Source: Cenococcum geophilum (taxonomy: Eukaryota). From it: 64,000 bases of DNA. Below the pieces are notes generated by a model, which had not been told where the DNA came from, searched no databases, and was given only the letters and a program-made list of their open reading frames with translations. The stretch lies in assembly GCA_050273025.1 (NCBI GenBank), contig CP158635.1, positions 21,576,001-21,640,000 of the forward strand. The letters are read 5' to 3'. The position numbers and the translations under genes were made by a program. The stretch's first letter is position 1, and each line of letters opens with the position of its first letter. This document shows positions 1 to 64,000 of the stretch, piece by piece.

Positions 1-3000
1 GGTACTCCGTAAAGAGGTTTTATAACCCATAAAATTATTTCTAGTTATAGGTTAAGCTTATAGGGTGGTCGTATAAAGATATCTCTACTTAGGTAGGTAT
101 TAGACTGCATATAGGCTTACAAGATATCCCGTAGGTAAAGGGCTACGGGTTTACTTTGCTATAGTCCGGGCATAAGTGTAAGTATAATCCGTTGGCTAAC
201 TTATTAAATTATAGGCGATTATATAAGGACTAAGCCCTTCCCTTAGTCGTTATAGGCTTGTACAACAAGCCTTAATTTTTTTAAAAGCTTTGTCAGTACT
301 AGGGTGCTTAATTTTATTAATAAAGTATAAATTAAATATACGGACGCCTTGCGGAACATCTCTCTCTATTATAACCGCAAAGACACCCTTTTTAAGTAGT
401 CCGTCGATCTCTTTACGTCATAAGTCTATAAACGGGGTTTCCTATACTAAAACTAATATATCCATAGGCGGAGATTGCCTTACAGATATTCCTGCGGAGG
501 TTAGGTAATTTTCTATTATAGTATTCTTGGTTACGGGGTGCTTTCAGGGGCGTCCTTAACCACGCTTTACGGTAGGTTTAGTAGGTTCAGTGGGTTTTTG
601 GGGGACTTCTAGGGTAGGCAAGGGTACTTCCAGTTCGTCTAATTCGGCGGGTGCTTCCGGTTCGTCTAATTTAACAGGTGCTTCCAGTTCGTCTGGTTCG
701 ACATTATAGGTGTTTTCGGGCCAAAAGTAGGGTTTTACGGACGTGCTTCTGAAGCTGGTTGGCCCGCTAAGAAGCTATACGTAGCACGTCTCGTTTTCTA
801 CGGCCAGTAGACAATAAGGTCTATTCTAACTGCCGCTTTTACGCTATATAAGGACTTTAGAGTTAAGCAGAAGGTCGTATACTAGGGTTATATTAGGTCC
901 GTTGCGGTAGTATAGGGCGTTATTAATAGCTTACTTAGCCCGTAGCTTAACTATTTCGGCTATTACCTTCCGTATTATAGCTGCTCGTTCCGTAATAGAC
1001 GGGGTAGGAGGGCCTAGGTTACTTATCCTTAGGTAGGCTCCATAAACTAAGAGGGTGGGTACTAGTCCGTTAGGGCCAGCGGTATCGTTTATAGCTTTTA
1101 TAGCCATCTATAAAGCTAGTTCCTTTTAAATATCCTTACACTTATCCATAATAATCTAATAAGCTCTCTATAAAGCTAGGTAAGCTTACTTAATAAGCCT
1201 AACGGACTAGTGCGCCTTAACTAGAACGGCTTTTGTTAAGATAGCCATGGCTATAGCGTACTATTGGAATTTTTTACTAATAAAGTTCCTACCAGCGTCG
1301 TGGGTAATATACTTAGGGGGTTTAACGTATGTATTAATCTAGCAGGTCCGTAAAATGTCCCAAGTATATTTTATAGATATATTTTACAACCAACGGGCGG
1401 CTTAATAGTGGGTTACCTCGTCGATTATATATAATACTGGACTGCCGTTAATATACATAATATCCACATATACTAAGTGGTTAAAGTTAAGGTCCTTATA
1501 AAGGGTAAACTTAAATCAGCCTAGGGAACGTCCGTATTTCTAGTAGAAGGAGCAGTATTTAGTTAGGTAATCAACTGCCTTCCTGTCAACATCGTTATGT
1601 CCAAAGCGTTTAAGGACTCTATATAGCTTTTCGGCTAATAGGTAGCCGAAACAGCGGTATAAACGGTGGATCTCCGTACTAGTAAGGTAGCATAGGTTAT
1701 AGTTAAAAGATTCCTAAATATAGGTCCGTAAAGTCTCTCCCTATATAAGGAACGGGTGTCCGAATTGTTATATAATTAGTAGGGTAATATACTTACTTCC
1801 TAGGGCAGTTGCGGGGCCAATTAGGGTGTCCGTAATATTATTGTAGTATACCTATAACCTATCTATGTCTATAAGATAGAGTAGGAAGGGGGTATCTGCT
1901 TTTACTATGTGGAAGTTAACTAGGCCAATTAGAGTCTTAACTTTAACTAATCTAATTAATGCGGTTAAGCCGATGCCGAATTAGACGTTTATGGCCCCAG
2001 TTTGCGTAATATTAATGTCCGTATTATTATTTATAGTGGTCTTATACGCAAGGTATTATCCGTAACCTATAGTAGACTTCTTAGAGGCACCTATATCAAT
2101 CATAACACCGTAGAATTCTTTGGGGGTATAGCGTTCTATAGTAATATATGCAAATGGGTCCTGTTTGCGGTTTATAACGTCTATAACGGGGGTACTTACG
2201 GAATGGTTTTTAGGTGCAATTAAGTGTATAAAGGAACGGTCGGCTAATACGGTCGTAATATTAAAGGCTTAGTTGTCCGTAAAAGGTCCGTAAGTAGTTA
2301 AAAACGTCTCTAAGATCTCCTATTCCTAAATATCTAAATTAAAGTCAATTATAAGGGCTTCTATTAACTCGTTAAGAAACTCCTCCGCTTCCTCTCCTTT
2401 GTAGTCTAAGATAAACTGGTTGATCTAATTGTCAAATCTCTTCTTAAACTTATTATGTTCTTCCTAGGTATGCCTTATAAACTAACATCCTTCCTTACCG
2501 TATATAAAGCACTTCTAGCTAGTTTGTCTATGGGGGTATGCTTTTATACGGGAGTTATTATAGGGGTTGCAGGTAGGGCCTAGTCGATACGGGTACTGCT
2601 AACGGTAGCGGCGGTCCGTAAAGTAGACGTCTAAGTCTATTTATAGATATTAAATATCCGCAACAAAGGCTTAAGTGCTGCCTGGTAGGTTTAAGACTTC
2701 ATACATTATAATAGAGGAGCGTAAATCATTAATAAGGCTAGCTAAAGTGTCTATAGGCTTATAACAGGCGTACTTGCAGGGCTCTACTTCCTAGTAGGCT
2801 GTAATTAGTTTATTATATAGGAAGTCATCTATTCAAAGCTTGGTGTTAAGGCCGTGCTATAAGTGCCGGAGGTCTTTAATAAGAATTTGCAGGCACTCTA
2901 TAGTCGATTTTTCAGTATTCTTATCAATTACGGTCCGTAGCTTAGTTGCATTCTATTAGGTAAGAATATCACGCCTATATTCCGGTCCTTTAAAGTAGTT

Positions 3001-4582
3001 ACGGGTAGCTTTGTATAGCTTATTAAAGGGAACACCAAGGGGTTTGCTCTTAAGGTTAGTATAGTAATAGTTAAGTGCTAGGCCGCGCAGCATAGTAGAG
3101 TAGGCTTAGCTAAACTCTTATTTAGGAATGTCAGCCTTTTAGCAAAGGTCCGTAAAGATAGTCAGTTTAAAGTCAAAATTGTTATTTTTACCGCTATACT
3201 TAGATTTGTTGGTATAGAGCTTGGCTAGGTTTACTAGCTCCTTACCATAGAACTTTACTTAGGTAGGTTATAGATCTATAACTTGTAGATATATAGCTTA
3301 CGGATATATAGTTTACGGATATATAGCTTATAGATCTATGACTTAAATAACAGAAGGGGTTTGGTCCGTATTTTAGGTTACGGGGGTATTATAGTCCGTA
3401 ATTTAGGTTGCGGGGGTATTACAGTCCGTAACTTAAGTACTAGGTATACTTTAGCCAGTAAGATTAATTCTAAGACTGCTTAGGTTTATAGGACGAATTT
3501 AATTAAGTGGGTTAGGTATAAGGCTAGTAATTATATTAAGTTTAGAAGAAGTAAAGAGTTCCTTAGTTTCTTGGAACTGGTCTAGGATTTCCTCTTTAGT
3601 CCATTCCGTTTGGTCTTTCTCGTATATTATATTGTATAAGGACTATACAATAGTAACTTGTTTATTCCTTTTAACCCATACACCTTAGTTACGTAAGAGG
3701 GTCCGTAGGTTATGGATAGTAGTAGGGTTATATGCTTTAAAGATAGTTTCTATAAAGTCCGCAAAGTCTTCCTAGTATTACTCCTATAGGTCGACGTTTA
3801 TAAGCTTAAAATATTCATATTTAAGAACCTTAAATTTAATGTAGTTGTTAACGTCAGGTACGGACGTAAGGTTAACTCCCTACCTCCACTTTTCCTAACC
3901 TTCATCGACTTGCTTTCTTAGGTCTGCCATACTATATTATGTAGTGTAGTACGTAGTGGGTAGAAGAGGTCTTGTAGTGGTCCGTAAAGGCGGTTAATAT
4001 CCGTAACGGTTTGCAGAAGGGTAAGGGGTTTCCGTAAGGTCTTATAACGGTCCGTAGAGGTAATTAACAGGTCCGTAGTAGTTCGCAAAAGGGTAAAGGG
4101 TTCGAGGTTTAAGGGTAGGGGTTCTATACAGGTCTGTATTCACGTCTATTATACTTCCGGTAAACCGTACTAAGACTTAAATAAGTATATAGAGTTGGTG
4201 ATGGTCTGTAATCCCTGACTTCCGACCTTCTAGCAGGTTGTACTAGGAGTCTAAACGGGTGGTCGCTGTCAAGTATCGCTCGGGGGAGGTATCAAGTAAT
4301 TGCTGATCTGTGCGCGCTCACTAATCAGTGTTCGTACTAACTTAATAGCACGAGTAAGTCAGATCCAGGGGCACGAAATACGTGTAGTATCGTATACTCT
4401 TTTGGATGATGGTGACTGTCAATTATATAAAGCAGACTACGTGGTCTATATACTGATACACCTCCCCCCTAATTAGTTAGTGCTTTATAAGTGCACCAGA
4501 CGCGTAAGCGAGTGGTTAGTGTACTGAACGCGTAAACGCGTACCTGGTGTACCGAACGCGTAAGCACGCGGTTAGTATAACA
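1..4582 (-). mobile_element. RIP-degraded Ty1/Copia LTR retrotransposon, 5' part; runs off the left edge
   Basis: Minus strand near 1-140 reads LYLRDI..AY.QS.T.L.RDIFIRPP...VIKPLYGV (Copia-type RT). An integrase-like stretch (YGRS.G.FKFTL..DLNFNH.VYVDIMYINGSPVL) lies at about 1430-1540, upstream of RT, which is the Copia domain order. Many TAA/TAG stops. Confidence 0.8.
4329..4582 (-). repeat. 5' LTR of the Copia element (254 bp)
   Basis: TG...CA ends with imperfect inverted termini tgttcgtactaac ... gttagtataaca. Sequence switches to Gypsy RNase H immediately after 4582. Confidence 0.7.
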
Positions 4583-7506
4583 GGTGCTATAATTATACAA
4601 TAACTATTCCTAAGAACTCCTTATTATAGATGTTATAGTTTAGTTCTAGTAGTGTTATCTTTTAACTATAGTATGCTACTAGGTGCTATATATTTCCGTG
4701 CTTTTATAGTAAATACGCTCCTAGTATAAAGTCTAATACATTTGTTTCTATAACTATATTTAGTTCTAGTTAATAGATCTTAAGAATTAGCTTCTAAGTA
4801 AACAACTTCCTAAGTTTCTCAATCAGCTTCTTCTACTTATTTCCCTATACCTATAGTTTCTCTTTCTTTATAAGCTTAGTAAATAGTTTTTTTTTTAAAA
4901 CTATTATACTATAACCCTTCTATAGTAGTTACAAACCCCTAAAAATAACCTTAACTGCGTTACGTTTTTTAGTTCTTACTAACTTACTATAGATTTAATC
5001 TTCTTTAGGTCTAGACATATTAATATAACCTAGTTTTATAATAAATCTAATAAAATTGGTCTTCCTAGTAAAGAACTTGTATTTCTTAATTGCTATTAGC
5101 ATCTATTTTTCTTATAGTCTCTTTAAAACCTATTTAACGTATTCTCCGTATTCTTCCTTAGTTATTAAGTAGATAATAATATTGTTAAGGTATACTATAA
5201 TAAACTTATTAAGGTGTTCTCCTAATATATTATTAATTCTCTTTTAAAATATTACTAGTGTATTTATTAACCTAAATTGCATAACTAATAATTTATATAG
5301 TCCTTCCTTTAACCTAAAGGCTGCCTTTTATTTATTGCCTTCCTTAATTCTAATCTAATAGTACGCCTATCTTAGATCTATCTTTATAAAGATTTGCGCA
5401 TTACCTATCCTATCCTAGATTTCGCTAATTAAAGGTAAAGAATACCTATCCTTCTAAGTAATGCTATTTAACTATCTGTAGTTAATATATAGCCTAAGTT
5501 TTCCGTTTTTCTTTAGTATAAATAATACTAAATATCCCGCTAATAATTGCGATAGTTTAATATATCCCTTTTATAAGTTCTTCTAGACAAACTCCTTAAG
5601 TACTCTTAACTCCTCTTAAGTGAGCTTATAGGTTATAAAGAACTTTAAACTTATTTTTAGTTCTAACTCTATTTTATAGTCCTATACTATATAATCTACT
5701 AGCTTTTTACTTTCTAGGCTCTATAGTTTTTGCTATATTTATAGTATCTCTTTAATATATAACTTAAGCCTCGCTTAATCTCTTTATATATTGCTCTAAC
5801 TTAGTACTATACTATCTTAGTTTGCTATTATATTTTACGGTATTAAGTATCCCTAATATTAACCTAACCTATAATCTAATTAATTTTTGGATTATACTTC
5901 TGTAACTAAGGTATACCTAATACTGCCTTATCCTGTCCTAATAGTAGGATATTAAAAGACATCTTAATTTATCTTCCTTTAATAGTTAGCTAAATAGGTT
6001 CAATTTTAAGATTAATAATCCCCCCTCTATAGGTTATTAGATCTCCTAAAATTATAACTAATAGGTAAGATTACTCCTTCTATCTATAAGGTAATTCTAT
6101 TTTTTAACTACTGCTAGTAAAATATAGTTCCTTATTGCTCTACTATCTATTAGTGCTTTAAACTATTAATATTACTAATAAATTTATAAATTTAGGTGTT
6201 GTCCTTAAATTCCTTTAAGGGTTTAAGGCTCTACTACTAGCTCCTTTTAGTTCTATAGGCCTCTACTTTTCCTAACTATTAGCTGCTTAATCCTATTATA
6301 CTTAGCTTACTCTTTAGCTAATACCTAGTTCGCTTTTTATCCTCTATATACTATAAACACGTATTCTCTAAGCATTTCTACTACTATTATCTATTTAAGC
6401 ATTCTTCTATAAGGAATTTTCCTAGTTAAAGTCTTAAGTCCCCTAACTCCTAAACTTCTACTAAATGCTATCTATATATATACTTAGCATTTCTATACTA
6501 TTACTTCTTTAGCGCCTAATATATCCTTATAGGGTACTTCCGATTATTATTTTTAGATTCTTATATATATTATATATATTATCTATATATAATCTATAAT
6601 AGCGTATAATATATTAGATGCTTTAAATTAACTCTTAACTTATCTTTATTTTTAAGTTTAAACCTTTATTATATTAATCTAAATATTATAACTTTATTTG
6701 CAGGCCCTAAGATTTACCTTTACTTCCTTAGTTCTTTAATCGTTCCTCTAGATCTTTTAATATTATAATTAAGGCTCCCTTAATATAACTTATAGCTTTC
6801 TCTATAATAGGGTAGTTCTAAATAACTTATTTATCTAGCCATATATAGAAATCTTCCCACTTATTATTATGTTGCTGCCTATACTACTTTTAGTATAGCT
6901 ATTAGAGTGTATATAGCTTATCTATAAAGAAGTATCTTCTTATTACTATATTATAATAGCCTTTTATATATCGTTTTTTAAATCTAGTAGGGATATTTAG
7001 ATTCTCTTCTTATTCTAGTTTAGTAAGCTATTTTACTCTTAGCGTGCCTATTTTAGGCCTATTAGTTATTCTTTATATAGGTGCTCTATTCCTAGTACGA
7101 CCTAGTATACTAGATCTTTAGTCTAGTTTCTATTCTTACTATATAAGGGTTCTCTGTCTAAACTCCTTTATAGTTTTTTTTATTTTTCACCTTATAAGTA
7201 AATCCTTAAAGTCTTTTTACTTTTTAATTTTAGTGTTGATTTTCTTAATAGTCCTTATTTATATATTAAAATCTTAGTCCTATAGAACTTTTAATCCTAA
7301 GCTTACTTCTTTCTTAAGCTTAGCTCTAGCCTTAGTCCAACTAGGCTTCTATAATATTCTTATCTTATTTTAAAAATCTTAAATCTTACTTATCTTATTT
7401 TAAGAATCTTATACCTTTAGGAAACTTCATCCTAAGCTTATTTATATATTACTAAACTAAGCCATTACTTTACTCTATTAGTTATCGTCTATTATAGGTC
7501 CTTAAG

Positions 7507-7687
7507 TATTACAGCGACTTAGTTAATCGAGGTATAAGCGCCGTAGAACGTATGCAAGCCTATATAATTAGTAGTCTATAGACCCGGATATTAAGATAAG
7601 GAGCAGAAGGTGGAAAAGGACACGTCTATATACATATGCCAAGGCTTAAGCGAGCCCTCTGACTAGATCCATTACGGAGCCGTAATA
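7507..7687. mobile_element. Solo LTR (181 bp) inserted in Gypsy A
   Basis: Termini tattac...gtaata (RIP form of tgttac...gtaaca), flanked by 5-bp direct repeat TTAAG at 7502-7506 and 7688-7692. Confidence 0.7.
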
Positions 7688-8991
7688 TTAAGCGTATCTT
7701 ATCTCTTCTTAAGAATCTTAAGTGTCTTTTATCTCTTTTTAAGAATCTTAAGCCTATAGCCCTTTACCTTTATTAAGTGGTAAGCTAGCACTAGCAGTTA
7801 TCTATTTACTTAATCCTTTTTCTTAGGTATTTTTCCTTCTATCTTATAAAGCAATAGATGCTATATCTAACAGTGTTATAATTTCTATTACTAATCCCCG
7901 TTTAATAGTAGTCCCAGTCTTTACTTTTATTGTAACTTTTTTAAGGTTTATATACTTCTAGTAAGCTGCCTTTATTACCTTATTATTATTAAATACTTCG
8001 CCTATATTAAATTTATTGTCCTTAATATCTAATATACGAGATAGTTTATTAGTTCCTCTAAACTTTAATATTTTTAGCTCCTATAGCTAATAGCTTGCGC
8101 TATACTTAGCGTCTTTATAAATTTAGTATACGTTATTATAATAAAACGTAAAACTCTTAATTAAATATTCTTTTGTTCCTCGTAATATATTATTATCCCT
8201 TTATATATATATATTGTCTACTAATCTCGTTTCTTTTACTATATAGTAACTCTATTCACTTCTATAGTCTCTAATAAAATAACCTTATTTTCTGTAATTT
8301 ATATAAGTTCCTTCTTTAAACCATTTTTCTTGCTATAAAGTCCGCCTAAATATCTTCTACTACCAAGATCCTTGGTTTAGCCTCTACTCCTTAGTCCTAT
8401 AATTACTTAATTCTTAACCTTTAAGTTTCTATAGTTTCTTATTTTATCTTTTAGATTCTTTAGTACCGCTTAGGTCTATTAGTTCTGCACTATACTATAA
8501 TTTTTAACTTTAACTTTATTGCTATATACTCTACGCCTTATATAACTATAAAACTCTATCCTAACCCTTTTTGGTTTATTCCTTCTAGTAGATTCTATTA
8601 TTAATTTTAATCGCTTAATTAATTAGATCTTATAGGGTTTCCGTATCTTCTATTAGAATAATCGCGTCCTAGACTTTTACTTTAAGTCTCTATTTATACT
8701 GTGCTATAAGCGCCTTATTGTTCCATTCGACCTATATAGCTAATATTTAAAACTGCGTTGTATACTTAATTGCTAAGGTTTATTATACTAGGTTTTAAAG
8801 CTTTTATTCTACTATAGTTGTCGCTTTTAGGTTTTTAAATATCTATATTAATTATTTTGTAAACCTATTCTAGCTAGTAAATATATATTATACTTCCTAA
8901 TTAGTAGTTGCTATACTATATTCTTATACCTCTATAAGATAGGGTTTAAACTACTTAAGTGCCCTTTCTGTTAGGAATAATCCTATATAGG

Positions 8992-9205
8992 TGTGAGGGG
9001 ATCTTGTAGACAGAGGGCTATAAGGACACGATTGGAATAGGATAGATTAGTAAGAGAGACGAATCTTTGAGGAGGTAAGGCCTCTGGGATTGTAGAGACT
9101 ATATACTATAGGCATGTGCCTCTAGTACGGACCGGCGACTATCTAAGGGGCGTCCGGGGGTTATCCTAAGGGTAACCCAAGGTGTCCGCAATAATATCCC
9201 TTACA
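8992..9205 (-). repeat. 3' LTR of Gypsy B
   Basis: tgtgagggga...cccttaca. Aligns with 17677-17891; differences are mostly C>T/G>A transitions. Adjacent to the PPT. Confidence 0.92.
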
Positions 9206-12200
9206 TTACCCCCCCCCCTTCTTACGGTCGGCCCCCAATCACTATTACCTTATAGTAGGGAGATTATAAGGGCTTGTCCTAGAAGAGGTTCGGAGAGATA
9301 TCGGAGAGGTATCGGTATACCACTATATATTATCTATCTATCTAACCCCTACTTTAAACTCCTGAAAAACCTTAATAAGGAAAAAACATAACTAGAGAAA
9401 AGATATAAGGATTGCTAGAAGACCTATTAGAAGCCTACCGGAAGTATGCTGGTAACTACCTAGGTTAACATAGGGATTTTTATACAACTCTACTTCTAAG
9501 CCTTTATGCCAGTCTATAATTAATTATAAGTATTATAGGCAATTTAGTATTCTAGTATAGTTCCGTAGAACATTTTAGTATAAGATTTAACATACAGAGC
9601 CTTGGCTTGCCGTCGTCTTTAACTATTAAGATATAATTTATAATTGTTTTATATAATCCTCTACGTCACTAATATATTGTTCCCGCATCTACCCTTAGGC
9701 TATTAGATACGGTTAAGGTATTAATTAGTTAATTAAGGAGACTTATCTCCTAAGATTTGGTGCGTATACTTTTAAATCTAATAGTCCTATACCGTATATT
9801 TAGCGTAGCTCTACTACCTAGCAAACAGGGATATTTCGCGTTAGCAATTATAGCTATTATGCGATTATTAAGAACGTCTATAACGTTGTTCTTTAATACT
9901 ATAGTATTATTTTAGATCTAATCTAACCCGTATATATCTTTAATTTAACGTCTTAATTGCCTTCCCCCAGCCGCGTGGTCAGTTTTTATAAGGAAGTAAT
10001 AGTTAAATAACTTATACGCGTGTTTCCTTCCTTTTAAATAGCGCTATTATAACGGAGTTATATTAGTAAGGTTGCGGCTATTTACTAAAAGGGTATTAAA
10101 AGGTAAAGTATAAAGATACCTTACTTATTAAGCTGCTCCTTTTCTTAAACGCCTTACTTCTCGCCATTAACCATCGTCCAATTTTAGACGTATCTTTGAT
10201 ATATTATTAAGATTTTCTTTTTTCTATCATTAATTTAATATACCTCTTCGTTCTCCTGCTAACTGCTCTTCTAAGCAGATTCTATAGCGTATTCTAGCCC
10301 TACCTTTATATATAGAACCCTAACCTCCGCTAACTTATAACTGGTGCTAGTCCTACCTAAATAATTTTGCCTATACGTCTTCAAAAGATTAGAAATCTAA
10401 TAACAGGATTCTAGAGGCTTATAATAAGACGCACTACGTTAGATCTAATACCTTTAGCCCTTATAATTAATATATGCGTACTAAGAGCAGCAGTTACATT
10501 AAGGTAAGTTTTTCTATTCTTAATAGATTTCTATTACTAACTTTAAGCTTTAATAGCCTAGGCCTAAGTGGCGATAATCCTTTAATGTCCTTAACTACTA
10601 TATTACCCGGGCTTTATCTTATTCTAGCGCTAATACTAAACGTCTTAGTCGTATTTAAGACTATACTACAGCTATCTATACCGCCTATAATCCTTAGCAA
10701 GCTAGCTAGTAACGCCTAATATAAAAGTAAGGTTAGTATACTAAGGATACGGTGCGGGATAAGGGTGATAAGAAGAAGGTTACTGTCTACTATAGAAAGG
10801 AGTTTGCGTATACGCGTTAAGTTTTAAAAGAGTATAATATAATATGGTATTAAGTAGGTTACCCTTTGGGTACCTAGCGGATAGGTAATTAATAGTTACC
10901 GTAGTAAGGTCTTAGTAGTTCTAGACTATACTAGCCAGCTAATATCTTTATTTATTCTAAGCTTAAGCGTGTCTTTATTAACTATAAGCTTACACCATAA
11001 GAGCTTCGTTAGTATTGGTTTGGACCTAATATTAGTATTAAGCGTTTAAGAGTCTCTACTCCAGCTATACCTTATCGTCCTACCCCTATTTTTATGCCTA
11101 CTTATACACCTACTAAGGTATCTAGATCCCATTCTTGTTAGCCATTACTTAGTGGCCTAATAGATACTAATCCTACTCCTAATAATAATTAGGCGTAGTG
11201 GCTTTTTAGATTAGGCATTTATGGTTTAGACTTTTAGGATTCGTTCTTATATATAGTAGCAATTAAGGACCTTAATTAGGTGCTTAAGAAGGCCTTAAAA
11301 GGCTTTTAAGAAGGGCTTAGAAGCCCTAGGAATAATATTCTTAGTATAGATTAATAAATAGGAATGCAATTCTAGCAAAATGCCCTATTAACTCTATGCT
11401 ATATATGTGAAAAGGCTAAGGACCCGTCCTGCCTTAGGCTATAGCCCTATCTCTATAGTTTCCGAAGCCTATCCGTTCTATATCCGATTTAACCTATTTA
11501 CTCTTTTTATAAGCTTTTTTCGTAGGTCGCGATAATACCGTAGTATTAGAGCGCTTTTTGTAACTTGTAGATTATAGACCTTAGTCCTAATATTCTTTTA
11601 GAATATCTTCGCAATAATTAAGGTAATCCTCTGGTTTCTATATAGAGTCCTTAGCGGGCTAGCCTAGCCATTTAACTTTAAATTAAAGCTTATTCTTAAC
11701 AGACTTATAGTATAATATAGCTTCAACCTTATACCACTCGCCCACTACCTTAAGGTGTTTAGTTAGGCCTAGACGGAAGTTCTTTTTTAGCGGTAGTCTA
11801 TGTTATAGCTTTAGTAGGTTTATATAAAACACTAGATATATATAGGCTATAGATAGGGGTAGCTAGAGATAATAGGCTAGCTTAATAATTTATTCCTTAA
11901 CTTAGAAGGGACCTAGGTATCTTATATTAAGCTTCTTTAATAATTAACGGGTTTTAATATTTATTAAACGTAATAGAACCTTATCGCCTACTCTAAAATG
12001 CTTATCCTAGTACTTACGGTTATACCAAAGTCTTTGCTATTTTTAGGCATCTTATAGGCTCTACTTCGCATACTTCTATTACTCCTCTTATTTCTAGAGG
12101 TATCCTTATACTCTTTAGTAGATGTCCTTAAACTTCCTAGTAAGGTCCTATAACTAATTATACGGCCTTAGCTAGTAATTATTAGGTATACTATTAAACC

Positions 12201-15200
12201 TAAATAGTTAAACGCTATAGGCAATCTAGATTAGTGCATACTTATATAATATATATTACTTTAAATTATAAGCTTACTCTGCGTACGGAAGTAGCTTATA
12301 CTAGTTGTCTTACTAGTAGTTTAAATACATCTATAGGTAAGACTCCAGTTCCTAGTTTTGGCGTTTTATTTACCCATCCGTCTATAGGTAGAAAGCCGTA
12401 CTATATTAGTAGTCTATCTTTAAATAGAAGCATAGGTCCGACTAATATTGGCTTATAAAGACGCTGCCCCTATTAGTAATAATAGAGTATAGCTAATCTA
12501 CTTTAAGAAAGCATTTCTCCTTAATTAGGTTAGCGAGCTCTTATATATTAATCGTCTTATTAACAGGAAGGTATTGGACGTACTTTAAAAACCTATTAAT
12601 AAGTACAAGAGCCAAATCATATATTCGTTCTTAGCTATTTTTAGATAGCGGAAGATCCGTAATAAAGTCTATAGCGTAATATTACTATAGCTCACTAGTG
12701 GGGGGAACTGATTTAAGTAGACCCTATAGCTTATACCTACGGATCTTGTATACTTAACACTTCTTGCAATAGCTAATATACTCCTTTACTTCCTAATTAA
12801 GCCTTAGCCAATAGTATTTGCGCTAAAGTAATTCTACTATTTTTGCTTAACTATAGTGGCTACCTAAGGGATTATTATAATTCTTTATAAGAATCTTCTA
12901 TTATAGATTTGCTTCTTATAGTACCTAAACCTTACTACTTTTACGTAGTAGGCCTATTGGGTCTAGTTCCTAATAGTAGCGCCTAGTAGCTTCCTTTCCG
13001 TTATATTTCCGGTCTACTTCTATATTAAGGATAGTATAGAAAGCGTCCCTTCGTTATACCTTATAGATAAGATCCATTAACCTTTTAGATAGTTTCTAGA
13101 TAAAAGCTATTTTGTCCTGTACTGCTCTAAGTATAAGACTAGATAGTACTATAGATCTTGCAACTCTTTAATACGTATATATTAGAAAGGCCGCTACAAG
13201 GTTAAAGTCCTTTAGTTATTATAGGGCTCCGAGTTCCAATTGCTCTATAGCTTCGCTATTAGCTTAAGGGGATAGCTTAATAATTAGGGATAGTATATTA
13301 CTAGGTTCTCAGAATATATTAGGGACGTCCTATCTAGGTATATTTGGACCCTTATTAGTAATAGACCGGGTACTAGCTAGAACGTTAGTAAAAACCAATA
13401 GGGCTTATACCGCCTAAGACTTAGTGCATAGAGCTATAGGTACTTAAGCATCCTATACCTAGAGCTTATTCTATAATATAGGGAGTAAGATATCTATTAT
13501 CTATTTTCCTTCTCCCATTTTAAAGCCTTTAGTATAGTCTGGCCGTCGTAACAGTCTATTAGTAGGGTTGTTTTCCCCTAGCTTATATTTAATCTTAAAA
13601 TTAAATTATATAAGCTCCTCTACCTATCTGGCTTATTAAGGTGTAAGCTCCTTTATAGTTATAAAGTAGCGTAGATTATAGTAATCTAAGAGTATACGAG
13701 TGGTATAGCTCGCGTACTTAAGGTAGTATTGCCACTATTTAAAGCAGTTAACTATAACTAGCAGTTCCTTATCGTGGGTATAATACCTAACTTTAGGTCC
13801 CTAGAATTTTCTACTATAAAATGCTACTAGTCTTTAATAGAGCTAGGTAGCGTCCAGATGCTTATTAGATTGCAGTAGGATACTAGTAAAGGCAAAGTTC
13901 GATGCATTAGTAATTATTATTAATAGCTAATCTAGGTTGAAATGCCGTAGTAATAAAGCTTCTATAAACTTCGCGTGAAGTTCCTAAAAGGCCTCTTAAC
14001 CCTTTCTAGGCTATAACCATAGCTTATACCATTTAGTTAGTCCCTTCTTAGTTTTCTTCCTTACCACCTTTAAGCTTTTTACTTCTTAGGTTAGGTCTTA
14101 AAAAGCTTCCGCAATATAGTTAAATAGGTATTAGGCGACGTCTAAGTAGTTATAAATAAAGCGCCTATAGAAATTAGTAAAGCCTAGAAATACTTAAATA
14201 TTCTAGTAGCTCTCTAGCTCCGGCTACTCCTAAATTATCTATACTTATATTAGGTTTATAACTATACCTATAGGCGTTATAATATAACCTAGGAACTCGA
14301 CCTGCTTAGTATTAAAGATTTACTTTAACGCCTTAGCGTAGAGGCCCTAATTATCTAAACGTTCCAGTACTTCGCGGATGTATTACTTATATTAATCCTT
14401 ATCTTCTAAGTAGATTAAGATATTATCTAAATAGATAATATATATGCGGTTAACTAGTCCCCCAAGGCTCTGTAAATATATAATTGGAATATTATAGGCG
14501 TATTAGCTAGCCCGAAAGGCATTACTAGATACTTAAAGTGGCCGTATTAGGTCTTAAAAGCGGTCTTTTACTTATCCCCTTCTTTAATACGGAGCCTATA
14601 GTAGGCGTCTTATAAATCCAGCTTTATAAAGATCTTCGCCCTAGATAGTTAATCCAGCATTTTACTAACTAGTAGTAGTAGGTAACGGTTCTTAATTATA
14701 ATCTTATTAAGACCGTAATAGTCTATATATAGCCTTATAGTTCTATCTAGTTTTAAAATAAAGAGAATTGGTACACCTAATAGCAACTTATTAGGCTAGA
14801 TCTACCCCTTTTTTAGTGACCCATTAAGGTACTCTTATAGGATCTTAAGCTCTTTACGCAAGAGGTTATAGATAGGAAGGTTTAGCGGTTGTTTACCTTC
14901 TTCTAGATTAATTATATAATTGTACTCTAAGTTCTATAGTAGGACTTTTACTCTCCTACCCAAAAATACCCTTAGTAAGTCCCTTAGGCCTGCTAAAATA
15001 TTTAATAAATTAGGGTCGCGTTTATCCTTCGCATTATTATTAGGTAAGTCTTAAAGCTCCCTTAGGATACTTACGGGCAGCGTTGTGCGCTATAGTGGTT
15101 GCTTATATATAGTTACCACCGTATATTATACTATTTTATACGGTAGCTAATAAAAGGTAGGGAAATCCTTAACGCAGCGCTTAAGATGCCGTAGTATACT

Positions 15201-17676
15201 CTTCGTATATTACTTAAGCCAGAGTAACCCATAACGGTTAAAGTATCTCGTAAGATCCTTAAGATCGCTGCCTCCCTATAATGTTTCCGTAACCTATCTA
15301 GTAGTTCCCTATAAGGTCTCCGTTATAGAGGGGTTATTACCTATATTAGGCTTTATACCTATCTTATTATTAAATAGGGGTTAGATCTAATACTCCTTTA
15401 GGTGTAGAGCGTATACTATTTCACCTAGGGCTATATTCTCTAGGATGTCCTTTAGGCTTATTAGTAATATACACCCTTCTAAATCTTTATTGTTCTACTA
15501 TTTAAAGGCTCTAGTCTTAAAGCGTATCTTAAGATCTGCTTTTATAAGCTAAGGGTATTTAAGGATAAGATTATAACCTATAAAGTTAGCCGCCCAAAAG
15601 GGTTGCGGGCTAACTACCTTAGTGCGGTTGTGTATATCGGCTACTAATACTATAAGCTTATAGGCACTATATAGTTTAATCCAATACTTATCTAAAAAGC
15701 CTATAATAGGTTTTCGCCACCTTTGCGATAGAATAAGTTTATGCTCTTTTACTAAATTATATTATATAAGATTAATTTCGGCGCCGCTATTATATAGTGC
15801 TTAGAACTATTATATTTTACCTATAAGGAGTGTTATTTCTAGCTTAATAGTAATATAGAGAGTTTCTCCTTCTATATCTTGCCCTAATTATAGCTAAAAG
15901 AGGTTTATAACTAGGGCTTTTCTTCTTTTAGATTATTAGTGCGGTTATTACCTTACTTATTTTTCCAATAGGATCTACCTCCGGAGTTTTCTCTTAACTT
16001 CTTAGAGTGTTCCTATAAAGGTGCCGGATAGGTATTAGGTTAACCCTAAAAGTCTTTTTTGTTATTTAAGGTTCCTAACTTTAACCCTTTTAAAGTTCTC
16101 TTTAAGAACGGCTTCTTTAAAGGTTAGGTCTACCCTATATTACTATTAAAGTGCCTACGCTTTTAGTAACCCCCTAGCTTTCTACTGGAAGAGGTCTGGT
16201 TCCTTACCATATCTTTAGCGTTTAGAACTACTCGTTTAAAATCCGTATATATAGTAATCCGCGATAGGGCTCCTACGCGCTTTATTTTATCACAAATTAC
16301 TAGCTTAATTTTAGCCTAGATAAACCTAATCTTCTCCTTTTTACGGATACTACCGTCCTTATTTTTAAAGGGCTTTAGATCTATCTACTAAGTATAAGTT
16401 TTTATAAAGTTTATAAACTAGTAGAAGTTATAGCGGTCTAGCTATATCCTATTCTAGAATAGCTCTATATTATTATATTATATAATATATAGATCTTAAG
16501 TCTATTTCTTTAAAAAGGTTTATAGCTATAGCTATATAGTAATTTACTCTTTATTAAGCTGATTAAGTGCAATCTGGTTTAGTAATTAGTCTTTAATCTT
16601 GCTAATAATCTAGCGTATACGCTCTTTAGTATTATCTTATATTATTAGCATCTTAAAGAAGTTATCTACCTTATAAACCCAATCGTCTAACTATTAGGCG
16701 TTAGGTCTATAGCGAAGTTCTAAACTACTAAAGGCCTTAGCCAGTTAGTTTATATCCTTTTTTTATTTATAGTATAGATAACTCTCTAAGTCTTCTATAC
16801 CTCCTTAGGTAGGTATTAAATAGCTCCTAAGAAGCCCTTAGCCTTAACTAAGTTATAAAAGAATTTACCTAGCTTAGATTAGACCCTATTAGATCTAAAT
16901 TTGCCCTTAAAGGGTTCTAATATATTTATTAATAGCTTTCTCCCGTATAGCTTCTAAGAGCCTTATAATAGCTTCCTAATATCTATCTTAAAGGAGATTA
17001 GTATAGGGCTCTTAACCTTCTAAACTTAGGCCTGGGGAGGCTCCTACTATAAAGGTAGTATTAGTACTAGTAGCTAGTATAGGCTTCCTAATAAGGCTCG
17101 GGTCTTAAGTTAGTAGTTAGCTTAGATTACCTAAAGGGGTAGGCCTACTTGGCTTGTAAGTAGTCTATATACCATTACTATACCAATTATAGGCCGGTGG
17201 TCTTCCGGAAGGGTTCTAGTTAGTTCCCTAGTTAGATATATTAGTATATTCCTCTAGCATTTTTAGCTTAAGGGAAGATTTTAAAGTTATCTCTGGCGCT
17301 TAATCTTCTAATTGGCCTAGGTAGGGCTAAAAGGGTTCCAGTTACTTTTTAGCAGCGTTACGACCGTTATAAAGGGTGTCTGCGTTTTCTTTAGCGGTAA
17401 CTATAGGTATGCGAGAGTCTTTAAGCTCCTAGAGCATCTAGGTATTAGGGCTTATTCGGCCATCTTACCCAGAGGGTTATATTATCGCAATCTCTCGCTA
17501 TTGGAGGGACCTTCCTACCTTTACGCGACGGCTTTCCATAAGGTATCCGTGGAGTTTCTATTTAGATTATTACGAGATTTTTAAGGGAGAATAGTAGTTG
17601 TAAATAAAAGATATAAATAAACAATCTGGTCCTTAAAGCCGACTACCCTTCTAAAAAAGAGTAGGAAGGATTTAAA

Positions 17677-17891
17677 TATAAGGGGATCTTATAGATAGGG
17701 GGCTATAAGGACACGATTGGAATAGGATAGATTAGTAAGAGAGACGAATCCTTAAGGAGGTAAGGCCTCTAAAATTGTGGAGACTATATACTACGGGCAC
17801 GTGCCTTTAGTATGTAACTAGTGACTATCTAAGGGGCGTCTGGGGGTTGCCCTAAGGGCAACTTAAGGTGTCCGTAATAATATCCCTTACA
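17677..17891 (-). repeat. 5' LTR of Gypsy B
   Basis: tataagggga...cccttaca, followed by TSD ATAGG. Confidence 0.92.
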
Positions 17892-18489
17892 ATAGGCTAC
17901 TTAGTCTATAAATATTGCTAGCTTTATTCCCTCTTATATAATCTTAAAGTGTATTTACGTAAGGAATCCTTTAAGCTTTAACTTTTCTCCTAAGAATTAC
18001 TTAATTAATAGTAGCTTAACCTTAGCTGCTCTAATTCCATTAATCCTTTATTTAAGTATCCTATTATTATCTGTTAATTAATTAACTATTTCCTATAACT
18101 GTCTAACCGTAACTAGTTATAAGTTAGTATCTGCTATACTAGTGTCGTTACCTAATCTTAAAGTAGTTACTACTGTTAACGGCGTTATAGCTAGTGCTTT
18201 TAGTGGCATATTATTTAACTTTATTAATACTATAACTTTAGCAGTGAATATATAAAAAAGCCTTATAGTAGGAACTATGGTTAACTTATTAATAGGCTAG
18301 GTATATAGGTAAATAAGAAGTTAATAACGTAATAATAACTAGTGGAGTAGTTGCCTAATAGATTAACTCTAATTATATTCTAAGATTTACTATAAAGAAG
18401 AGAACTATCTAGGTAGGGACTGTAGTCCTTTAAATACATAATACTGCGCCTAAGAAATGTACTAAGTACGTTAGTACGTTAGTACGTCG

Positions 18490-18806
18490 CGTTCCTATAT
18501 TCTAAACTTATAACGTAACTAACTACGTAACTCGGTTACCCCCTATTCTATAGCTTAACTGGTTCTAGTACCTCCTATACTTCTACCACTAGTCCGTTTA
18601 TATCTCTTCTTAGTAGTGCTACTACTGCTAATATAAGGTCCGTAATAACGTTCCTATGTTTTAAACTTATAACGTAACTAGCTATATAACTTAGCTACCC
18701 CTTATTCTATAGCTCGATCGGTTTTAGCGCCTCTTATACTATCTTAACTAACCCATATATCTCTCTTTTTAGTAGTTGTACTACTGCTAATATAAGGTCC
18801 GTAATA
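18490..18806. repeat. Tandem duplication of about 158 bp at the end of the Gypsy A LTR region
   Basis: Units 18490-18647 and 18649-18806 both run cgttcctat...ctactgctaatataaggtccgtaata. Confidence 0.85.
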
Positions 18807-19295
18807 GGCAAACTGGCGGCATAACACTTGCGATTTATAGTTAATTAAAAATTATAAAGGATATAAGTTATAGGCTAAATAAAATAAAATAAAAGGGAAG
18901 GGAAATCTAGTGTCCTACCTTAGGGAGACTTCTATATTTATAGGTCTTTATAGGCCCTAGCGTTCTATTATCCTATTATCCTATTATATTATATTTTACT
19001 ACACATTTCTTATTCGGCGAAGGATAATAATAATACTCCTATTATATAATAGCGTTGGCTAAGGATAGCCGCTTAAGAAAAGGGGGGGCAATTATTAGGC
19101 TATAGAGACGTACTTGCTATAACCGGCTTAGCGCAGGTAAGATACAGGCGAGGCGCCTATAAAACGTAGTCGCCCCGCACTAGAGAACAGTAGAATTTAG
19201 TTCTATAGTTCTACTTTATTAAGAACCAGATACCTATTGCATTTCGCTACTATTATTACGTTACTATATACCCTTAAGGCCTTAGTGTCCTAACA
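18807..19295 (+). mobile_element. 3' end (PPT plus 203-bp LTR at 19093-19295) of another LTR element, D
   Basis: Polypurine tract aagaaaagggggggcaat directly precedes tattaggc...tcctaaca (RIP-altered TG..CA with inverted termini). Confidence 0.65.
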
Positions 19296-20690
19296 GCCAG
19301 CTTTAAGGACTAGATTATTAATTTATATCTTTTATTTATATCTGCTATTTCTTTTTTTAAATTTTATAATAACCCAAATGAAAACTCTATAGACACCCTA
19401 TAGAAAGCTATTACATTAAGGTAGAAAGGTCCCTTTAATAGCGAGAGATTGCGATAATATAAACCTTTAAGTAAGATAGCTAAATAAGCCCTAATACCTA
19501 GATAAACTAAAAGCTTAAAAACTCTTATATACCTACAGTTACTAGTAACGCTATAAAGAAACAGATACCCTTTATAGCGGCCGTAATACTACTAAAGGGT
19601 AACTAGAATCCTTTTGGCCCTACTTAAGCTAATTAGAAGATTAAGCGCTAGAGGTAACTCTAAGATCTTCCTTTAAGCTAAAAATGCTAAAGAAATATAT
19701 TAATATCTTTAATTAGGGATCTAACCGGAACCCTCCTAGAAGACTATTAGCCTATAATTAGTATAGTAGTAGTATATAGACTGCTTATAAGCTAAGTGGG
19801 CCTACCCCTTTAGGTAATCTAACCTAAATACTAACTTAAGACCCGGGCCTTGTTAGGGTGTCTATACTAGCTACTAGTATTAATACTACCTTTATAACTA
19901 GAGCTCCCCTAGGCCTAAGTTTAGAAAGTTAAGAGCCCTATACTAATTTTCTTTAAAAATAATATTAAAAGGCCACCGCTAGGCTTTTGGAAGCTATATA
20001 GGAAGAAGCCACTAATAAATATATTAGAAACCTCTAGGAGCAAGTCTAAATTTAGTAAAGCTTAATCTAAGCTAAATAAAATCTTTTATAACCTAGCTAA
20101 GGCTAAGGGCTTTTTAAGGGCTATCTAGCACCTACTTAAGGAGATATAGAAGAGTTAGAAAGGTATCTATATAGTAAATAGAAATAGGATATAGACTAAC
20201 TAGCTAAGGCCTTTAGTAGCTTAGAACTCCGCTATAGACCTAACGCTTAATAGTCAGATGATTAGGTTTATAAAGTAGATAACTTCTTTAAGATGCTAAT
20301 AATACAAGATAATACCAAAGAGCGTATTTAATAGATTATTAGTAAAATTAAAAATCGATCTCTAAACCAGATTGCACTTAGTTAGCTTAATAAAGAGCAA
20401 ATTACTATATAGCTATAACTGCAACTCTTCCTAAAGAAGTAGACTTAAGATCTATATATTATATAATATAATAATATAGAGATAATTCTAGAACGGTACG
20501 TAGTAGGATAGTAGTAATTTCCGCTAGTTTATAAACTTTATAAAAACTTATACTTAATAGATAAATCTAAAGCCCTTTAAAAATAAGGACGGTAGTATCT
20601 ATAAGAAGGAGAAGATTGGATTTATCCAGACTAGAATTAAGCTAGTAACTTATAATTAAATAAGGCGCGTAAAAGCCCTATTGCGGATTA
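19296..20690 (+). mobile_element. 5'UTR-gag fragment of a Gypsy B-family element, inverted relative to B
   Basis: Colinear with the reverse complement of about 16255-17640 (e.g. gctttaaggac, aatagcgagagattgcgataat, ctaaaccagattgcactta, gcggattac). Confidence 0.85.
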
Positions 20691-21568
20691 CAATAAGGCT
20701 CGCGGAAACCGCTTATATTATTAAAACCACCTAATTATCCCTAATTATAATAAGATTAAGCTTAATCTTCTCAAATATATATATAATCTACTAGTAGCTA
20801 GCTATCTAGGCTAAAGAAAAATACCTAGAGCTACTTTAGCGAGAGTATTACTGGCTAAATATATATAATATAATATAGAGGTATATCTCTAGCTGCTTTT
20901 TTATTTTTTTTTATTTTTTTTATATCCGTTGTATTATACTATGTACAATACTGCGCATGCAGCCTCTAGGCTATGGCGCTATAGTTCTATATACATAAAT
21001 CCTTTCTAGGCAGCTTAACATGTACTAGTAGCTAAGTGGACACTCTGGCCCGTTTTTAAAATGCTAGGGGAGCTCTAGCGACTAGTGTTTTTTCGTTCTA
21101 GTATTTTGCTTACTATGGTCCAGTTCACACCAAGAAAACTAAGGAAATCCTGGCTCTTTTATCTATTTCTGCCGTATTCTGCCGTTCCTAGAGTAGAAAA
21201 AGCGCTCTAAAAGAATGATTTTTATTAAATAGTTTTGCACTTAAGAATAAGAGGCGTTATAATAGCTTGCTAGCTTGGAAGCAGCTACCAATTACCCCTA
21301 AAGCGACTTTTTATCCTGTACCCTATCTCTTCTCCTTGCTAAAGAAATGGGTAGGGAATTAGTAATTAATAGCTACTCTCCCCAAAAGTAGGCTATTAAT
21401 GGTATTTTATAAGGGCGAACCTCGTTACATAAACCTACTCCCATAGGAAAATTTTCACGAGGTTGTCTGTATAGGGTATAAACACCAATTCGCCTATACA
21501 CCTTATATTTTACGTGCTAAAGTAACACGGGCCGGCCCCCCTCCCCTCTCCCCCCTGCTGTAGCTACC
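20691..21568. mobile_element. Unclassified RIP-degraded repeat fragment, possibly the end of a DNA transposon
   Basis: TpA-rich. Ends in a C-rich terminus (gggccggcccccctcccctctcccccctgctgtagctaccc) that abruptly truncates the neighbouring GC-rich element. No domain recognised. Confidence 0.35.
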
Positions 21569-21635
21569 CTATCTGCGCATCTGCGGTACGCCTATAGTGC
21601 GGTGTTGTATGGCATATTGTAGCGGTAGTGGTTGC

Positions 21636-21796
21636 GGTTGTGGTAGAGGTCGTCTGCAGCTCGATGGCTGTAGACAGGTTGCGGAGGTCGTCTGCAGCTC
21701 GATGGCTGTAGACAGGTTGTAGTAGAGGTCGTCTGCAGCCTGATGGCTGTAGACAGGTTGTGGTAGAGGTCGTCTGCAGCTCAATGGCTGTAGATA
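21636..21796. repeat. Minisatellite, 4 copies of about 41 bp
   Basis: Unit ggttgtggtagaggtcgtctgcagctcgatggctgtagaca; the second copy is 3 bp shorter. Confidence 0.9.
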
Positions 21797-23541
21797 GGCA
21801 GGTAGTTATATAGTAGAGTTCGACATGCCTGCTTATCCAGGCCTCTACCCCAGTTTTCTAGTAGCTTTCCTATTTATCTAGGCCCGAGGGCCTAGGGCTT
21901 TCCACAAGCAGTTGGCTGCTACCACCCATAACACGGGGAATTTCACCAGTTCTCTCGGATATCTTATAATAGGCTATTAGCCTAAGTACTAGCCTGCCCC
22001 CCAGCAGTCTATATAAGAGTCTCCTCCTAGAGTTGGTACGCTTTTGCACGGCTTGGGAGCCTTCCATAGCCTCTAGTTTTACGCCTCTTTTCATTGTTTC
22101 CGCCGGCATAGGCATAAGCTGCCATTTACAGGGGTCGCAACTCCCGTCTTACGCGCCTACTGACGTAATCCTACAAGGGCGTCGTAGCTGCATCCTGCAA
22201 TGTGGTTGAAGCCTTAGGTACCATCTACGGTTAAGGCCCAGCCAAAAGCCTCCCCCGCCTAAGTAACTCCTGTTTGCTCCTTAAGCGTACCTCACTAGCG
22301 TACTGCCCTAGCGAGCAGTCGTACTGCCCTAGCAAACAGTCCTATCTATTAGTACACCGACACGCGCATCCGTTCTCTCAAGCCACGTAGTAGTCTCTCC
22401 GGCCAGGACGTGATCCTGCCTGCCTACCAGGTGCACTAGGGGTCAGAGCCCAGCTAAGGGGTAAGGTCCCTAGAGCCAGCAGTGGCTACTACGCACTACG
22501 CCCCGCGGGAGGTTTTAATTCCCGTTTCGCGTTGCCTGTAAGAGTCTCCTTATAACAGGCCGACCGTGTCTTGCAGAATAGGTTATAGACTAGGTCCCGT
22601 GCCAGGCGACCTACCCTACCCTATTCTACTAACCAAGCTTATGTCCCCCCTTTGTATAAGCTAGCCTGTGTCTCTAACTGTCAAGTCCTCGTACGACTAG
22701 CCTGTGTTTCCTTAGAGCCTCCCCCATATATATGCGCAGGTTGCGTGCACCACGCCTATTAAGACCCTCCTGTGAGTCACCTGTAGGTTAACCGTAGGTC
22801 GAACGCCATGGGGCCGTCGAAGCTGGCCTGTGTTTCCGCTGCCTAGAGCTTTGCCCGTGTTTCCACCTCGTTAAGCCGTCTGGTTGCCGTCGCGTCGCCG
22901 TCGCGTCGCTGTCGCGTCCTGTCGTCCAGGTCGCGCGCACCACGCCTATTAAGACCCTCTTCTGAGTCACCTGGGTGTACCGGATACCAGATAGGCCCTC
23001 GTAGAGGGGCCTTAACGAGTTCTCTAGGCAGGGCCTTAACAAGTTCTTCGCGGTGGCCTTAGGGCCTTAACAAGTTTCGTACGATTCTACAACGCGTTAA
23101 CCTTAACAAGTTCTTATAAGCAGAGATTTCCTACGCCCTCGCCGCGTTCCTTTGCGGTCTCAGAGCTAGTGCAAGCCCAAGGGTGTCCTGTTGTACGTCT
23201 AGGTCGCGTCCACGTCGACTGGCTGAATAAGGCCAGTTTCGGGCCTGGCTACGAGCCAGGTAGTCGTACATCGGGTGGTTTTCGTATCCCAGTTTCCCTT
23301 GATAGCCCCCCTAGATGGTAGAGCAGGAGCCCCAGGCGGGGGCAGTAGGGCTCCTGGTGTTGTTGAGGGCGATGCTTCGTACGCGTCGCAGGCTCAACAC
23401 CACAGAACCGCGACGACAGCGCGCTGCACGCGCTGCGACGGCTCCCTACCATCGCCTCTGCACTTGGCCATCAAAAGGAACGATTTCCTGATGATGTTTC
23501 CACCCGCGGCGACGTGGACGCGTGCAGTAGGGCTTCGCGGG
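21797..23541 (-). repeat. Dispersed GC-rich 1.75 kb repeat (leader copy 1), homologous to 47871-49638
   Basis: Colinear, same-orientation match from ggcaggtagttatatagtagagt to gtagggcttcgcggg. Differences are dominated by RIP transitions, and this copy is the less mutated one. Confidence 0.92.
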
Positions 23542-25043
23542 TATCTCTAGCTGCTATACCTATTAATAAGCTAAAGCTTTATATAAGATATATAACGGCC
23601 TTTTAAAGCCACTACCTGTTCTAAACCAAAGATAGAAAGATATTTTAATTAACTTTATTATTAATCTCCTTATAAGTAAAGGCTATATAAATACTATAGT
23701 AATTATAAACTAACTACCCAAGATAAGACACTTAATTGCCTACCCTAATATATTAGCACCTATTATTACCTAACTATTCCTAAATTATATATAGAACCTC
23801 TATAAACTCCCTAAAATAATTATCTCTAATAAATGCCGCTAGTTTATCTTTATATTTTAAAAAGAACTAACTACCTAGCTTTGCGCTAAAGTATTATTAT
23901 CTACTATATATTACTTAAAAATGGATAGTTAAACGGAATATAGAAATATATATATTATACTTATAGGATAACTAGATTAACTAGCTTATATTTACTAGGT
24001 TTACTATAAAGGTCTTCCTATTTCTAACTAACTTCGGTTAGTATCTATAAATAGGGTTTAAACCCTTTAATAATATCCCTTACTCCCCTTATTACGCCTT
24101 ATAAATTATAAAAGTAAATAATTTTATAAAAAAGATAGAGAAACTATAATAGTTCCTTACTAATAAGATAACTTAAGCCTAGTCTATCTATAAAGCTATA
24201 GTAAATAAGAACTAAACCCTAGTACTAGCTTACTAAGTTAGTAATTTCGCTTAGCTAGATATAAAGAAATTTAAATAAAAAATAACCTATTAAGAAACTT
24301 AATTAGAAGAACCCTGCCCCTTATAAGGTTAAAAAGAGTATCTTTCCTTATATATACTAACTAAAGCTCCCTACTATAGTTAAAATCTACCCTATATTAT
24401 ATACATTAGTTCTTTACCCTATTACCCCTATATTAAACGCCCTACCTAAATAGATTTAGACCCCCCCCCCCTACTAATTAAAATAGATAGTAAGGATAAG
24501 TACTTTATTAAAAGAATTAATAATATTAAGTATAATAAACGAAAATGCTAATATATATACCTTATAAAATAGAGAGACTATATTAAGCCTTTATAGGAAC
24601 CTATTAACTCTATAGAACTTATATAGGCTATAAAAGACTTTTATAAGCTTAATTTAGAACTAGTATAACCCTATCTTATAGAAGCTTAAGTTTAAAGGGG
24701 GGGTGCTATTATAGGATACCCCCGCAATACCTTATACACGCCTACCTGTTTCCACCGACTTAGTAACTAAAGACCGACCACAAGATGGCAATCTGCTATA
24801 TTCTGCCATATTCTGTTAAGTCCGCCGAATCCTGCCAAGTTCTGCTAGGACCGCTGCGCGAATCCTATTCTGCCCCGTGCACGTGTTAACTAAGTAACCA
24901 AGTTAACGATATATACCCTTTCTTCCTGTTTCCTTACCTTCCTTCCTTACGCAACGTCTTGACTTTATTATACAGTTTATGTACGTAGCTCAGTAATATC
25001 TGCCTCGCTATATATTATCGTCACTCGTACTCACTCCGTGATA
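23542..25043 (+). mobile_element. 3' fragment of a Gypsy chromovirus (integrase, chromodomain, PPT, 3' LTR at about 24707-25043)
   Basis: YNGLLKPLPV..QR.KDI.I.FI..L integrase motif at about 23590-23670; chromodomain-like D.YFI..I...YLIK. at about 24495-24580; PPT aaaggggggg at about 24695; LTR-like end ccgtgata at 25043, where the RIP signature stops. Confidence 0.75.
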
Positions 25044-25613
25044 GATACTATTGCTAAACCTTGGGGATGATCGAGGCATGCTATGTTTGACATATCCATC
25101 TCATATGGCCACTATATCAATTAAATACTTCTGGCAAGTCCAAGCCTGAAGATACCCTCCTACGAATATTACTTAAGCACACGTCGCGCCTTTAACCTTC
25201 TGCAACCCGTAAGGCGTGCATCTGATTAGTTGAATGGCTCTTGGTATGGAATGGAGTGTGTTGAGATATAGGTAAATTAAATTCATAAGCTATCTAATCA
25301 ATTTGAGGTTCGGCATCAATCAATGCACTTGTAATTTACTTCCAAGACAGCTCTCGCATGTGAATAAAAGCCCATCAGCACAATCAGAAGTTGAGTAGCC
25401 CAGAAAGGAGAACACAAAGCTTGGGGCAGTAATTACCGAGTGCTTTTAAAAGACCCGACAATATTATGAACGTCATTCATTGCCATTAGTAAACACATCA
25501 TACGAGTGCTAAATGCAAGGATTAACGTCAAAAGTGAGTTCATCACTGTAGATAACGTCCATGATCTCCAAAGCGGAACGGCCATTTCCATTACCAGGTC
25601 GCCGGGAAAGCAA

Positions 25614-26879
25614 CTAGGTGTGAACTGCAGTCTCAGCATTTTCAACCACAACATCCGCGGAGTGGTCATCGGACGATTCGCTTGACGCTACCTCCGATAC
25701 ATTTTCTTTCGGGAAGTCATCGAGGTGGCGGCAGGAGGCAGGGGCTTGGGCTAGTGCCGCTTGTTGAACCTCTTCGGACTCTTCGTAAATAGTGAATTCT
25801 CCACCAGAAGTGGCCAGTTTCTTTTTGAATAAGGACTCTTTCTCATGGGGAAAGTAATGCTCACCGGGCTGAAGATCAAACACATCCAACTCTTCTGCAT
25901 AGCGAAGCACAGGTTCAGTAGCATGATGATTGGGATTATTTGGCGTGATAACCACTTGCAGATGATTCAGATGGTTTCGAGGCGGCGTTGAATCTGAGTC
26001 GCGGTCTCCTGACAACGTCGAAACATGAAAACTAACCATTCTCGTGCGTTTTCTGAATGGTTCCTCATTATCACTATCTTGATTCCCAGGCTCTTGTTTC
26101 AGGACAACATCTCCTAGCCCTTCAATTTCATTGTCTTGAGGGTGAACACTGGAATCGTATACTACGTTCTTTTCGTGAGGGATGCGAGAAGAGCGTCTTG
26201 TTGTAAACATATGAGGACGCGGTGGCTTTTTCGATTTCGTTCTAGGGTCGTAGGTATCAATCTCAGTTTCACTGCCGGACAGATGATCCGAATCGTCATA
26301 TAGAATGTCTTCAGTGTCAATATTTTTGATACCGTAGCGTGACCTAGCCTTCGCAGCTCGTTTCGGTCTCATATACTCATCTAGAGGGTGGTGCTTCACG
26401 TCGTAGACGATCTCATCTTGTGGTCTACCGTGGACTTGTGCTCGCGTCAGGACGTTTGAGGACGCTGGCATGTTCTCATCGATATCAGTCTCCTCATCGT
26501 CATCTACGTCAATGGTGTTATCTGGTTTCAACCCAAACAGCATCGTGGGCTTTCTTGGCTTCCATTTTGACGGTTGTGACGAGTCTGACTGGCCCGGTTT
26601 CTTAATCACAGTTAATTTGGCGTAAGCTTTCAAGAATAAAGATTATTTAATTACCGTTATCTCTTCGAGGTCCTCTTCAATCCCCAGAGGCGAAATAATC
26701 TCAGCGCCTGCTCTCGATCGGACTGAGGTGTGGAAGCTTGGTGAATTTCCTGGAGCCTGCTCCTGAGCCATGCCTTGTAAGCTAGGATAAGTGAGAGCTG
26801 AGTTGAACAACTTCACCATTGAGTCCTCAAAGTCATCTTTAGGATTCTCGAAATCGCATTCACCAATGAGAGGTGGCAT
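25614..26879 (-). CDS. Hypothetical low-complexity, acidic protein (about 400 aa, 2 exons)
   Basis: ORFs 26643-26879 and 25614-26633 join in frame through a GT-AG intron at 26601-26654 (gtaatt...ttaac...ttaag), giving ...EEIT|KPGQ... Confidence 0.7.
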
Positions 26880-28012
26880 GTTTTTGACGTAGTCGTTATT
26901 TTAGTAGCTTGATATGAGATGACACGAGAATCAATTGTAGTGAGAAATTCTGACTGGCAGACGCGTTGGCTTCCTTTCGATGAGCCAACTGCTTGCTAGA
27001 TAGGAGTCTAGCTTGATGAGAGAAGTTTGATGAAGTAGTAAAGGACGAGGCAAGGAAAAGGCGAAGTGAAGTGGTCGTTGACTTTGACAGGAGCCTTATC
27101 ACTAAAGGGATAGGAAAACACGTGCAGACGAATCCTACTTGCCTTCAGTCAACATTTGCAAAATAAGCCAAAAGAGAAAGAGAGTTTTATTTAGCCGGCT
27201 GGTGCATTAGCCTATATAAAATCGTGTGTAGTAGAGAAAAATGTATGACGAAAGGGTTTTGGGATTCTGAAACCCGAAGCACTACAAAATGATATTTTGT
27301 ATGAATATGAGCATTGAAATTTCCTGGAGCCCTTCTTAGCAATGGTAGCATTCGGATCTTAATGCTATGTTCCGGCTTGGTTCAATGGGTCGGGGCCGAT
27401 TATGGGCAGTCAAGCCTTTGTACATCTGGCATGCTAGGCTTAGTTGAGATGACAGCTTAGCCGCGTTAAATCAAAGTTTGATCATCGACGACAGAGGATA
27501 AGTCAACGTCGAATGCACCAATAAGGCTAAGAGTAGGGATGTGGAGGCTATTGACACGGGAAAAAGCGAATATTGAAAAGAACCTATTTCGGGAGTAACA
27601 GAGTCTGGGGTTTGTCAACATATATCTAAGGTAGCATGTTGAGATATGAGATCAACGTGGAGAACGAGTGAAGTAATTACAATCCTTTTGACTATAAATG
27701 ATTGAGCCCAAGCGAATGTAACTGGGGGAAGATTCTGAACCCAGGTATGGGTCATAAATTGGCCAATGCCGATCCCCCCGTAGAACACCATGCTGCAAAG
27801 TGGCAGTTGATGGGAAATGCAACAGAAATAGACCAAAATGCAACAGCGCTAAATGAGAATCGGATGCAAAACTTATTCGTGTCGTACATGAAGGCATCCA
27901 TATATCCCCTCCTTTCCCAGAGTATGCCCATACCCAGAACGCCATCTATATTCCCAAGTAAATCTGACTCGCTCGAACGCAGGAAACAAGATGTATCGAT
28001 AGTGTGAAAATT

Positions 28013-28924
28013 TCAGCGGCGAGAGGTAAATCGTATCGGTGGTAATGCAACCTCCGAGTCGTCGCTTGCATCGTCCACCTCTATATCCACGGCGTTTGAA
28101 ACTTGCTCGATACGGCTCGGTTCAACTGTTATTTTCTGTTCCTCATTCTTTTTGGCTTTCGCCACTTCCCCTCCACTCAGTTTCAACACCTCATCAAGAT
28201 GTTCTTTAATTCCGTCGAGTTCCGTTTGGCAGCTCCCATCTCGAAGGAACTGGTGAGCGCCACGTTCACACAGATTTTGTGCTTTCTCCAATGCCTTGTC
28301 CGCGACATCAAAATGTTCGGACCCTGCGCTTGTATGTGAGAAATCTCCCATGCCTATCCCACCTGCTCTTGTTGTCCGAAACATGAGGCCATTGCGGGGC
28401 CTATATCCAAGCTTCGATAGCATGGGGTCATGTTCATCATCCTCATCATCCTCATTGGTGGCTGTGGCTTCTGTCAACGCCTCTATCCGGGCAGCCATCT
28501 TTCCTTTCCGGAGCAGGTTCCGGCCAGTGCCAATATTCCTCACGAGTGTCTCAAATGCCTTCTGAACCTCGCTGTCGTAGTAAACGATTATCATGGTTCG
28601 GCTCCTGTACTTCACCGGACCTGAAGCATTGCCCGACAAGACCGACACGGTCTTTCTCTTCCTTTTGGCAAGTTGCGATTGGTATTGTTGGGCTACCGCC
28701 GATGGGTCTTCAGGTATAGCACTGGTGGGTTCGTTTTCTTCGTTTTCTTTCAGTCTTATCGACTCGGTAGAGTCTGTTTTCTTAACTACTGGGACAACCG
28801 GAATTGGTACTCTCGTAATCTCATCTTGCTTGTTCGCTACTTTGTCTTCAACCTCCGCGGCACTCTTCAACCAAGAGGGTATGTTCTCGTGCAGGAAGGC
28901 GAAGCACCTTTGAGCATCCGACAT
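28013..28924 (-). CDS. Hypothetical protein, 303 aa, single exon, likely conserved in Pezizomycotina
   Basis: Clean 303-aa ORF. Motifs KYRSRTMIIVYYDSEVQKAFETLVRNIGTGRNLLRKGKMAA and LCERGAHQFLRDG resemble an uncharacterised fungal family as I recall it. Contains a KRKRK NLS-like stretch. Confidence 0.85.
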   Translation of the reverse strand: MSDAQRCFAFLHENIPSWLKSAAEVEDKVANKQDEITRVPIPVVPVVKKTDSTESIRLKENEENEPTSAIPEDPSAVAQQYQSQLAKRKRKTVSVLSGNASGPVKYRSRTMIIVYYDSEVQKAFETLVRNIGTGRNLLRKGKMAARIEALTEATATNEDDEDDEHDPMLSKLGYRPRNGLMFRTTRAGGIGMGDFSHTSAGSEHFDVADKALEKAQNLCERGAHQFLRDGSCQTELDGIKEHLDEVLKLSGGEVAKAKKNEEQKITVEPSRIEQVSNAVDIEVDDASDDSEVALPPIRFTSRR

Positions 28925-31530
28925 TGTACCAGATGTGAGTAAACGAGAGGTGGAGAATGAATGGGGTAGGAGCGGGAGCGGATGCGGGCAGTCGGGTTGT
29001 CACCAGGGGTGGTCTACTACGAGGGTGAATTGTAAATTTTTAAGGAAGCGAATTCGTGCGGTCGTGAAGCCGTCGATATCTGGTCCAAGGAGGTGTTGTG
29101 AATTGACTGATTAGGACAGCGGAAAAGCAGCCAGGGACAAGCAGGCGTAATGAAAGTCAGACGGGCAGGGATTGCTATCTTTGTACGAGATGAGATCAAC
29201 AGTCTGGCCTAGGTCGCCATGCGCGACTATTACACAATGACATTGCGCACTCAATGATGGGAAGTTAAATGGGGGGTTTGGAGAAAGTTTCGGTCAGGGA
29301 GGGCAAGTAGCGAGGCAGGCCGAAATAAAGCAGGTGGACGACAAAACAGCGAGGCCTTGCCTGGTGGCATGTTTGCGGGTCAAAGTCGCTCTGAGGGCGA
29401 GCAAGGGCCCACGTCCCGCGCAGTAGCCAAGTTTCTCCACCAAGTCTTCGCCGCAGTGGTGCAGGAGGGCGCATTAAGGCTACCTCGCCGACCAGACGCA
29501 ACCCCTTCACGGAAGAGGCAATTGGGCGTGTTTGAGCGGCAGGTCATTCATCGCGCAGGCACACTATCCGTTGTCGGTCTCGCCGTCTTTTGTGTAGCCG
29601 ATGAACCACGTTGCTGGAGCCCTCTTTTTGCCGAGCGAAAGCGTTAGGGCCCCCTTCGAGGGGTCCGCAAGCGCCATGACGAGAGAGCCCTTGCTGGGGC
29701 TTCACGGAAGATATGCGGAATACGAGCAGCAATTAGGGATATGCGCGTGGGAGTCAAAGGGTAAATAGATGAAACAATCTACCAGTATCTCTTCCATCTG
29801 TCATCACAAATTTCTTGCCGTAAGTCCCCCCGTAATCTCTACACAACGCTCAGGCGGAGCGAGGAGAAACAAAGGGAAACGATTCGACTCCAGCAGCGGG
29901 ATCGACCGGCTCCCAGATTGCCAAAAACAATTACAACACGCACAGATCGGAAGCGCGCTTATTCGGATTGTGTGAGACTTACTAGAACCTAGTCGACATA
30001 CAGCAAAGCTACCGGGCGCCACACTCAGACGATCGACAAGCCGTTCGGGACGGTGGCCTCTCGGGTCGAGGGACGGCCAGTTTCGATCCAGGCCGAGATG
30101 CAAATGCAGTGTGCGAGCGGGAGAGAAGCCGCGAGTGCCAATCATACACCTTTGTCAATGTCTGACAGATGCACTCTCTCCCTGGTCGATTAGCGGCGTC
30201 TCACTGCGAGTCTGGCCGTCCTTGCGGTGAGTAACCCCGCTGCTGTTGGACTGTGATGCTGAGAGCGTGCTTCGCTGTGCCGTAAGCCCTTTGGGGAAAT
30301 GTCCTCAGCGCTGGAACGGAAAGGATCGCTGTCAGATGTGGTGAAGCCCACCTGACCTCCTAAGTACATGTAACCCCTTGGACTGCACTCAGGAGCGTTT
30401 ACAAGCCGGATTCCCCCTTTCGCGCTGCGAAAGTGCTTTATTAACTTGTCTGTATCGAGACCAGCCCCTTTACCCGTTTCAAAGCATGGCTTGAGCCATT
30501 GGTGATACTGGCCGGCTCCACTTACCAGCTATCCCCGAACGCAGTTAAGGGCTTCATCAAAAGAAGCGAGGGCAAGGATATGGTTCCTGGGAGGCCACTT
30601 GTGCTGCTCGAGAGCAAAATAGTGAGCAAATAGTGTAGCCATGGCATTGTGCAGAGGTCCCGGCCAGCTGCATATTTTCGTGCTTGATGACCTTAACGAC
30701 CTTACATAACAACAGCCTACATCTACTATTTACGCATTTAAATCCTTTAAACCATCCACATGACTTGTGTGTTCGTGTGTGTGGTGCGCAGAAGGCGATT
30801 TCCAAGGTTGGCTCCCGCATCTTAGGGTTCTCCCGCCCCAGGCGTTCACGGAAGCTTTGCTCGAACCAGCCTGCCAGGCTTTTTGGCGTCCTGCCGATTC
30901 AAAGTTAAAAGGAGATTGGTCACGATTGGCGCTGGGAAAAGGGCGACGGCGGACGCCAAGACAACGTGGTTTTGGCGAACGATGAAAACTGTGGAGGCTT
31001 GCTGGAACAACACCGGACTCCAAAGCACCCTGAAAGCTGAAGCTGCTGGGTAGGATATTCAAACTCCCACACCGTGCCCAAGCCCGGTTTTCCATTACAC
31101 TCATACTGGCTAGGCCGTAAATCTAGAGGTCTTCAGATCTTTCAATCTACCTTCAACTGGTATTGCGATAGAGCATGCGCATCATCGTCAGCGTATTCTC
31201 TGAAGGCATTTAGCAGTCAAGAGCGATTACTAAAGCTCTTTGAGCCTGCGAGCAAAAATCGGATGATTTTGGCGCAGAAATCATAGCATCCGTCTCACGG
31301 GTCGGCTCGTGGCAAACAAAACCCACGAGTATTCATACTCGATGCCGTCATCACTTAGCAACAATCTCCCTCCGTACATCATACCACGCAGTTTTACTCC
31401 TGCGTGCCTTGACAGCTCCAATTGACCTTGCATGCTCCTACAGATATATTTCCCAACCTGCCTACCATTACCTACCGCAAATATAGCTTCAACGACGGCA
31501 GCCCAACGTCTCGCCCGCCTTATCCGCTCC

Positions 31531-32469
31531 ATGTCCACCACCACTCCCAATTCTGCCGTCCTTCCTACAGCACCATGGAAACCCCTTTTCAATCAGCATA
31601 TTTCCAAAATGCTGAGTCCTCAGTTCGTCCTCAGTACTCTCGCTATTGCACCCTCTGGCTCACCCACGCCCTATCTCCCCCGCGCCCGCTATTGCATCTT
31701 TCGCGGCTTCTGGGCCGAGCCACCTGAGAACAAACACAATGAAGCCGAGCGCAATCCGCGGGTATACGAAAGCGATTGTCCAACTTTTACTACAGATGTG
31801 AGGATGGAAAAAGTTGGGCAGCTATTCGAGAGCAGCGCAGGACATGCTCAGAGAGAGGTGCAGGTGCATGGAAGTGGCGGCGGCGGGCCCGTTGAAGCGG
31901 TTTGGTGGGTTGAGGAAGTTGGGACACAGTGGAGAGTCAAGGGCCGAGCCTTCGTTGTTGCAGACGATGTGGAAGGCGATGAAGGCGATAGTGAGGGGAG
32001 AGGTGGAGTGCGGACATTGAAGAGCGAGGTGGGGAAAAGGATGAGACTCGTGGACGAGAGTAAAGAGAAAGAGTGGAGCTGGGAAAGGGAGGTTGAAAGG
32101 TGTTTTGGGAATTGCTCACCTGGCATAAGAGGTACATTCATACATAATCCCATATCTCGTATATTTGTGGCTAACTGCACCTGCTACTTGTCTTGCTAAC
32201 TACATAACTTTTAAGGTTCTTTCCGTGCGCCTCCTCCCGGCACACCAGTCAATCAGGCCTACACAGACAAAGAACTGCAATTGGGAACCCAGGTCAAAGA
32301 CCTCAGGGATCCAGTTGCCCGCAAGAATTTCCGAGTCGTCATCATTGTCCCGGATTCCGTTGAGCAGACCGATTTAAGCGATCCGGCCAAAGCCCGTAGG
32401 TATAGATACACTTTTGACGAAAGCACTCGCGCCAATGGTGGATGGGGGACAGAGGAGCTGTGGCCATAA
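31531..32469 (+). CDS. Pyridoxamine 5'-phosphate oxidase-like FMN-binding protein (Pyridox_oxase_2 / Alr4036 type); upstream in-frame ATG at 31432
   Basis: Motifs APWKPLF...FVLSTL...PRARYCIFRGF...FTTDVRMEKV...GPVEAVWW...QWRVKG...ARKNFRVV...W.TEELWP. Intron 32132-32215 (gtacat...gctaac...aag) joins ORFs 31432-32199 and 32281-32469 in frame. Confidence 0.85.
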
Positions 32470-34014
32470 TTGAGCTCCTGGTTATTAGTAAGGTGGTGCA
32501 TATATTGGAACTCTTAGCCCATTCTATGGCAAGCCCAGGCTAAATAAATTCAAATGTCTAAACGTTGATCTCACTATCCAGGACTGGGACATTGAGGCAC
32601 TTGTTTCAGGCTGTAAGGTCGCATTGGTACTCCGTACCCGGTAGCCCGTTCCCTCAGTTTGACGAAATATAACCCCCATCCAACCCCACAAACTCGGATA
32701 ACTAAATAGATTGACTTCACACGAGAAATACCATTAAAAGGTCCAATAACGCGGGTTTTAGCTTCACCCTCACAGAGAAAACGTCCTTGATTCGATCTTG
32801 GCAACCCTGATCCTTCCACCTCCCGTTTCTAAATAAAGACTCACGAAAATTTCTTTAATCAATCTGCTTGAACGTGGGACTCATCACCCTGTCATCCCCA
32901 AGAAAAAACCCTCGGACGTTATCACAGCTCGTGCCCGAAGCATGATCGCCCAAAGCTGCTCTCCGTGAAATGCCGCGCCCCACGCGCACTCCCATTCGCT
33001 GCGGCACGTTTATTTCCATTTCGCTTAACCATGACGATGTGCCGGCGTCGGCTGGGCTTGCCAAGTTCCCGTCATGCATCCTTCCTGCACCGTGCGATGC
33101 ATGCGGCTGTCCCCGTGCTAGAAGGTGGTACGAGCGAGCGAATCCTTCACGACTAAGAGAAGCGGTCTGTTACATGCAGCTGTGACGAGGCATGTCCGGG
33201 GAAACGGTTTATTGAGGGTTGAGCGCGAGTAGCCTTGGATTTCGGGGATTTCTTATTGGCTGAGAGAGCAGGCTAAGGGTGGAGGACCGTTGATGAAGTT
33301 GGGAGAGAATGGGATAATGGAGGCAGGCTGGGATCGTCGAAATAACACTGAAGCTGTCCTTGAGTGATTAACACTTCTTTGCGCAATATCATCCTAGCTC
33401 TGAGCCTGGGAAGGTTGCAGAGCAAGGGGACGATATTTCCAAGAGACAAAAAGCAATACATGAAATGAAAGTTGGACAACCCTGAGGGATGCTGCCAACT
33501 TGTGCTTATTTCTGCTTAAAACGTCACTGTGACAAACATTGTAAAACGTCGGGAGTTGAATGGTTTCAAATCTCCGAAACCGGTGGAAACGAGTATCAGA
33601 GAGTGGACTAGACCCTAACATTGCCACGCTTGCCGAGTGGAGACTCCAACATCCTTATTTGCAGTTTTATGCCAACAATACAAGAGAACTGCTAAGCTCT
33701 CGGCCTTGTGTTTTATACTTCATTGGGTTACTTGGAAAGCCAAATTTGACCTGGATACGGCTCTGGAGATACAGTCAGGCGGCTGATGATGAAATACCCT
33801 TTGACTTCATTCCTTCTCCCCACAATAAGGCCTGCTTGGGCCTGTATTTTCCTTAAACGTGCCCATCTTCCTTGTCTTATCTGCTAGACAAGACCTATGG
33901 CTTAGTATGGCAGGTTTGCTGTGATTCTCAAAACTTGCACAATGAAGTCGTCGAAGGAAACACATAGGCTAAGGAACAAAGATTTAGCTCAGTACCTTTT
34001 TACAAAGCTGCCTT

Positions 34015-35845
34015 TCACTTCTTAGTAAAGAATGACGTAATGTTCCCCTGCCCTGGCTTGGCACCCTTCTTGCGCTTTGAAGTGGCATTAGTCATACCAG
34101 GTGCCTTCAGCTTCTTTGGTTCAGGCTCGTCTTCCGAAAAAGACTCCCAAACTTGTTCTTCTTTTGTCACTGTTCATGGTCAGAGAGCTAAAAAAAAGTT
34201 CACGCAACTCAAGGTAATTACCGAGGTATCCCTCCTCATCTTTGACTGTCTTCTTCTTCGTCACACGGCGCCTTCCTCGCCTCCGGCCTCCTGTGACAGT
34301 CACAGCAGCCTCTGGCTCATCTATCTCCCGAGGTTGCGGTTGTTTATCAAGTGGAGCACTAGCTGGTTCTTCTTCTGTTTCAGCAGGAGCGTCATCCATG
34401 GATACATCATCTGTTGCAAATCGAATTAGCATCCGCCTTGGATCAAGATTATTGGACACCCATACCATCCTCCATCATCTGCCGCAGTTTTTCTTCGCGC
34501 TCAGCGCGGGCCTTGCGTGCAGCGTCACTCTTTTCTTTTGAGATCTCGACTTCAGGAGTGTAGTCTTCCTCATACTCATCTTCTGAGACGTCTTTCATGG
34601 GTTCTGCATTAAATTCAGCAGTAGCCTTCAATGCCAAATGGGTAATACTTACCATCTTCCTGAGCACTTTGTTCCGCCTGCCGAATAATCAGTAGACGTT
34701 ACTTGGAAGTATGAACTGAGACATACCGAATCTGTAGCTGGAGTAGCTTCCTTGGGTTTTGCTTTGGCCTTCGCAAACGACTTGAATATGTCTGAGCTGT
34801 CGCGTTTGAGAGCGGGCTTCGCGCCGAGCTTCTTTGCACCGGTAGTCGGCTCGGCTTGTGGTGTAGATTGACTGGATCTGCCGCCCTCTGATTCGCTTCC
34901 TCTCCTCGCCTTTGGTAATCCAGCATCCTTCTCCTTTGTTTGTGCTGTGTTGTTCGGCCGTGGGGTAACCTTGGAAGTCGTCGTGGGGACTACGGAGGCA
35001 ACTGGAGGGGGTGGTACACGAGTCGCCCTTCGCTATATATAAATATCAATATCAACACAATAAAGAGAGCGGAATTGTGAACCTACCGTGATATTTGGAT
35101 TATGAATGGTTCCATATATCTTCCAGTTTTCTAAGGGGTCCTCGTGGGCATACTTCCGGGCGATTTCCTGATTGCCAACTGATAGAAGATGTATGTTCTA
35201 AAATTTATCAGCAATAGCATTCCTGCATGCGCATACGCATATCCTACTTCTAGAGGACCTGGCTCTAAGCTGTATATGTGTATGGAGGTCATTTCTTCCA
35301 ATTGCGCCTTCACCCCTGATATAGTGAGCATCCTTTTGTCCAGCAATATGATATCATGCCCTAGATTTATCTTGAACAAGCCTACCCTCGAGGTCTTCCT
35401 CTTTGACCAGTATGATTGAGGTAACAGCTATGACCTCCTCGGTAGCCTCCTCGGGCTCCGGTATTGAGCTCGTAAACGGAGCGCTCTGCATGAAGCTGTT
35501 TGCTCCATCCTGCGGCAATGTACCGTTGGTGTATTGTGAAGGTTTTGGACGCTTTTTACCGGTAAGAAGATAGGTTGCATGGACCGAACCAGGCTTCTTC
35601 GCGTTCTGTTTTTGGTAGAAGTCGTATAGCATCCTGGCAGGTTATAAGTTGGTGTAACTTATGGTACTGTAGATGCACTTACTGTTTTGCGAGGTTGACG
35701 TGCACTTTCAATGCCCGGCTTAGAGCACGGTAGGTGACCTTCAAGAACGATTAATTGAGATATAGATGTCTGCAGAGACACCACTTACAATTTGACTGTC
35801 ATTGAGAACGTGAGTTGCTAGGTATTCCTTGTACTTATCAGCCAT
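34015..35845 (-). CDS. POL32: DNA polymerase delta subunit 3 (Cdc27/Pol32 family), multi-exon
   Basis: Spliced N-terminus MADKYKEYLA...VTYRALSRALKVHVNLAKQ|MLYDF...GSVHATYLL; SIHIYSL; RRRGRRRVTKKKTVKDEEGYL...WESFSEDE; C-terminal PIP box QGNITSFFTKK-stop. Confidence 0.92.
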
Positions 35846-36019
35846 AATGGTGGGCCGTTTTGCTGCTATGTTCGTTAGAATGTGGTGTTGTCCTGAAGTC
35901 ACGCCGTCTTCAAACGATTCGCGAAATCATGTGAAGCAAATTTCAGGTCGCGTCGCCCATCGCGAAAAAGGCTTCCACCATAACCTCTCGTCCCACTCCG
36001 ACAGGGAATGTGCACAAAA
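35846..36019. promoter_or_regulatory. Compact divergent promoter with SCB/MCB-like CGCG motifs
   Basis: 174 bp between the POL32 and cofactor D start codons. CGCGAAA at 35920-35926 and 35961-35967; CGCGT at 35949-35953. Confidence 0.55.
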
Positions 36020-39000
36020 ATGAACACAACTGAGGATGAAGATATCAAGCTACAGCGAGCGTCTGCTTCATTACTCTCAGATCTGCAAGCTTTGCTGGAC
36101 AGAGTTTTGTGGAAGCTAAAGGTCGAGAACTCTGGTTATGGTCAAATTCATCGTAGAGTAAGGGAGGCGGACTTGGATCGTATTATTTCTTTGGTAGCAT
36201 TTCTCAGCTCCTTTGTTTCTCCATTGCTGAATGACTTTTCAGGTTGAACCGTTCCAAGAGGATCCACAGTTGCTAGACTCGCAAATGAAGAATCTCATTC
36301 CTCCGTTAGTTGTTGCCTATTTGAAATATATCCAAATTTCTCCTCGACCCCTGCTAAAGAAGAGGCTTATTCCCTTATCGCATGCTGTTTGCAGAATTTT
36401 GAATCTTCTCTGCAAGGTCCGAGGAGAGAAGGTCATTGCTGGTTTCCTGAACAATGAACCTCGTTACCTCGAGCCAATTCTTACTGAGTTTGAAAAAGAA
36501 GAGAACTTTCCAACCCAGGCACCAGAAGAAGTATCCCAAAAGATAGTTCCTTGGGAGGAGAGATATGTACTTCTTCTATGGCTGTCACACCTGATGCTGG
36601 CCCCATTTCCTCTCGCGTCAATCTCTGCTCTTCAGCCGTCACAGGAGACCTCCAATAGATTTGATATCGATCTACCTCCTCAGCTTCCTGGAGTTGCTCT
36701 TCGTGTTCTTCCAATATGTATTAGGCATCTTGATTCTGCAACGAAAGAGCGGCATGCGGCTGGGATACTTCTCGTACGACTCAGTGTTAGGCCTGACATG
36801 AGGAAGATTGGATTACTTGATTCTCTCGTCCAATGGGCTTTGTCATTCTTCACTACGTCATCTCAAAAATTATCCGACATCCATCAATGCCTTGGTGTGC
36901 TCTCTTTTTTGAGTGGTCTTGTGGCATCCTCGACCAACCAAGAGATTGGCCCATTGCTTCCTACCATTTACAAATCGTGCCAAGATATCATTAGTGAAGG
37001 AGCTCTCGGTTTTGTGAGATCATCCGCGGTAGCAAGGAAGCTGGTTATCAAAATACTTCGAAATGTTGTCGTCCATTGCTTGCAACCCACGTCTGCTCCT
37101 TATGGTGTTGATATTTCCACTACTTTAGAGGATGTAATTGATTTTCTGCTTGAATCTCTTGCTGATGGAGATACACCTGTCAGATATGCGGCAAGCAAGT
37201 CACTCAGTATGATAACTATGAAGCTCAAAGGTGGGCTGGCAAGGGAAGTCGTCGAAGCTATTCTTGGGTGCCTCAATGAGAATGTTTATTGGGAGGGCTC
37301 TAAGAGGAATCTCGACGCTGTCAATCCTCTGAGATGGCATGGCTTGGTCCTGACTCTTGCTCATCTCCTTTATAGAAGAGCACCTTCGACAGAGCTACTC
37401 CCGGATATCCTCAATGCATTGATACTAGCTCTCGCATTTGAGCAGCGATCTTCAACCGGTGGCTCTATTGGCACAAATGTTCGAGATGCCGCATGCTTCG
37501 GTATCTGGGCTCTATCCCGTCGATATTCCACTAAGGAGCTTCTTGCTGTTCAAACGACATCAATCCGTGCCTCCCAGAAGAAGCACCAGATGTACTCGGT
37601 CCCGCAAGTTCTCGCTGTTGAGTTATTGTTAGCTGCGTGTTTGGACCCAGCTGGCAATATTCGGAGAGGCTCTTCAGCAGCCCTACAAGAACTTATAGGT
37701 CGCCATCCGGATACAGTTCATGATGGCATCCCTCTAGTTCAAATTGTTGATTATCACGCAGTTGGACTCCGCGACAGGGCTATGTGCGATGTTGCTATTA
37801 AGGCCGCACGACGTAGCCGGATATACTGGGATGCGGTTTTTGAGAACCTCCTGGGATGGAGAGGTGTGGGATCTTTGGATGTGTCATCCCGCCTATCTGC
37901 AGCAACAGCAGTAGGTCTGTTGAGCCGTCTCCAGCCATTTGAAGTTGTAATCGGGATGGTGGACCAGATATGCCAACACCTAGGGGGGCTTGCATCAAGA
38001 GAAGTTGAGGAGCGCCACGGACTTGTAATGTCACTGGCATTCCTCATCAGCGAGTGCAGTATGCAGTCTTCAATTCAAGATGGGAAGAATGCAAATGTTG
38101 AGGAGAAACCACTTGTCCGAAGAACGATGGAGGACTTGGCTAACCTGACCCGACTGTGGTCACTGTTTGAGGGTAGTCTTCAACTCGAAGATAAGGCATT
38201 TACCTCAACCGCTTTACGGCCAGAACTCACTACAGCTGCATTCTGCAATCTCCTTGGAAGTTTGGCTACTGTTACTTGCCAAGTCTCAAAATCGAGTGAG
38301 ACATGCAGTCTCCCAAGCAAAAACATGGTCAGATTCTTTAATTTATGTCTCGAGCGTGATGAAGAATCCGTTCTTCAAGCCATTCCGACGGCGGCAATAC
38401 ACGTAGTCGAACTGGCTCAAACGGATCCCAAATTTGCTGATACGAACGTTGTTCATTTATGGGCGTCATATCTGGACCGGAAGTCTTCCTATTCTGGCTT
38501 ACAAGGGTTTGGCTATGCTATCGCTCTTGGTGCTATCTATTCGAGGCTCAATGCTACTGTGAATGATATTGGTTCTTCAGAAAACCAAGCCCAAATTATC
38601 CAGGTACTAACTCTCAGATGTACAGCTGTTGTCAAGATTGCGGCTCGGACCGTATCTTTGCAAAGTTTAAAGGTTCTACTCGAGAAAACATTGGAACGAC
38701 ATACGGCAATTAACCTGCATGGAGAGTCACCAGCTTTGCCCCAAGACGCAAGAGATAAAATTACAATGGCTCTAAATACAGCATTGAACGACTACACTAT
38801 TACTGAGCGCGGCGATATTGGATCGCTAGTCCGACTGGAGGCACTGAACACCACTGAAACTGCTTGGACAACCGGTCTCCTCAAAGGCTCTGTAGGGGAA
38901 GACCAACTTCATGCCTCCGTACTACGACTCTCTGTGGAAAAACTTGATAAGATTCGAGCTCGAGCTGCCCACTGTCTTGAATTAGGCAATCAGGAACATT

Positions 39001-39861
39001 TCGAGCGGTGCGCAGCGTCTCGTGTTTTCCTCCGTAATAGGTTGCTAATTGATAATAGTGCAATAATTGGAGTCACAGATGGCGTTTCGTCTTATGCATA
39101 CTTCACTGAGACGCTCAAAATCTTCAATCCTTCAAGTCCTTACTGGCTCAAGGCCGCAGTACTCGAAGGCTATGTAAGCTCCGCAGGAATGGGTTCTGAG
39201 TCCGTCGTCCAAAATTCTCGAATGGCACTAGTAGATGCTATCGACCAACTTCCTGTGACCCTTTCTGAGGCGAACGAATCTGGATGCTCTCTCCTCGACA
39301 TTATGGACCAACTCCTCGAACTTTTGAAGGTTAACATTTCTACAGAGCGCATTCTCATCCCTATTCTGGAAGTTATCGCATTCTTGTTCGACGCGCAAAT
39401 CTTGCAACGGCTTATTGGTACAAACTTCAAGTACGTTTCCATCTCGCCTTGAATCTTAATGATTCAAATTTAGTCATCTCCTTACACTACATGCTTACAT
39501 AGCTACCGCTCTCTTCTCTTCCTAATCCAGAAATCTCACTACAAGTCAACGAACCTACATAAGCTGCATATTGCATTAGATGTCTACCGTGGCCTTGCAA
39601 ATATTCCAACCATACGTAAAGATGTCATCGCTAAGGTAGCAAGCATGTTGCTACATCCATTCCCTAAGGTAGGAGTCCTTTCTCAGAGCTCTTTCCTAGA
39701 GTTTCTATTGGAGACTTTCGCTAATTTTACAGGTTCGAATTACTGCCGCGGAAACCCTTTGGATCACTACCGGGGATGAGGATTTGAAGCTTCACGATTG
39801 GTCACAGCCAGCTAAGAACTTGAAGGCTACTGTAGAGAGTATCAAGCAAGGCAACCAGTAG
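36020..39861 (+). CDS. TBCD: Tubulin-specific chaperone D (beta-tubulin folding cofactor D; Cin1/Alp1 family), multi-exon
   Basis: Motifs EPFQEDPQLLD, CKVRGEK, WEERYVLLLWLSHLMLAPF, DGDTPVRYAASK, WHGLVLTLA, GTNVRDAACFGIWALSRRY, NIRRGSSAALQELIGR, LNDYTITERGDIGSLVRLEA, EKLDKIR, LLHPFPKVR. GT-AG introns near 36194, 39008, 39432 and 39669. Confidence 0.93.
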
Positions 39862-40158
39862 ACAAAGCATCGAAGCCTGAATAGTAGTCAGAAACAAGGC
39901 AGTTGAATCCTAAATAACCAATGGGGGTTGGTGAGGATCGCATTTCAGGAGGTATCCAAAAATCTAGGTTAGAGATGGTAGAACTATAGACGTGCGTAGA
40001 GGACTAGTGCACTGTCCTAGATGTTTGTAGTATGCTATTTGAATATACTTGAAGCTCGATTTGGTAGAGCATTGGTCTTGGCACCCCTCCATTTCAACCC
40101 CACACCGAAAAAAAGTCGCGATGTCAAAGTCTTGTGTCAATGTAACACTGCAACCACA

Positions 40159-42629
40159 ATGACTTTACCACCCTCTATATGGGAGCTACCTATGGGTGAG
40201 TACAAAGCGTGATCTTACCTTACTTATGTTTTATGGCTTGGCGCTGTTGGTCTAACAACCAAATAGAGCTCCTTGCCGTATGGCACAAGCACAGAATTCC
40301 CATCCTCTTATCCACAGTATCCCTGTTGGCCTTAGTACGCTTCGCAATATACCTTAGGCAGAGCAGGAAGAAACTGTCTGTATCACCAGTACCTGGTTCT
40401 CCAGCAGCAAAGAGCAATGACGTCAATAATTCCTGGTTGAATTCTGTGGCGGTTCCTCCAGAACCAATCGTGCAAGCCGATGATCATGCGGAGGATGTAA
40501 CAATTGTTGCAGGGTTGGATGCGAAACCAAAGAAAGGCCCTAAGAAAGTAACGGGGGCCAAGCTGCCGAGAAAAGCATCGAAGCAGCCTGCAGGATTCAA
40601 TCACACAACAGATCGGGTGCAGCCCCTTATATTCTTCTCGTCCCTCTCTGGCACGACGGAGAAATATGCCTCACAGCTCGCAGAAAATATTAGCTCTTGG
40701 GTCGAGAATTCCAAAAGCTCCTTGCCGCTCTGTAAACCCGAACTCTATGACCTTTCGTACATTGAGCACGATGACTATTTTATTACCCTTCCAAAAGTTG
40801 AACCCGACACCAAGTACTTCTATCTCGTTCTATTACCTACCTATAATATCGACACTGTACTGAGTACATTTCTTGAAAATCTGCAGGACACACACAATGA
40901 CTTCAGAATCGATACCGCCCCGCTATCTGGTCTACTGGGATACTCTGTGTTTGGATTCGGGGACAAAGAAGGTTGGCCTACTGAGGAGGAAGGATTCTGT
41001 TCCCAAGCTAGGGAGGTAGATAAATGGTTGGCAAGATTGACCGGGAGGAAGAGGGCATATCCTTTGGGCATGGGTGACGTGAAGAGCGATGCACGAGATA
41101 GGCTCAAGGAATGGCAGTTGGGCGTTCAGGAGGCGCTGACAGAGATTGCCTCTGGACGGGGTCTCGGTGAGGGTGCACCTGGTAGTGGGGATCCTGCTGA
41201 GAGTGGTGAAGAGGATGTTGACGAAATGGAAGACAGCAATGAAGAAGAAACCGCGCCTACAAAGAGACGGAAATCCCAAAAAGTGGCAAGGCTTGACGAT
41301 CTCGAAGATTTGGGCCGAATGGTTAACACTGACAGCCCACCCAGCCAAGTTCCTCTGGCAGTCGACTTCACTACATATAGTTCCCCAAAGTCAAGAACCC
41401 CTGTCTCTGCTCCACCGAAGGAAATGGTACCTACGACTTCTCCTACTTATGCAGCGCTCACAAAACAAGGCTACACAATCATTGGCTCACACTCAGGTGT
41501 GAAAATCTGTCGCTGGACTAAATCAGCCCTCCGTGGCCGAGGATCTTGCTACAAGTACTCTTTCTACGGCATCCAGTCTCATCTATGTATGGAAGCTACC
41601 CCATCCCTCTCCTGCAGCAATAAATGCGTCTTCTGCTGGCGCCACGGCACCAACCCAGTTGGCACAACATGGCGCTGGATCACCGACCCGCCTCAAGTAA
41701 TATTTGACGGGATCACGGCGGCACACTACAAAAAAATCAAAATGATGAAAGGCGTCCCCGGCGTCCGCGCCGAGCGGTTCTCCGAAGCCATGCGCATCCG
41801 GCACTGTGCCCTTAGCCTTGTCGGCGAGCCAATCTTCTACCCGCACATCAACGAGCTTGTCAACATCATGCACTCCAACCGCATCTCCACTTTCCTCGTC
41901 TGTAACGCACAACACCCCGCACAGCTCACCGCCCTGGTGCCCGTCACACAGCTCTACGTCTCCATCGATGCGAGCAATAAGGACAGCCTAAGGAAAATCG
42001 ACCGCCCACTGCACCGTGACTTCTGGGAGCGCTTCTGCGCATGCCTCGACATCCTGCGCGAGCGCCGCTTCGAGCAGCGCACCGTATTTCGGCTGACGCT
42101 CGTCAAGGGCTTCAATATGGCGGATGAAGCGCGCGGGTACGCGGAGCTGGTGCAGCGTGCCCTCCCGGCCTTCGTCGAGGTCAAGGGCGTCACATACTGC
42201 GGGACCAGCGCGGCGGGCAGCGCGGGGCTGACCATGCAGAACGTGCCGTTCTACGAGGAGGTCGCTGAGTTTGTGACGGCGCTGGCGAAGGAGCTCGCAG
42301 ACCGCGGCTTGCGCTACGGCATTGCCGCCGAGCATCAGCATAGCTGCTGCATCTTGCTGGCTGATGAGGAGAGATTCAGGAGGCAGGGGAGGTGGGCGAC
42401 GCGGATTGATTTTGAGCGCTTCTTCGACTTGTGGGAGGGGAAAGTAGCGGGGACGGGGGTCGATGGGAAGGGCTGGAGGCCAGAGGACTATGTGGGTGAG
42501 GATACGCCTGAGTGGGCGCTTTGGGGGAATGGTGGGTTTGATCCGAGGGATACGAGGGTGTGGAGGAAGGGGAAGGGGAAGAAAGCTCTTGAGGAGCCGG
42601 TAGAGGGGGCTGAGGGAGGGTGTGGATAA
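40159..42629 (+). CDS. TYW1: S-adenosyl-L-methionine-dependent tRNA 4-demethylwyosine synthase (flavodoxin + radical SAM)
   Basis: Flavodoxin motifs FFSSLSGTTE and YSVFGFGD; LTKQGYTIIGSHSGVKICRWTKSALRGRGSCYKYSFYGI; CxxxCxxC in CSNKCVFCWRHGTNPV; EVKGVTYCG; TPEWAL...GGFDPRD. Exon 1 is 40159-40195 and the intron is 40196-40266. Confidence 0.97.
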
Positions 42630-45420
42630 GAAGATTGCGCCTAGGTTATTGTATATTGCTGAAGGTGGGTTTGGGAAAGGTCTATGGAGTCGGTGCAAAC
42701 AATGTAGTCAATGTCTAGGTCAGGGTTGTTTTGGATAAATCTTATCGCGATAAAATGCAATAGATATCCTTATCGCGATAAAAATATCCATTGCGTCTTA
42801 TCGCAATAAGTCTTAGCATACCCCAAATAAATTTTTAGTCGCCCTCCTCCCCCTATTATCGTACAAAATATGGCTTTAGAAGTGGAATCAGAAGCTCTTA
42901 AATCTATTAATACCTTTAAATTAAAAAATACAAAAGGTTGCTTAGCTCTTTTAATATAGGAGCATACCTATTTACTAGGTAGTAATAAGCCCGTATAAAA
43001 TAAAAAAGCCTATCTTTTATTCTATTATAAACACTATATAGAGTTATATACTATATAGTTAACTTCTAACTTCCAAAACTACTTAGCGTTAAAGTATAGC
43101 ATTATAGTTAAGCCTAAAACTAGTTATATAAAAGAAGCAATACGGAATTAATTAAAAGACCTTTACCTTAAAGCGTTATCTTAAAATAAGACAGAAGAGC
43201 TAAATTTAATAATAATAATTCATTGCTTAACGTCCGATTTGGATCCCTATTAGGCCTACGCGGACTACTTCTTATATATATATAGGGAGAAAACTCTATT
43301 TAAGAAAACCCTATAATCTATCTCCCCGCCTTTTAGGACTCGCCTATAAGGCGCCTGCGAGTCACTAGTGGTGCTCCTACTACCTTATTTTTTAACCTCT
43401 TTAGGAACCACTGCTGCCGTAATAAGCCTACGGACGCGCTAGTATTATAAACTTTACTTTACTACTATAGAGTTATTAGGGGGCGCCTATTACTTACCCC
43501 CCCGCCCTTTATTATTATTTTCTTTATAACCTAGAACTAGGTTAGTATATTTTAGCTAATAAGCCACTAGGTAACCGCCTTAAGGCCTTTTTATATTAAG
43601 AGCAGTATCTTATAGTTCTCTATGCCAGCTACTAAGAGTATTATTTCTTAGTTAGTACGTAAGGGGCATAATAGTATTATATGTTTTAGTGTCTGTCTTA
43701 GCCAGCTATATTTATATCTTAGGCTACCTATTAGGATACCTACCTAGTAGAGCTAGTTTTTTAGTCCTATTATTCCTATTCTTAAGAGTGTTGCTATTAT
43801 ATTTTCTGCCTTTATTAGGCCTTCTTAGAGCTCTAAAGTGTTTACCCCCTATAGCGTTAACTATACTACGGCTTAGATTCCTCTTACTTTAGTTAGCCTC
43901 TATACCTTTAACTTCTATACGCCTCTCCAGTATTGTATTATAGTAGATGGTTTCCTAGCGTTCTTTTATGCTCTACTTTAGCTCCTTTTTTTTTCTTACT
44001 GTTATCTTTACTAGCCTCTTACGCGTCTTCCTTCCTCCTTTATATAGGCCTGGGCCCTAAAGCAGCGCTATTCTTCTTCTGCTTTCTTTACCTATTTCTC
44101 TAATATATCTTCCCTACTTTAGGGTTGTTAGTTTGTTCTCCTATAAGGCGCCCTAGGGTCCCTCTATAGTTTATTTAGGCGTATCTTAATATACTTTATA
44201 ATATTAAAGTTGCGTTCCTTTTATGCCCTTTATATTATAGTAGCTTTAATATATAGTTATAGGGGGCAAATATTAGCTTCCTTCTTAAGCAGTGCTGTAG
44301 CCGTTTACTTATATCCGCCTATTATACTTTAGAGGTAAGCTATTTGGACCTTTTAGAGTAGTTTAAAAAGCGATTTAGGGGGGCCTTTTTTAGATTCTCT
44401 AATGGCCTAAATACTGGACCTATACGTTATAGTTAGCCGGATAACTGCTATATATAGTAGGCGTGACCTCTAGAAGCATGGACCCTATATAGAGTTAACA
44501 ATCCTAGATAATACGATATACTATACTTAGCCCTTATAGGCCGCTTACGCCGTATATACGCTCTATTAGAGCTTACTATCTACCTATACTCCTAATACTC
44601 TTAGGCTCTAAACTAGTTAACCCCTAAAGCCTTAGATATAAATTATATACTAGAGATCTGTAGATTAGTTGCGTTTTCTTATAAAATAAATTAGCTAGTA
44701 TTTCTCTAGTAAGAATTGGACTTTATATCGTCTTGCCTATTTTATATAGGTATTATAAGCTTTCTCTAGTGTTCTATAATTCTCTATAGCTATTAGCCCG
44801 TATATAATTAGGTTTATATTATTAATGAAGCCTATCCCCTAGGTTGCCCCTTTTTTAAAGGAGTTAAGTAGGTTGCTTATAAAGAAAAGGAAGAGTATAG
44901 GCGAGAGGGGTAATCCTTATAGTATTCCTATTGCAACTGTAATAGGGGGGCTTTAGTATCTACTAAAGACTAATAATGTTTTTTTTTAACCTATAAACCC
45001 TTAAATAAATTATATAATCTATTCTAGGAAGCCTTTTACCCTAAGGATATATAAGAGACGCTTATGGGGTATATTATTATAGGCGCTATTAATATCTAGG
45101 CTAAGTATTAATACTATAAAGTCCTTTCGCATCGCCTATATAGATTTAATAGTGGTAGCGAGTAGCGTAAGTGCTAATAGTATTAAGCGGTTCTTTCTTG
45201 CCCCTATTTAGCTTTATAGTAGTAGGGCGTATTCCTTAGCCGTATCTACTATGCGATCCGCTATTACCCTTTCTAAGATCTTGCTAAGGGTATTCTTTAA
45301 GGCAATAGGGCGGTAGCTCTTTAGAAATAAGTAGTCTGCTTTACCTTCATCGGGAAAATATTCGCAGGATGAGATTCAAGTAGACTTTGATTTTCGCGTT
45401 TCGCGTAATTGACATGCAAT

Positions 45421-45650
45421 TTAACCAACTCGACACGCAATTGACCAACTTAACACGCATTTGACTAACTTAACACGCAATTTAACCAACTTAACACGCA
45501 ATTAACCAACTTAACACGTAATTCGACCAACTTAATACATAATTAACCAACTTAATACGTAATTCGACCAACTTAATACGCAATTAACTAACTTAACACG
45601 CAATTTAACTAACTTAACACGCAATTAACACGCAATTAACTAACTTAATA
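45421..45650. repeat. Minisatellite array 1: about 20-bp unit, about 11 copies
   Basis: Consensus ttgaccaactcgacacgcaa with RIP variants such as ttaaccaacttaacacgcaa. Confidence 0.9.
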
Positions 45651-45809
45651 TATTTAAAAGTTAAATAATACGCAGTTGACCTACTTAGCAACTTTAAAAG
45701 GTAACTGTATATTTCTTGACATGCAATTAAGGTAAAGTTATATGCTATATATTTAACTATTATATATTATCTAATATAATCTTATACAATCTTATATAGT
45801 CTTATTACT

Positions 45810-46258
45810 TAGAGGCTCTGCATGAGGCTCTGCACGAGGCTCTACACGAAGCTCTACACGAAGCTCTGCGTACAGAGGCTCTGCACGAAGCTCTGCGCAT
45901 AGAGGCTCTGCACGAAGCTCTGCGCATAGAGGCTCTGCACGAAGCTCTGCACGAAGCTCTGCACGAAGCTCTACATACAGAGGCTCTGCACGAGGCTCTG
46001 CGCGAGGCTCTGCGTACGGAGGCTCTGCACGAAGCTCTGCACGAAGCTCTGCACGAAGCTCTGCACGAGGCTCTGCGCGAAGCTCTGCGTACGGAGGCTC
46101 TACACGAAGCTCTGCACGAGGCTCTGCGCGAAGCTCTGCATACGGAGGCTCTACACGAAGCTCTACACGAAGCTCTATACGAAGCTCTACGTACAGAGGC
46201 TCTGCACAAGGCTCTGCGCGAAGCTCTGCGTACGGAGGCTCTACACGAAGCTCTGCAT
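45810..46258. repeat. Minisatellite array 2: mixed 12-bp and longer units, roughly 35 copies
   Basis: Core gaagctctgcac / gaggctctgcac interspersed with longer variants such as gaagctctgcgtacg. Confidence 0.92.
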
Positions 46259-46380
46259 CGGGTCCCCGCTATATTCCCGATAGCGTCTACACGTGTCTCT
46301 GCCTATGTAGCCGCCTTATTTTTTACCCTTCCTTCCTTCCTTACATCCTCCCTACCTAGGGAGGCACTAGAACGGCAGCC

Positions 46381-46950
46381 AGCAGAGGACCGTTGCTAGA
46401 ACTAGATGACTATCGCTAGAACCAGACGACCGTCGCCAGAACCAGACGACCGTCGCCAGAACCAGACGACCGTTACCAGAACCAGACGACCGTTACCAGA
46501 ACCAGACGACCGTCGCCAGAGCCAGACGACCGTCGCCAGAACCAGACGACCGTCGTCAGAGCCAGACGACTATCGCCAGAGCCAGACAACTGTCGCTAGA
46601 ACCAGACGACCGTCGCCAGAACCAGACGACCGTCGCCAGAACCAGACGACCGTCGCCAGAACCAGACGACTATCGCCAGAGCCAGACAACTGTCGCTAGA
46701 ACCAGACGACCGTCGCCAGAACCAGACGACCGTTACCAGAACCAGACGACCGTTACCAGAACCAGACGACCGTTACCAGAACCAGACGACCGTCGCCAGA
46801 ACCAGACGACCGTCTCCAGAGTCAGACGACTGTCGCCAAAACCAGACGACTGTCGCCAGAGCCAGACGACCGTCGCTAGAACCAGACGACCGTCTCCAGA
46901 GTCAGACGACCATCGCCAGAACCAGACGACTGTCGCCAGAGCCAGACGAC
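46381..46950. repeat. Minisatellite array 3: 20-bp unit, about 28 copies
   Basis: accagacgaccgtcgccaga in strict 20-bp phase, with internal dyad cgac-c-gtcg. Confidence 0.95.
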
Positions 46951-47007
46951 AACGACTAGCCAGCGAACACTATAAACGATTCGATCGATTGATCGAATCA
47001 AGGTAGC

Positions 47008-47265
47008 ACAGACAGGTAGGCACAAACAGGGAGATGCTGACGGGTAGGCAGATGCAGACAGGTAGGCAGATGCAGACAGGCAAGCAGATGCAGACAGGTA
47101 GGTAGATATAGACAGGTAAGCAGATACAGATAGGTAAGCAGATGCAGACAGGTAGGCAGATATAGATAGGTAAGCAGATACAGACAGGCAAGCAGATGCA
47201 GATAGGTAGGCGATGCAGACAGGTAGGCAATATAGACAGGTAGGCAATGTAGGCAGGTAGGTAAG
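47008..47265. repeat. Minisatellite array 4: about 18-bp unit, about 12 copies
   Basis: gacaggtaggcagatgca and RIP variants. Confidence 0.9.
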
Positions 47266-47870
47266 TCAATAGGTAGATAGGTAGAAGAGAACCATCGCTA
47301 TATTATATTAAATTATCTAAAATAATAATATTTATTTTGCTAGCCTTATAAATAGCTTTAAAGTAGCTTTTATTTATTTAAAATATGCTATTAGTATAAA
47401 AGAGGTAAATATAATTATAGTTACCAAATGCGCAGATTGCTGGCAGGTTGCGCGCAGGCTGCGCGCAGGCTGCGTATCAAAAAAACACGACATAGGCTAG
47501 TCGGTCGAGTTGCCAAATGACCTTAACTGCGCGCCAATTGCGTCAACCACCAACCATTGAGGCCATTGAAAGGGTACCATATTTTCCCGATGTTCTTTAT
47601 ATAGGATAAACGTTGTTATAGCTCTTCTAAGTCTTAGGTAGTAGCCTATTATAAAGTATACTTTAGCTATATCCGTAAGCTAAGGTGCTATTAGTGGTCC
47701 GTAGGTCTTTAGGGCTTTATTTAGGATCCTATCTAGTCCTAGTGCTATATTATTTAAAAGGCGGCTAATAATTCTAGTCATTTCTTTAGTTATTATATTG
47801 CTATTAACCCTTAGGCGAGTTACTAGTGCTTCGCCTATAATATTACTAAGGTCTGCTAAAGCTGGTTAAG

Positions 47871-49638
47871 GGTAGGTAGTTATATAGTAGAGTTTAATAT
47901 GCCTGCTTATTTAGGCCTCTACCTTAGTTTTTAAGTAGCTTTCCCTTACTAAGCCCTAGGGCCTAGGGCTTTCTATAAGCAGTTAGCTGCTACCACTAAT
48001 TAATGGGGAATTTCACTATTTTTTTTAGGTATCTTATAATGGGATTAGCCTAAGTACTAGACCGCCCCCTAGCGGTTTATATAAGAGTCTCCTCCTAGAG
48101 TTAGTACGCTTTTATACGGCTTAGGAGCCTTTTATAGCCTTTAGTTTTATACCTTTCTTTATTATTTCCGCCGGTATAGGTATAAGCTGCCGTTTCTAGG
48201 GGTTATAACTCCCTTCTTATATGCCTACTGGCGTAATCCTATAAGGGCGTTATGGCTGCATCCTGTAATATAGAAGCCTTAGGTACCTTTTACAATTAAG
48301 GCCTAGACTAAAAAAGCCTCTCTTACCTAAGTAACTTCTATTTACTCCTTAAGTATATCTTACTAGCGAGCCGCCCTAGAGGTAAACGGTTTTATCTATT
48401 AATATACTAATACGCGTATCCGTTCTCTTAAGCTATATAGTAGTCTTCTCCAGCTAGGACGTAATCTTATTTATATACTAGGTGCACTAGGGGTTAGAGC
48501 CTAGCTAAGGAGTAAGGTCCCTAGAGCTAGCAGTGGCTATTACGTACTACGCCCTATAGGAGGCTAGTAGTAATATAAGGGCGTAATACCCTATACACTA
48601 CTAGCTTCCATTTCGCGTTGCCTATAAAGGTCTCCCTATAATAGGCCGACCGTATCTTATAGGAGAGGGGTTATAGAAATACTAGGTCCTATACTAGACG
48701 ACCTACTCTCCCCTCTCCTACTAACTAAGCTTATGTCCCCCCCTTTTATAAGCTAGCCTATATCTCTAACTATTAAGTCCTTATCCGACTAGCCTGTATT
48801 TCCCTTATAGCCTCCCCTATATATATATATTGGGTTACGTGCACTACGCCTATTAAGACCCTTCTATAAGTCGCCTATAAGTCAACTATAAGTCGAGCGC
48901 CATGGGGCCGTCAAAGCTAGCCTGTGTTTCCCTGCCTAGAGCTTTGCCCGTATTTCCACCTCGTTAGGCCGTCTAGTCGCCGTCACGTCGCCATCACAGC
49001 GCCGTCGCGTCGCCGTCCCCTAGGTCGCGCGCACCACGCCTATTAAAACCCTCTTTTAAGTCACCTGATTATACTAAATACCAGATAGGCCCTTATAGAG
49101 GGGCCTTAATAAGTTCTTTAGGTAGGGCCTTAATAAGTTTTTTATGGTAGCCTTAGGGCCTTAATAAGTTTTATATAAAGTATCTACGACGCGTTAACCT
49201 TAACAAGTTCTTATAAAAGGAGGATCCCTACGCCCTTATCGCGCTTACTTCGCGATCTTAGAGCTAGTATAAGCCTAAGGGTGTCCTATTATACGCTTAG
49301 GACGCGTCTACGTTAACTAGCTAAATAAGGCCAGTTTTGGGCCTAGCTACGAGCCAGGTAGTTATATATTAGGCGGTTTTTATATCCCAGTTTCCCTTAA
49401 TAGGCCTCCCTAGATAGTAGAATAAGAGCTCTAAGCGGAGGTAGTAAGGCTCTTAGTGTTGTTAAGGGCGATACTTTGCACGCGTCGTGGGCTCATCACT
49501 ATAGAGTTAAACAACAGCGCTATACGCGCTGCAACGGCTCTCTACCATCGCCTCTGCACTTAGCTATTAAGAGGAATAGGATTCTAGATAATGTTTCTAC
49601 CTACGGCGATATAGACGCGTGTAGTAGGGTTTTGTGGG
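47871..49638 (-). repeat. Leader copy 2 (5' module of the chimeric insertion)
   Basis: Homologous to 21797-23541 and more heavily RIP-mutated. Fused directly to LINE sequence just upstream of RT. Confidence 0.9.
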
Positions 49639-50277
49639 CGAAGAGCTAAATTTAGAAGTACTTTAAGCGGTTCTAAATAAGGAAGTTATTAATAAGGCCC
49701 TTATTACATTAATTATTATATAAAACCTATTATTTTAGATAGTTAAGTGGCTAAAGTTTTATATTCTTCTATAGTTAATTAATTCTAAAGTAAAGAATAA
49801 GATGGAGACCACGTATTAGGAAATGGAGGTTCCTTTATAGGTAAGGCGCGCTCGCTTTTCTACCCCAGTTTGGCCAAGACCTAACCTCAACCTCGACTAT
49901 AAAAGGCCTTCTCCCTCGCTGCTTTTGCCCTTATGCTCTATCTCCTCTTTTCTTTCCCGCTACCGTGCCACCTCAGACTCTAGCTGTTAGCCATGAGGCA
50001 TTTTCCATCCCCTTAGCGTCTATGCAGGTGCTCTGCCCGCCTTCCCTAATCTCTGTATGTTTTATACTAACGATTACCTAGCGCTGTAACTCTTCGGCCT
50101 TTTCTATGGGATATATTTATACTCTCTCCTGGTATTAACGTATGCTTCGGTCCTACCGTATTTCTCCTTTTTTCTTTTTTCTCTCCTTTCCTCTTGCCCA
50201 CGTCCCCTACCGGAATAATATTTCCGTTTATCCTCTTCTTTACCTCCGCCTCTAGCAGTGTCTTAGGCGTAACTATA

Positions 50278-53200
50278 ATGTGCGACTTAATCCCTGTTGG
50301 AATAGCTATAAATGGCTATAAGGCTGTGCCGAGAACCGCCTAGTAATGGATTATATGGGTTATAGCTGCTGCGAGCTACGGGACGCGTTAGGCAGTGTTA
50401 TATTACAGCGTTATAATAAAGGCGAAGCTAGACGCCGAAGTAGATCCTTAGCGAAACTATAGGCTAATGCTAGTCACTTAGCTTAGTTAAAGCTGCGCCG
50501 CCAGAAGCTGGAAGCCTTTGCCCTCCTTAGCGCCTTTTTAACCTAGACCTAGACCTTACTTTTCCCTAATAATTAGAGGATTGCATTACAATTGGAGAAG
50601 CCGCTAGGCTTTAGTCTAATCTAGCCCCCTGTTTAACTAAGAAGGCACGGGTTATATGGAAACATCCTTTATATAGACCTAAGACTTATAAGGCGGAATC
50701 TGGGGGTAAACGGCCTATCTAGTAGCATAGCCTGGCTTTTAGTGGAGCTGGTGTTATAATCCTGCTTTTAGCTAATAAATACTAGAGAAAAATTCGCGTA
50801 TTTAATCTCCTAATGGAGACGGACTTTATGCGGTGGCTGTATTAGCTAAAAGGGCCGAGATGGATATAGGCGTAATCGCCTGATTTACTCGCGCTATCTG
50901 CCCCCTTATGTTATTTATAATATCCGGCTATGGGCAAGAGTAAAAGCGAGGCTTTTGCGTATATTTGGAAGGTTAAGCAGCGGCTATAAGCTCCGTAGAG
51001 TGTGACTAAGGAAGTTCCTCGGATCTAGGGGAGAGATTTAAGGATGCCCTTATTACTTAGAGTGTCTTTTAATACTTACAGTAGAATTACGGCACGCCCT
51101 TTACCTATTTAATACTAGGAATTATAGTCTCGCGGAGGATCTAGCGTAGAGGATCCAGCTCGCTAGTATATTAGGGTGGAAAACGGACACATTAGCGCTA
51201 GCCCTAACTCTAAGGAATAAGGGTAGAGGAGGCACTTCGCCACTAACCTCCTTAATAAGGAGGCTTAGTGCGATACCCCTATTAGAGGCAGAATGTGCTA
51301 GCTTAGTTAGTTAGGTCTTAATTACAGTTTCCTAATAGGCGTTAATCTTATAATAGTTTAAGCCCGTATAAACCTTTATATATTATAAACGGTAATTGCT
51401 AACAAAGTATAGATTATACGTTTTAATTTGCTATTAAGCTAGTAGGGTTATTTTAGTATAGATGCTGCGGATATAAGCTAGTGGCGAAAAGGGGACTAGC
51501 GTGGACTTAAAAGCCTAGCGTGACCCGTCCTTTAGGGCTATTAGAAAGGCACAAGGCAATAATAATTCTAATAATAATAGCGGTAGCAATAGTGGCATCT
51601 TCTTAACCTCTTTACTTTTATTTAGAAATTTTACTTAATAATATTAATTTCTATACCGCACCCCCTGAAAAACTAAGGGCATCTTAGCATTATGCAATTA
51701 TAGCCCCTAAGAAAATTACGAGCAGTAAACCCGAAAAGAGAAATAGGGGAGTACCTCTTTTTCCCCTGAAAAGTTAAGAAACACGGGAAGCTTAGGCACT
51801 TAATAGCATATTATCCCACCTAGGGCCTTAATTTAGAGATCCTGTCTAATAAAGCGCCTATAGACCCTATATATAATTATAAGAAAGCTTATAATAAGTA
51901 TTACAAAAATGATAAGGATGGCGAGGATAACAAGGAAGATTTCTATGGGGATAGAAATAACAGTTAAGTCCCTAGGGGAAGTAGTTAAGGTAATTATCCT
52001 AATAATTACCCCACTACTTTCCCTCTTTCCCTAGTAGTTCCAAATATATAGTTTTAACGACTAGTAGCAAATCCAATAGTTATTAAAGGTGATATAATTA
52101 ATCTGGACTTAGAAACTAAGGGCGATAAAGCTAGTAACGCTAATAATAAAGCTAACGAAGTTAACGAGGCTGGTGAAGCCGATAACCGACTAATGTCCCG
52201 TAAATTGGGTATGTGCATCCCCTTTAATTTATAATGGCCTTATTTAATAATTAGTAAATAACAGGAATAATAGTAGTAATAAGGATGATAAAGATAATAA
52301 GGAGCTGCCTTTATTAGAAGCGCTAGAAGAGGAGGTACGCGTACCTATATATAATCTTACTACACCCTTAACGCTAGACAGCAATTAAACGGATAATTTA
52401 GCTAAGGGGCGTCGCATTAAAACTGCTCTATAGTTTAGGTAGAAGTTTAGGACATTAGTAGCTGCTAGTTAAGAGTCTTTAGGAGCTGAGAAGTTAAAGA
52501 AGCGGAGGTTTAATTAGCTTAAGTAACTAAATAACACTAATTATATTTCTAATACTTCTATTAGCGAGGGTGGTAAGAGCCTATAACCTAAAAAGCAATA
52601 AAGATTACTAGCTTCCCAGAGGACCTCGCCTCCCAGCCCTCCTACCCCTAACTTTAGCGGTGGCGATAACCGTATTAAAGAGCAAGCGGCCTCTGCTACG
52701 CGGCCTACTAGCCCTTTACTTTAGCAATCTTCGTCTTCTTATAATATTAGACCGCTGTAAGACAATCTTAATAATCTTATTAACGGCTTGGCTAAAGAAT
52801 ATAATTATAATAATAATAATAAGGACAGCGAGAACGTTATAGATAAAGGTAAGGCTAAGAACTGCAATAATAGAAGCGACGATAGCGGCGATACGGATAA
52901 TAACGGCGCTAGGGACAGTAACAGCAGTGATGGCAATAGCAGCGATAGTAATAGTAGCGATAGCGATAAGGGCAACGAGGCCTACGGGTGTATAGGGCAA
53001 CGAGGATCACTAGCGCTTATTGGTGGTAGATCGAAACCAAAGCATGCTACGAAGCATCGTCTTTAGCGGTCTCACCCATAGTAAGCGGTATTTACTCTAC
53101 AGCCCGCTAGCCCTTCGCTTTAGGAGCCTACCCTTTTCTATAGTATTAAGCCGCCGTATAAGGAGGCTAGCAACTATACTTATAATAAGGACGAGGACGG

Positions 53201-53456
53201 TAATAGTAGTGGCGTCTCTAATAACTGGAGCGACGTTTTAAACCTAGAGCCTACTATAAAGCGTCGTACCAGGACTAAAAAGGATAAAATTAATAAAACG
53301 AGCTTGGATGATAAATGGGAGATTAACAATATTCTAGGGGAAAGAATAACTAAGTTAGGGCGCAAATATAAGGTGGCTTAGATGCCTACCTAGGTCTATA
53401 AGAGCGGGCTTTTAAATTCTAAAAGTGCCTTTAAGTCTTACTAAAGACGCGTTTAG
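50278..53456 (+). pseudogene. RIP-degraded gene for an unknown protein with acidic low-complexity tracts and a C-terminal chromo-like domain
   Basis: Long codon-like frame with TAG/TAA stops; D/E/N/S-rich tracts at about 51900-52980; DDKWEINNILGERITKLGRKYKVA*MPT*VYKSGLLN at about 53305-53420. Boundaries are approximate and this may be more than one gene. Confidence 0.5.
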
Positions 53457-53669
53457 TAAGCCAAAGCTAGATTATTATAGGTGCATTCTTTTCCTAAAGT
53501 TGTAAAAGTAAAGGGTAGAGTTACTGTATAGAAGGGACGGGACTAGAGCTTAGGCATATTTTTATATTTTGGTTAGTAGTAGTTCTTTTACTAGTTAAGG
53601 TAACAATTAGCAATACTACCCTTTATATATTAGAAAATAAACAAAACCGGGTTTACTAGGCTATTATAT

Positions 53670-56600
53670 TAATAGGTAGCATCTATATAGTTATAGTGTC
53701 TGCATTTTCTTCTGCTTTAGTTATATTTATACGCTATATTGCGGCAAGCCTGCTATTTCTAAAAGGACTCCCTTATAGGCAATAACCTTAACGTATAAAT
53801 ATTCCTAATATTATACTTAAAACAATAAGAGAGGATGCTATTAATAGTCCTCTTCTTAGCGCTTGGCACCTAATTTATATTAGCTACAGATAGACTTATA
53901 TAGAGTTTAAAGACGAAATTTATTACTTTATATTTTCTTAAGCATCTTAATTCTTCCGAAGGTCTATTTAGGTAGGAAATTTCGCGCCATAATTCCGCGA
54001 TATATCTACTATATTATTCACCTCTTTTTCTAATCCTAAATGGTAAAATCTAGTAGTTAAAAAGGTAGATCTATCTAATACCCGAAACACGGCTATAGGA
54101 GGTTTATAATTATTCTCGGGAACCCCGTAGTTAAAGATAATCCAAATATATCTTACTACTTTTGTAATTAAATACTGTATAGGCTTTATATCTACCGTAG
54201 TGTTAGTAAAACCGAGCGTTTGCTTAGAGAATATATAAATTAACTCTATATCCGCCTAATTAGTATCTAACTAATAAGAGTTAAATAAAGCCGGGCAAGT
54301 GGTAATAAGAACTTAAATTAGGGGCGATATAGTATATAGTGTTGTGCGCGCGACAGTTAAAGCTATAGTTATATTTAAGAAGGTCTTGCGACTCTGGAGT
54401 AGGGTAGGCATATTTATAATAACTCCCCGCCTAATCTAGGGTTCCTCTGGTCTACATAATATTATTATCCATATATTATCCGCTATAGCTATTTATTTCC
54501 TCCCAGATATCCTAATCCGTATAGCCACAGCCTATAAAATAGTAGGTGCGTATAAGACATATAAAGCAGTTAGTATTAAGGTTATAATGAATAAAATATA
54601 TATATAAGTTTGACTATTTCTTAAGTTAAAGCTAGATTAAATAAATAATCGGCTAGCTAAGGCTCTAAAATATTTAACTTTATTGCCTTATATTAAGGTA
54701 GTTAGTCCTGCACCTTTAGCTATATATTTACTCCTAACTCTAGGGTCTTATATATTTAGCTTCCTATAAAGCCTTACCCTATAGTTATATCCTGTAAGGT
54801 ACTAGATACATTTAGCGCGGTATTTAATAAAAATGAAGGCCTTATAAAGTTTGCCTCAGCCTTCTATATCCCGCGTTAGTGTATTTTAGATAAAGACCGC
54901 TGCATATAAAACACTATTAATTATCTAGCCTATTCCGCTTTCGGCTTAACGCGTTCGTATTTAGTAGCTTTATAGGCCTATTATATTATAAGTATTTACC
55001 CTAAGAAAACTAGTAAGCCGTTTTAGTATTTGCTTTTACGCAGATATAAGGCAGCGGCTAGCATTAAAGAGAATTCGGGTATAAGATAAGGAGGTTTACT
55101 TAATAAATATTTGTTATAATTAAGGACTATAGTAAGTGCCGGTTAAAGGTATATAACTTAGTATAGTAAGCGGATAGGCACATAGGTGGTTCTTGGCCGG
55201 AATAACTTATTTTCCTAAGACGCCTTAAATAGAAGGCAATTATATAAGGGCTGTATAGAAAGGTCCGTAAAAGTATTACTTTTTTAAGGGCGGTAAGCAA
55301 GAGCCACTTATATTACTATTTATAACGCTATAGACTCCAAAGGATGCAAGGCTAAAACTATATTAGCTACCTCTAGTTATATAATATAACCTTACTAAGC
55401 GGTAGTCCGAATATAAAGTCGCGCATTAATAATTAAATTAACTCGCGTATACGACGTAAAGGCGCATAAAATAACTGCAGGGATTTAGTTTTTAATTAAT
55501 TTACCCTATAAATAAGAACAAGCCATGAGAATCCAATCCCTAAAGACTAGCTAAGAGGCTATATATATTTGGTAACTCCAATCCCCTAGACTACGGCCAA
55601 TATAAGCTAAAATGCGCGTTATAGCGGACGCCTTACCCATTCTCCTACTTAGCTGGTGGCCTCGTTATATACATAACAGTTTATACTAGAAAGTTTTTAA
55701 TAGTAGGGCTAGGCAGGGCCGCAGCCTAGCCTATAAAGTAGTCGCTTAGCGGTTCTTTTATATAAACTTCCCGTTAGGCACTAACGGGCTAAGTAGCCAT
55801 ATACTTATTAACTTCAGCAATATATATATTCCCTTATAGCCTTCCTTTAACTCTTCTTTACTAATAGCTTATAAGGCAGTTCCGCAAAGTTACTCTATAT
55901 TTAAGCTTATAATCTACTACTTTCGCGCTCTACTTTATTTAAAGCCACTTAGAAGTTACATTTTTGCAGTTATTAAGGTAAATATTAACTAAGCTATCCT
56001 ATCCTTAGCTAATAGGCTATAAGTCTTTACGCGAATTATAGCCTTCCTTTCCCTTAACACGCTTACTTTACTTACGCCTTATCCTAACTTTTAAGATCCT
56101 CGCTTAATTTTGAAATTTAAAGCTTGCCTTTCTTAGCTTTAACGAATATATTCGGCTTAGGGGAATTCTATTAACATCCGGTTAGTCTACCCTTAATATA
56201 CAATACACTATTATAAATCTTTAATTATATATTGGGAGGTATATATATTTATTTAAAACACTTTATATCCCTTTAACGCTAATTTATAGCTATATTTAGG
56301 CTAAAGCTAAAGCGCTTAAAGGGGAGGAGGAATATATAGACGGCAAACTCTTTAAGGGAGTAGATTATGCCAGAAAAATAACAGGGAAAGGCGAGTTAAT
56401 TTAGATCTATAATCCCAAAGAAGATATAAGCTCCCCACCATACTAAAAATATAAAGACGACTTTAAAGATAGGGAAAAGGTCGTTTCTACTAGATATAAA
56501 GTTCGCGTAATAGGAGCTACTATAAAGTTTATACCCGTCTTAAGTTGAATTTCTTAACCAGTTCTATTCCCTTCTCGCTACTAACCATTAAAGTAATAGA

Positions 56601-58650
56601 CATATCTTGGCTCCGGTCCTTAGGCGCTAACGCATTTATATAGTCTATCGTTAATCTTCCTCCTAGGTTATATTCCTATTTCTACTAATAGCTACTTTAG
56701 ATTGTATTAGATATAAGGTTGCCTAAGAGTAACATTTAACTAATTAGTGCTTCTAAATATCTGTATTCGATTTCTATAGTAAATATTCTTAGTAATACCT
56801 TACGCATAATGAAAAATTCTTACTTACGCCTTCCTATAAGTATTGCGCCTGTATCTAGGCCATAGGCTTGAATATTAACTATTAGTTATTTTCTATAATA
56901 TAATAGTGAGGCTTAGCATACCTAGCGCTAACTACTCGGCCTATTAAGTATCTTCTTTAATACGTCTTCGTTTCCTTAGTTGCATTAAAATAGCTTTTAG
57001 GCTTAATTAACTATTAAAAGCTAGCAAATAATTAACTTCTCACTAATACTCACTTTAAATCTACCTAACCTTTAAGAAATGTATAGTATTCTTAAGATTA
57101 TACGAATAATTCTTTAACTTAAAAGATATATAGGATCTCTCCTATCTTTAGAGGCCACACCTTTACTTTATTAGGCTCTATCTCCTTAATAAGGTGGTTA
57201 AAAATATAATTCTATATACAGCCTGCTGTCTAAATAGAAGGTGCGAAGGCTGCTGCCTAAGAAATTAACCCGTTAGGATTTAACTCCTAAATAAGCTTAT
57301 ATCTTATATACGTCTGCTTATTCCTTAAGGTAATCCATCTAAGATTAAGGGCAGAGTCTTTTGGGCCTTTAAATATTAATGCAATATTTTTCCTAAAAGC
57401 TATTATGCTCCTAAGTTATTTATTTTTAATTATACTTTTCCTAGTTACCTTAGCTTATAATAGGAATTTCCCGCCTTCCTTGCGAATTTACTCTACACGT
57501 CCTTCCTCTAGGCGTTTAATTTATTCCGCAACTTTTGCTACAGCCTCTTAAAGTCTACTGTTTAAGGCTTTAAGACTACAGTACTGCTCCTTAGATTGGC
57601 AGGCTTTAATATTATAAATACTTTCCGCTATTGACTTAGCTTTTTGGATAAGAGATTCTAGACAAGATATAATAGTGGATATTATTAATAATATGGTAGG
57701 CCTAAAAACTTTAAGGGGTTAAGAATTCCAAAAGGTGCTTATGATCTTTATAAGATGGATTAAGGGCTTAAGGGCTTGAGGGCTTATATAGTTTAAGAGT
57801 GTAGGCTAACTTAGCGCCAAGCCCAGGATATACAAGGCTGATTTATTAGGTAGCAACTTTAAAACTTGCAACTAGGGTTATATAGCTACTTTTATAAGAT
57901 CTGCACCTTTCCTAAGCGCCTACTAAAGGAATTCTTCTACACTACCCTTGCCTTTTATTAATTAAAGACGTTTATCTAGCTCCTGCGTATTAACTAAGAC
58001 TAGGACTAAGATCCCGCTATATACGGCCTTACTCTATTCCCGTAGCTATGGTAGGAGCGTACCTTAAGCCTGTTACTAGGCTTAGTCTCCACTACGCCGT
58101 AAGGATATTAGTATTATTTAGCGTTTACTCTAATACCTACTACTAGGATTTTATATCTAAACCGTTAGCGATATCTTAATAGGCAGCCCCCCTCCCTATA
58201 ACTGTACCAAGTGGAGCCTTTTACCGTGTTAGAATGATGCTAATATCTATCTAGCGTCTTCTAGGATTAATAAGGGAAGGCCGTATAGCTAAAGGGGTAC
58301 AGTGAATATTCGTAGTATAGCTGCATCGCTAGGTATAAAAGAAGGCGGATCTTTTAAAGAAACGATACCGTCTACACTTAGCCCCTCACTCTAACTTTGC
58401 ACTTTAAATTAGTGTTACGTTACTAAAGCTTTATAGAGCAATAATGCCAGTTACACCTAAGCCTGTTATACTATTGCCTTTACTGCCTTATAATAGCATA
58501 AACACTCCCCCTAGTAGCCTAAGCTAAACGCATCCGCATTATAGGCAGTTAGCGTAGGATCTTATAGTTAAAATGCTTGCAGCCGTGTTAAAGATAGTCT
58601 AAGCGGCCCTACTTCCTTCACCTCCTCTACCTCCTTAACCTCCCTATATG
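53670..58650 (-). pseudogene. RIP-degraded coding-like region, probably 1-2 genes of unknown product
   Basis: Long minus-strand frames with protein-like composition broken by RIP-type stops (e.g. WIIFNYGVPENNYKPPIAVFRVLDRSTFLTTRFYHLGLEKEV at about 54020-54150). No domain recognised. Confidence 0.4.
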
Positions 58651-58765
58651 AGTTTAGGGGTTAAAGAGATACCCAAAGTAAGAGGTTCTAAGGTTAAAGT
58701 TAAGGTATTAGATAAGATATATGCTCGCGAAACCCCTAAAACACACTTGGAAATACGCTAATATA

Positions 58766-60939
58766 ATGTCTGCTACAGCTAGAATAAATAAAGCTACTAG
58801 TATAAGACTACAGAGACTTCGCCGGATACGTTAAGTGAGCGTAATATATATAATTAGTATATTTATATCCTTTGGAAGAAAATTGGTCTGTTTCTTAGGT
58901 GCCTTTAAACATATCAACTTAGATACTAACTTTAAGCTAGAAAAGGACAAGAAAGACTATAGTACGTACCTAGGCATAAATTTAGGAGAAGTAAGAGACG
59001 CCTTATAGGTGGTGCTAAATGGCGTATAAGCTATCTCCCTTTGGGAAGATAAGCCTATAGTAAGTAAACCTTTTTATAGATATAGCTTATTCTAATTTAA
59101 CTTTTAAATTCCTATAAACCTTATATTTAATTTCCTACCTTAGTTGAAAATATACTAGGAGAGTCTTTCTCCCGACTTAATTGGCACTAAGCACCTTTAG
59201 GGGTTACTAAGATTCCTTAAAGACCATTTTGCGCCTATAACCAATAGTCTCCTACCGCTTCTAGATTATAGCGAAATTAATTTTAATCTCCTTTAGGCCT
59301 TATTTAAACCAAATACGTATATCCTTACGATTTGCGAAGGCTCGGATTAACTAAGATGCCTTATATATAATTTAGGCAACTTTAAAACCTTACTTTTTGG
59401 CGAAAAGAGCTTTAAACTTAACTGTTACTATTTCGGCTATAATGGGAAGGCGTTTAGCGAGGTAAAAACCACCCTCTCTATTCCGGAATTCCATTCAACT
59501 ATAAAAATTACGTCTCTTAAGGTATTTCCGCTAGAGCGTTATAAGAGACAAGCTAAGATAAAGCAGAATCTTATTAGCAATGGCCGGAAGTTCGTATCTT
59601 TAAGAGGCATTAACCACCATAAATATAAAGGGATCGCCTTTTTCTGAACCAAAGATGGCCTATTGAGATTTTCTATAAGTGGTTGTATTATAGTGGACGC
59701 GATAGTATTTTATTATTAGAATGCTAACTATAGTAAGCAGCTAATTGTTATAGATGTGTATAGAATTGGCGTATATAATTAAGGGACTAATTTGCAAGGC
59801 GACGTAAAGAATTAGGGTTTAGTTCCTAAGGAGATAGGAGATAATAAGTACCTAATCTGTCCACTAACAGCCCTAGCCTTTAGTTTGGCTGATAAAAAAT
59901 AGGGTTAGGCTTTTTATACTTTTTTTCTAGAGCTAGCGAATTATATATACTAATATAAGCACTAATAGGTGAATTTGCCGTCGCTAATATTAAGGACATT
60001 AAATGGAATCCCTTGGTATTTAAGTCACTCGCAATTAAGGAGGATAAGAAAATAGTGCTTTAAGGACTTATAAAGAGCTACTAGTCTGGGTCCAGGGAAT
60101 TAAAGTTTAATAATATAATTAAAGGGAAGGGGAAAGGCCTAGTTTTCTTACTATAGTAAGTTTTCTAGTAAGGCATTGGCTGTTTTAAAGGCTAACCGTT
60201 TTAGTGGCCTACCTGGGGTAAGAAAGACATTAATAGCTAAAGCACTTGCCAAATCTTAGAGGAGACCCCTCTATATAGTATGTTCCCCTTTATAAGTATA
60301 TCTATATACTAGTCTAACTATAAAAAGGCTTATATAGGAGACCTTAATATAGATCTAGCCTGTTTAGAATAAAACCTGGCTCTAATAGTTAAAAACGTTT
60401 ACTACTAGAGCGCTGTTCTTCTTTTAGACGAGGCCGATGTCTTTCTTATAAAAAGAACTTTAAATAATATTTAACGTAATAGCCTAGTATCCGTTTTTCT
60501 GTAATAGATGGAGTATTTCTAAGGCATTATATTTCTTACAACAAACAGGATTATTATATTTAATGCAGCTATACAGAGCAGAATATATCTTGTACTTAGA
60601 TATAACGAGCTAAAAAAACTAGTAAGAGAGTAGGTATAGAAGGACTTTCTAAAGTAAGCTAATGCTGCTACTAATATCTCTAGAAGGGATATGGAGCGGC
60701 TTTTAGACTATTAATTAAATGGAAGATAGGTAAGGTAATATTTAAGTGAAAGTTTTAAGCCCGGCGCTAATATACTATATTAGATTAAGAACACCATATA
60801 GATTAGCTATGGCTTAGCTAAAAGTAAGGGGGAGAAACTTATATATAAGCATTTGGATAAGGCTCTTATATTAAATAAAGATTTTAAAAGTGACTTTAAA
60901 GGTGCTAGATTAGTTAAGAATATAAACTTATATATATAG
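58766..60939 (+). pseudogene. RIP-degraded intron-containing fungal AAA+ ATPase gene
   Basis: Walker A relic GLPGVRKTLIAKALA (GPPGVGKTLTAEALA) at about 60205-60250; Walker B AVLLLDEADVFL at about 60410-60447; RNSLVSVFL..MEYF.GI.FLTTNRI..F.AAIQSRI. GT-AG introns with ctaa branch sites (e.g. 60156-60204). Confidence 0.85.
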
Positions 60940-61059
60940 ATTCGCTTATATATATATAGCATTAAATGTCTTATAAATCTTATAGCTAGTGGCATTATTA
61001 CTTATTACTTTCTTAAAATTACTTGCTTACTTCTGTAATAATAAGGCCTATATAGTAGG

Positions 61060-61800
61060 CTATAGCGCGGGCGAATTACTTATAGATTTGGGAATAGGAG
61101 AACGAAAGCTATAGGGCATTAGTTTTTATAGGGGAGTGGAAGATATAAGCGTTAGTTCCCGTAAGGAATTAAAAGCTATAAGGTGACAAAGAAAGCGGGT
61201 AATAATCCCTATAGAGAACCGTAAGCTATACGAGATTAGTTTCTGTAGGGAAGCGGAAGAAATTGCTATTAGTTTCTATACGGCAGTAAAAGCCGTACGG
61301 GAGTAGGAGCTATAGGGTATAGTTCTTATAGGGCAGTAGAAGATACGGTTACTATATATAGGAACGGAATTTATAGGGGATTTATTCTGTAGTAGATCTA
61401 AGAATAGAAGAACAGAAGCTATAGGGCATTGGTTCCTATAGGGGAGAGGAAAATATAGCTGTGGGCTCCCATAGGGGAGCAAAAGCCATACGGAAATGCA
61501 AGCCGTAGGGGATTGGTTCCCGTAGGGCGGTAGAATATATAGGCATTGGCACCTATAGGGGATTCATTAGCGTAAGGGATTTATTACTATAGGGGATTTA
61601 TTACTATAGGGGAGTGGATCCTATAGGGGAGTAGATCCTATAGGGGATTTATTAGAGTAGGGGATCGGATCCCATAGGGGATTATTAGGAGTAGGGGATT
61701 GGTTCCTATAAGGCGGCGAAATACGTAGGCATTAGCTCCCGTAGGGGATTTGTTTAAATAGGGGACTTATTTAAGTAGGGGATTGGTTAGAGAATAGGAT
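61060..61800. repeat. Degenerate array of short, partly palindromic repeats
   Basis: Many recurrences of (c)ctatagggg, cccgtagggg, taggggatt and agctatagggcatt. Confidence 0.7.
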
Positions 61801-62109
61801 TAATTCTCTTATAGCCTCTATTTAGGCGGCATAAGGCGGCTTCTAATAGGCTAGGGAGTGGATTACGTGTTTTATGGAAATATAAAGCCTATATAGGATA
61901 GTAGGGTATAAGGACCTAATAATCTAGCGGAAGATTAGGTTATCCGCTTTCCTAGGTTTATTTAGCCCCGGCGACTTACCCTATACTATTTTATATACGT
62001 TTTAACTAAGGCTACTCCCTAGCCTTAGCCGCCTAAATTTTTACTTATGTAATAGAAGAGTAGAGGATAATAAAATGTTATTCTATCTTCTCCACTAGCA
62101 CCTTTAGCT

Positions 62110-63254
62110 ATTAAGCATTTTACTAACCTATTTCTTCCTAAACTTAAATTCCTAAATAGTTTCTACCTCTTCTATAACCTTCTTGCTAATATCCTTCCAT
62201 TTATTAATCCCCTCTTCTCCCTTCTCTATTTGCAACCCCTTAGTAGTTATAATATTTAGTTAATATCCCGCCTATATACCCCTATAAAGCGGTAGTTTAC
62301 GCAGCACGCTTTTATCTAGGTTACTACTCTAATAAATCCTTAATAGGACAACTTCGCTAAACCTTAACCCCTTAATTAGCGGGCCTTTTACAAGACCTGG
62401 TTTAAGAGCTATAGTATTAGCTCTAATAAACTCCCTTATTATAAGATCCCTTAATACCCACTCCTTACTAGGTAGGAAAAACTGTTTTAGCTTTAGAGAG
62501 GCTAATATAAGTACTTATAAGCGTTCTAGTTCTGGGAAAGCTTTTAAATTTTTTTCTGCTATCTTAGATAGACGTGTTATATCCTCTTAACCGGATATCC
62601 TAAAATAGAAGCGAATATTTGGCCAGAATAACGTAGGCCCTAGTGCTTTAGCGATGTTGTTATAGCGTACTTATATAAGTTTGTAGAGATTTATAGGTCC
62701 ATTAGACGCGTATAATACCTATATACCGCCATCCTTATAATTATTATCCAAGTCTAAACCGGCCTAGAGTTCTTCCATTTCGTCGGTAGTAAGGAGACCT
62801 ATAGGGTTATCTAGGGGCTTAGCGGAGGTATAAGAGCCAACGTAGATTAAGGCTTTATCTACTAGTGGATAAAGGCTAAATAGGATTTTTTGTTTAAGTT
62901 CTTACCGACCAATACGCTAGAAATAAAGATCTACTAACAAGAGGCAGAAAATATCCGTATAGTCGTTAAGAAAGGAGAATATCCTATAGTGGATTTTAAT
63001 AGGAAGAGATATAAATGGCGCGTAGGTTAACCTAAGGTAAATATATTAGAATAAATAGATTTAACTATTAATGGGGCCTACCTAGTATTAAGAAAAGCTT
63101 AACTGCTAGAATTCTTAATCTAATCGGTGACCGGGACTGCTAGTTATATTACGATAATGCCTACGGACCTATTAAATAGGTACTCTTTAAGTTTGTTAAA
63201 GGAATGGAAGATAGTACAGTTATAGAGCATTATAATATGCCAGTTCTACCCTAT
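62110..63254 (-). pseudogene. RIP-degraded fungal F-box-like hypothetical gene
   Basis: De-RIPed reading MGQNW...KL.EYLF..S...LAVPV; F-box-like SLPI.IH.RIFSFL.D.TDIFCL at about 62945-63015; EWVLRDL..REFIRA.TIALKP...GP.I.GL.F.EVVL.RI..SS...RG..AG..L.I near the C-terminus. Family assignment is from memory. Confidence 0.6.
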
Positions 63255-64000
63255 TTCCCCTTGCTAGCTAGCTAATAAAGAGCCTTTAGTGCGCTTAAGG
63301 GGATATTAATAGAAGTTTAAGTAGGAATAGAATTAAGGGTCGTGCGACAATAGGTTAATTAACGGGGCAAGTTGCCAGAGAAACTACGCGGCACAACTTA
63401 ATTCAATTAGATATTAGAATATAAGACTCGCTATAAAGCTATCTACTCCGCTAATACCTTTAGATCCTTCCTTGCTTCCTAAAGCACCTCCTTTATCTAA
63501 GAAGAAAAGTTTTTATCTATTCCCTTTTACCTCCCACCGCCTAGAAATACCACTTTTCGCAATCTATTAACCTAAGGGATTAGTGGCTAATAGTACGGCG
63601 AAAAGTTATCTTCTATAGTCTTAAGAAAATCCCCTTTATCAGTCACTCTTCCCTTTTTTAGGTCGGCCAACTTTGCAGTATTTTTATAGTTCCAGCACTT
63701 AAACTTAGTTAGACTAACACCTTTACTTAGCTTATTATAGTATACGTAAATCTAGAATAGTACCTAAAAGAATAATTTAAAATCATGCTAGGCTAAGTAT
63801 TTCTCGCCTAGGAGCACTCCTATAGCTATAAACGCTCTTATACTGGTCTTACCTTATACTCCTAAAGCTCCTTTCCACTACTCTTTAATCGCGAGATTAA
63901 GATCAATTAAGAATGACAGCTAGGAAGGATTATCCTCTTCCTTATTTATTAAGACGTTGCCTATTAAAACGTTATATTAGAGGATGCCGGCTTTTATATA

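What the first reader, a model, noticed from the sequence alone, without database searches (positions are those of the whole stretch)
43194..49654. Chimeric retroelement: a non-LINE 1.77 kb leader fused to a truncated LINE and inserted as one unit
Seen: a single 15-bp TSD (GAAGAGCTAAATTTA) brackets both the LINE 3' part, with its (TTA)n tail, and a GC-rich 1.77 kb segment in which I see no ORF1 or endonuclease motifs. The LINE part starts just upstream of RT. The hAT reading frame resumes across the TSD. The same leader occurs at 21797-23541 with the same 5' end but a different 3' continuation. Known: Magnaporthe MINE is a composite of a non-coding WEIRD sequence joined to 5'-truncated MGL LINEs, attributed to template switching. 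Inference: this is an independent MINE-like family in which a specific transcript hitchhikes on LINE reverse transcription.
Basis: partly seen in the sequence, partly recalled or inferred. Interest (0 to 1): 0.75.

Follow-up and report, generated by a model that had tools for sequence, protein, structure and literature searches.

The report
Ribozyme-headed RNA grafted onto fungal LINEs
A 1.8-kb non-coding RNA that begins with a self-cutting ribozyme fold has been copied hundreds of times into this fungal genome by being joined, always through the same last letter and mostly at the same short target word, to the cut-off tails of jumping genes; such chimeras are known from the rice blast fungus, but the ribozyme head and the joining rule point to a self-spreading RNA parasite.

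Summary
Confirmed, with corrections. The leader is not this LINE's 5' UTR (29 of 29 other ORF1-bearing copies lack it) and encodes no recognisable protein. It is a family of at least 350 copies with fixed ends: an HDV-like ribozyme fold starts at base 1, and the last base is G (or RIP-derived A) in 189 of 189 ends. Partners are variably truncated LINEs of several families, poly(A) non-coding repeats or another leader; TSDs flank 41 of 41 testable chimeras. Junctions follow R-U|C-C (TCC sites used about 26%, GCC about 5%); ordinary truncations do not (2 of 16). A young clade arose from a RIP-mutated genomic copy and took new partners; no solo source was found. Verdict: a MINE-like chimeric retroelement, new variant; joining most likely by LINE-RT template switch, RNA-level cut-and-join not excluded.

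The parts
43194..43208 (+). Target-site duplication, copy at the element's 3' end
   Evidence: empty-site copies carry one unit
43209..45347 (-). LINE 3' part (LINE nt ~3379-5546): RT domain, C-terminal region, 3' UTR, (TAA)n tail; RIP-damaged
   Evidence: RVT_1 E=3.5e-15; 91% to family majority sequence
45348..47592 (.). Later nested non-autonomous DNA element, 2,245 bp, 14-bp TIRs (CA...TG), TT duplication, internal tandem arrays; not part of the chimera
   Evidence: 53 right-end matches genome-wide
47593..47872 (-). LINE piece between junction and nested element (LINE nt ~3102-3380); starts with the CC of a recurrent T|CC site
   Evidence: site used by 5 independent insertions
47873..49639 (-). 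Non-coding leader, 1,767 nt; last base is the invariant G, here RIP-mutated to A
49552..49639 (-). HDV-like ribozyme fold whose predicted cleavage site is base 1 of the leader; RIP-damaged in this copy, intact in others
47873..47945 (-). Conserved 3' module (two hairpins plus 13-nt tail) kept in all length variants of the leader
49640..49654 (+). Target-site duplication, copy at the element's 5' end
42820..43193 (+). Host repeat (hAT-like transposase, name recalled), left part; continues at 49655
   Evidence: 122 candidates genome-wide
21799..23542 (-). Second leader copy (young subfamily, ribozyme fold intact with A1-U pair)
20898..21798 (-). Partner of the second copy: truncated poly(A)-tailed non-coding repeat with tandem units; TSD 20885-20897 and 23543-23555

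Best explanation
A MINE-like chimeric retro-insertion from a ribozyme-headed, tail-less RNA parasite. Shown: the leader has fixed ends, is joined in sense to 5'-truncated RNAs that carry LINE-type or poly(A) tails, and each chimera is inserted as one unit with a TSD. Inferred: (1) a genomic copy is transcribed from upstream and the HDV-like ribozyme cuts the exact 5' end; (2) a LINE reverse transcriptase starts target-primed reverse transcription on a LINE or LINE-dependent RNA; (3) at R-U|C-C sites, or near the template's 5' end, it switches to the leader at a fixed position set by the conserved 3' module, steered by a two-base GG/CC pairing, and copies the leader to base 1; (4) existing chimeric copies, even after RIP, seed new rounds with new partners, so the family needs no tail of its own. 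The element class is about 90% sure; the template-switch step about 60%.
For: Fixed ends: 350 5'-end and 144 3'-end pattern matches, reversed-pattern controls 0; 89 complete leaders with unique 5' flanks except one triplicated locus; base after the terminal motif G/A in 141 of 141 own and 48 of 48 metagenome ends. TSD in 41 of 41 chimeras whose tail was reached, permuted flanks 3 of 206. Sense orientation in 49 of 49 main-LINE hits. CC at +1/+2 in 34-39 of 60 unique sites against 7-8% background; ordinary truncations 2 of 16 (Fisher P 2e-4 to 2e-3). Four of 80 junctions lie in the first 25 nt of the LINE (P 5e-4) and two more just upstream of its usual 5' end; 11 of 105 ends are joined to another leader piece, up to four parts in one insertion. 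RT clamping on 1-2 base pairs is described (PMC8363836, passages); template switching is the published model for MINE (PMC2104539). Two copies that differ at 3 of 1,744 nt have different partners and flanks, and their clade shares 71 fixed C>T/G>A changes against 4 reverse.
Against: If the leader's own ...GCC end primed the switch, GCC sites should be favoured; TCC sites are used about 26% and GCC about 5% (Fisher P ~1e-4). Where the partner lacks C at +1/+2 the chimera follows the partner (24 of 24 positions at one de-RIP threshold, 27 of 30 at the other), so no leader-derived C is ever seen. What fixes the 3' end is unknown. One raw-read RNA run showed no pile-up of molecule ends at either leader end. 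A solo master was not excluded: only about 141 of at least 350 copies were read.
Confidence: 0.6

Rival explanations
1. RNA-level cut-and-join before reverse transcription: the leader ends at G and is joined to a partner RNA cut at R-U|C-C, either by a host nuclease plus tRNA ligase (as U6/L1) or by a leader-encoded guide of the form GGGU with terminal-G attack, like the first step of group I reverse splicing. The chimeric RNA is then retrotransposed normally.
For: One GGGU guide would explain all four biases (A>G at -1, U>C at 0, C>U at +1 and +2); the terminal G is never lost; no leader-derived C; the bias is absent from ordinary truncations; RNA ligation is shown for U6/L1 (PMC6789731, passages). 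A GGGU word lies in the conserved 3' module and in ribozyme P1.
Against: No group I or II core: Rfam found none on five copies and a generic P3/P7 descriptor gave 1-5 hits per subfamily, within the 0-5 of shuffles. The excess of junctions at the LINE's 5' end suits an RT running out of template. GGGU is a short, common word.
Confidence: 0.3
2. The leader is a host housekeeping non-coding RNA from a single master gene (the reading proposed for WEIRD) and the chimeras are dead-end retrocopies.
For: Leader-like sense reads exist in RNA data; most junctions are unique, as expected from a free RNA; many copies were not read.
Against: Several subfamilies with indels and mosaic 5'/3' characters, lengths 1.44-1.89 kb; the youngest clade descends from a RIP-mutated DNA copy and its nearest genome hits are all chimeric; RIP would hit a master with hundreds of copies (established knowledge).
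Confidence: 0.07
3. DNA-level origin: a DNA element ending in the leader inserts into LINE copies at TCC, and read-through transcripts cut by the ribozyme are retrotransposed.
For: Would give fixed ends and variable junctions.
Against: Needs parental insertions with shared upstream sequence for at least 60 sites; 89 complete leaders show no shared upstream sequence (one triplicated locus aside) and 41 of 41 testable ones have their own TSD.
Confidence: 0.02
4. Internal deletion of a LINE whose normal 5' UTR/ORF1 is the leader.
For: HDV-like ribozymes are typical of LINE 5' ends, so the leader may descend from a LINE-related 5' end.
Against: 29 of 29 other ORF1-bearing copies have a different 5' end; the same leader caps other LINE families and non-coding RNAs.
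Confidence: 0.01

Closest known systems
MINE (WEIRD-MGL) chimeric retroelements of Magnaporthe grisea/oryzae (PMC2104539; parts 1-3 of 5 read, supplements unreadable)
   Same: Full-length non-coding 5' part, variably 5'-truncated LINE, same orientation, TSD, occasional SINE-like partners and three-part chimeras, re-used junction sites, no solo copy found, a CC-containing junction word.
   Different: At least 350 copies against 33; 1.4-1.9 kb against 1.1 kb; HDV-like head (none reported for WEIRD in the parts read); several LINE families and poly(A) RNAs as partners; subfamily structure. Reported MINE word is GCC upstream of the switch in the LINE; here the LINE reads R-T|C-C and the CC is kept. 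Homology to WEIRD could not be tested.
HDV-like ribozymes at 5' ends of non-LTR elements: R2, L1Tc, RTE, baggins (PMC6765202 passages; PMC3185411 search listing)
   Same: Nested double pseudoknot with cleavage site at the element's first base, upstream flanks all different.
   Different: Heads a non-coding module with no tail of its own; the main partner LINE has a different 5' end.
R2 and R2/R1 SIDEs of Drosophila (PMC3414825, abstract)
   Same: Non-autonomous, ribozyme head plus the 3' end of a LINE, hybrids between families.
   Different: SIDEs have one fixed fusion that is re-copied; here the fusion is made anew (60 sites in 80 events on one LINE).
U6/L1 chimeras (PMC6789731, PMC11838501; passages)
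   Same: Full-length 5' RNA with fixed 3' end on variably truncated LINE, sense, TSD.
   Different: U6 is an essential host gene and is ligated by RtcB; here the 5' RNA appears mobile and the join has a target word.

Membership tests
MINE-type chimera | 5' part is a full-length non-coding RNA copy with fixed ends | tested here: met
MINE-type chimera | 3' part is a variably 5'-truncated LINE (or LINE-dependent RNA), same orientation, directly joined | tested here: met
   60 sites in 80 events; 49 of 49 sense
MINE-type chimera | One TSD brackets both parts | tested here: met
   41 of 41; control 3 of 206
MINE-type chimera | Switch-site word GCC*A/U in the LINE | tested here: inconclusive
   Chimera reads G|CC but the LINE mostly T|CC; how the paper assigned the bases could not be checked, supplements unreadable
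MINE proper (WEIRD-MGL) | Sequence homology to WEIRD and MGL | not testable with these tools
   no fungal sequence collection holding WEIRD
HDV-like ribozyme | P1 (7 bp, G1-U wobble), P2, P3, P1.1, P4, UCC..G loop, C and AA in J4/2, site at element base 1 | tested here: met
   descriptor hit at base 1 in 5 of 5 subfamily consensuses, 0 of 300 shuffles; Rfam RF00094 best hit, 27.3 bits, E=0.23, below the 50-bit gathering score; 98% of cells paired in 21 hand-picked copies
HDV-like ribozyme | Covariation | tested here: inconclusive
   one real compensatory pair in P4 (A-U to U-A, 3 related copies); the other double changes are RIP; variation sits in P4 loops; copies were chosen for an intact core
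HDV-like ribozyme | Self-cleavage activity | not testable with these tools
   needs in vitro assay
SIDE / SINE | One fixed LINE-derived 3' tail carried by all copies | tested here: not met
   partners and junctions vary
Normal 5' UTR/ORF1 of the main LINE | Present upstream of ORF1 in full-length copies | tested here: not met
   0 of 29
Group I intron-like ribozyme | P3/P7 catalytic core upstream of a terminal G | tested here: not met
   terminal G present but no Rfam hit and descriptor at chance level; both tests are weak on RIP-damaged DNA

The most novel reading that the evidence does not exclude
The leader is a self-propagating RNA parasite of a new kind: it has no tail for LINE recognition, frees its 5' end with an HDV-like ribozyme, and grafts its terminal G onto any LINE-bound RNA at R-U|C-C sites by guide-directed, possibly RNA-catalysed, cut-and-join; each chimeric DNA copy can release the leader again. 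WEIRD/MINE would be the same thing, which would settle why no solo WEIRD gene was found.
Probability: 0.2. Interest if true: 0.88.

Novelty: new variant of a known kind. Interest (0 to 1): 0.63.

Why it matters
The source and function of WEIRD, and how full-length-RNA/LINE chimeras form (template switch or RNA ligation), are open questions. This family gives hundreds of natural junctions, a sharp target rule, a defined ribozyme head and a short conserved 3' module, so both can be tested directly. It suggests a route to non-autonomous retrotransposition through the 5' end, the mirror image of SINE tail mimicry. No description of a ribozyme-headed MINE-like element was found in the searched library, which lacks most subscription journals.

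Tried and rejected
Protein coding in the leader: longest stop-free stretch 132 codons in the de-RIPed consensus, no Pfam family. Splicing: the two LINE bases before the join are AG in 2 of 42 sites. Circular or tandem monomer: no 3'-end-to-base-1 join among 105 classified ends and none among the listed RNA joints (14 joints not shown). Viral association: 0 matches in viral contigs. Rfam on four heavily RIP-damaged copies: 0 hits at E<=1. Group I core: not found. RNA runs: 20 of 24 listed runs hold part of the leader; in the one raw-read run (12% read) the leader has sense-strand depth of about 2-80, like neighbouring repeats, with no end pile-ups, so ends and level are not shown. Possible pairings of the 3' tail with GGUGG/GCAGG words were seen by eye and not supported by any variation. 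Sequence look-up in earlier findings returned nothing, as did a word search on joining mechanism. Control rows dropped before the 2-of-16 count: of 40 LINE tails fetched, 20 extended beyond the stretch, 1 was leader-capped, 2 had no convincing TSD, 3 began in an indel-ambiguous stretch; 2 rows were added.
Full report
Setting. The window lies in a 178-Mb, 7-contig genome; the repeat blocks have the TpA excess and CpA/TpG loss of RIP, so an ascomycete is inferred.

Observation. The 15-bp direct repeat is at 43194-43208 and 49640-49654. Nine of nine other copies of the surrounding repeat carry one unit followed by the window's right flank at 85-92% identity, so everything between is one insertion, and the host frame continues across it. 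On the minus strand the insertion reads: leader 49639-47873, LINE piece 47872-47593, a nested element 47592-45348, LINE piece 45347-43209 with RT and a (TAA)n tail. The LINE part starts at nt ~3102 of 5546, about 280 nt before the RT domain.

The leader is not the LINE's own 5' end. Of 30 loci fetched for the ORF1 region (40 scored of 860 candidates), one was the chimeric query; 29 of 29 others lack the leader and share a different 5' end about 296 nt upstream. The de-RIPed leader consensus from 60 copies (61% GC) has no stop-free stretch over 132 codons and two copies give no Pfam family in six frames.

The leader is a family with fixed ends. Degenerate patterns give 350 5' ends and 144 3' ends, reversed controls 0; of 20 sampled 5' ends without a listed 3' match, 15 reach the same terminal motif through small insertions or deletions and 5 were interrupted or not matched. 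Eighty-nine complete leaders (1.44-1.89 kb) have unique 5' flanks except one triplicated locus; in 41 of 41 whose partner tail was reached a TSD closes the insertion, against 3 of 206 with permuted flanks. Of the first 105 ends, 44 join the main LINE, 11 join an internal point of another leader, and the rest mostly join other LINE families, a SINE-like family with a LINE-type tail, or two poly(A) non-coding families. At least 4 of the first 45 listed LINE tails on contig 1 are leader-capped. The family is also in metagenome assemblies (121 or more matches) with the same anatomy and new flanks.

The head is an HDV-like ribozyme fold. P1 (1-7/35-41, G1-U), P2, P3, P1.1, P4 and a J4/2 with C and AA are all present and the predicted cut is at base 1. 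A descriptor hits base 1 in 5 of 5 subfamily consensuses and 0 of 300 shuffles. Rfam's best hit on the least damaged copy is RF00094 over the whole model at that place, but only 27.3 bits, E=0.23. Non-RIP variation concentrates in P4 loops, with one true compensatory pair (copies were chosen for an intact core). This window's copy is RIP-damaged in P1 and P1.1. Activity is untested.

The junction rule. The base after the terminal motif is G or RIP-type A in 141 of 141 own and 48 of 48 metagenome ends. On the main LINE, 80 junctions map to 60 sites; CC follows in 34-39 of 60 (background 7-8%), the replaced base is T in 26-28 and the base before it a purine in 50. TCC sites are used about 26%, CCC 7-8%, GCC 5%, ACC 3%. 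Where the LINE lacks C at +1 or +2 the chimera follows the LINE (24 of 24, or 27 of 30 at the stricter threshold with the three exceptions in RIP contexts). Ordinary truncated LINE copies start at CC in 2 of 16 (dropped rows listed under Tried and rejected), so the rule belongs to the leader join. The site used in this window recurs in five independent insertions. Four of 80 junctions fall in the LINE's first 25 nt (P 5e-4) and two just upstream of it. A few offsets are uncertain by one base, and the LINE reference is itself reconstructed from RIP-damaged copies.

The source. Subfamilies differ by indels and transversions and show mosaic 5' and 3' characters. In the youngest clade two copies differ at 3 of 1,744 nt yet have different partners and flanks, and the clade shares 71 fixed C>T/G>A changes against 4 reverse: its source was a mutated genomic copy. 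The seven nearest genome hits are all chimeric (40 of 572 candidates scored). That chimeric copies re-seed the family is inference; a solo master among unread copies or in another strain is not excluded. RNA data show sense reads over the leader at low depth and no end pile-ups; the poly(A) partner family is far more abundant.

Mechanism. Ribozyme-made 5' end, LINE-made integration and a fixed 3' joining point are well supported. For the join, an RT switch with a two-base clamp fits the CC bias, the 5'-end excess and multi-part chimeras, and is the published MINE model (PMC2104539, parts 1-3 of 5; PMC8363836, passages). It does not explain why TCC beats GCC or why no leader-derived C appears; a GGGU guide with terminal-G joining, or nuclease plus ligase as for U6/L1 (PMC6789731, passages), would, but no catalytic core was found. 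I put these at about 0.6 and 0.3.

Comparison and novelty. It works like MINE and meets its structural definition; membership by homology could not be tested, and the paper's supplements with WEIRD sequences were unreadable. It differs from SIDEs (PMC3414825, abstract) in making the fusion anew each time. Searches of the held library found no ribozyme-headed MINE-like element. The names hAT, Tad-like and CACTA-like are recalled, not tested. Eight earlier notes of this scan describe the same family at other loci of this genome; I had noted the ribozyme fold before that call, and those notes are not independent support. Verdict: real, new variant of a known kind, interest 0.63.

Noticed in passing
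window 45348-47592: Non-autonomous DNA element with 14-bp TIRs (CA...TG), a 2-bp TT duplication seen at this one site, and four internal tandem arrays (20-21, 12-15, 20, 18 nt units); 53 right-end matches. CACTA/CMC-like by recalled features, untested.
   Followed up: partly
window 20898-21798; L182:260-1500: Poly(A)-tailed non-coding repeat family with tandem units; very deep in metatranscriptome contigs and well covered in raw RNA reads. A second poly(A) family shares its last ~130 nt.
   Followed up: partly
L139 downstream of the leader; L172, L173: A SINE-like element with its own LINE-type tail shares two short blocks (72-83%) with the middle of the leader; possibly a tailed relative that hints at the leader's origin.
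   Followed up: no
L282, L323: Leader joined 11-12 nt upstream of the LINE's usual 5' end, with the same extra bases in both: the LINE RNA sometimes starts further upstream.
   Followed up: no
L041, L047, L048, L050: Three- and four-part insertions (leader, truncated leader(s), LINE); a single TSD was found for L041 and L050.
   Followed up: partly
L088, L095, L098, L110: One chimera copied with its flanks (same upstream sequence in three), i.e. amplified inside a larger repeat or duplication.
   Followed up: no
window 42736-42815: Imperfect 80-bp palindrome just left of the hAT-like host, between it and the un-RIPed gene block.
   Followed up: no
window 25000-42700: Un-RIPed gene island between repeat blocks: tubulin folding cofactor D (36231-39452), a flavodoxin/radical-SAM wyosine enzyme (40200-42629), a pyridoxamine-phosphate-oxidase-like protein (31426-32199).
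   Followed up: partly
window 16250-17639 and 19300-20695; 8996-9208 and 17681-17894: A 1.4-kb inverted pair (82%) and a 214-bp direct pair (87%, LTR-like spacing) in the left repeat block.
   Followed up: no
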